Below are positions 1-38,810 of a DNA stretch of 38,810 nucleotides, piece by piece. Position 1 is the first letter of the stretch. Each line of letters begins with the position of its first letter. Below the pieces are notes generated by a model, which saw only the letters and a program-made list of their open reading frames with translations, searched no databases and was not told the DNA's origin. The DNA is from a virus, in the IMG/VR virus record IMGVR_UViG_3300020707_000002. One strand, given 5' to 3'. Both the position numbers and the translations under genes were made by a program.

Positions 1-127
1 CACGTATTATTTTAGTTGTTTTAATCACGGGACAGGAAATAACTATGACTCAATAACAAGAGTCAGAACAATAACCGCAATTATAGGGAAGCGATGAACT
101 ATATAATCTATAATTCCAATACAGGAC
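1..127. repeat. Terminal direct repeat, copy 1 (identical to 38684..38810)
   Basis: Base-by-base comparison: cacgtattattttagttg...ataattccaatacaggac occurs at both ends. Confidence 0.97.
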
Positions 128-543
128 AGATACACCGGACGGGTTCATGTCCTGAAGCATATATCGAAATTCAATGCTTGGGTGGAGAGGAGCTGCTTAT
201 TGGTGATGCGAACCCTTTAACGCAATACGTTCTGGCCGGAGCCGTAACTACATTCACTGAGGCAGAGCAGTCAGCGAAGGACAATCTCACTTATGGCTAC
301 GCATGGGCAATGCCGGAGAGAGCCGTAGTGCAGATACTGACTGATGATGAGATAACCGCTTACCTCGCAACTCAAGCAAGGGCAAAGCGGGATCAGCTAC
401 TCACGTCCTGCGATTGGACACAGACGGCAGATCAATCGTCTGCAATTAAAACACTCTGGCAAACATACCGACAGGCACTAAGGGACGTCACGATACAGAC
501 CGGATTTCCTGAAACAATTGATTGGCCCACGCCGACAGAATAG
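94..543 (+). CDS. Tail-fibre assembly chaperone-like protein (Tfa/DUF4376-like C-terminus)
   Basis: Its ATG overlaps the stop of the 1566-aa fibre gene (ATGA) across the circular junction. The C-terminal pattern RDQLLTSCDWTQ..WQTYRQALRDVT..PETIDWPTP resembles the conserved end of phage tail-fibre assembly proteins. Confidence 0.6.
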   Translation: MNYIIYNSNTGQIHRTGSCPEAYIEIQCLGGEELLIGDANPLTQYVLAGAVTTFTEAEQSAKDNLTYGYAWAMPERAVVQILTDDEITAYLATQARAKRDQLLTSCDWTQTADQSSAIKTLWQTYRQALRDVTIQTGFPETIDWPTPTE

Positions 544-547
544 CCCA

Positions 548-590
548 ACTTTGTCCGCAAAACGCGCATTGCTGGCATGGTACATTTAAG
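548..590 (+). promoter_or_regulatory. Late promoter-like box, copy A (ACTTTGTCCGCAAAACGCGCA, then TACATT/TTTAAG)
   Basis: The 21-nt box at 548..568 is identical to 23317..23337, and 16 nt of it is identical to 18539..18554. A -10-like TACATT lies at 581..586. The element sits 21 nt upstream of the ATG at 611. Confidence 0.6.
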
Positions 591-610
591 CAACACTTAA
601 ACAAGGAACC

Positions 611-1342
611 ATGCCAGCAATCACAAAAGGAACGGAACTTCTAAGACCGCAGGATGCCGGACTGAGTACGCGATATTTCGATTCAATGTCAATCGCCGCC
701 ACCGGAATGCTTATGCCATCCATCGAGACCGGAGGCTGGAAAGAGTGCATCGTCGATCTGACGATCACAGGCTCCGCCGTTATTAGCTACATGGAGAGCA
801 ACGACGGAGTGACATGGACAGGCGTGAACTCAACGCTTAATCTCGCAACTGGAGCCCAGGGAGGGACAGCTAACGCATCAGGAAAATACTCGTTACCACT
901 TGCCGCCAGATTTGCCTCAGTGCAGGTAACCTCATGGACAAGTGGAACCGTATCCATGACCGCACTATTCAACCTGGAGCAAACTATTCTGTTCCAGCAA
1001 GTCAACGCGCAGAGAATACAGCTCGTCACCCCGGCAAAAACCACCCTCTCGACAACCGCCGAAACCGCAATCATACCGGCCTCTGGTGCGGGATTTTACA
1101 ACGACATCGGCTGGCTATTGATGACGAACACCAGCGCAACAGCAACATCTGTGGATATCAGGAGCGCAACAGGCGGGGCCATAATCGCATCGGTAGCACT
1201 ACCAGCCGGAGCGACCGTTTTCCTGGATTTTGTGAGCGTCCTGCTTATCCAGATCGCAGCGAACACTGTGTGGACTGCGCAATTAACAACCGCAGTAACA
1301 GACGTGAGGATCACGGCTGGAGCGTCTAAAAATACGATGTAA
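611..1342 (+). CDS. Hypothetical late protein, Ser/Thr/Ala-rich and probably beta-rich (possible virion-associated protein)
   Basis: 243-aa ORF preceded by aaggaacc, sharing TAATG stop/start overlap with the next gene. No family recognised. Confidence 0.6.
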   Translation: MPAITKGTELLRPQDAGLSTRYFDSMSIAATGMLMPSIETGGWKECIVDLTITGSAVISYMESNDGVTWTGVNSTLNLATGAQGGTANASGKYSLPLAARFASVQVTSWTSGTVSMTALFNLEQTILFQQVNAQRIQLVTPAKTTLSTTAETAIIPASGAGFYNDIGWLLMTNTSATATSVDIRSATGGAIIASVALPAGATVFLDFVSVLLIQIAANTVWTAQLTTAVTDVRITAGASKNTM

Positions 1343-1671
1343 TGCCCCACAAAGTTGTTTTCAGATTAGCCGCTTCGACGGTAGACTGGACGGTTATCGC
1401 TTCAGGGCTGGTGGGATTTTTAGAGCCGGTATTCGGAGCACACCTTGTCAACACGGGAAGCATGATGGCGGGATTTGCCGCCCTGCTGATCGGGGTAGGA
1501 CGGTTTATTGTATTCGTGGCGACAGCAAGGAAGTCAACGGTCGAGACTCGGCAGATGGAAGAGAGGGTTGACCGCGAATCCGTAGGACGGCTCGAAGAAT
1601 TAGCCTGTCGCAATGCCCCTGCCTGCGAAACAAGAAGAGGAATCCACCTCAACAACCAGGAAGAAGAATAA
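1342..1671 (+). CDS. Putative holin (two transmembrane segments, charged C-terminus)
   Basis: Hydrophobic stretches WTVIASGLVGFLEPVFGAHLV and MMAGFAALLIGVGRFIVFVATA are followed by an R/E-rich tail. The gene is directly upstream of, and start/stop-overlapped with, the endolysin gene. Confidence 0.55.
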   Translation: MPHKVVFRLAASTVDWTVIASGLVGFLEPVFGAHLVNTGSMMAGFAALLIGVGRFIVFVATARKSTVETRQMEERVDRESVGRLEELACRNAPACETRRGIHLNNQEEE

Positions 1672-2090
1672 TGATCAACAGCAGAAAGATTGAAGACCTC
1701 CACCCTCACGTACAACCGCTATGCGAAAATTTCTTGTCAGAATGCAAGAAGTCAGGCATTGATATACTGATTACCAGTACTTACAGGGATATCGAGAGCC
1801 AGAACACTCTTTATGCTCAAGGCAGGACGAGGCTGGGGCTAATCGTGACGAATGCAAAAGGCGGGCAGAGCTTCCACAACTACTGTGTGGCTTTCGACAC
1901 CGTGCCAGTCGTGCATGGGAAACCTGACTGGGATAATGAGGACTTGTGGCTGAGTATTGGCCACATCGGTAAATCTTGTGGACTTGACTGGGCTGGCGAC
2001 TGGAAAAGTTTCAAAGAGAAGCCGCACTTTCAATTTAGTGGCGGACTATCAATAAGAGATTTTCAGGCAGGGAAAACCCTTCCTGAGTAA
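1671..2090 (+). CDS. Endolysin, peptidase M15 (VanY/L-alanyl-D-glutamate peptidase-like)
   Basis: Zinc-peptidase motifs are visible: GGQSFHNYCVAFD (H-x6-D) and EKPHFQF. Size and layout resemble small phage M15 endolysins. Confidence 0.85.
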   Translation: MINSRKIEDLHPHVQPLCENFLSECKKSGIDILITSTYRDIESQNTLYAQGRTRLGLIVTNAKGGQSFHNYCVAFDTVPVVHGKPDWDNEDLWLSIGHIGKSCGLDWAGDWKSFKEKPHFQFSGGLSIRDFQAGKTLPE

Positions 2091-2122
2091 TAACAACCAA
2101 CCAACAAAAGGAGAACAACACT

Positions 2123-2422
2123 ATGGACTTTTCAAGCATCTCCGGATTCCTTGCTCCGGTGATTATTTTCGCGCTGGGCGCAGTGAAGGCATTTGCCTAC
2201 GTCAATCAGTACAAGGATAAGCTTGTCCTTGCTGAAAATGCGCTCCAAGCGGTCAAAGCTGGCGCAGATGGTACGCTGTCATTGCTTGGCGAAGTTGTTG
2301 CTGCAAGCGCAGACAACAGCCTGTCTATTGACGAGTTTAATCAGATCGTAAAGACGGCCGCAGACATTCCCGGGGCTATCAAGATTGCTCTTAAAAAGAG
2401 TGCGATTGCTACAGCCGCATGA
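2123..2422 (+). CDS. Membrane-anchored lysis-cassette protein (N-terminal TM; holin/antiholin or spanin-related)
   Basis: Good Shine-Dalgarno sequence (aaaggag). The N-terminal TM is ISGFLAPVIIFALGAVKAFAYV and the rest looks helical. Position is inside the lysis cluster. Confidence 0.5.
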   Translation: MDFSSISGFLAPVIIFALGAVKAFAYVNQYKDKLVLAENALQAVKAGADGTLSLLGEVVAASADNSLSIDEFNQIVKTAADIPGAIKIALKKSAIATAA

Positions 2423-2640
2423 GTGAGTGGATCGCAAAAATAACAGAATCCGCCATGCTCGGACTATGCAAAGCTCTTGCCACACCGGGCGTACTGCTCG
2501 GTTTGGTACGGGCATGGAGGCAGGCAAATGAGCCGGAACAGGTAATCGCAAGTAAACCAACAAAAGACGATGACAACTTTCTTCGGTCGGCACAAAAAGA
2601 CGGCTGGGTTAATATCCCTGTTGTTGATAAGCGCGTGTAG
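2419..2640 (+). CDS. Candidate i-spanin-like membrane protein
   Basis: ATGA overlap with the upstream gene. N-terminal hydrophobic segment AMLGLCKALATPGVLLGLV. Its 3' end overlaps the lipoprotein ORF that follows. Confidence 0.4.
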   Translation: MSEWIAKITESAMLGLCKALATPGVLLGLVRAWRQANEPEQVIASKPTKDDDNFLRSAQKDGWVNIPVVDKRV

Positions 2641-2806
2641 CAGTTCAAGCAGAGTAATGTACCTCGGAAGAGGTACAACCAAGATGGTACAGCTTAGGGA
2701 AACATTGAAGGGTGTGAAAGTGTGGGCTAAAGATTCCACAGGTGTAGCAGTGCCAATGATCGCTGATCTTCCTGAGGGGGGATTTTATCGAGGTGATTTA
2801 AAATAA
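2570..2806 (+). CDS. Candidate o-spanin-like outer-membrane lipoprotein
   Basis: Signal peptide with basic n-region (GRHKK), hydrophobic core and lipobox L-I-S-A-C. It starts inside the preceding ORF in another frame, which is the overlapped spanin architecture. Confidence 0.5.
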   Translation: MTTFFGRHKKTAGLISLLLISACSSSSRVMYLGRGTTKMVQLRETLKGVKVWAKDSTGVAVPMIADLPEGGFYRGDLK

Positions 2807-2840
2807 TTATTATATTCGTTTCTGACCGATTTGTTTACTC

Positions 2841-2875
2841 CCTCCGATACGCCATCGGAGGATTTGATTTTTAGC
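2841..2875 (+). terminator. Rho-independent terminator-like hairpin after the lysis cassette
   Basis: 8-bp stem cctccgat / atcggagg (2841..2848 and 2854..2861) with a 5-nt loop, followed by the T-rich atttgattttt. Confidence 0.5.
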
Positions 2876-2887
2876 TGATTTGGCGGG

Positions 2888-3124
2888 TTTTGTAGCATAT
2901 TTGTATCTCGAAAATAAGGAAATCCCGTATACTGTTATATATTGATAAGATAGCGGAACATAGTAAAGATATGCCTTATCTCCGCCCTTACGACCTCGAA
3001 CAACCGCCAAACGTCCTTTCGTCTACGCAATTCAATGGCTTCGGGCTCTTTTAAGGGTTTTTGAAACTTTTCAGTGTCCTTTTATGTGCCTTTGTGGTGG
3101 CAATTTTTGTATCATATTTGTACC
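2888..3124. repeat. Direct repeat pair ttttgtaGcatatttgtaTc / ttttgtaTcatatttgtaCc (18/20) in the int-proximal intergenic region
   Basis: Copies lie at 2888..2907 and 3105..3124. Each contains two TTTGTA units, and the second copy ends 20 nt before the int ATG. Confidence 0.5.
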
Positions 3125-3143
3125 ATGATAAAAGGGGGCAAAT

Positions 3144-4349
3144 ATGATAAAAGTTGCAGTCCGGTCGCGTACGATTTCCGGAGGTCGGTTATCTCTCTAT
3201 TTGGATTACTGGCCACCCATCAAACTTATGAGCGGGAAGGAGACCAGGCGCGAAAACCTGAAACTCTACTTGTATAGTCGGGCTCGTACCTCACTTGAGA
3301 AAATGCACAATCGTGAAACAGAATCCTTGGCAGAAACAATCCGTTCACGGCGGCAGATTGAAGTTCAATCTTCATCTTACGGCATAACTCGGTACGGGGC
3401 TGATATCCCTGTCGGGGAGTTTCTCGAAGAGCAAACAAAGAAGAGGACGGAAATGTCGCAGGTTTCATGGAACAACATGCTCTATCATGCGAGAGAGCAA
3501 AAGTTCTGGTCGATCCCCATCTCACAGCTCGATGTTGGCCACTGTCTCCGATTTAGATCAGCCTTGGTTGACAAGATCACGAAGAAGGAACTAATGGCGA
3601 GTACCGCTCATGGATACCTGGCTTCTTTTCGCACGGCGATCCGATATGCTTATAAGTCAGGTATTATAGATCACAATCTCGTTGATAGGTTTGACACTAT
3701 CAAACCCTCACAGGCGAAGCGAGAATACCTGTTACTGGAAGAATTGAACCAGCTTATAGCAACACCTGTACGTCCTGAAATCGTCAGGACAGTATCAATC
3801 TTTGCGGCTTTGGCGGGGATGCGGATATCGGACGTGAGGGCCCTGAAATGGGAAAATGTCACGGAATCGGAGGATGGGGGGGCGGTATTAGATTTTATCA
3901 TGGTGAAGATCAAGAAGAGGCACGTACTACCCATCGGGAAGCAAGCAAGGGGATTGATGGGAAAGCGACCAGAGGAAGAAGCTTTGGGCGCAATGGGAAG
4001 ATCAAGTCGGTACATCACAGAGAAAGTTCCGCGTTCAAACAGTTTCGTATGGCCGTGGATCCCGTGCAACGGATATCTAACCGATACGATAGCGAAATGG
4101 GTAAAAGATGCGGGCATAACGAAGCATATCACCATGCACTGCTTCCGCCACACCTACGCCACTTTGCAGTTGTCGGCAGGGACTGATCTGAAAACTCTGT
4201 GTGATCTCTTAGGGCAATCCGATATCAAGACCACTCAGATATATGCAAAAGTGCTGGATGAGAGCAAGGCGCGGGCTGCTAACAGGGTTATCGTTAACTT
4301 AACGGTCGCGCAAGTAAAGGATGAGGACGAAAGCTTAATTAATAACTGA
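3144..4349 (+). CDS. int: Tyrosine recombinase / phage integrase
   Basis: Catalytic signature is visible: AGMRISDVRAL (Arg), HCFRHTYAT (H-x-x-R) and TTQIYAKV (Tyr). The N-terminal RLSLYLDYWPP region resembles the arm-binding/SAM-like N-termini of Bacteroidota/Chlorobiota-type integrases. Confidence 0.9.
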   Translation: MIKVAVRSRTISGGRLSLYLDYWPPIKLMSGKETRRENLKLYLYSRARTSLEKMHNRETESLAETIRSRRQIEVQSSSYGITRYGADIPVGEFLEEQTKKRTEMSQVSWNNMLYHAREQKFWSIPISQLDVGHCLRFRSALVDKITKKELMASTAHGYLASFRTAIRYAYKSGIIDHNLVDRFDTIKPSQAKREYLLLEELNQLIATPVRPEIVRTVSIFAALAGMRISDVRALKWENVTESEDGGAVLDFIMVKIKKRHVLPIGKQARGLMGKRPEEEALGAMGRSSRYITEKVPRSNSFVWPWIPCNGYLTDTIAKWVKDAGITKHITMHCFRHTYATLQLSAGTDLKTLCDLLGQSDIKTTQIYAKVLDESKARAANRVIVNLTVAQVKDEDESLINN

Positions 4350-4449
4350 TTATCTGGACAAGACCAAGATTATGGTTTAAATATTACGCTACTTTCAACA
4401 AGCTATTTTTCATTTTGTGAGATTATTTCACATTATCTTATGTTTCTTC

Positions 4450-4478
4450 TTGGAACATAAATAAATAATGTGCATATT
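4450..4478 (+). promoter_or_regulatory. Sigma70-like promoter candidate (TTGGAA-N17-CATATT)
   Basis: Hexamers at 4450..4455 and 4473..4478 with a 17-nt spacer, in an AT-rich gap upstream of the ATG at 4522. Confidence 0.35.
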
Positions 4479-4521
4479 TAATCAGAAGGCAAATGAAACA
4501 ACAACAAAACGGAGATTGAAA

Positions 4522-5085
4522 ATGACACATACAGAAATAACAAAAGCAATTGATAGTGGAAATTACGAGATCAAATTAACGAGTGATTGTGGGTGCCAGT
4601 TTTCCTGGGGGATTGACAGGCAAGGCAGATTTAATGATGACGACTCAATCTCAGATTGTTGTTGGATTGGTAACGTACTCACGATTAATGATGATCTGAT
4701 CGCCGAGTATGTTGCCGGTAGTGGCTTTAAATGGCTTGTTGATATGGGTGGGGTTGAGGATTTGGATAAGATCGAGGAAAAGCTGTCAGATGAGATGTAC
4801 ATCAGCGATGACGAGATAACTGGAGAGGCCCACGAATCGAAAAGGAAGGAAAGCCTGGTAGATGGATTAAAAGATTTAATTTCAGACGGCGCAAGACTCT
4901 ACAGGGACAACGAAAGAGGATTTGCAAACGAGTACACGGGCATACTTGTGATGCCTGGGGCAAAATTAGAAGATGAAAATATTGAGGATTGGGATGAGCT
5001 GGAACCGGAAGTATGGGCTGATGAATATCTCTACAGTGGAGATGCTGCAACGCAAGCATTTAATGGATGTAGGGTTGTCGAATAA
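4522..5085 (+). CDS. Highly acidic hypothetical protein (187 aa from the internal ATG)
   Basis: The ATG at 4522 has ggag 8 nt upstream; the ORF-track start at 4468 lies inside the candidate promoter. By my count about 45 D/E against about 16 K/R. No family recognised. Confidence 0.65.
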   Translation: MTHTEITKAIDSGNYEIKLTSDCGCQFSWGIDRQGRFNDDDSISDCCWIGNVLTINDDLIAEYVAGSGFKWLVDMGGVEDLDKIEEKLSDEMYISDDEITGEAHESKRKESLVDGLKDLISDGARLYRDNERGFANEYTGILVMPGAKLEDENIEDWDELEPEVWADEYLYSGDAATQAFNGCRVVE

Positions 5086-5142
5086 ATTTAATCAATCAAC
5101 CAGCGCGGGGGAAACCCCGCATAACTTAAACAAAAGACTATC

Positions 5143-5586
5143 ATGAAAAGCAACAAACTTACAGTAGCTGAGGGAATTATGGATTCAGCAGAAGAAGAAT
5201 ACCGATCAGAAAATCTTGCAAGCATAGATACTGTCATGGAATACGCTGATGGAATTGAAGTAAGCATCTCAGAGGAAGAAACTGAAGAAATTTTAGACGT
5301 CTGTAAAGCAATGCAGAATCGTCTCGATTCCGGAGAAATCCCGACAACAGATGACTGGTATCATAATTTTAAAAATCCTCTCTCTCAGACAAGGGGCGAA
5401 AAGATAGCGGACGCTATGCACGAAAAAGAGCTTGATGGGGCTGAGTATGTGACTTATGGGGATGGTGATTTAGGAGTCCCTATCCCGATTTTTGAAGCGA
5501 GGGCCGATTTTGAGCAGATGGATGATGATCAGATAGGAGAGGGCACGTGGTATGTGTGCGACGCAAACGGGACGATAACTGAATGA
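5143..5586 (+). CDS. Highly acidic hypothetical protein (147 aa)
   Basis: By my count about 37 D/E against about 10 K/R. It follows a GNRA-loop hairpin (gcgggg gaaa ccccgc, 5105..5120). Confidence 0.65.
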   Translation: MKSNKLTVAEGIMDSAEEEYRSENLASIDTVMEYADGIEVSISEEETEEILDVCKAMQNRLDSGEIPTTDDWYHNFKNPLSQTRGEKIADAMHEKELDGAEYVTYGDGDLGVPIPIFEARADFEQMDDDQIGEGTWYVCDANGTITE

Positions 5587-5840
5587 TGGCATTTACCATA
5601 ACCGAGGCGGAGGTTATCCGACTCACGGGGTACAGCCGTCAGCAGCTCCAGCGCTTTAGACTGGGCAGTAAGCAAGTACAGGCGGGAAAAACATATGAAG
5701 CATCTCCCGTACTAGTTGAAGATCAGGATTGGAAGCGATACGGGGGGAAAGTTGACGTAGACGTCAAGCGGAAAGGCGGGGCGGTACTGTATGCTCCCCG
5801 CGCTGTCACGATCTTGCAAGCACGTCGAGAGTTGGCGTAA
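5583..5840 (+). CDS. Small helix-turn-helix DNA-binding protein (excisionase/AlpA-like candidate)
   Basis: ATGA overlap with the upstream gene. ITEAEVIRLTGYSRQQLQRFR looks like an HTH_17/MerR-type helix-turn-helix. The gene lies in the int-proximal block. Confidence 0.5.
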   Translation: MMAFTITEAEVIRLTGYSRQQLQRFRLGSKQVQAGKTYEASPVLVEDQDWKRYGGKVDVDVKRKGGAVLYAPRAVTILQARRELA

Positions 5841-5886
5841 AATTGCGTATAATACTCCATTATCAACTTTAACAAAGGGGAATGAA

Positions 5887-6192
5887 ATGGAAAAAGTGAA
5901 CGGCTCTCCGTGCGATCCTGAAAAAATTAAAAAGATTGAAAAATACCTGGAAGTTAAGTTTGGCAAAGATTCTGTCAGAAGTGATTTCAAGGAAAATAAT
6001 CAAGTATTTAAGATAGGGTTGCCTAATAGAACCCGGATTTTAAAATTAGAGCGTGAATTTATCGATGATCATGATGCCGAAGAAATAATTATTCTCTTCG
6101 ATGGCTGGTCTCTAATAACAAGACTTCAAAATGAGCCAGAGCATTGGGTTTATGTTAGCACTCGATCCGGTCTTCAGCCTTTTTTGTTTTAA
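5887..6192 (+). CDS. Hypothetical protein (101 aa)
   Basis: The internal ATG at 5887 is preceded by aagggg. The longer 5791 start would overlap the previous gene by 50 nt. Confidence 0.5.
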   Translation: MEKVNGSPCDPEKIKKIEKYLEVKFGKDSVRSDFKENNQVFKIGLPNRTRILKLEREFIDDHDAEEIIILFDGWSLITRLQNEPEHWVYVSTRSGLQPFLF

Positions 6193-6514
6193 AACCGGCC
6201 TGGTAGTAGGATGAACTGCATTGTTGTCGTCGGAAATTAAAAATCATCCAATTTCGGAAATTAACAATCACCCGGGCAGCGGATTTAAATTACGTTATTT
6301 CAACGCCCAACGGCGTTCGCCTACGTCCGAGGTGTGTCGGAATGGTGTAATTCGATCACCCCTGAACGTATCGTGCCTGACACTTCAGTGTCCTTTCGTC
6401 TTTCGCACAAAGTACGTACATTATATGCTGAGGTTAGGAGTAAAGACCCTGCACGGCCTTGCGGGGCATAAAATTAAAATCTAAAAATAATAACGGCACT
6501 GCTGAATTTGTCCG

Positions 6515-6520
6515 TATAAT
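6515..6520 (+). promoter_or_regulatory. Perfect -10 hexamer TATAAT upstream of the outer-membrane protein gene
   Basis: TATAAT lies 56 nt before the ATG at 6577. No good -35 was seen. Confidence 0.3.
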
Positions 6521-6576
6521 AAGGCCAGCTTCATCAGCTTTAACGTTAATTCTTTATTCAAAAAAACATCAAAACA

Positions 6577-7176
6577 ATGAAAAAAGTATTACTGGCACTA
6601 GCATCGGTTTGTTTATTCGCCACCCCGGCTATGGCAGACTCTCCGTATGTTAGTGTTTCATCTGGCGTAGGGTTACCGAGCAATTCAAGCGTGTCCGCTT
6701 ACGGAGTCACAGTCGATGATGCAATCACATACAAGGCTGGCGTTCCGGTCATTGGCGCAATCGGCCTCAAGGGTGATGGGTACAGGGTTGAAGCGGCTAT
6801 TGGTTATCAGTCCAGTGATGTTGATAAAGCTAACTACGGCTCGGTTCATGTTCCGATATCTGGAGTAAGCGTCTCAATGACCTCTTATATGGCTAACTGT
6901 TACTATGATCTTGGCGGGAAAAACTCAGGTGTGACTCCATACTTCACAGCCGGGCTTGGTGCGGCAAGCCTTAGTTCTGAATATGCCGGGTATTCTTCAG
7001 GAAAAACCGTGTTTGCTTGGCAAGCTGGTGCTGGTGTAGGTTTAAAGGCTTCGGATAATGTAACCCTCGATCTTGGATACCGTTACTTTAAACCTTCGAA
7101 AGTCAACATATTAAATGTCGTTGACCTTACTTCTTCAATCAGCAATATTTTGGTTGGAGTAAGGTACAACTTCTGA
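6577..7176 (+). CDS. Outer-membrane beta-barrel protein (OmpX/Ail/Lom-like small barrel; moron)
   Basis: Signal peptide MKKVLLALASVCLFATPAMA followed by D. Alternating hydrophobic beta-strand pattern with Gly/aromatic girdle residues. The C-terminus GVRYNF ends in Phe, typical of OM barrels. Confidence 0.8.
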   Translation: MKKVLLALASVCLFATPAMADSPYVSVSSGVGLPSNSSVSAYGVTVDDAITYKAGVPVIGAIGLKGDGYRVEAAIGYQSSDVDKANYGSVHVPISGVSVSMTSYMANCYYDLGGKNSGVTPYFTAGLGAASLSSEYAGYSSGKTVFAWQAGAGVGLKASDNVTLDLGYRYFKPSKVNILNVVDLTSSISNILVGVRYNF

Positions 7177-7192
7177 CCTTTTCCGCAGACCA

Positions 7193-7225
7193 GGCCCCGT
7201 TGAGAGACGGGGCCCTGTATTTATA
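7193..7225 (+). terminator. Rho-independent terminator-like hairpin
   Basis: 8-bp GC-rich stem ggccccgt / acggggcc (7193..7200 and 7207..7214), loop tgagag, then ctgtattta. Confidence 0.55.
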
Positions 7226-7251
7226 GGCTTATCAACTTAAATGGGGGGAGC

Positions 7252-8484
7252 ATGGCGGTACTTACTTTTAACCAGGCAGCGAAGATGCAGCTGGCCTCAG
7301 TCTGGTATGGTAATGTTTCAAGTTATGACAGTTCGCATATTACGATCACTGATTATAATGGCGATACTGGGACTTATTACGGGTCATTTAATTATAACGA
7401 AACAGGGCTGTCTGGAGGTGCTGTAACAGGATATGACAGCTATAGTCATTATGCCATCGATTATACTGTCAGAGATGTTAGTTTGGATGCTATGACAGTA
7501 AACCGCTTCCTAAACACTGGAAATGCAATAGGACTCCAGCAGTACGCATTATCCGGTAATGACATTATCACTGGAACTTCAGGAAATGATGTTCTGCTTG
7601 GATGGGGAGGTAATGACGTGTTCTATGGAAACGGTGGGAATGATACCATTGATGGTGGGGAGGGATTTAATACGATTGTTCTTCCCGGGAAAGAGGCATT
7701 TTATACCATCACTCCAAATAGTACAGGGTTCGTTATCAAGAGCTTTGTTAATGTTGATGGGACATTTCCTGTCACTTTGTACCAATGGGCTCCGATTACC
7801 CCAAATAATCCTTCGGGGCAATCAACATTCACCTGGTCAACGTTAACGGACAGCAACTACACTGGAGGCGGTGGATGGTCAACATACGTTCAGAGCAATC
7901 CAGGGACTCCCGGGCTTCAGTTATGGGAGGCAATAAAGAATGTCCCTTCAAATACCAACGATGCGACAACCGTTCTTGATTGGACATCAGGATATTATCT
8001 ATCTATTGCTGGATCGAATAGTGCAACCGGCATCTCTATTACCGAGACTAATATTCAGCAGGTTAAATTTTCAAACCATACCCTCACCATTGATTCTACT
8101 CCAAATGTAAATCTTTTGGAATCCTATAGAATCTATAAAGCAGCTTTTGATCGTGCACCAGATTATGGAGGGTTAGGGTTTTGGTATAATGCAATGAGTC
8201 ATGGTGGTGCATCTTTAAGCGATGTGGCAGGGGAGTTTATCAAAAGCACTGAGTTTAAGGCGATGTATGGCGATAACTCGACTGATTCAAACTTTCTAAC
8301 TCTTCTTTATCAACATGTGTTAGGTCGTACACCAGATCAGGGGGGATTCGATTTTTGGATAACTGCTTTACACACCGATACACGTGCCAATGTACTTGTA
8401 CAGTTTTCCGAGTCAGGAGAGAATATCGCCAATGTCGCAGGGGTTGTGTCACACGGAATAATTTATGAAGCTTATACCGGGTGA
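7252..8484 (+). CDS. Calcium-binding RTX-repeat / DUF4214 protein carrying a tail-fibre-type repeat module
   Basis: Strong Shine-Dalgarno sequence (ggggggag). GGxGxD-type nonapeptide repeats: GNDIITGTSGNDVLLGWGGNDVFYGNGGNDTIDGGEG. The C-terminal YRIYKAAFDRAPDYGGLGFWYN...LLYQHVLGRTPDQGGFDFW matches the DUF4214 pattern. aa 174-256 resemble the repeats of the 1566-aa fibre. Confidence 0.8.
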   Translation: MAVLTFNQAAKMQLASVWYGNVSSYDSSHITITDYNGDTGTYYGSFNYNETGLSGGAVTGYDSYSHYAIDYTVRDVSLDAMTVNRFLNTGNAIGLQQYALSGNDIITGTSGNDVLLGWGGNDVFYGNGGNDTIDGGEGFNTIVLPGKEAFYTITPNSTGFVIKSFVNVDGTFPVTLYQWAPITPNNPSGQSTFTWSTLTDSNYTGGGGWSTYVQSNPGTPGLQLWEAIKNVPSNTNDATTVLDWTSGYYLSIAGSNSATGISITETNIQQVKFSNHTLTIDSTPNVNLLESYRIYKAAFDRAPDYGGLGFWYNAMSHGGASLSDVAGEFIKSTEFKAMYGDNSTDSNFLTLLYQHVLGRTPDQGGFDFWITALHTDTRANVLVQFSESGENIANVAGVVSHGIIYEAYTG

Positions 8485-8508
8485 TATAAAAAAAAGTAAC
8501 CCAAATGA

Positions 8509-8536
8509 AGCCCCGGCACTCAACCGGGGCTTTTTC
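8509..8536. terminator. Bidirectional terminator between convergent genes
   Basis: Stem gccccgg / ccggggc (8510..8516 and 8524..8530), flanked by an A-run upstream and ttttt downstream. Confidence 0.7.
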
Positions 8537-8543
8537 GTTACAC

Positions 8544-8831
8544 TCATTGCCCCATAATCTTCTTTACCAACTCTTCAGCCATGCGCCCAATTTCCTCGTG
8601 TCTGTATGAACTCTCACTGACAAGTCCATACTCTTGCCTGATAAAGTCAAGCGTTTCTTGACCAAACCTTGAAAGAAGTCTGTCAAAAGGGAGTTGACTT
8701 TCATCTTTTCTCCAATTGGTTACTGATTGCTTTTTAACACCAAATAAGGCCCCAAAAGCCTCATCCGAACTTACTCCAGCTTTTAATCTTAAGCTGTCAA
8801 TGAGTTCATCTTTGCTCATTTTTTTTGCCAT
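8544..8831 (-). CDS. CI-like repressor (small Cro/CI-type HTH protein, no peptidase domain)
   Basis: The only convincing minus-strand gene, and divergent from the early operon. ALFGVKKQSVTNWRK is a typical Cro/CI-type HTH recognition segment. Start chosen at MAKKMSKD (8831); the longer 8930 start would run through the switch promoters. Confidence 0.65.
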   Translation of the reverse strand: MAKKMSKDELIDSLRLKAGVSSDEAFGALFGVKKQSVTNWRKDESQLPFDRLLSRFGQETLDFIRQEYGLVSESSYRHEEIGRMAEELVKKIMGQ

Positions 8832-8846
8832 GACGGTAAATTTTGT

Positions 8847-8875
8847 TTGACTTTTGACAGAAATATCTTTACTAT
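8847..8875 (+). promoter_or_regulatory. Early rightward promoter candidate (TTGACT-N17-TACTAT)
   Basis: Hexamers at 8847..8852 and 8870..8875 with an exact 17-nt spacer, in the divergent intergenic region. An 8-bp palindrome CTGTACAG lies immediately downstream. Confidence 0.55.
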
Positions 8876-8922
8876 AAAGCTGTACAGGAGTTGTGCTGAT
8901 TGATAACAGAATATAAACAGGC

Positions 8923-9171
8923 ATGAGCATAAAAAATTCAAAGGTGTTGCTGAGCAGGGGGACGGCTCGGGAGGTGTATAAACGACTGAAGACAGCAGGG
9001 GAGGTGATTTCCTATATGGGCGTTTATAAACGACTTCTGCGAGAAAGCCACCTCCCAACAATGAAAATCGCTGAAGAGATCGAGAAGAGAAAGGAGAAGG
9101 AGCGAGAGGATTTCGCGAGGACAAAGAAAAGGATCAGAAACGCAGTAACCAAACAGGAGGAGGAAAAATGA
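8923..9171 (+). CDS. Cro-position early protein (basic, K/E-rich C-terminus)
   Basis: First gene of the rightward operon, divergent from the repressor. No clear family. Confidence 0.5.
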   Translation: MSIKNSKVLLSRGTAREVYKRLKTAGEVISYMGVYKRLLRESHLPTMKIAEEIEKRKEKEREDFARTKKRIRNAVTKQEEEK

Positions 9172-9251
9172 GCAGTTGTCCGCAGAAGAGCATCATTGCG
9201 ACACCGGAAGGGAAGCCTTGTTTTATCGAATCAAAGTAAACACTAACAGCT

Positions 9252-9596
9252 ATGGGAGTAATGGAAGATATCCTGAAAGCTCAACTGGAAATGATAAATG
9301 AGGTCAGGGAGCTTAAAGACGAGGTCAGGGAGCTGAAGGGCGCGGTTCCTGTCGAGAACGGCGAAGAGCTGCTTACGGCAAGGGCGTGTGCTGAAGTCAT
9401 GAAGTCAACGCCCAGATGGATCATTGAGCGATGTAAAGAAGGATCACTCCCTTACATGCTTGTTGGTAATGATTACAGGGTAAAGCGCAGGGAGTTGAAC
9501 GCTTTCATGGTGAAACCGGAGATAGCCAGGGCGAGCGCAAAGATGGACGAAATGAGAAAAGCAAGAAGGGCAAAAACAGCAATAGCGGCGGCTTAA
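9252..9596 (+). CDS. Excisionase-family HTH DNA-binding protein with N-terminal coiled-coil
   Basis: LLTARACAEVMKSTPRWIIERCKEGSLPYMLVGNDYRVKRRELNAFM matches the HTH_17/excisionase-family layout. The N-terminus has the repeated EVRELKDEVRELKG. Confidence 0.6.
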   Translation: MGVMEDILKAQLEMINEVRELKDEVRELKGAVPVENGEELLTARACAEVMKSTPRWIIERCKEGSLPYMLVGNDYRVKRRELNAFMVKPEIARASAKMDEMRKARRAKTAIAAA

Positions 9597-9616
9597 ACAA
9601 TCAAAACAGAGGGAAT

Positions 9617-9775
9617 ATGAAAAATCTACTGGTAACTATCGGGAGGATTATCCGGCTAAGATTCGCCGGCATCAAGTGCTATGAGGTTATAGGATTCGAC
9701 AGCGCGGGGCAGATGATAGTGTATGAGACACCGCGTCCGGATTCCTACAGTATCAAAGAGGATGGTGAGGTATGA
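9617..9775 (+). CDS. Small hypothetical protein (52 aa)
   Basis: ATG preceded by agaggg. It fills an otherwise empty gap and shares ATGA-type overlap with the next small ORF. It falls below the ORF-track length cut-off. Confidence 0.35.
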   Translation: MKNLLVTIGRIIRLRFAGIKCYEVIGFDSAGQMIVYETPRPDSYSIKEDGEV

Positions 9776-9942
9776 CGCACTTCGAGTTCATCAGGTCAGT
9801 GGCAGTGCTGGTGATTATGGGTTTGCTTGTCGGCGTTGAATCCCCATCGATAGCGGTTGTTGTCGGGGGACTGATGGCGTTGGCTCTGGTAGTCGCAGAG
9901 GTATGGCTGGTGGCAAAAGCAGAGAGCCCTTCACGGCAATGA
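9772..9942 (+). CDS. Small membrane protein (56 aa, two hydrophobic segments)
   Basis: Translation by hand: MTHFEFIRSVAVLVIMGLLVGVESPSIAVVVGGLMALALVVAEVWLVAKAESPSRQ. It overlaps the stop of the preceding small ORF. Confidence 0.4.
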   Translation: MTHFEFIRSVAVLVIMGLLVGVESPSIAVVVGGLMALALVVAEVWLVAKAESPSRQ

Positions 9943-9985
9943 GAGGCTCTCTGTAAACAATCAAACCAATAACAAATCTACAAAA

Positions 9986-10684
9986 ATGACAACACAAAAC
10001 GAAATTAACCTCTTTGACGATTTAGCCCCTGTAGAGGTTTCCAACCCGCTGAAAGACCTGGTGGCCGCGAAAGGAAAAGCATCCCTGAGCGACCTCATCC
10101 GGCTCTATCAGGAGATTGAAGAAAAGCTCGTTGAGTCTGGGGGCCTTGCTGACTTCGGCGACCAGATGGCTGCGGTTGAAGAAAAGATCGAGACAAAGCT
10201 TGATAACTGCAAGGGGCTGATTGATTACTGGAAAGGGCAGATCAGCTATCTGGAAGAGCGTGAAAAGACATTCAAGGGCCGAAAGACGGGTATTAAAAAC
10301 GGCATCGAGTGGCTACGCAGCACCATGAAATCAGCATTGCTTCTGACCGGCAAGGAGAAGATCAAGACGATCGAAGGGACGTACTTCTTTACAGCGCCGA
10401 AAACGCCGGTCAAGATCGATGCGGAGAAGATAACTGACAAGTACGATGCAGCACTGAGAAAGATCAATCTCCGGACTCATAATGTGGTGATCACCATTCC
10501 ATCAACCATCCCGGACTTCCAGAAGACTATGGAGGAGTATCTCAAGAGTCCGATAAAAGGATCAAAGATGTCAGTAACAGAGCCTGAGTACGATATCAAA
10601 GGCATTGCTGAACGGTGGACGAAAGGAAACCGCAAATGGCCGGCGTGGTTGACTCCTTCAGAAAAGACATTCACTATCCGATAA
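9986..10684 (+). CDS. Siphovirus Gp157-like protein (recombination-module accessory)
   Basis: Coiled-coil N-terminal half (LIRLYQEIEEKL...EEKIETKLDNCKGLIDYWKGQISYLEEREKTFKGRK) and C-terminal KIKTIEGTYFF..PVKIDAEKI pattern as in the Gp157 family. It sits directly upstream of a recombinase gene. Confidence 0.5.
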   Translation: MTTQNEINLFDDLAPVEVSNPLKDLVAAKGKASLSDLIRLYQEIEEKLVESGGLADFGDQMAAVEEKIETKLDNCKGLIDYWKGQISYLEEREKTFKGRKTGIKNGIEWLRSTMKSALLLTGKEKIKTIEGTYFFTAPKTPVKIDAEKITDKYDAALRKINLRTHNVVITIPSTIPDFQKTMEEYLKSPIKGSKMSVTEPEYDIKGIAERWTKGNRKWPAWLTPSEKTFTIR

Positions 10685-10704
10685 CCAATTAATCAACAAT
10701 TACC

Positions 10705-11760
10705 ATGACACAAGAGCTCGCAGTTCGACAAACAGGAAGCCTCACCTCATACGCACTGCCTTTAGATGAGATAAAAGCACAGGTAAACCTGATTCAGCAT
10801 GTTATGCGCGATGTGATGAAAGACGGAGAGCATTACGGCACAATACCAGGGTGCGGAGATAAAAAGGTACTAAAAAAGTCGGGGTCAGAAAAAATAATGA
10901 TGACGTTTCGCCTGTCGAATGACACGGAAATCGAAGTACTCGACATGCCGAACAATCATAGGGAGTATCGAATCAAGTGCACGCTGTTTTCCCCTGATGG
11001 ATTAAGGCTTGGGACTGGCGTCGGGAGTTGCAGTACGATGGAAGGTAAGTACCGGTATCGGGCTGGGACTGGTGACGTTACCTCAGTGCCAGTGCCCAAA
11101 TCATACTGGGACGCTCGTAATAGCGGTGATATGCAAAAAGCATCGAAAGCATTGAAAGACGCTGCTGCATCCGCGGGAATTGACGGGGAAAAGTTTGGTA
11201 CAAAAAAGGGCGACGCGGGATGGATGATTGCGACGATCATCGATAAGGCTGAGCATGATAACCCTGCCGACTACTACAATACTTGCCTCAAAATGGCGAA
11301 AAAGCGGGCTCTTGTTGATGCGACGCTTACAACTACGGCGGCGAGCGACATTTTCACTCAGGACATTGAGGATGATCCTGACCTTTACCGTAAAGGCGGA
11401 TATCAACCAGCTAATGAAGAGACAAAGAAAGAAGAACCTGCACCTGGTCAGGACGACGCCAAGAAAGAGGCGGCTCCAGTAAAGAAAGAGAAAGCGGATA
11501 AAAAGGATGAGCCGCCGCAAAAGACAGTTCAGGAGCTCCGCAGAGAGAATCCATCCCCTGAAGATGTCGAGAAGTTTAAGGCAGCTGCGCAGAAAGCCAA
11601 AAAACTCTTGACAGATAGCGAAAAGACCGGAATGAATAACGAATTCCGCGCTGGGTACACTGCAACAGGGATCCGGCTTGCGATAGATTTCCTTAATGAA
11701 GTCATAGAGAAGCGGCCAGTCCCACAGCCAGCCACCGATGTGGAAGGAGAGGCAGCATGA
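10705..11760 (+). CDS. Single-strand annealing protein / phage recombinase (RecT/ERF/Rad52-like superfamily) with K/E/P-rich C-terminal extension
   Basis: The segment CLKMAKKRALVDATLTTTAASDIFTQDIEDD resembles the conserved helix plus acidic segment of RecT/ERF-type annealases. Context: Gp157-like gene upstream, SSB and nuclease downstream. Confidence 0.5.
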   Translation: MTQELAVRQTGSLTSYALPLDEIKAQVNLIQHVMRDVMKDGEHYGTIPGCGDKKVLKKSGSEKIMMTFRLSNDTEIEVLDMPNNHREYRIKCTLFSPDGLRLGTGVGSCSTMEGKYRYRAGTGDVTSVPVPKSYWDARNSGDMQKASKALKDAAASAGIDGEKFGTKKGDAGWMIATIIDKAEHDNPADYYNTCLKMAKKRALVDATLTTTAASDIFTQDIEDDPDLYRKGGYQPANEETKKEEPAPGQDDAKKEAAPVKKEKADKKDEPPQKTVQELRRENPSPEDVEKFKAAAQKAKKLLTDSEKTGMNNEFRAGYTATGIRLAIDFLNEVIEKRPVPQPATDVEGEAA

Positions 11761-12023
11761 AGGAGATATGGGAGGTAAGGGAGAGTGGGATCAAGGGAAA
11801 CTTGGCGATATCTGTTAAAGGTAGCCCCGCGCTCGCGGGGCGTGTCGCCACTGTTCCGCATTACGAGGGTAGAAAGGGTCGGCAGAGAAAGATAGCTCAT
11901 TTGATATCCGCCGCGCCGGATCTTCTTGAGGCTCTTGAGTGCTTGATCGAGCTTTATCAGGGACCCGCAACGCAAGAGAATATGGCTATAAGAGCTATCG
12001 AAAAAGCGAGAGGTGAAGCATGA
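11757..12023 (+). CDS. Hypothetical protein (88 aa)
   Basis: ATGA overlaps at both ends. No family recognised. Confidence 0.55.
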   Translation: MKEIWEVRESGIKGNLAISVKGSPALAGRVATVPHYEGRKGRQRKIAHLISAAPDLLEALECLIELYQGPATQENMAIRAIEKARGEA

Positions 12024-12643
12024 TAAAGTGGACTGATGAAATGGTCGACGCGCTGCGAGTATCCTATCCGGATTTAAATTCCCATGAGATAGCCAACAAG
12101 CTTGGCGTGTCACGCGGGGCCGTGAATACAAAAGCTTGTGAGCTTGGTATCAGAAAATCCGAGACGTTTGTAAATGCGCAGCGGGAAAGAGTTGTCGCTG
12201 GTGGAGCAAAGTATCGCTTTAAAAAGGGTGATGTGGCATGGAACAAGGGGAAGAAAGGGTACATCACCGTTACTGATGCCATGAGAGCTACGATGTTCAA
12301 GGCTGGCCATAAGCCGCACAATACGACATGCGACGGGCATATATCAGTGACCATTGATGAGCGGGGAGTTAAACAGCTCAGAATAAGAATCAGCGAAAAG
12401 AACCATGAGTATTTGTCCAGGCATAACTACAGGAAAGCATTTGGGGGAATCCCCCATGGTTACTGTATAAAATTTAAGGACGGGAACACACTGAACTGCG
12501 ATCCAGACAATCTCGAGTGCGTATCGCGGACGCTGCTTATGCTGCTCAACTCTAAGCATGGGTATACCCGAGATATCGCCGAAGTAAAAGAAGTCATCTG
12601 TTATATCAAACAAGAAATCAAGGAGCCTACCGGTGAAAAATAA
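12020..12643 (+). CDS. HNH_3-like homing-endonuclease-related DNA-binding protein (catalytic His apparently substituted)
   Basis: N-terminal HTH-like SHEIANKLGVSRGAVNTKACELG. The C-terminal GIPHGYCIKFKDGNTLNCDPDNLECVS aligns with the HNH_3 pattern (iP.G..v.H.dGn..nN...NL), but Phe occupies the first His position. Confidence 0.55.
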   Translation: MIKWTDEMVDALRVSYPDLNSHEIANKLGVSRGAVNTKACELGIRKSETFVNAQRERVVAGGAKYRFKKGDVAWNKGKKGYITVTDAMRATMFKAGHKPHNTTCDGHISVTIDERGVKQLRIRISEKNHEYLSRHNYRKAFGGIPHGYCIKFKDGNTLNCDPDNLECVSRTLLMLLNSKHGYTRDIAEVKEVICYIKQEIKEPTGEK

Positions 12644-12884
12644 AATGATCGACCTGAGAGACCATCTTTTTGAAGTGCTTGAGCGACTCAAAGACCCTGA
12701 ACCGGAAACGCCGATGGATATAGATACAGCCAAAGCCATAATTGGCGTTGCTGATACCATCATTGACTCAGCGCGGGTGGAGAATGACTATTTGAAGCAG
12801 TTGTCGAACCTTTACGCAAATGGGCTAGGATCATCATTACCGAAAAGCAGCCTTTTCCTTTTGGAATCCGATACTAAAAACTAA
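12633..12884 (+). CDS. Hypothetical protein (83 aa)
   Basis: GTG start 7 nt after aaggag. TAATG overlap with the primase gene. Confidence 0.5.
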   Translation: MKNKMIDLRDHLFEVLERLKDPEPETPMDIDTAKAIIGVADTIIDSARVENDYLKQLSNLYANGLGSSLPKSSLFLLESDTKN

Positions 12885-15154
12885 TGCCAATCGTTTCGAT
12901 TTTCAAGACTTGCTTCTCAACCGTTCCTGTGGAGGATATCGAGTTTCTTGATGTCCTCCACAGGATAAAAGGTGGATACTGGCAAGACGAATACTTCGCT
13001 TATCGGTCAGTGCTCAAGAAATATGGCCCGTCAGCTCCGGAGACGAAAAAGGCGAAAGAAGGACTTTCCTGTTTCATCCCGTCAGGCAGGTTTTCCGGTG
13101 GGAGAAAGCGATCAAACCTCGCAGAGCACTCTGGAATACTGAATATCGATATCGACGCAAAGCACAACATAGGCATCGATCTACCTGAGTTCAAGGATAC
13201 GCTTTTCGGTGACAAGCATATTTATGCCGGTCATTTATCCGTGTCTGGGCTGGGGATAAGTCTATACGTCAAGATCAACCCGGAAAAGCATATCGAGAGC
13301 TTTTTGGCGATGGAGAGGTATTTCGCTGAAGAGTTCAAGATCATTATTGATCCCTCATGTAAGGACGTGACCAGGCTTCGGTTTGTCGGGTATGATACTG
13401 ACCTCTACATCAACGAGCGGGCTATGCGGTGGGGGAAGTATGAGAAAAAAGAGGCTGTAGATTTCCAGCGGAAAAAGGTGGCCTGCTGCAACTCTGATAT
13501 TGAGTACGTCCTGCAGCAGATCGAGCGTGACCGGCGTGACATTACGACCAACTACGCCGACGGAGTGAAGATTGCTTTCGCTTTCAATACAGAGTTTGGC
13601 GAGGCGGGCGTTGACTTTTTCCAGAGAGTTTGCCAGTTCCGAAAAGGGTACGATCCAGCAAAGACGGCGCTGAAATACAAGCAGTGCAACGGATCAAAAG
13701 CGGTTTCAATCTCTTCATTTTTCTGGATTGCCCGGCAGGGTGGGTACGAGATCACCGCGCCGAGGTCAAAGGAGATCATCAAGACTGCGAAGTATGCTAA
13801 GAAAGCGGTCGCTGCCGGGGTCGAACCGGAAGCATCGGCAAAAGAAGGGGCTGTTCGCTACGCTGTTGAAATGCAGGGGGAGTCGCCGGAAAACGCGAAG
13901 AAGCTGGTTGACGCGGTTTTTGATGGTGCCGCAGCAGGAGAAAAGGAAAGCGCTGACGAGATCTATGAGTTCATCAAGCGGGACATCGAAGGCAAGCGAC
14001 TGCGCCGGAACCTGATCAACGACTGCGTTGAGTACGAAAATGAAAAGATCGCTGACCGGACACTGTGCAAGTTCATGGTCGAGCTGCGGTCGAAGTATGG
14101 TTCATCGAAGGTTAAGCGGGATGTGCTGCTTGAGCTTATCGAGACCTCAGCGAAGGATTACAACCCTATTCTTGAGTTTTTTGAAAAGAACCGCCATAAG
14201 AGTCCGAAAGGATGCATTGATGCTGTGATTGATGCGATTTCAGGTCGCGTGGATGCTCTTGCAGAAGGAGAGGCAAAAGAGTTTCGCCGGTACTTTATTC
14301 GCAAATGGCTGCTGGGTATGGTTTCCGGATGGCATGGCACGTATTCCCTGCTTACCCTGGTACTTGTCGGTGACCAGGGAACTGGAAAAAGTAAGTGGTT
14401 CAGAGGTCTGTTTCCCGAAGACTTGCAGCCGTACTACGCGGAAGCAAAAATGGATGGCGACAAAGATCATTTGACGCTGATGACCACAAAGGCGCTGATC
14501 CTCGATGATGAGTTTTCAGGAAAGAGCAGAAGAGAAGAGGCGCTCTTTAAAGAGATATCCAGCAAGCAGGAAATTACCATCAGGAAACCGTATGCCCGCA
14601 TGGCGGAAACGCACCGGCGTATTGCAGCACTTGCCGGAACAACAAACGACGAAAACATCAAGGGAGATTTGACCGGAAACCGACGAATCCTTGCGGTGCA
14701 TGTGTCGTCCATCGATTGGGAGCTTTACAACTCAGTTGACAAGGTTGATTTGATGGTCGAGCTGTACAAGGAATGGAAACGCGTTGGGGACGGCTGGATG
14801 CTTTCCGGAGAGGACATTGCTATGCTTAACGGAGCGACTGACCGGTACCGCGAGATATGCCCTGAAGAGGAATTGCTTGTCAAGTATTTCGATCCACCTG
14901 AAAAGTCGCTTCCTGATGCGTTTATGAGCAATACAGAGATCTTTAATGAGCTGTCAGGGGAGCTGAATGGAAGTTCAATTCGGCTCAGCCAAAGGAAGCT
15001 TGGGCAGGTGCTCAAGCAGTTCGGGTATGTGTACAAATCAGTAAGAGGGGCGTCAATGCCGAGATACGCCTACAATATCCAAAGGATGATTAACCCTGAA
15101 GCAAGCCCCACAGGCCAAGAACATTACAGAGAAACTGGGCACTTGCCTTTTTAA
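12884..15154 (+). CDS. DNA primase/helicase, VirE family (BT4734-like N-terminal domain plus P-loop NTPase)
   Basis: The N-terminal NIDIDAKHN...VSGLGISLYVKI...DVTRLRFVGYD resembles the BT4734/VirE_N primase-like domain. Walker A is LVGDQGTGKS and Walker B is ALILDDEF in the C-terminal half. Confidence 0.8.
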   Translation: MPIVSIFKTCFSTVPVEDIEFLDVLHRIKGGYWQDEYFAYRSVLKKYGPSAPETKKAKEGLSCFIPSGRFSGGRKRSNLAEHSGILNIDIDAKHNIGIDLPEFKDTLFGDKHIYAGHLSVSGLGISLYVKINPEKHIESFLAMERYFAEEFKIIIDPSCKDVTRLRFVGYDTDLYINERAMRWGKYEKKEAVDFQRKKVACCNSDIEYVLQQIERDRRDITTNYADGVKIAFAFNTEFGEAGVDFFQRVCQFRKGYDPAKTALKYKQCNGSKAVSISSFFWIARQGGYEITAPRSKEIIKTAKYAKKAVAAGVEPEASAKEGAVRYAVEMQGESPENAKKLVDAVFDGAAAGEKESADEIYEFIKRDIEGKRLRRNLINDCVEYENEKIADRTLCKFMVELRSKYGSSKVKRDVLLELIETSAKDYNPILEFFEKNRHKSPKGCIDAVIDAISGRVDALAEGEAKEFRRYFIRKWLLGMVSGWHGTYSLLTLVLVGDQGTGKSKWFRGLFPEDLQPYYAEAKMDGDKDHLTLMTTKALILDDEFSGKSRREEALFKEISSKQEITIRKPYARMAETHRRIAALAGTTNDENIKGDLTGNRRILAVHVSSIDWELYNSVDKVDLMVELYKEWKRVGDGWMLSGEDIAMLNGATDRYREICPEEELLVKYFDPPEKSLPDAFMSNTEIFNELSGELNGSSIRLSQRKLGQVLKQFGYVYKSVRGASMPRYAYNIQRMINPEASPTGQEHYRETGHLPF

Positions 15155-15171
15155 AAAAAATCGGAGATCAG

Positions 15172-15393
15172 ATGAGTATTAGAGCAGAGAGAAAGCCGGG
15201 CGAAGGAGATCAAGACTGGATGGTACGGACATATCCCGGTTGGAGGAATCTCTCCTCAGCCTATTCGCGCGTAAGTCCTATTGAGAGGTATACCTCTGAA
15301 GAGGAAGATGAAGAGGATGAAGGAAGGACAGAGTACGCTGAATTCAAAATGCTTGGGAAAGTGAGGCAGTGTCAAAGAAAAAGACAGAAATAG
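15172..15393 (+). CDS. Hypothetical protein (73 aa)
   Basis: ggag lies 5 nt upstream of the ATG. Acidic EEEDEEDE tract. Coding status uncertain. Confidence 0.35.
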   Translation: MSIRAERKPGEGDQDWMVRTYPGWRNLSSAYSRVSPIERYTSEEEDEEDEGRTEYAEFKMLGKVRQCQRKRQK

Positions 15394-15399
15394 TGAGAT

Positions 15400-15625
15400 G
15401 TATAACACTACAAGAAAGGGAGGTACTACAGAAACGACTACAACCAACCCTTTACAGTATAACTATATATCTCTCTTGTAGTAGGATAGTAATAATAAAT
15501 AGAGGAAAAAGAGTCTAAAATAAAAACTACACACATGATCACACACACACATCATTATGAAAAAGGAAAAGTTTCAAAAAAGGGCCTACAAGGCACTACA
15601 AGGCACTACGATCCACTACAATTGA
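15400..15625. repeat. Iteron-like ACTACA array with AT-rich core and (CA)6 tract: candidate replication origin
   Basis: ACTACA occurs at 15407, 15425, 15437, 15526, 15595 and 15615. Variants are ACTACG at 15605, CCTACA at 15585 and an inverted copy at 15477..15482. The last four are phased 10 bp apart (ctacaaggcactacaaggcactacgatccactaca). The AT-rich stretch runs 15483..15530. Confidence 0.6.
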
Positions 15626-15631
15626 AATGAA

Positions 15632-17236
15632 ATGCAACAAGAATTCAAGCTCATAACAGGAACAAAGCCTCTCGAATTGCGCCAATATCAGCAGGAGATG
15701 GTAAACCAATTGCGGGCAGCGTTCGCGTCAGGGAAAAAACGAATAGTGATGCAGCTCCCTACAGGCGGAGGTAAGACCGCTGTGTTCACCGACATCACCC
15801 GCCGAGTGGTAGAGAGGGGTGGCTGGGTGATGATTGTCACTGACAGAAAAGAGCTGCATAAACAGGGTGGTAACGCACTAGCCAGACTTGGCGTAGGGTA
15901 CCGAGAGCTTAGCGCAAAAACCACCCGCAACGAAGAGTCTCCGGTCACTATGGCGATGGTGGAAACGCTTAAAAGACGCCTTGTAAAGCCTGATTATGCT
16001 GCTTTTGTGAAAAGGTTCAAACTGATCATCATCGACGAAGCGCATAAAAACACGTTCAACCGCCTTTTCGAAGCACTCGATGAAGATCAGTTGGTGATCG
16101 GCGCGACTGCCACCCCGATAAGAACCGGAAAAATGAGACCACTGAAATCCGATTATGACGGGATAATCAACGGCCCTGAAATTATTGAGCTGGTAGAACA
16201 AGGGTTTCTCTGTCCTGAAAAATCCTATGGCGTAAGTGTTGACCTGTCAGACGTGAGAATAACAGCAGGAGAGTACAACGAAGGAGATATGGGGAAGGTC
16301 TACGGAAAGCGAAAGCTGTTTGATGGCGTGATCGAGAACTGGCGAGAGTTTGCCTTGAGGAAAAAGACTCTGGTGTTTTGCGCTACAGTAGAAAACTCCA
16401 TAAACCTTGCAAAAGGGTTTCTCGAAGCCGGATTCAGAGCGGCCCATCTCGATGCGGAGACTCCAGAGAAAGAGAGAAACGCAATCCTGAGAGATTTCGC
16501 CAACGGGACGTATGAGGTGCTCTGTAATTGCGGGATCCTCAACACAGGGTACGATTGCGCTTCTATTGAGTGCATCATCCTTTACAGAGCAACAATGAGT
16601 CTGCCGCTGTATCTCCAGATGTGCGGGCGTGGAAGCAGGCCGTATTTTGGAAAGGAATTTTTCATCATCCTCGATTTCGGGCAGAACGTACAGCGCCACG
16701 GGTTTTGGAGAAATCCTCGTAAATGGTCACTCGAAATAAAGACCAAAAAGAAAAGCAAGAAAGTAGGGGAGATGGTCATGGCGGTTTGCCCGTCATGCAA
16801 AGCGCTTCTCCCTGCGAGAGCAAGGAAGTGCCTGTTCTGCAGTTGGGAAAAGGAAATGGAGGCGGATGAGAAAACGATCATCAAGCTTAAGGAGATGACG
16901 CCGTCGGAAATCTTGCGGTTTTCTGAAACAGCAAGCGTAGAGGAGCTGGAAGCTATCAGGCGATCCCGTGAGTGGAAAATTGGGTTCGTATTGCATCGTT
17001 TCAAGTCGATGAAAGACTTTATCGACTACGAACACCTGAAGGGCTACAAAAAGGGGTGGGCGATGACAAATGGAAACCGGTACTTGGGCATAGAGTCAGG
17101 ATGGGAAAAGTGGTATGGAACGAGAGAGCAGGAATCAAAACAGGCCGGGTATGAGTCAGCAAGAGAGAGGTTTGGGGATAACGATGTAGTGCCTGGCGTT
17201 GTCAATAATTTATCAACAGCGAACGTCTTTGATTGA
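15632..17236 (+). CDS. SF2 DEAD/DEAH-box DNA helicase with C-terminal zinc-ribbon
   Basis: Motif I is QLPTGGGKT, motif II IIIDEAHK, motif III ATATP and motif VI QMCGRGSR. CPSCKALLPARARKCLFC provides a CxxC..CxxC ribbon. Confidence 0.9.
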   Translation: MQQEFKLITGTKPLELRQYQQEMVNQLRAAFASGKKRIVMQLPTGGGKTAVFTDITRRVVERGGWVMIVTDRKELHKQGGNALARLGVGYRELSAKTTRNEESPVTMAMVETLKRRLVKPDYAAFVKRFKLIIIDEAHKNTFNRLFEALDEDQLVIGATATPIRTGKMRPLKSDYDGIINGPEIIELVEQGFLCPEKSYGVSVDLSDVRITAGEYNEGDMGKVYGKRKLFDGVIENWREFALRKKTLVFCATVENSINLAKGFLEAGFRAAHLDAETPEKERNAILRDFANGTYEVLCNCGILNTGYDCASIECIILYRATMSLPLYLQMCGRGSRPYFGKEFFIILDFGQNVQRHGFWRNPRKWSLEIKTKKKSKKVGEMVMAVCPSCKALLPARARKCLFCSWEKEMEADEKTIIKLKEMTPSEILRFSETASVEELEAIRRSREWKIGFVLHRFKSMKDFIDYEHLKGYKKGWAMTNGNRYLGIESGWEKWYGTREQESKQAGYESARERFGDNDVVPGVVNNLSTANVFD

Positions 17237-17574
17237 TGGATAAGAACGAAGGGCGTATACATCAGGACTGTTACGTGTGGTTCCATAACAGTTTTCCAGA
17301 GCTTCGGGGGCTGCTGTGCTACAACCTCAATAATAGCCGGAACGGGATCGCTGGGGCAAGAAACAGGGCAAAAGGCGTGCAGGCGGGGCGGGCCGATTTT
17401 GTGCTCTACTGGGATAGTTCCGCCGTAATGATTGAGATTAAGGATGGAAGTGGAAGGCGGAGCGCTGAACAAAGGGCTTGGCAGAAAGTGGTAGAGTCGC
17501 ATGGGTTCCAGTATTCCCTATGCAGGACTCTTGAAGAGTTTAAAGAAGTGGTTCTCGGAATAATCAAAAACTAA
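17233..17574 (+). CDS. VRR-NUC domain nuclease
   Basis: [33 protein letters not shown] shows the D..E-x-K core and the downstream Q..W typical of VRR-NUC proteins. ATGA overlap with the helicase gene. Confidence 0.75.
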
Positions 17575-17582
17575 AAACAACC

Positions 17583-18014
17583 ATGGCAAAAGGCGTGAAC
17601 AAGGTAATTCTCTTGGGCAGACTTGGCGGCGATCCGGAGAGCAGACCGGCTGGGACAACGACAGTGGCAAACTTCACGATAGCAACAAGCGAGAAGTACA
17701 AGGACAAACAGGATCAGTGGCAGGAGAGGACTGAGTGGCATCGGATAGTAGCATGGGGGAAGCTGGCGGATATTTGCGCCCAGTACCTCCATAAAGGGTC
17801 ACAGGTATACGTTGAGGGGAAGCTACAGACTCGAAGCTGGGAAAAAGAAGGAGTAAAGCAGTACACAACAGAGGTCGTGCTAAGCGAAATGCAAATGCTC
17901 GATGGAAAGCCTCAAAACAACGGACAGGATCAGCCATACAACCAACCGGCCTCGAATGCCGAGCAGCAAGGGTACTCGACACCGCAGGTAGAAAAGGATG
18001 AACTCCCATTTTAA
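17583..18014 (+). CDS. ssb: Single-stranded DNA-binding protein
   Basis: Canonical OB-fold N-terminus ([15 protein letters not shown]...[13 protein letters not shown]...[19 protein letters not shown]), Gln/Pro-rich linker and acidic tip DELPF. Confidence 0.95.
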
Positions 18015-18687
18015 GCCTGCGAACCAGCGCTCTGGCGACAAAAAAACAGCCTGGGCGCTGGGCTTTTCACACATGACCGACAGAATCGCCTTAAACACCA
18101 TTAAAGAGCCGAGAATGAACAAGGACATCAAGTACAAGATAATTCATGGAACGAGGTGCACCGTCACGGGCACGAAAAACGGGGTAGAGATCGACATGTG
18201 TGTCGGAGCAAAGCAACGATTCAAAGGGAAGAACTACATCGAAGCCGAGCAGCAGATGTGGAACTGGATGCGCCATAAGCCAGGAAAGAAAGGCGGAGGA
18301 CAAGAGATTGAGGATGAAACACGAAAAGCCCTCAGCGCTCTTGATATGCCGAAAGAACACATCAGAGTAAGTGACGGATATGCCAGGCAGCACCCGATAT
18401 ACCGATCAAGCTGGACAGTGAGGCGGAGCCTAGGCCACACCCAAAAAATCTACTTCGGCACATACCGGAACGAGCACGCAGCGAAGGCAGCGAGCATCCG
18501 CCTGTGTGAGCTGATAAATGAAGAGGTTGATAAGCGCCACTTTGTCCGCAAAACAACACCCCACGAAGGGTTACTATTTAAGAAACCAAACCCGAGAAGA
18601 AGGCGATACACACCACAAAGCCAGCAGAGTATCGCCGGAAAAACAGTGGACGGACAAACGATAGCGAAGCAGACCTGGGAGCCATGA
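17998..18687 (+). CDS. Hypothetical DNA-binding protein with AP2-like segment (candidate late regulator)
   Basis: [24 protein letters not shown] resembles the strand-helix core of AP2/integrase-type DNA-binding domains. The true start is uncertain (17998, 18073 or 18115). It is the last gene before the packaging operon. Confidence 0.45.
18539..18582 (+). promoter_or_regulatory. Late promoter-like box, copy C (inside the 3' end of the preceding CDS)
   Basis: ACTTTGTCCGCAAAAC (18539..18554) is identical to copies A and B. It is followed by TACTAT (18572..18577) and TTTAAG (18577..18582). It lies about 240 nt upstream of the terminase genes. Confidence 0.55.
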
Positions 18688-18699
18688 ACGACACCAACA

Positions 18700-18813
18700 A
18701 TGAAGCTATGTAGGAAATGCCACGACAAATACGGAGACAGATGGCAGTACAAAGAGCTGCTCCAGGCGACACACGAAGGAGTAATTCAGGGCTGGGGAAT
18801 TCCGGCAAATTGA
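18700..18813 (+). CDS. Possible 37-codon ORF with CxxCH motif
   Basis: Hand translation: MKLCRKCHDKYGDRWQYKELLQATHEGVIQGWGIPAN. It fills the gap between late box C and the small terminase gene. There is no independent support. Confidence 0.25.
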   Translation: MKLCRKCHDKYGDRWQYKELLQATHEGVIQGWGIPAN

Positions 18814-18820
18814 TAAGAGG

Positions 18821-19228
18821 ATGATTAGAGGAATGGCAAATAACAAGAATCTAAGACCAGCCAAAAACGGCGAAGTCAGGAATCCGAAAGGTAAACCAAA
18901 AGGCATCCTGAATGCCGCCACAATTGCACGCCGATGGGCAGAGACTGATCAGACCACAAAGAACCCTCTAACAGGCCAGGATGAGAGGCTTACCCAGGCT
19001 GACCTAATGACACTAGCTCAGATTAAAAACGCCAAGGCGGGCGCCCTGAGCGCATACCGGGAGATCATGGACAGGGCATACGGAAAGGTTGCGGACATTT
19101 CACAAGTATCCATCGATGCCAATGTGCAAACCGAGGATAACGATATCAAAGGCATGACACGAGCAGAACTCAGAGTCTACGCAAAAAAGAAGTACGGTCT
19201 AGACCCTGATACTCTCTTTGCAAAATGA
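18821..19228 (+). CDS. terS: Putative terminase small subunit (DUF5681-like N-terminus)
   Basis: The basic N-terminal motif NGEVRNPKGKPKG resembles the GNPxGRPKG motif of DUF5681 proteins. ATGA overlap with the large terminase gene. Confidence 0.55.
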   Translation: MIRGMANNKNLRPAKNGEVRNPKGKPKGILNAATIARRWAETDQTTKNPLTGQDERLTQADLMTLAQIKNAKAGALSAYREIMDRAYGKVADISQVSIDANVQTEDNDIKGMTRAELRVYAKKKYGLDPDTLFAK

Positions 19229-20691
19229 GATACCCGAAAGTAACCACATTCAACATCGACCAGATTAAGGCGGAATTCGACCTCGCGGAGAAACGTGAGG
19301 ATTTCTGGGAGTACCGCAAAGCCATGAACCCAGGGATGAAAGAGGGCTGGTTCCAGGAACGAATCGCAGACGAACTCCAGGAATTCTATAGAGCCTTTGC
19401 AGCAGGCGAGCGGCCCAGGCTTCTCATAGCGACACCACCACAACACGGGAAGAGCCTGAGCGCCATCGATTTCTTGTCATGGGTTGCCGGGAAGAAGCCA
19501 GACTGCAGGAGCATTTTCACAAGCTACTCCGACCGCCTCGGGACCAGAGCAAACCTACGGCTTCAGCGACAATACGACAGCGATCAATATCAAGAGATTT
19601 TCCCGGGAACACGGATAGCCTCAGCACCCAGGGAGGGAATCAGAACGCGAGAAATGCTGGAGTACATCGGGCATGATGGGTACTTTCGCAACACAACCAC
19701 AGGCGGGCCAATAACGGGCGAAAGCCTCGACCTCAGCGTCGTAGACGATCCGGTCAAGAGCCGAGAGGAAGCCAACTCCCCCACCATGCGAGACAAACTG
19801 TGGGCCTGGTTCACAGATGACCTTTTCACACGATTCTCCGAGGATTCAGCGCTCCTGCTCATAATGACCAGGTGGCACATTGACGACATCGCAGGGCGAC
19901 TGATTGATGCTGATCAAGGTTTCAAGGTCGTATCATTTCCTGCCATTGCAGAGGTCGATGATTTGGATGGCCACCGAAAAGCCGGAGAAGCGCTTTTCCC
20001 TGCGCACAAGAGCTTAGAGTTCTTGTACGAGCGGAAAAAAATAATGATCTCGACCTCCTGGGAAGCGCTCTACCAGCAGAACCCGGTCGTGCAGGAAGGC
20101 GACATGATCAAAGCCGAAAGGCTCGCCATTGTGGACACCATACCGGGCGCCATTAAAGAATCGGTCAGGTATTGGGATAAGGCAGGCACCGACGGCGGCG
20201 GCGCTTACACGGCAGGCGTATTGATGCACAAATTGACAGACGGCAAGTACAATATCTCCGACGTCATCCGAGGCCAATGGAGCGCAGGCAGAAGAGAGGC
20301 AATCATAAAGCAGACCGCAGAGGCAGACGGGAAAAATGTGCGCATCTGGATCGAGCAAGAGCCTGGTAGCGGAGGCAAGGAATCAGCAGAGAACACGCTC
20401 CTAAACCTGGCAGGCCACATAATACACGGAGAGAGAGTGACCGGCAGCAAGGAAGTGAGAGCGGAGCCATTCGCTGCCCAGGTCGAACACGGGAACGTCT
20501 CGATACTGAGAGCCGCTTGGACAAAGCCATTCATCGATGAGGCTCGGCTTTTCCCAAACGGCAAGTACAAAGACCAGATCGATGCAGCTGGCGGAGCTTT
20601 CAACAAACTCACGGTCGGAGCAAGGACGGACGGACTGCTCGAATTTTACAGGCAGGAAGCCGAAGCCTTGAGAGCAAAAAAGAAGCAGTAG
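19225..20691 (+). CDS. terL: Terminase large subunit
   Basis: Walker A-like ATPPQHGKS, Walker B LDLSVVDDP, coupling motif IMTRWH, and a C-terminal RNaseH-like nuclease region ending in KDQIDAAGGAF. Confidence 0.9.
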   Translation: MRYPKVTTFNIDQIKAEFDLAEKREDFWEYRKAMNPGMKEGWFQERIADELQEFYRAFAAGERPRLLIATPPQHGKSLSAIDFLSWVAGKKPDCRSIFTSYSDRLGTRANLRLQRQYDSDQYQEIFPGTRIASAPREGIRTREMLEYIGHDGYFRNTTTGGPITGESLDLSVVDDPVKSREEANSPTMRDKLWAWFTDDLFTRFSEDSALLLIMTRWHIDDIAGRLIDADQGFKVVSFPAIAEVDDLDGHRKAGEALFPAHKSLEFLYERKKIMISTSWEALYQQNPVVQEGDMIKAERLAIVDTIPGAIKESVRYWDKAGTDGGGAYTAGVLMHKLTDGKYNISDVIRGQWSAGRREAIIKQTAEADGKNVRIWIEQEPGSGGKESAENTLLNLAGHIIHGERVTGSKEVRAEPFAAQVEHGNVSILRAAWTKPFIDEARLFPNGKYKDQIDAAGGAFNKLTVGARTDGLLEFYRQEAEALRAKKKQ

Positions 20692-20724
20692 AGCGGAATG
20701 GGGTAACAAAAAAAAGAGAACGCA

Positions 20725-20940
20725 ATGGAACTAAAGATCGGGGTAGACTACGTAGACGGATTCCAGAAAGTCCTGGTGATGAAATTCACAAGAGAGCCAG
20801 GGATCCAGAGCGGAAACGTCATCTATACAACCCAGGCAACAGAAGAGATTCTAAAAGAGCTTATCGACAACTACCAACTGACCGCAAAAAGGAAAGAAAT
20901 ACATGGACAACAACGCACTCAAGAGCACGATCAGCCCTGA
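20725..20940 (+). CDS. Hypothetical protein (71 aa)
   Basis: ORF between terL and the portal gene. It overlaps the annotated portal start by 38 nt, so one of the two starts may be wrong. Confidence 0.35.
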   Translation: MELKIGVDYVDGFQKVLVMKFTREPGIQSGNVIYTTQATEEILKELIDNYQLTAKRKEIHGQQRTQEHDQP

Positions 20941-22444
20941 AGCACAACGCTCCGCAACAAAAGGCGGAGCATGGGGAAGAATAAAAGACGTAATGGGCCA
21001 ATGGTTCGGGCCATTGGATCCACTCCCAGCAGTGGCACCGAAAGAGGTCGCCGGTCGGCAGTACGACTACCCGACAGCCGTCAATATTTGGCAGAACCCT
21101 CGGCAGCAGGAAAAAGTCTCCTTTGAGCAGCTTCGCGCGATAGCGGACAACCTCGACATCCTGCGCTTAGTCATCGAAACCCGCAAAGACCTGGTCTGCG
21201 GCCTGAAGTTTGAGATCGTCCCAAAAGAGCCGTACGCCGAGCCGGACGCCAGGTGCAAAAAGATACAGGCCTGCCTGGCATTGCCGGACGGAGAGAATCC
21301 CTGGAACGACTGGCTCCGGATGCTCCTCGAGGATTTGTTTGTAATTGACGCACCCTGCGTCTATCCGCGCAAGACGATAGGAGGCGACCTGTACGCACTC
21401 GAGCCAGTAGACGGAGCCACGATCACGCGCAAGATCGATCAGGGAGGAAGAACCCCGCTGCCGCCAGAGATAGCATACCAGCAGGTGCTCAAAGGACTGC
21501 CAGCAGTCAACTACACCCGCGATGAACTGATCTACAAACCGAGGAATAAGCGCACCAACAAGCTCTACGGATACAGCCCGGTCGAACAAATCCTGATGAC
21601 CGTCAACATTGCCCTACGCCGGCAGTTGAGCCAGCTGCAGTTTTACACAGAAGGCACCACGCCGGACAGCATCTACAGCGTCCCGGCAGATTGGAACCCT
21701 GACCAGATCAGGGAGTTCAAGGAATACTGGAACGAAACCCTCGAAGGTAACACGGCAGAGCGCAGAAAAGCGCAATTCATCCCTGGAGGCGTGACAGCCA
21801 TCAACACGAAAGAGGGATTGATCAAAGACGAATACGATGAATGGATCGCACGAATCGTCTGCTACGCATTCAGCGTCCCAGCAAACGCTTTTATTAAGCA
21901 GCAGAACCGCGCCACAGCACAAACATCACTCGACCAGGCAGTAAGCGAAGGGCTGATGCCAATCCTCGATTGGGTAGCCTCCCTGGTCGAAGTGATCATC
22001 ATCAAGTGCTTCGGATGCACCGACCTGCAGCTCAAGTGGATCGACAGCAAGGATCCCGACATGGCGCAGGAAGCCACGATCAAACTGCAGAACGCACAGG
22101 CAGACCAGATCGACATCAACACAGGCGTGCTCGACATCAATGAAGCCAGAATAAACAGAGGGCTCGATTCCCTATCACCGGCAGAGATCGAAAAGCGGAA
22201 ACCCGCGCCGCCGCCACAACTCGCAGCATGCGCAACGGACAATGGAGCGAAGCCTGCGCCGGATGAGAAGCAAAAGCCAGACGCCACGATCAAGGAGCCA
22301 GCTCAGAAGTTAGGTAAATCCACCGATGGAAGCGCCAAAAACAGAGAAAAAGCCCCGGTAAATTTACCAGGAATCGATGCCCTTCAAAAAAAAAAGGCCA
22401 GACTACACTCGCACCCCTTGACCGTGACCGGCCCGCGATACTGA
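20903..22444 (+). CDS. Portal protein
   Basis: 513 aa, immediately after terL. The central YGYSPVEQILMTVNIALRRQLSQLQFYTEGTTPD region is typical of portal wing/stem segments. Confidence 0.85.
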   Translation: MDNNALKSTISPEAQRSATKGGAWGRIKDVMGQWFGPLDPLPAVAPKEVAGRQYDYPTAVNIWQNPRQQEKVSFEQLRAIADNLDILRLVIETRKDLVCGLKFEIVPKEPYAEPDARCKKIQACLALPDGENPWNDWLRMLLEDLFVIDAPCVYPRKTIGGDLYALEPVDGATITRKIDQGGRTPLPPEIAYQQVLKGLPAVNYTRDELIYKPRNKRTNKLYGYSPVEQILMTVNIALRRQLSQLQFYTEGTTPDSIYSVPADWNPDQIREFKEYWNETLEGNTAERRKAQFIPGGVTAINTKEGLIKDEYDEWIARIVCYAFSVPANAFIKQQNRATAQTSLDQAVSEGLMPILDWVASLVEVIIIKCFGCTDLQLKWIDSKDPDMAQEATIKLQNAQADQIDINTGVLDINEARINRGLDSLSPAEIEKRKPAPPPQLAACATDNGAKPAPDEKQKPDATIKEPAQKLGKSTDGSAKNREKAPVNLPGIDALQKKKARLHSHPLTVTGPRY

Positions 22445-22458
22445 AACTCGAAGCTGGC

Positions 22459-23205
22459 TTGAAGAACTTTGTCGAAGGATACCTGAAGAAGAAAGGGAAA
22501 GTGATAGCCAAACAGGTCGTAGAGCTTTACACCGCGATCGGCAAAGCAGACACCACGGATGATGATCAGGCAGACAAACTAATCAGCCAGGTCGATATCG
22601 ACTTTGCCGACCTGGTGCCAGACCTTATAGACCAACTCTCCGGGATAGCCAAAGAAGGGGTAAAGGCGGGCGCTGTTCAAATATCCCTTACCGAGACGAA
22701 CGCAACTAACCTGGCGAACGAAAGAGCAGAGGAATGGGCAGCAGACCGCGCCGCCGAACTGGTCGGCATGAAGTGGATCGACGGGGAGTTGGTGGTTAAT
22801 CCAAATGCAGAGTGGAGTATCGCCGAATCTACCAGAGACATGATCTATAAAGACGTTGAGGGGGCAATTTCGGATGGCTGGAGTAACCAGAAATTGAGAG
22901 ACTCAGTCATTGAGAATACCGGTTTTTCCAAAGAACGCGCCATGATGATTGCCCGGACAGAAACAGCGATTGCGGACACCCAGGGCAACAAAGCCGCGTA
23001 TCTCGAAGCAAAAGGCGCAGGATTGGACGTGAAATGGCAGTGGATGACCGCAGGTGATGATCTGGTTTCTGAGGAGTGCGAGATGAATGATCAAGCTATC
23101 GCAGAGATAGGAGAGGCATTTCCGAGCGGGGCAACGGAGCCACCGCAACATCCTAATTGCCGCTGTGTTTGCGCTCCGCGTGTAGGATCAGCCGTCGAAG
23201 AGTAG
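22459..23205 (+). CDS. Head morphogenesis protein, Mu F / SPP1 gp7 family
   Basis: MIARTETAIADTQGN and the terminal PPQHPNCRCV motif are characteristic of the Phage_Mu_F family. Confidence 0.85.
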   Translation: MKNFVEGYLKKKGKVIAKQVVELYTAIGKADTTDDDQADKLISQVDIDFADLVPDLIDQLSGIAKEGVKAGAVQISLTETNATNLANERAEEWAADRAAELVGMKWIDGELVVNPNAEWSIAESTRDMIYKDVEGAISDGWSNQKLRDSVIENTGFSKERAMMIARTETAIADTQGNKAAYLEAKGAGLDVKWQWMTAGDDLVSEECEMNDQAIAEIGEAFPSGATEPPQHPNCRCVCAPRVGSAVEE

Positions 23206-23223
23206 ATACCCATACCAACAATC

Positions 23224-23250
23224 AGCCCTGCGTAGTCGGGGCTTTTTATT
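23224..23250 (+). terminator. Terminator-like hairpin plus T-run after the packaging operon
   Basis: agccct..(8-nt loop)..ggggct followed by tttttatt. Confidence 0.5.
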
Positions 23251-23316
23251 ACGCTACTTTTAACAAACTATTTTTTTATTCCAACAGAATCACCACACCC
23301 CGCAATACCTCCGCTC

Positions 23317-23359
23317 ACTTTGTCCGCAAAACGCGCACTCGTCCCGGGTAGATTTTAAG
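23317..23359 (+). promoter_or_regulatory. Late promoter-like box, copy B
   Basis: The 21-nt box at 23317..23337 is identical to 548..568. TAGATT lies at 23349..23354 and TTTAAG at 23354..23359, with the same 16-nt box-to-TTTAAG spacing as copy A. It sits upstream of the protease/scaffold gene. Confidence 0.6.
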
Positions 23360-23399
23360 AAAAGGTCAGAAAACCACTTAAAAGAAACCCAAGAATCAT

Positions 23400-24554
23400 A
23401 TGAAATTTTATGGAGCGATCACCAAGACGGAAGAGATGGATGACGGCACTATCAAAGTATGGGGAACTGCATCATCCGAAGCCATCGATTCCGACGGAGA
23501 GATAATCACAGCGGAGGCCATGAAAGCCGCCATTCCTGATTACATGAAATTCGGAGGAACTGGCGCCGTCAGGGAAATGCACAAAGCGGCAGCTGCCGGT
23601 ACAACTTTTGAGATTGAAGTGCTGGATGACGGCACGACAAGTATAGGGACACACATCGTCGATCCTGTCGCAGTCAAGAAAGTTAAAACCGGAGTTTACA
23701 AAGGCTTCAGCATAGGCGGCAAAGTTACCAGCAGAGACGAACTCAAAAAGACAACTGTGACCGGCCTGAAGCTGGTGGAGATTTCCCTGGTTGATAGACC
23801 AGCAAACCAAGACGCGATTTTTTCTCTGGTGAAGTTTGAGGAAGGCGAAGAACACGACATCAAGAAATACGCAGGCGAGCAGATTTATGACGCATCACAA
23901 GCTCTTGAGGCCCTCAGAGCTGTCTTTTATCTCTACAGCAAAGAACTATCAGAGACCGTAGAGAATCCCGATCAAGTGGAGGCTTTGAAATCCGTGATAG
24001 ATAACCTCAAGGCATTTATTGCATCTGAGATCAAAGAGCCGGACAATAGCGCAGATGCCGGCTTTATCGCCTACGCCGCCACTACCGACGACCTCCACAA
24101 AGCAGGCGCCGAGATCAGCGCGAAGAACAAAAAGACCGCGCAGGCGATCCATGACCACGCCGTGAGCTTGGGCGCTTCTTGCACTCCGGACGCAGAGAAA
24201 GCCGAAGGAAGCGATGACCTGCAGAAAGTACAGCCCGAGCGGGACGATTTACAGAAAGCCTACGACACCCACACCGCAGCCCTGGAGTCAATCAGCAAGG
24301 CATGTGGCGAAGCGGGATGCATCGAGGGAGGATTAATCCCCGACTTCATCAAGGGCCTGAAGGAAGAACTCGACACGATCAAAGCAAAACCAGCACCAGC
24401 GAAAGCGGTCCTGAGCACCATCGCGATCGGCAAAACCGCAGATAGCGTAGGCTCAGACCTCACGCAATACGATGACTGCGTAGTGAAAAACGCCGACGGG
24501 ACGGTGAACGAAGCCGCAAGCCTTATGAAAGCAACCCGCAGAGGGCTGGCATAA
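23400..24554 (+). CDS. Prohead protease fused to scaffold-like C-terminal domain
   Basis: The N-terminal region ending in FSIGGKV...LKLVEISLVDRPANQDA matches the HK97-type prohead protease (S78) pattern L.EvSlV..PAn..A. The C-terminal 220 aa is helical, acidic and Ala-rich. Confidence 0.75.
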   Translation: MKFYGAITKTEEMDDGTIKVWGTASSEAIDSDGEIITAEAMKAAIPDYMKFGGTGAVREMHKAAAAGTTFEIEVLDDGTTSIGTHIVDPVAVKKVKTGVYKGFSIGGKVTSRDELKKTTVTGLKLVEISLVDRPANQDAIFSLVKFEEGEEHDIKKYAGEQIYDASQALEALRAVFYLYSKELSETVENPDQVEALKSVIDNLKAFIASEIKEPDNSADAGFIAYAATTDDLHKAGAEISAKNKKTAQAIHDHAVSLGASCTPDAEKAEGSDDLQKVQPERDDLQKAYDTHTAALESISKACGEAGCIEGGLIPDFIKGLKEELDTIKAKPAPAKAVLSTIAIGKTADSVGSDLTQYDDCVVKNADGTVNEAASLMKATRRGLA

Positions 24555-24583
24555 AAAACAACAAATCTAAACCAAACAAAGCG

Positions 24584-26110
24584 ATGAACGGAAGAATGAT
24601 CAAAGACACCCTGGATCTTATCAAGACCTCCAGGACTCAGCCGGACAACATCATCAAGGCGTACACTCAGCCAGGCTCTGCAACCACCGGCATGCAGGCG
24701 TATAACCTCCAGGCTCCATCGTTGAAGCTGTACCCGGTACTTACCCCTTTCAGGAACACGATTCCCAGGGTAGGCGGCGGTTACGCAATTCAGGCGAACT
24801 GGAAAGCATTTACAGGCATCAACACCGCCGGTACCCGCGGGTCTTTACAGGAAGGCAAAAGAGGCGGCGTGATCAGCACTTCACAGAACGAATACCTCGC
24901 AGCCTTTAAAGCCCTCGGCATCGAGCAGAGTATGACATTCGAATCCGGCTACGCAGCCCAGGAGTATGAAGATCTGAAATCCCTCAGTGCGATCCAGGCT
25001 CTGCAGGCTTTGATGATCGCCGAAGAGCGCACCATCCTGGGAGGCAACGCCACAGGCATCACCCTCGGTACAACAGCGACACCAACCCTGGTTCTGGGAT
25101 CAAACGGATCAGGATCACTGACCAACGCCACTACTTATAGCGTCATCGCCGTAGCGCTCACGCTGCAGGCATACCTTGACCTCGCAGGAGCAAACAACGG
25201 CGCAATCGGCCAGAGCTTCGTCGCATCAACCGCAGCTGTCCAAGGCCAGGTAACGCGTGCTAATGCTGACGGGACAACGACCGCCTACAACTCCGGGACC
25301 GGTCAAAAATCGGCAAACGCAACAATCCTAACAACCGGCGCAAACCAGAGCATCCAGGCCTCCGTAACCGCGCAGGCTGGAGCAGCAGGATACGCATGGT
25401 TTATCGGATTGGCAGGCTCTGAAAAGCTGGCCTACGTTTCCACCATCAACAGCGTAGTTCTTTATGGCGCACCAGGCTCTGGGCAGCTTGCCTCAGCACT
25501 GACCGCAGCGGATTTCTCGCTTAACCCCCTCGACTTTGACGGCCTATTTGCACAAGCGCTCAAGAGCGGATCAGGAGCATACGTCGCAATTCAGCCAACC
25601 GGCACCGTAGGCGTAGGCACACCGCTGACATCAGATGGCGCAGGCGGAATCGCCGAGTTCAATACCGCCTTTGATTATTTCTGGAGCATGTACCGACTAA
25701 GCCCTACTCGGATATACGTGTCCTCCCAGGAGAACAACAACATCTCCAAGAAGATCGTCGCCAACGGAGGCGTCCCACTTCTTCGAGAAGTTATCAGCGC
25801 CGATGCACAGGGCCAGCTCAGGAGCGGATTCAACGTGACCAGCGTCATGAACCGCGCGATGAACGTCGATGTACCGATCACCGTACACCCGAACATGACG
25901 CCAGGCACGATCCTGTTCTACACCGACTCGCTGCCTTACCCGCTACCGAGCATGAACGCGATAATCCGAATCCTTACCCGCCAGGATTACTACCAGGTGG
26001 AATGGCCAGTGGTTACCCGTCAGTACAACTTCGGAGTTTACGCGGACGAGGTGCTCCAGCATTACGCACCATTCTCGATGGGCGTTATCAGCAACATCGC
26101 CAACGGATAA
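24584..26110 (+). CDS. Major capsid protein (HK97 fold), unusually long
   Basis: Position after the protease-scaffold gene. YPVLTPFRNTIPR and ALMIAEERTILGGN are typical HK97-family MCP motifs. Confidence 0.8.
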   Translation: MNGRMIKDTLDLIKTSRTQPDNIIKAYTQPGSATTGMQAYNLQAPSLKLYPVLTPFRNTIPRVGGGYAIQANWKAFTGINTAGTRGSLQEGKRGGVISTSQNEYLAAFKALGIEQSMTFESGYAAQEYEDLKSLSAIQALQALMIAEERTILGGNATGITLGTTATPTLVLGSNGSGSLTNATTYSVIAVALTLQAYLDLAGANNGAIGQSFVASTAAVQGQVTRANADGTTTAYNSGTGQKSANATILTTGANQSIQASVTAQAGAAGYAWFIGLAGSEKLAYVSTINSVVLYGAPGSGQLASALTAADFSLNPLDFDGLFAQALKSGSGAYVAIQPTGTVGVGTPLTSDGAGGIAEFNTAFDYFWSMYRLSPTRIYVSSQENNNISKKIVANGGVPLLREVISADAQGQLRSGFNVTSVMNRAMNVDVPITVHPNMTPGTILFYTDSLPYPLPSMNAIIRILTRQDYYQVEWPVVTRQYNFGVYADEVLQHYAPFSMGVISNIANG

Positions 26111-26128
26111 AGCCAGCTTTCAGAAACC

Positions 26129-26157
26129 GCCCTGCTGAGAGGCAGGGCAAATTTTAC
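26129..26157 (+). terminator. Hairpin after the capsid gene (possible attenuating terminator)
   Basis: Stem gccctgc / gcagggc (26129..26135 and 26142..26148), loop tgagag, then aaatttt. Confidence 0.4.
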
Positions 26158-26161
26158 AGAT

Positions 26162-26446
26162 ATGATCAAAATGAAACTGCCAGCCGGAAGCCACTCCGTG
26201 AGTTTCGAGGGAGTGGAATACAAGGGAAAAAAAGGCATCGTCGAGGTGCCAGAGGAAGCAGAACAGACGCTTTACAGCTTCGGACTCCTGACGGTCGGAA
26301 AGAATGTGCCAGACGAAGAACAAGAAACCAGGCCAGCGCCTGATCCTGATCCAGCGCCTGCATCCATTGAGGCAGCAGCCGAGGAACAGCTGGCGCCGGA
26401 AGCCGTAGAGGAAAAACCAGCTGCGCCAGCAGCGCCAACGGAGTAA
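26162..26446 (+). CDS. Hypothetical head-associated protein with Pro/Ala/Glu-rich tail
   Basis: 94-aa ORF between the capsid and connector genes. Confidence 0.5.
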   Translation: MIKMKLPAGSHSVSFEGVEYKGKKGIVEVPEEAEQTLYSFGLLTVGKNVPDEEQETRPAPDPDPAPASIEAAAEEQLAPEAVEEKPAAPAAPTE

Positions 26447-26449
26447 CCT

Positions 26450-26995
26450 GTGCCAGACTTGTGCGTGCTTGCCGACGTTAAAGCATACCTGGGATTGACA
26501 TCCAGCGCCGATGACGCCGTACTATCGTCGATCATCTCAGCAGAGAGCGCATTCATCCAGGGAATGCTTAACCGGCAACTTGCAGTACTTCCTTACACGG
26601 ATCAGTTCTGTGGCGGAGGCAAGACCGGGCACAAGCTGTACCAATCCCCATGCGGGACGGTCACATCGGTAACCGTGAACGGATGCGCGATACCGGCGAC
26701 CACAAGCTCAACGGCCGCAGGGTACATGGTCATAAAGGACAACGTCGTTCTTTTCGGCTACACCTTCAGCCGAGGGAATTACAACTGCGTGATAACCTAC
26801 ACCGCCGGAATCACCTGCCCGCCAGATGTAGCGCATGCATGCCTTGAACTGGTGGCGCTGAAATACAAGGAGAAGGATAGGGTAGGACTTGCGAGCAAGG
26901 GCCTGGCAGGGGAAACCACAAGTTACGTCACATCGGCAATGCCTGAGCACGTGAAAGCAATCCTGAAAAACTACAGGAGAATCGTGCCGTCATGA
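26450..26995 (+). CDS. Head-tail connector (gp6-like / DNA-packaging QLRG-type) protein
   Basis: GTG start. The N-terminal LADVKAYLGLTSSADDAVLSSIISAESAFIQ matches the gp6-like head-tail connector motif. Confidence 0.65.
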   Translation: MPDLCVLADVKAYLGLTSSADDAVLSSIISAESAFIQGMLNRQLAVLPYTDQFCGGGKTGHKLYQSPCGTVTSVTVNGCAIPATTSSTAAGYMVIKDNVVLFGYTFSRGNYNCVITYTAGITCPPDVAHACLELVALKYKEKDRVGLASKGLAGETTSYVTSAMPEHVKAILKNYRRIVPS

Positions 26996-27480
26996 TCACA
27001 GCAAAACTGGAGAACGGGAAGGAACTCACGAAAAGATTCAAGGACTCCATCCCGGAGATCCAGAACGGCGTGCAGAAGGAAATCATGCGGCTGGCGCTCA
27101 AGATGACCGGTAAAGTTATGGGTAAGCTGAGTGGTGATGTTTTGAGGGTAAGGACTGGCCGGTTAAGACGATCAATCCACCCTGAATGGGATTTCAAGCA
27201 GGGGTACTCAGGCGCAACAGTCGGAACAAATGTCGAGTACGCGGGTATTCATGAGTACGGGTTCAGCGGCTCAGTTCTGGTTAAATCGTTTCAACGCGAA
27301 ATGACGAAAGCCTTTGGTAAGCCGATATCACCCACGCAAGTGACGGTTAGGGCGCACACAAGAAATATCAACATGCCAGAGCGCAGTTTTCTACGGACAA
27401 CATTGCGGGAAATGAACTCAGAGATCACTGACTCATTGCAGCTCGCTGTTACGAAGGAACTCAACAAGGTTAAACTATGA
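26992..27480 (+). CDS. HK97 gp10-family head-tail joining protein
   Basis: RVRTGRLRRSI...GATVGTNVEYAGIHEYG matches the gp10-family signature (tG.Lr.si...v.Ya..vEfG). Confidence 0.75.
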   Translation: MITAKLENGKELTKRFKDSIPEIQNGVQKEIMRLALKMTGKVMGKLSGDVLRVRTGRLRRSIHPEWDFKQGYSGATVGTNVEYAGIHEYGFSGSVLVKSFQREMTKAFGKPISPTQVTVRAHTRNINMPERSFLRTTLREMNSEITDSLQLAVTKELNKVKL

Positions 27481-27902
27481 CCCGTGAATCAATATACAGC
27501 GCTCTCTTCGCGAAACTTTCTGGCATATCAGGGCTTGTAACCGTGAGCCGGCGATTGAAGCATTATAGCGACGTATCGCCATCAGAGCAGCCGGCGATGT
27601 TTGTAACGCAGGCCGCGCAATTTGTCAAGCAAACAAAAGGACTCCCGTCACAGTATACGCTTGAGGCCAAAATCTGGGTTTACACGAACGATCCGGATCC
27701 GACGAAAGCCCCTGCACAAGCAATCAATGACATTATGGATCAGGTAGATGCAATTCTGAAGCCGACGACACCAGCCAACAAGCAGACGCTCGGCGGACTG
27801 GTGGAACACTGCTGGATTGACGGGGAGATTATAACGGATGAAGGGACGCTCGGAGATCAGTCCGTAGCGATCTATACCATAAAAATGCAAACAACAACAT
27901 AA
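27477..27902 (+). CDS. Tail completion/terminator-like protein
   Basis: 141 aa, between the gp10-like gene and the major tail gene. ATGA overlap. The call is positional. Confidence 0.5.
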   Translation: MTRESIYSALFAKLSGISGLVTVSRRLKHYSDVSPSEQPAMFVTQAAQFVKQTKGLPSQYTLEAKIWVYTNDPDPTKAPAQAINDIMDQVDAILKPTTPANKQTLGGLVEHCWIDGEIITDEGTLGDQSVAIYTIKMQTTT

Positions 27903-27914
27903 ACAGGAAAAATC

Positions 27915-28676
27915 ATGCCTCAATTCGTTTTCGGCCCCGGCAACATTTACGCGATCCCGCTTACCACTTACGACGGCACCGCAATTACCGTACCTACTCC
28001 CGTTCAGATCGGGACGCTTCAGGGCGGTTCCATAGACTTTTCGTGGGACATTAAAGAGCTTTATGGTCAGCGTCAGTTTCCTGTAGCCGCTGGTCGCGGA
28101 AAAGGTAAGATCGCAGGTAAAGCAACTTTCGCGCAGTTTAACGCTGCAGCCGTAAACTCTCTCGTTTTCGGTCAGACTCAGACAAGTGCTCTTTGCGCAA
28201 TCGTCAACGACGTGACCGGCACGGCAATTCCTACGACTCCTTTCCAGATCACAGTAACCCCTCCGTTATCGGGCACTTACCTTAATGATCTTGGCGTCGT
28301 CATGAACGGCATCCCGATGACACAGGTGGCTTCAGGTCCAACAACAGGCCAATATTCTCACACGGCAGGCGTTTACACATTCGCCACCGCCGATGTCGGT
28401 CAGATTGTGTTTATCAACTACTCGTACACCGCTGTTGCAGCAACAGCTGCGGATTTGATTATTTCAAATCCGTTCATGGGATATGCGCCGACATTTTCAG
28501 TGTCGTTCTCGATAAACTATAACGGGAAAAACGGCACGATCATTCTCAACTCCTGCACGTCAAGCAAGTTCAGTGTTGCGACAAAATTAGATGACTTCGC
28601 TATCCCTGAATTTGATTTCACGGGCTACGCGGACGCGAACCAGAAAGTGGGACGTATTTCTTTCAGCGATAAATAA
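27915..28676 (+). CDS. Major tail (tube) protein
   Basis: 253 aa, directly upstream of the chaperone pair and the tape measure gene. The call is positional. Confidence 0.65.
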   Translation: MPQFVFGPGNIYAIPLTTYDGTAITVPTPVQIGTLQGGSIDFSWDIKELYGQRQFPVAAGRGKGKIAGKATFAQFNAAAVNSLVFGQTQTSALCAIVNDVTGTAIPTTPFQITVTPPLSGTYLNDLGVVMNGIPMTQVASGPTTGQYSHTAGVYTFATADVGQIVFINYSYTAVAATAADLIISNPFMGYAPTFSVSFSINYNGKNGTIILNSCTSSKFSVATKLDDFAIPEFDFTGYADANQKVGRISFSDK

Positions 28677-28690
28677 CCGGTAAAAACACT

Positions 28691-29026
28691 ATGGCTATAG
28701 TAACAATTAAGGGCGTGTCATTTCCTTTTTCTGGGGGCAAGTCTTTTGAGCTTGCCCCTCTGAATATCAAGGCGGTAAAAAACCTGCAGGCAGAGTATGG
28801 GAAATTCAACACATGGGACAAGCACGCCGCTGATCTTGACTTTGAATTTATGACGACAGTTGTACTGTATTCGCTCAAGAGGAACTACCCCGACATGACC
28901 GTTGAAGATGTTGATGAAATGGCAGATATAGGAATACTGATGAAGGCTTTTGTCGCAATCATGACCGTCATGGGCGCGGTAGCATCTGACGTGGTTGAGG
29001 GGGGGAAGAAGCCGGGGAAGAAATAG
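28691..29026 (+). CDS. Tail assembly chaperone (gpG-like)
   Basis: 111 aa, between the major tail and tape measure genes. It ends just after a G7 slippery run. Confidence 0.7.
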   Translation: MAIVTIKGVSFPFSGGKSFELAPLNIKAVKNLQAEYGKFNTWDKHAADLDFEFMTTVVLYSLKRNYPDMTVEDVDEMADIGILMKAFVAIMTVMGAVASDVVEGGKKPGKK

Positions 29027-29298
29027 AAGATTGGGATGAGCTAACTATCCACTTGGTAATGAGCACAGGGATGAGTGCTCAACAAGTGGATGATTGGTTT
29101 GATTTTCCTCGGCTGAGGGTCTTTACAAGACACACGGACAAATGCCCGCCATCGTATATAAGCATAGCTAAACTTGCTGCTTATTTCGGAGTGTCGCAGC
29201 CATCAAAAACCGCGACACAAGCAGGGCAATCAATGCCGAACATTTCAAGCAAAGATAACGATTCCGCTATCGCTCAATTTATAACCATGCTGGGGTAA
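28999..29298 (+). CDS. -1 frame extension of the tail assembly chaperone (gpT-like part of a G-T fusion)
   Basis: The -1 frame is open from 28999 (just after a TGA at 28996..28998) to the stop at 29296..29298. That stop abuts the tape-measure ATG. The only in-frame initiator is a TTG at 29053. Confidence 0.6.
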   Translation, partial: GGEEAGEEIEDWDELTIHLVMSTGMSAQQVDDWFDFPRLRVFTRHTDKCPPSYISIAKLAAYFGVSQPSKTATQAGQSMPNISSKDNDSAIAQFITMLG

Positions 29299-31934
29299 TG
29301 GCAAACAACAACAGTGACACCAATATTGAAGTAGGGTTTGGAGCCAATACCGGGGAGCTCGAAGCTGGCGCGCAAAAAGCAGCTCAATCCGTACAGGACG
29401 CCACCGCAAAAATAAAAGCAGGCTGCGAAACTCTTTCTGTGAGCGCAAAAGCTGAAACCGAAAAGGCTGTTTTGTCTTTTCAGACTATGGGGACGCAAAT
29501 AAAGGGGATCAGCGAACAGATATCCACAGCGATAAGCGGAATGACAGGCATGCTTGCTGTATTCGCCGGAGGGGCTGTATTTGCGGCGACGATCAAAGCG
29601 TTTCAAGATGAGGTAGGTCAGGCTCGGCAGTTGATGAATACTTTTGGAATGACAGCAGAGAAAGCGTCCATACTGAACACACAACTAAAACTTGTCGGTT
29701 TGACGTCTGAGGACTATACAGGCATGGCTCAAAAACTCGGACGACAAGTCAAGCAGAACGAGCAAGGGCTAAATGACCTTGGAGTTAAGACGAAGGATGT
29801 AAACGGGAATTATCTCGATCAGCAGACGATCATGAAGAACGCTACTGACGTGATGATGTCATATAAAGCCGGAACAGACCGTAACCAAGTGTCAATGCTC
29901 TTGTGGGGGCGTAACTCTCAGGACGCAATTAAACTCCAAAAGCTCAATAATGAGTCTATGGAGAAAGCGACAGAACTGGCTCAAAAGCTTGGCCTTGTAC
30001 TCTCGGGGGAAGCGATGCAAGCGTCGAAAGAATACAAGGCGGAAATGAACGCGACGAAGATCGTCGTCGAGGGGTTTATGGCGAAGATAGGAGAGAGTCT
30101 TATCCCTTTACTCACGAAACTCGGTCAGCTATTCGTTCAGATAGGACAAGAGTTGTTCCCAATCTTCACCGCGGCTATTGATGTATCAAAAACGGCTGTA
30201 GATGGTCTCGGTACGATCATTAAAACCTTTACCGATAACACGATTAAGCTTTTCCATGACTTGACAGGCGAGAGCCATAAGGCGTTCGCGAAAGACATGC
30301 CGGACGACATGTGGTCGTGGAAGAACGTTGTCGAGATGGTAGGCGACGCTGTAGAGGGGATTTTCAGCACGATTGATAGGGCTTTGATTGAGCTGTTCGG
30401 CGACATCAGAATGGTCACTTTGGCATGGAGCACAATGTGGGCCGCATACGGGCAAGCCGTAAGCGGGAACTTCACAGGAGCTATGGATTCGGTAAAACAA
30501 GGATATAAAGAAGAGCAGAAAGTCATAAAAGAGACGGAGCAAGCTCTTAAAGATCAGGAAGCCGCTCAGCTTTCATCTGCGGCGAAACGGGCAGCAGCAG
30601 AGCGCGGAGTGGCTAAAGAAAGAGAAGCCGCGAATAACGGTAAAACGTATGACGGCGAATCAGGAAAGCGAAAGAAAACGGGAAAGACGAAAGGCGATGG
30701 TGAAGCGTCTTACATAGAGCAGTTAACCGCTGATCTGGACAAGCAAAAGCTTGAATATGAGCAATACTACGCATCAATCGGACAAATAAGAGAGGTTAGC
30801 AAACAGCAGGAAGCGAATTATTGGAAAGGTGCGCTTGATCAAACAGGATTAACGGAGAAAGAGCGCCTTGATATTTATACCAGGTACGCGAAACTGCAAT
30901 TGCAGGTAGATAAGCAAGCTCTCAAAGACAAAGAGGAAAGAGGCAAGGCTGAGATTGAGATAGAGCGCACAACGCAGGACGGGATTATTGCTCTCGAAGA
31001 GGAATCGGCACGTCATGCAAACGCTCTGAACCTTACATCTAAAGAGGAATATCTATCTCAAGAGAAAAGCTTTTTAACGAAGAAATATGACATTGACGCC
31101 GCAGCCCTTCAAAAAGAAATAGACCTATACAAGGGTGATCCAAACAGCGAGAAGAAGGTTGAGCAGCTCAATCAGAAGCTTATATCCTTAAAAACAAAGT
31201 ATGCCCTTGATTACCAAAAAGCTGATAACAAGCAAGTTGAGGATAGTAAGATGAAATGGACAGACCTTTTCAAGTCAATTAGTGATGGATTCGGGAAGTC
31301 AATCGGCGGGTTTATTGTCGGAACAAAAAACTTTCAGTCCGCTATGCTTGGTGTCTGGCAAGGAATACAAGGCGCGTTTGAGACGATGATCGGGAATATG
31401 ATAGCAAAATGGACGGCAGGGGAGTTGGCAAAGCTTGCAGTAACACTTGGAATACTTCCTGCTCAATCAGCGGGCGAAGCGGCGGCATCAGCAACAAGCA
31501 TAGCGACAAAAAAAGCTGAAGCGGCGATGACTATACCGGCATCAGCCGGTATAGCAGCGGGAGAGGCAGCCGCATCCGTTGCAGGAATCCCTTACGTTGG
31601 CCCTGAAATGGCAGCCGCAGCCTATGCGTCAACTATGGCTATGGTAATGTCTGGTTTGGCTGTCGCATCGGCATCCGGTGGCTACGATATCCCCGCAGGA
31701 ATAAACCCCATCACGCAGCTTCACCAAAGCGAGATGGTACTACCTGCAAAGTATGCGGATGTTATCCGAGGCATGGCCGGGAGTTCATCGCCGGCAGGCG
31801 CAACGACAAGCGGAGGGGATATTCACCTGCACGTCAATGCGGTTGATGCTCATTCGGTGAGAAGATTATTCCAGGACAACGGCTCGGCGCTGGCGGACAG
31901 TTTGAAACACCAAATGAGGAACCTGAAACGATGA
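29298..31934 (+). CDS. Tape measure protein
   Basis: 878 aa with long coiled-coil stretches and a Gly/Ala-rich hydrophobic segment (AAGEAAASVAGIPYVGPEMAAAAYASTMAMVMSGLAVASASGG). Canonical position. Confidence 0.9.
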   Translation: MANNNSDTNIEVGFGANTGELEAGAQKAAQSVQDATAKIKAGCETLSVSAKAETEKAVLSFQTMGTQIKGISEQISTAISGMTGMLAVFAGGAVFAATIKAFQDEVGQARQLMNTFGMTAEKASILNTQLKLVGLTSEDYTGMAQKLGRQVKQNEQGLNDLGVKTKDVNGNYLDQQTIMKNATDVMMSYKAGTDRNQVSMLLWGRNSQDAIKLQKLNNESMEKATELAQKLGLVLSGEAMQASKEYKAEMNATKIVVEGFMAKIGESLIPLLTKLGQLFVQIGQELFPIFTAAIDVSKTAVDGLGTIIKTFTDNTIKLFHDLTGESHKAFAKDMPDDMWSWKNVVEMVGDAVEGIFSTIDRALIELFGDIRMVTLAWSTMWAAYGQAVSGNFTGAMDSVKQGYKEEQKVIKETEQALKDQEAAQLSSAAKRAAAERGVAKEREAANNGKTYDGESGKRKKTGKTKGDGEASYIEQLTADLDKQKLEYEQYYASIGQIREVSKQQEANYWKGALDQTGLTEKERLDIYTRYAKLQLQVDKQALKDKEERGKAEIEIERTTQDGIIALEEESARHANALNLTSKEEYLSQEKSFLTKKYDIDAAALQKEIDLYKGDPNSEKKVEQLNQKLISLKTKYALDYQKADNKQVEDSKMKWTDLFKSISDGFGKSIGGFIVGTKNFQSAMLGVWQGIQGAFETMIGNMIAKWTAGELAKLAVTLGILPAQSAGEAAASATSIATKKAEAAMTIPASAGIAAGEAAASVAGIPYVGPEMAAAAYASTMAMVMSGLAVASASGGYDIPAGINPITQLHQSEMVLPAKYADVIRGMAGSSSPAGATTSGGDIHLHVNAVDAHSVRRLFQDNGSALADSLKHQMRNLKR

Positions 31935-32155
31935 CCGATAACGAAGAATTGTGGATTTGTCTGAACTGGAAAGAACCTACCGAAGAATACCCGGCAAATA
32001 TTGAGTTTACGGGAATCTTTGATACAGAAGAAAAAGCGGTATCAGCTTGTTCAGGGTGGGGCTATGGAGTCGGCCCAGTTTACTTGAATAAAAGACTCCC
32101 GACCGAATCGACAACATGGCCGGGGTTTTACTTCCCACAGCAAGGAAAAGAATAA
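31931..32155 (+). CDS. Hypothetical protein (74 aa) between tape measure and distal tail genes
   Basis: ATGA overlap with the tape measure gene. No family recognised. Confidence 0.5.
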   Translation: MTDNEELWICLNWKEPTEEYPANIEFTGIFDTEEKAVSACSGWGYGVGPVYLNKRLPTESTTWPGFYFPQQGKE

Positions 32156-32773
32156 ATGAGCAACGCCATATTTCCGGTATTACCCGGCATTACATGGGAC
32201 ACAATTAAGACACCGATATTCAACACCGTCACCAAAAAGGCGGTATCCGGCAGAGAGACGCGGGTCGCGTACATGGCTACCCCCATGTACACGTTTAAGC
32301 TTAATTTCGAGTTCCTTAGGGACAAGATGAGCGAGCAGGTTCCAGCGTCTCCGTTCGACGAACTCAAACAGCTCATGGGGTTTTTCATCAGCAGACAGGG
32401 CTCATTCGACTCGTTTTTGTTTGAGGACACGACAGACAACCTCGCGACAAGCCAGCAGTTTGGTACTGGAAACGGCTCAACAACCACGTTTCAGCTTGCC
32501 AGAGATTTCGGTGGAGGAACAAGTTTTCTTGAGCCGGTTATGAACATCAACGGCACACCAACCATCACCGGCGGTTCAGTTGCGTCAATCAGCAGTACAG
32601 GAATGGTCACATTTTCATCAGCTCCGGCAAATGGTACGGCGTTGATCTGGACAGGAAACTACTATTTCAGGTGCCGTTTCGATACCGACACAACCGATTT
32701 TCAGCAGCTTATGCAGGACTACTGGACAAACGGCGGCTTGACATTGTACGGCTCACTCAGCAACAAATTATAA
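32156..32773 (+). CDS. Distal tail protein, DUF2460 (TIGR02217, RcGTA g12-like)
   Basis: IFPVLPGITWDTIKTPIFNT..SGRETRV...FFISRQGSFDSFLFEDTTD matches the DUF2460 pattern. Confidence 0.75.
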   Translation: MSNAIFPVLPGITWDTIKTPIFNTVTKKAVSGRETRVAYMATPMYTFKLNFEFLRDKMSEQVPASPFDELKQLMGFFISRQGSFDSFLFEDTTDNLATSQQFGTGNGSTTTFQLARDFGGGTSFLEPVMNINGTPTITGGSVASISSTGMVTFSSAPANGTALIWTGNYYFRCRFDTDTTDFQQLMQDYWTNGGLTLYGSLSNKL

Positions 32774-33663
32774 TGAAAACACCTACAGGGAGCCTCACCA
32801 GCGCATATTTATTAACCAACAGCCAGTTTATTGTTGTTGATCTTTACACCCTCTCAGTAGTCAATACAGCATGGGCAAGCGGCCTGTCCGTAACCTACAC
32901 CAATTACTACTATTCCGGCTCAGATTACGATGTAGTAAATGGAGGACATACGTTCAAAGGCAACGATGCAATTTTCTCACGCGACGGATTAAAACAGACG
33001 ATAGGGCTGGAAGTCGCAACGATGAACATCACGATCAATGCTACCGCATCGATGCTTGTTCTTGGAGTCCCATTCATGCAGGCGATAACTCAGGGAGTAC
33101 TGGACGGGGCCTTGGTTAAGGTAGATCGCGCATTTCTCAACACGGACCATTCTGTTATCGGGACGGTCAATTGGTTTACCGGGCACGTTGCCAAGGCTTC
33201 ACCAAGCCGGAACGGAGCCTCAATTACGATCAACTCTTTGACTGACCGACTGAACGTCAACGTTCCTCGAAACGTCTACCAGTCGGCCTGCCAGAATTCG
33301 CTTTATGATGGAGCTTGCACTTTATCGAGATCCTCATATTCCGTAGCAGGAACCGTAAGTACGATCACCGGCACGAGTCTCACAATTTCAGGGGCCGCGG
33401 CAAGCCAATCGGCGGGATACTGGACTCAGGGAGGTATAATCTTTACGTCTGGAGCGGCAAACGGTGAAGCAAGAACTGTAAAGTCATGGGTAGGTGGGGT
33501 TCTTACTCTTCTCAGTCCATTCCCTGTATCTCCGGTAGCAGGCGACACGTTTATGATTTATGCGGGATGCGACAAACAGCTTACGACATGCCAGACAAAA
33601 TTCAGTAATGGCGCGAATTTTAAAGGGCAACCGTTTGTGCCAATACCAGAAACGGTTGTATGA
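32773..33663 (+). CDS. Tail-tip protein, DUF2163 plus BR0599 C-terminal domain (RcGTA g13-like)
   Basis: Start taken at the TAATG overlap (MKTPTGSL...). The C-terminal GGIIFTSGAANGEARTV...AGCDKQLTTCQTKFSNGANFKGQPFVP matches the phage_BR0599 motif. Confidence 0.8.
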   Translation: MKTPTGSLTSAYLLTNSQFIVVDLYTLSVVNTAWASGLSVTYTNYYYSGSDYDVVNGGHTFKGNDAIFSRDGLKQTIGLEVATMNITINATASMLVLGVPFMQAITQGVLDGALVKVDRAFLNTDHSVIGTVNWFTGHVAKASPSRNGASITINSLTDRLNVNVPRNVYQSACQNSLYDGACTLSRSSYSVAGTVSTITGTSLTISGAAASQSAGYWTQGGIIFTSGAANGEARTVKSWVGGVLTLLSPFPVSPVAGDTFMIYAGCDKQLTTCQTKFSNGANFKGQPFVPIPETVV

Positions 33664-34079
33664 GAGAAAAAGTAATCCAGGAAGCCAGGACATGGTTATC
33701 GACACCTTACCATCACCACGCCGCCATCAAGGGGGTAGGAGTGGACTGCGCACAGATACTCATCGAAGTTTATGCCGCAGCCGGAGTTGTTGAGAAAGTT
33801 GATGTTGGAGACTACCCTCACGATTGGCATCTGCATCGAGCAGAGGAAAAGTATCTGTGGTGGATTAAAAAGTATTGCAGGAAAATAACTGTCCCGAAAA
33901 TGGGGGATATAGCACTTTTCACTTTTGGCCGATGCGTCTCTCATGCTGCGATTATTGTCAATTGGCCGGGAGAGCTTATCCACTCATATATCAGACAAGG
34001 GGTTGTTCTTGCGGCTGCAGACGATGCGGAACTCAGGGGCAGGTTACATTCATTTTGGCGACCAAAAGGATTAAAGTAA
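33660..34079 (+). CDS. NlpC/P60-family tail-associated cell-wall peptidase (RcGTA g14 / lambda K-like)
   Basis: Catalytic Cys context GVGVDCAQ and His context VSHAAII. ATGA overlap with the upstream gene. Confidence 0.8.
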   Translation: MREKVIQEARTWLSTPYHHHAAIKGVGVDCAQILIEVYAAAGVVEKVDVGDYPHDWHLHRAEEKYLWWIKKYCRKITVPKMGDIALFTFGRCVSHAAIIVNWPGELIHSYIRQGVVLAAADDAELRGRLHSFWRPKGLK

Positions 34080-37000
34080 ATGGCTGGATTATTTGTTCAT
34101 ACGCCTTCAAGCAACTCTTCAGTGCAACCTGCAGCCCTCGGGCTGTCAGTTTCGACTTCTGTCTACGGTTTAACGCTCCCTGTGATTTATGGAGCAACAA
34201 GAGTTCCTGGGAATATGATATGGTACGGAGCTTTCACAGCTACGCCACAGTATACTCAGTCAAGCTCAGGAAAGGGCGGAGGAAGCCAGACAACTCAGAC
34301 AGGGTATGGATATTCCGCGTCATTTATGCTCGGCCTCAGCGAAGGCCCAATAAATAGCATTAACGCTGTCTGGAATAACGGGGTTCTCGACACAACAGAC
34401 ACGTTCACGACGTTTACCGGTGGTTCTTCTCAATCCGCTTGGGGATACTTGACAACGCTGGATTCAGCAAAATCATTAGCATATAGGAACGTTGCTTATA
34501 TCGCGGCAGCAAATTTTAACCTTGGCGGATCTCCTTCTTTGCCTCAGCTAACATTTGAAGTTTTTGGCCATGGATACGGCTCAAGCGTCACAGCCGTGCC
34601 GGACGTCGATACAGTATTCATCATCACCGATTTATTAACCAATTCTCGATACGGAGCGGGGTTTCCTTCCGCAAATATCGGCACATGGACAAGCTACAAG
34701 GCATATTGTATAGCAAACGGCCTGCTCTTTTCGCCATCGTACGATACATCCGCAACAGCAGCAAAAGCGATAACCGAACTACTGGCATTGACGAACTCAG
34801 AGGCGTATTTCAGCGAAGGGCTTTTGAAGATCACGCCATACGGGGATACCGCAATAACTGCAAACGGTTACACCTACACACCTAATGTCACGCCAATCTA
34901 TGAGCTTGGAGACGATGCGTTTCTTGCAAGCGCATCGGATCCAGTGTTGATTGAAAGGGGATCACAGGCGGATGCTTATAACCAGGTCGATATCGAGTGT
35001 CTCGACAGATCAAACAGCTACAACAAATCGTCTATAAGAGCAACCGATCAGGTTAATATTGACGTTTACGGACTTCGAGCGATGTCTGGTGTCACTGCTC
35101 ATCAGATATGTAATACCAGTATCGCACAATCATGCGCGCAGCTTGTCTTGCAGCGTAATTTGTATATCAGAAATAAATATACCTTTACCCTTCCAATAAA
35201 TTACATCTTGCTTGAGCCTACCGATTATGTAACGCTTGATGATTCGGCTCTCGGACTTGTGCAAACCCCTGTCAGGATTTTGACGATTGACGAAAGCGGA
35301 GACGAGTTATTGATCACGGCAGAAGACGCTCCTCCTGGTGTTGGCTCTCATGCGATCTATGGCACGCAATCCGGCGGCGGTGGCGGGGTAAACAACCTTG
35401 TCCAGCCGGGAAACACGGGCACCCCAAATATTTTTGTGCCTCCGAGCGTATTGACGGCGACAGGGCTTGAAGTCTGGATGGGAGCTTATGGAGTAACTCC
35501 ATCGACATGGGGAGGTTGTGAAGTATGGGTGAGTTATGACAACGTAAGTTACGGATATGTTGGATCAATAGATTCTCCAGCAAGAATGGGAACGCTAACA
35601 GCGACACTTGCGACCGGAACCGATCCCGACACTACAAACACGCTATCGGTCAATGTCCTGAGTGGTCAACCGATGGGAAGCGCCACATTTGCAGAGTGGA
35701 ACAATTACGCGAGCCTTACGCTTGTTGATAGCGAATACATTGCATACCAGACAGCAACTCTCACATCAGCAAACCGATACAATCTCACCCTCCTGCACCG
35801 CGGACTTTATGGGTCATCAATTGCCAGTCATACGTCAAGCGCGCCATTTGTTCGAGTTGATTCCGCAATGTTCAAAATGCCGATCACGCCAGACAAGATC
35901 GGGCAAACGATCTACGTCAAACTGCCAGCTTATAATCAATTTGGATCGCAGTTGCAGCAGCTTTCAGTCTGTACCCCGACAACTTTCACGATAGGGATTA
36001 GTCAGGTTCCAACGCTTACAGGGATTGTGTTAACTCCTGTTTATGGGGGGTTTACCATAAAATACACGGCGCCGACACAAGCCGACTTTGGTGGGGTAAA
36101 CGTCTACATGAGCACAACAAGCGGATTCACGCCCGGGAGTGGAAACCTTGTCTATTCAGGCCCTGACAGTTTAATCACCATAACAACCGACGCTGCAGGG
36201 TCAGCGCTTGTTGCGGGCACTACCTATTATGTCCGGGTTGCAGGGTATACAAAAACAAGTAAGGCCAATATGAGCTACAGCGCAGAGTACAGCGTTGTGC
36301 CGATCATGGCTTCAAAAACCGCTGTTGCGTCGCTTTACCAGTGGTCAACAGCGACACCTCCAAACCCTTCAGGAACATCAACATTTACGTGGTCAACTTA
36401 CGCAAGCTCGGCCTACACCGGAGCAGGCGGATGGTCGGTAACGGCTCCGGTGAACCCCGGGACGCCCGTTATGCAGTTATGGATCGCAAATAAAGTAGTC
36501 AGTGATAACGCTTCAGCGACGACAACGACCGTGAGCTGGGCATCTGGTTTTTCATTGCTTGTTGCTGGAGCAAACGGAGCAAACGGAGCAAACGGGACAA
36601 GCGGGTATCAATCTGCAAGTCCTACTGTATATCAGTGGGCGGCGACAATTCCGGCTGCACCAGCAGGATCTGCAACTTACACATGGTCAACCGGACTATT
36701 CGGAGCAGCGCCATCAGGATGGTCATTGCCTGCAGGTACATCACCATCTGCCGGATATACCTTGTGGGCAGCAAAGGTATCAATAACAGATTCCGCGACA
36801 GCGACAACAACATCCTTCAACTGGACTTCATCATCCATCACATCGGCTGGATATGCAGGTACAAATGGAGCTTCAGGACTTAGCTACTACACCGCGGACG
36901 TTTTCAAGCAAGCGGCATCAGCTCCATCAGCACCGACCGGAGGGGTGTTCGACTTCACAAGCAACATCCTGACACCTCCATCGGGTTGGTCGGTCAGTGC

Positions 37001-38780
37001 ACCATCCGTCACAACGACGCCAACATGGTATTGCCAATACACTTTTAACGGTACAGGAGTGGTCACTGCTACAACATGGAGTACGCCTGTAGAAGATGCC
37101 GTAGCCGGGGCCAATGGGTCGCAGATGTATACAGTCTGGCTTTATCAGCAGGCTACCACATCGCCCGTAGTCCCAAGCGGGACGATCACCTGCACTTTTG
37201 CAACAGGAGCGTTGAGCGGAGGGACGATGGGTAGCTGGAGCACGTCACATCCAGCGTCGAGCACGACGCCAGTGTACATGACGATGGCCACGTTTACGGG
37301 CACGGCTCCGGCGACAACAAGCTCTAATGGTATATGGAGTAGTCCTGTGATTGTTGCTCAGAATGGTACGTCGAACGGAAACCTCTGTTATAATTCTGCA
37401 TTTGACAATGGGTTAGATGGTTGGACATATAATATATGGGACAGCGGTCGATCAGTACATTATTCTTCAGGAGCTGATCTTTCTTATATGTATCCGATTG
37501 GCGGCCATGCCGGATACATATATCAAAACGATACAGTAACGTCAGGCTATGCAGAGTTAGTAAGCAACTCAATTCCAGTCGTAGCTGGAAATAATTATGA
37601 ATATCAAGCAAAAACCGGCTCTCAAAGATGCACTGGCGGAGTATCCGTATTTCTCTATTGGTATAATTTAAGTGACACATGTATCGGAGTGTCAACTCAA
37701 TATTATAATAACAATGAAAAAGCTGGCGGAAATACATTAGCAAGCTTTGGTATAACTGGAGGATTTGCGACTGCTCCTACCGGTTCCGTAACAGCGAGAC
37801 TATCTGTTAGGAAGTATGATACAGTGAGCTGGGCAGCCGATAGCTTTATGGCTGTAACGCAGGTATTATTTGCATCGGCTCCATCAGGACAAACCGTACT
37901 ATCTAACTGGTCTCCAACGGCATCACAGGGCGTATCGGGGGCCTCCGGGTTGCAAGGTGCGTCGTACCGAACAGCATATATGGCATCAGCAACGACGGCA
38001 CCGGGTTCATCCCCAAACCCTGAAATCGATACAGGAAGCACTACCGTACCATCAAGCTATTGGGGTTTGAGTGGAACATGGGGAACCACCGTACCGACGT
38101 TAACAGCAGGGCAGTTCTTATATTCATCTGACGGCATTTATAATCCAGCGACGAACCAGACGACATGGTCAATACCGTACTGGACGAGCCTGAAGGTTGG
38201 CAGCTTGTCAGCGATAACCATCAACACCGGAAACCTTACCGTCACCGGCACGATACAAGGCAATACCGCAGCGATAAGCGGGACGACGATGACCGGAGCG
38301 GGATATGTTTGGTATTCCTCCGGACAATATGCTCTGGGAAATTCGGCCACCAATATAACGTTTAACGGCACGACAGGAACGTTAAACGGTAACTGGGTAG
38401 CGACAGGGAATTTATTTAATAACGCTGCAACGGCTATGTTGAGCGCTTCTGCCTATGCATGGGGGGTGGTCACATTAGCCGTTACAATAAGTACGAATGA
38501 TTTGCCATTAGGGTCATCGACAGTGCCAATAGTTATTACAGCCGCTCAAGACGTTGGATCTCAAGCCTATTTTGATATAGGGGTTAATACCTCGAATTTC
38601 CGGGATGCTGGTAATTTATTTAACTCATTCCCGCCATACGGTGGAACTTATTCTATGACGATTATTTACAATGCGACACCTGACACGTATTATTTTAGTT
38701 GTTTTAATCACGGGACAGGAAATAACTATGACTCAATAACAAGAGTCAGAACAATAACCGCAATTATAGGGAAGCGATGA
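34080..38780 (+). CDS. Host-specificity protein / central tail fibre (1566 aa)
   Basis: The N-terminal roughly 640 aa is J/GTA-g15-like. An FN3-like segment lies at about 36007..36260, followed by four tandem modules of about 85 aa, a carbohydrate-binding-module-like jelly roll and a C-terminal domain. The stop lies inside the terminal repeat and overlaps the chaperone ATG. Confidence 0.9.
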   Translation: MAGLFVHTPSSNSSVQPAALGLSVSTSVYGLTLPVIYGATRVPGNMIWYGAFTATPQYTQSSSGKGGGSQTTQTGYGYSASFMLGLSEGPINSINAVWNNGVLDTTDTFTTFTGGSSQSAWGYLTTLDSAKSLAYRNVAYIAAANFNLGGSPSLPQLTFEVFGHGYGSSVTAVPDVDTVFIITDLLTNSRYGAGFPSANIGTWTSYKAYCIANGLLFSPSYDTSATAAKAITELLALTNSEAYFSEGLLKITPYGDTAITANGYTYTPNVTPIYELGDDAFLASASDPVLIERGSQADAYNQVDIECLDRSNSYNKSSIRATDQVNIDVYGLRAMSGVTAHQICNTSIAQSCAQLVLQRNLYIRNKYTFTLPINYILLEPTDYVTLDDSALGLVQTPVRILTIDESGDELLITAEDAPPGVGSHAIYGTQSGGGGGVNNLVQPGNTGTPNIFVPPSVLTATGLEVWMGAYGVTPSTWGGCEVWVSYDNVSYGYVGSIDSPARMGTLTATLATGTDPDTTNTLSVNVLSGQPMGSATFAEWNNYASLTLVDSEYIAYQTATLTSANRYNLTLLHRGLYGSSIASHTSSAPFVRVDSAMFKMPITPDKIGQTIYVKLPAYNQFGSQLQQLSVCTPTTFTIGISQVPTLTGIVLTPVYGGFTIKYTAPTQADFGGVNVYMSTTSGFTPGSGNLVYSGPDSLITITTDAAGSALVAGTTYYVRVAGYTKTSKANMSYSAEYSVVPIMASKTAVASLYQWSTATPPNPSGTSTFTWSTYASSAYTGAGGWSVTAPVNPGTPVMQLWIANKVVSDNASATTTTVSWASGFSLLVAGANGANGANGTSGYQSASPTVYQWAATIPAAPAGSATYTWSTGLFGAAPSGWSLPAGTSPSAGYTLWAAKVSITDSATATTTSFNWTSSSITSAGYAGTNGASGLSYYTADVFKQAASAPSAPTGGVFDFTSNILTPPSGWSVSAPSVTTTPTWYCQYTFNGTGVVTATTWSTPVEDAVAGANGSQMYTVWLYQQATTSPVVPSGTITCTFATGALSGGTMGSWSTSHPASSTTPVYMTMATFTGTAPATTSSNGIWSSPVIVAQNGTSNGNLCYNSAFDNGLDGWTYNIWDSGRSVHYSSGADLSYMYPIGGHAGYIYQNDTVTSGYAELVSNSIPVVAGNNYEYQAKTGSQRCTGGVSVFLYWYNLSDTCIGVSTQYYNNNEKAGGNTLASFGITGGFATAPTGSVTARLSVRKYDTVSWAADSFMAVTQVLFASAPSGQTVLSNWSPTASQGVSGASGLQGASYRTAYMASATTAPGSSPNPEIDTGSTTVPSSYWGLSGTWGTTVPTLTAGQFLYSSDGIYNPATNQTTWSIPYWTSLKVGSLSAITINTGNLTVTGTIQGNTAAISGTTMTGAGYVWYSSGQYALGNSATNITFNGTTGTLNGNWVATGNLFNNAATAMLSASAYAWGVVTLAVTISTNDLPLGSSTVPIVITAAQDVGSQAYFDIGVNTSNFRDAGNLFNSFPPYGGTYSMTIIYNATPDTYYFSCFNHGTGNNYDSITRVRTITAIIGKR
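36318..37378 (+). repeat. Four tandem divergent modules of about 85 aa within the fibre, each closed by a short collagen-like G-x-x run
   Basis: Module starts are LYQWSTATPPNPSG, VYQWAATIPAAPAG, VFKQAASAPSAPTG and WLYQQATTSPVVPSG. Each has a later GW(S) and an aromatic core. The linkers are GANGANGANGTSG, GTNGASG, GANGS and NGTSNG. Confidence 0.8.
36570..36596 (+). repeat. 9-bp tandem DNA repeat (gcaaacgga x3) encoding (G-A-N)3
   Basis: Read directly: ggagcaaacggagcaaacggagcaaacggg. Confidence 0.9.
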
Positions 38781-38810
38781 ACTATATAATCTATAATTCC
38801 AATACAGGAC
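38684..38810. repeat. Terminal direct repeat, copy 2 (identical to 1..127)
   Basis: See copy 1. It contains the last 97 nt of the fibre gene and the first 34 nt of the chaperone gene. Confidence 0.97.

Follow-up and report, generated by a model that had tools for sequence, protein, structure and literature searches.

The window analyzed here is a stretch of 38,810 nucleotides of viral DNA (IMG/VR record IMGVR_UViG_3300020707_000002) in which the first 127 nt are the same as the last 127 nt. This terminal overlap indicates that the DNA is circular and complete, with a genome size of 38,683 bp, and all its long genes except one are on the + strand. At its left end, the last gene of a long late unit, coding for a tail fibre assembly protein (Phage_tail_APC; 94..543, +), is followed by the lysis genes. 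These form late unit A (611..2806, +), which comprises an orphan gene of 243 aa, a 109-aa gene, an M15 endolysin gene (1671-2090) and several small lysis-region genes. Unit A ends, before the integrase gene (3144-4349, with a Phage_int_SAM_5 domain), at a terminator-like hairpin with a T-rich tail (2841..2871, +), the hairpin itself (2841-2861) having eight pairs, five of them G-C, and the tail being ATTTGATTTT. Further along, there are moron-like outer-membrane and RTX genes (6577-8484) and an HTH repressor-like gene on the - strand (8544-8819/8930), which faces a promoter, TTGACT-N17-TACTAT, at 8847.

The early and replication genes (9252-18014) code for an excisionase-like HTH protein, Gp157, an HNH protein, a VapE primase, a helicase, a VRR-NUC protein and SSB. 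They are followed by the last early gene (18115..18687, +), whose product has 190 aa when read from M40 of an ORF that is open from 17998, and then by late unit C (18821..23205, +). This unit holds a DUF5681 protein, assigned by a profile match, and ORFs in the positions of the large terminase, portal and MuF, names that were taken in the window from the Pfam identities of syntenic genes in relatives. Between unit C and the next unit there is a second terminator-like hairpin with a T run (23224..23253, +; hairpin 23224-23243), which reads AGCCCTGCGTAGTCGGGGCT and then TTTTATTACG. Finally, late unit B (23400..38780, +) carries the protease/scaffold, major capsid, head-tail and tail genes, and runs across the circular junction into the gene at 94-543.

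A 16-mer, ACTTTGTCCGCAAAAC, is found exactly at 548-563 (box A), 18539-18554 (box C) and 23317-23332 (box B), always on the + strand. When the whole window was scanned with up to three mismatches, the next-best match was that at 6398-6413 on the - strand, which has three. A longer 21-mer, ACTTTGTCCGCAAAACGCGCA, is exact at 548-568 and 23317-23337 and has no third copy in the window at ≤3 mismatches, and none of 100 dinucleotide shuffles contained two or more 21-mer matches. Additionally, an independent search for repeats in the window recovered the same family of three copies and, as nothing of the circular genome is missing from the window, the phage has three copies in all. A first-pass annotation of this DNA had described a box present exactly three times, with 21 nt identical at two sites and the first 16 nt at a third, and both the count and the coordinates were borne out by these searches. 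The same annotation placed each copy ahead of one of three late transcription units. The gene contexts are as it described, since box A begins 5 nt past the end of the last tail gene (and 63 nt ahead of the ATG that opens the lysis cassette, with its core, TTGTCCGCAAA, at 551-561) and box B lies 83 nt before the protease/scaffold gene and 74 nt after the terminator-like hairpin at 23224-23243, a hairpin that had also been noticed at first pass. However, box C is not in an intergenic gap but inside a coding sequence, where it codes for H-F-V-R-K within the 3′ part of the last early gene.

Each copy is followed, at a nearly constant distance, by an element that resembles the downstream half of a host promoter. 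In promoter A (PA), TACATT (581-586) overlaps TTTAAG (585-590), and the whole element (581..590, +) starts 17 nt after box A. In promoter C (PC), TACTAT (18572-18577) overlaps TTTAAG (18577-18582) 17 nt after box C (18572..18582, +), while in promoter B (PB), TAGATT (23349-23354) overlaps TTTAAG (23354-23359) 16 nt after box B (23349..23359, +). The gap between the 16-mer and the TA is, therefore, 17 nt in A and C and 16 nt in B, and that between the 21-mer and TTTAAG is 16, 17 and 16 nt for A, C and B, respectively; both the hexamers and the TTTAAG distances agree with those given at first pass. From the position of its hexamer, transcription from PA would be predicted to start near 591-594, and, if starts generally lie a few bases past the hexamer, the box would occupy roughly the region from -45 to -30.

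These elements can be compared with the promoters of a green sulfur bacterium, Chlorobaculum tepidum, where dRNA-seq has defined the RpoD promoter as TTG-N17-23-TA[ATC][ATC][AT]T, the second half being the -7 box, and where this promoter was found to be closest to the Flavobacterium TTG/TAnnTTTG type (preprint 10.1101/172254). All three late hexamers fit this -7 box. By contrast, a regular-expression scan found no TTG-N17-23-TAnnWT in the late gaps 544-610 and 23206-23399, while the same scan returned matches at 8843/8847, in the early region, and ahead of the gene at 4468; the early promoter at 8847 described above is thus of the complete type. The only TTG upstream of the late hexamers is that inside the box, and its distance to the TA, 26-27 nt, is outside the reported range of 17-23 nt, which rules out the TTTG of the box as a -33 element. 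The claim made at first pass, that no proper -35 element lies at the right distance, consequently holds for the -33 TTG in the two intergenic late gaps. Two other assignments were tried and rejected: the box cannot be a -7 element, as there is no TA before its TTTG, and a sigma-54 reading of TGGCAT in the spacer of PA fails because this motif is not conserved in B, in C or in the relatives.

The layout just described bears on the possibility that the late genes are switched on as in Q-like antitermination, with the box loading an antiterminator at constitutive promoters and terminators then being read through. The last early gene before the late genes is in the position of Q in lambdoid phages, and all genes are co-oriented. 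However, lambdoid Q depends on an element between -35 and -10 and on a leader terminator, and neither of these features is present here. The box is upstream of the -33 position and not between the promoter elements; no terminator precedes the first gene in the leaders of PA (~20 nt) and PB (~45 nt); the terminator at 23224 is upstream of box B instead of downstream; and promoters that do not have a -33 element should be weak alone. We therefore consider antitermination at the boxes highly improbable.

A different reading of the same arrangement, which the first-pass annotation had also allowed for, is that an alternative sigma factor recognizes the box as its -35-type element; this factor might be a host ECF factor, an unrecognized phage-encoded one or the orphan product of the last early gene itself. 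The box does cover the -35/-33 region at a fixed distance (16-17 nt) from the downstream element, and sigma-like phage late regulators exist, as discussed for the ArpU/RinA-type Ltr proteins (PMC3753634). Nevertheless, the downstream element is the housekeeping TAnnTTT -7 box and not an ECF-type -10, and the ECF motif reported for C. tepidum, with AAC at -35 and GTT at -10 (preprint 10.1101/172254), is unlike the box. The host-type -7 box favours, in this sense, an activator over an alternative sigma factor, a preference on which the proteins themselves also bear (see below).

Homologs of the orphan last early gene were found as nine clusters among 5.8 billion, at 46-57% identity, and led to the contigs L035-L042; L064 (46%) and L065 (39%) were reached from the matches P0010 and P0011 in a representative library; and homologs of the 243-aa gene (65-77% identity) led to L061-L063. 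These relatives, all metagenomic, amount to ~6-8 independent lineages with 39-77% protein identity to the window. The pairings of L036 with L061 and of L038 with L063 as single phages were assumed from shared samples. Searches by nucleotide motif were much less productive. The exact 16-mer is present at 31 loci in IMG/VR, of which one is related (L010, 99% identical to the window) and 17 are from a virus family with no relationship to the window, in which the 16-mer occurs by chance. Degenerate scans for the box plus hexamer in IMG/VR and JGI metagenomes returned only near-identical copies (L010, L052 and L060) and chance matches, and a looser scan of IMG/VR for the core gave at least 118 chance matches, with no homolog of the regulator among them. 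Additionally, single-protein locus searches in IMG/VR recovered only the 99% copy and one distant protease match, with none for the regulator, and the species-representative genomes yielded nothing with either the regulator alignment or that of the 243-aa protein.

Two of the comparisons point to the host. Positions 1663-2806 of the window are 80% identical to the lysis region of the Chlorobiaceae phage CV-1-33, and in L061, a prophage relative, the SAICAR synthase encoded in the flank shares a cluster at 90% identity with a protein of a ‘Chlorobiaceae bacterium’ MAG. Together, the prophage flank and the shared lysis module indicate a host among the Chlorobiaceae; for L061, this green sulfur bacterial host is given by the flank itself, while for the window it would follow from the relationship. 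That the phage is a temperate siphovirus of the Chlorobiaceae is part of the late-promoter explanation developed here, which we regard as probable when taken as a whole. CV-1-33 has no box, although it shares the lysis module with the window, so the box is not a general element of either the Chlorobiaceae or the lysis module.

In the diverged relatives, the core TTGTCYGYAAA and the downstream TAnnTTT recur at the same three positions, that is, ahead of both the lysis cassette and the protease/capsid genes and at the 3′ end of the last early gene, while the spacers and flanks have diverged. Scanning the genome and its relatives for the motif had been suggested at first pass, and this is what the scan returned. 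Across ~173 kb (window plus relatives), the core, written as TTGTYYGYAAA, occurs only in these 14 places and always on the coding strand, where ~0.7 matches would be expected by chance. A -7 motif of the Chlorobiaceae/Bacteroidota type accompanies it at ~12 of 15 sites, the exceptions being TACCGT in L035 and L040 and the missing TA of L037. For instance, PA, before the 243-aa gene, reads ACTTTGTCCGTAAAAC-N17-TACCTTTAAG in L062/L063 and TTATTGTCCGTAAAAC-N17-TACCTTTAAG in L061; in these contigs, the leader is kept and ~10 of the 17 spacer bases match the window. PB, before the protease gene, reads ACTTTGTCTGTAAAAC-N16-TAGCTTTTAAG in L035 and ACTTTGTCCGTAAAAC-N16-TAGCTTTTAAA in L038, so that the box, the 16 nt and TAGCTTTTAA(G/A) are kept, while the upstream flanks are unalignable. 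The gap between the MuF and protease genes carries varying inserted genes in the relatives, and the box is still directly before the protease gene. The PC box, in turn, is present in nine relatives.

The same alignments correct one earlier proposal, namely that the core TTTG-N4-CAAA is a small dyad. Relatives break this dyad (C11->T; ACTT->TTAT), giving halves such as TTTG..TAAA and ATTG..CAAA with no compensating changes; judged from its sequence variation, the box is thus asymmetric and orientation-specific. They also allow a simple objection to be weighed, that the copies are non-functional repeats spread within the phage by recombination or gene conversion. In support of this, copies A and B share 21 identical bases, and the box variants of one genome are often the same (three copies with CCGC in the window, three with CCGT in L038 plus L063, and TTATTG in both L036 and L061). 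Such repeats would not be expected, however, to stay at three orthologous sites across lineages of 39-77% identity while their surroundings diverged, nor to be maintained in two reading frames (see next paragraph), and the objection appears hardly credible.

Evidence for selection on the box as DNA comes from its copy inside a gene. Across eight genes, the codons that make up box C are near-invariant (V as GTC in 7/8, R as CGC in 7/8 and K as AAA in 8/8), whereas other conserved Arg codons of the same eight genes use four or five different codons. The mean pairwise synonymous difference is 0.17 in the V/R/K codons of the box and 0.50 elsewhere (permutation p = 0.017). Downstream, a TA is found exactly 17 nt past box C in 8/9 lineages, despite differing peptides, and the hexamer region at this distance is TACTAT in the window, TAGTTTTG in L036 and L038, and TAGATTTA in L041. 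It is a poor TACCGT in the L035/L040 group and there is none in L037, so that in some relatives PC may have little or no activity. The L064 gene terminates immediately past the box, and a perfect TAGATTTG is found there in the intergenic gap, with 22 nt separating it from the ATG of the small-terminase gene. In L065, the most distant relative (39% identity), an identical 14-mer, TTTGTCCGTAAATG, is followed after 17 nt by TAACTTT and lies between flanks that are unrelated, with the next gene beginning a further 22 nt on; here the 14-mer is read as L-L-S-V-N-E instead of F-V-R-K-C. Another distant member of the family, P0015, ends in ..ALLSVKN. As the box is kept in a different frame, constraint on the protein cannot explain its conservation, and the DNA itself must be under selection. 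A promoter kept within the coding sequence of an activator in two frames would be a clean natural example of overlapping selection at the DNA and protein levels.

PA shows an additional feature. A strong RNA hairpin is predicted at 568..622 (+), with -26.3 kcal/mol and z = -6.4. The spacer and -7 box of PA make up its 5′ arm, and the start codon (611) of the first gene of the lysis cassette is in its 3′ arm. L062 and L061 retain the hairpin, one of its pairs having changed in a compensatory manner. An RNA starting at 591 is, by contrast, unstructured, and a search at PB for a hairpin that likewise hides the start codon gave none (z from -0.9 to +1.2). The PA hairpin might make translation of the first gene depend on which promoter produced the RNA.

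The hairpin also brings up the possibility that the box binds a protein for some other purpose, such as lysogen silencing, packaging or partition, or an RNA-level signal, with the hexamers being incidental or read by the host. Apart from the embedding of PA in this structure, it may be noted that the box would be transcribed in read-through RNA and that the regulator gene has ParB_N genes nearby in L035 and L065. Several observations speak against such uses: the immunity region (8480-9300) has no copy of the box; no ParB gene is present among the window ORFs scanned; box B comes after a terminator and would be absent from most read-through RNA; and the box forms no conserved structure, its dyad not being maintained. 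Since, moreover, orientation is strict and the distance to the -7 box is fixed at all 14-plus sites, a purpose other than promoter recognition seems distinctly doubtful.

If the boxes are the sites of an activator, the last early gene (18115..18687) is the best candidate for encoding it. The ORF at 17998..18687 had already been put forward as a candidate regulator at first pass, and it is chosen here by its position, its basicity, its co-inheritance with the box and a tentative fold. Its family is tiny, with 13 representatives at E <= 1e-3 among 1.84 billion proteins, and no Pfam, PHROG or NCBIfam match was obtained at the thresholds used. The members have 146-199 aa and a pI of 9.4-10.5 (10.0 for the protein of the window). 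In the window, L035, L036, L038 and L064, the gene always has the SSB/replication genes on one side and the late packaging (terminase) genes on the other, and additional genes intervene in some relatives.

A first AF2 model of the protein had a pLDDT of 54, too poor for a meaningful fold search. A model based on an alignment of 17 sequences reached a mean pLDDT of 84 and predicts a four-stranded sheet with a helix, a second helix, and a three-stranded sheet with a long helix. A search of PDB folds with this second model gave nothing significant, the top hits being the Whirly-like MRP1/2 and Pur-alpha (E ~0.1-0.2). In BFVD, the best matches were a phage ‘PrtN pyocin activator’ (E 3e-3, probability 0.89) and phage proteins annotated as AP2/ERF (probability 0.77-0.91), none of them at E <= 0.001, and these Foldseek matches to PrtN and AP2 had a large global rmsd. 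At the sequence level, hhalign aligned KIYFGTY..AAKAAS with RVWLGTF..AALAYD of a plant AP2 domain at a probability of 1.7%, and neither the PyocinActivator nor the AP2 family of Pfam matched the protein. A sequence search against the PDB produced only beta-propeller repeat matches, which were judged spurious. That this protein binds DNA is plausible from the model, and the product of the last early gene would be the most likely activator. A conserved HTH/excisionase-like early protein (9252-9596) is an alternative candidate for binding the box. As for the alternative sigma factor considered above, the beta-rich model does not resemble a helical sigma fold, and a sigma domain was found in 0/30 ORFs scanned; with the host-type -7 box, this makes a sigma factor an unlikely reader of the box.

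Taking these observations together, we propose that the three boxes are the upstream halves of three activator-dependent late promoters, with the last early gene as the likely source of the activator, an explanation that we find reasonably likely but by no means certain. It coincides with the interpretation offered in the first-pass annotation, an activator-dependent family of late promoters that divides the late region into three units, which gains support from the conserved box and -7 hexamer, the missing -33 element and the terminator-like hairpins that end units C and A. In this model, each late promoter would keep the host-type RpoD -7 element, TAnn(T/A)T and usually TAnnTTT, while the box, at about -45 to -30, would stand in for the -33 TTG of the host. 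An activator made by the phage would bind the box and recruit or reposition the host RNA polymerase, in a mode resembling class-II activation or the way in which a MotA-like protein takes over the -35 contact. This would turn on the late genes as three units, PC serving packaging through MuF, PB the protease/capsid genes through the tail, and PA lysis. As the 3′ coding end of the activator gene carries PC, the activator and the first late promoter would travel together. As all genes are oriented alike, however, transcripts that continue from the early operon could likewise serve the late genes. A bolder version can be put forward tentatively, and we would give it somewhat less than even chances: the basic protein of 146-199 aa would represent a structurally new class of late activators that functionally replaces the -33 contact of the FCB-group sigma-A, in a class-II or sigma-appropriation-like manner and in a phylum for which no switch of phage transcription is known to have been described, with its own first target promoter lying in its gene in either of two frames, so that the two would be inherited as a single cassette, and with the PA hairpin gating translation according to the promoter used.

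The proposal provides a testable cis-element, an 11-base core that is present three times per genome at a constant spacing from a -7 box of the host type, and an orphan protein as its probable reader. If it is correct, a new protein family would be added to the late activators, an inducible promoter/activator pair would be available for Chlorobaculum genetics, and lake metatranscriptomes could be searched for a signature that marks the late operons, and hence the lytic activity, of these prophages. In the literature, we found no account of gene timing in the phages of green sulfur bacteria, nor of any phage handling the -33/-7 promoter grammar of Chlorobi/Bacteroidota. The system would thus appear to be a new variant of control of the Mu-C/Ltr type in an unstudied phage-host group, and it may be compared with several known ones.

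Like the housekeeping promoters of Chlorobiaceae/Bacteroidota (TTG-N17-23-TAnnTTTG), the late promoters have a downstream TAnnTTT(G/A/T), but they differ from them in having no TTG at an allowed distance and, instead, a conserved box of 11-16 bp. With regard to the regulators, proteins of the Ltr superfamily contact the DNA immediately ahead of terS, and the packaging and lysis modules require no other phage factor (PMC3753634). The candidate activator is similar to members of this superfamily (RinA, ArpU and LtrC, from Gram-positive siphoviruses) in being small, basic and encoded by the last early gene before the packaging genes. However, it has no sequence relationship to the described Ltr families, the host belongs to a different phylum, and, while the Ltr systems of that source centre on one late promoter, located before terS and associated with a repeat region (PMC3753634), here there are three promoters with one non-repeated box each.

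The architecture of the promoters corresponds to that of the late promoters of phage Mu. In Mu, four late promoters, including one for lysis, are described as having a -10 but no -35 element, with a 16-bp activator site that overlaps the -35 region (PMC2582627). The present phage is similar to Mu (Plys, PI, PP and Pmom, activated by C) in having several late promoters with a -10-type element, no -35-type element and a 16-nt site in its place, one of them serving lysis and the others morphogenesis. Mu C acts as a dimer of helix-turn-helix type on an imperfect dyad whose centre is at -43.5, whereas the site described here is asymmetric and would be centred nearer -37. Moreover, the candidate protein has no Mor/C Pfam match and is predicted to be beta-rich, the host polymerase uses an FCB-type -33/-7 grammar, and one of the sites is inside the activator gene itself.

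Two further systems offer points of comparison. PrtN activates late-type genes derived from phage tails through P boxes, and PrtN and the phage AP2/ERF-like proteins are the best structural neighbours of the candidate activator in BFVD, although below threshold. In the middle promoters of T4, which use the MotA box and AsiA, the host-type -10 is kept and the -35 is replaced by an asymmetric, phage-specific box that an activator of the phage recognizes. No MotA or AsiA homolog was detected among the window ORFs scanned, and the T4 box is centred at ~-30 and serves middle-class genes of a lytic phage, while here the boxes would serve the late promoters of a temperate one. This MotA-type replacement of the -35 contact is, nonetheless, the closest mechanistic analogy for the late promoters proposed here.

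Folding computations predict a very stable RNA hairpin at window 568-622 (-26.3 kcal/mol, z = -6.4), in which the leader of gene 611, the orphan first gene of the lysis cassette, and the start codon of this gene are base-paired to the spacer and the -7 box of promoter A (the host-type RpoD element TAnn(T/A)T, found 16-17 nt after each box). Two contigs of relatives, L062 and L061, conserve this hairpin, one of its pairs being compensatory, and RNA starting at about position 591 is predicted by the same means to be unstructured. The start codon of gene 611 may therefore be hidden in read-through RNA from the tail operon, but would be exposed in the RNA made from promoter A. Additionally, in promoters of the A type and of the B type alike, the leader contains a conserved CTTAAA complementary to the TTTAAG of the -7 region (window 585-601 and 23353-23381). 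This complementarity amounts to 9 bp in L035, another related contig, and the stem is weak in promoter B (z of -0.9 to -2.1).

The variants of the box tend to agree within a genome, which suggests either concerted change or co-evolution with the protein that reads them. For instance, all three boxes of the window are of the CCGC variant, while CCGT occurs three times in L038/L063 and TTATTG is common to L036 and L061, these two contig pairings being based only on shared samples. Regarding box C, which lies in the 3′ part of the candidate activator gene, a 39%-identical relative (L065, 1034-1072) carries the box and a -7 element at the 3′ end of its regulator gene in a different reading frame, and the gene of a distant member of the regulator family, P0015 (protein end ..ALLSVKN), may encode both elements in the same way as L065.

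An identical 16-mer is also present in an unrelated virus family (17 IMG/VR contigs, L001, L004 and L007-L009 among them), where it has the fixed context ctaacacgataaacatagtc-ACTTTGTCCGCAAAAC-tcaatag. This occurrence looks like a coincidence, as no -7 box was found at the right distance from the 16-mer in these contigs.

Box B stands directly before the protease gene wherever this gene is in view (L035 and L038). Judging from the relatives, the gap between the MuF and protease genes is an insertion hot spot (L035 16414-18780; L036 16590-20264; L038 5595-7011), which is occupied either by small genes, DUF4236 among them, or by a BglII restriction-modification pair accompanied by MT-A70 and a HATPase gene. 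A 29-nt direct repeat (27/29 identical) was also observed, with one copy shortly after the integrase gene (4382-4410). The other (23247-23275) closely follows the MuF terminator and lies 42 nt before box B.

The first 127 nt of the window are identical to positions 38684-38810, which indicates a complete genome of 38,683 bp, circular or terminally redundant. The interval from the regulator gene to the DUF5681 gene holds an ORF of 37 aa (18700-18813), which contains a CxxC motif (MKLCRKCHDKYGDRW...) and for which a family search gave no match. The stretch from the integrase to the repressor-like gene contains moron-like genes (6577-8484), one for a beta-barrel protein of the outer membrane and one for an RTX/DUF4214 protein. 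One terminator-like hairpin separates these two genes (7193-7214), and another, on the minus strand, lies downstream of the converging repressor-like gene (8508-8532).

Finally, the lysis module (window 1663-2806) shares 80% DNA identity with that of Chlorobiaceae phage CV-1-33 (L034, 12328-13482), a P22-like phage without the box that is unrelated to the window outside this module. Such identity in otherwise unrelated phages points to the exchange of modules among phages of green sulfur bacteria.
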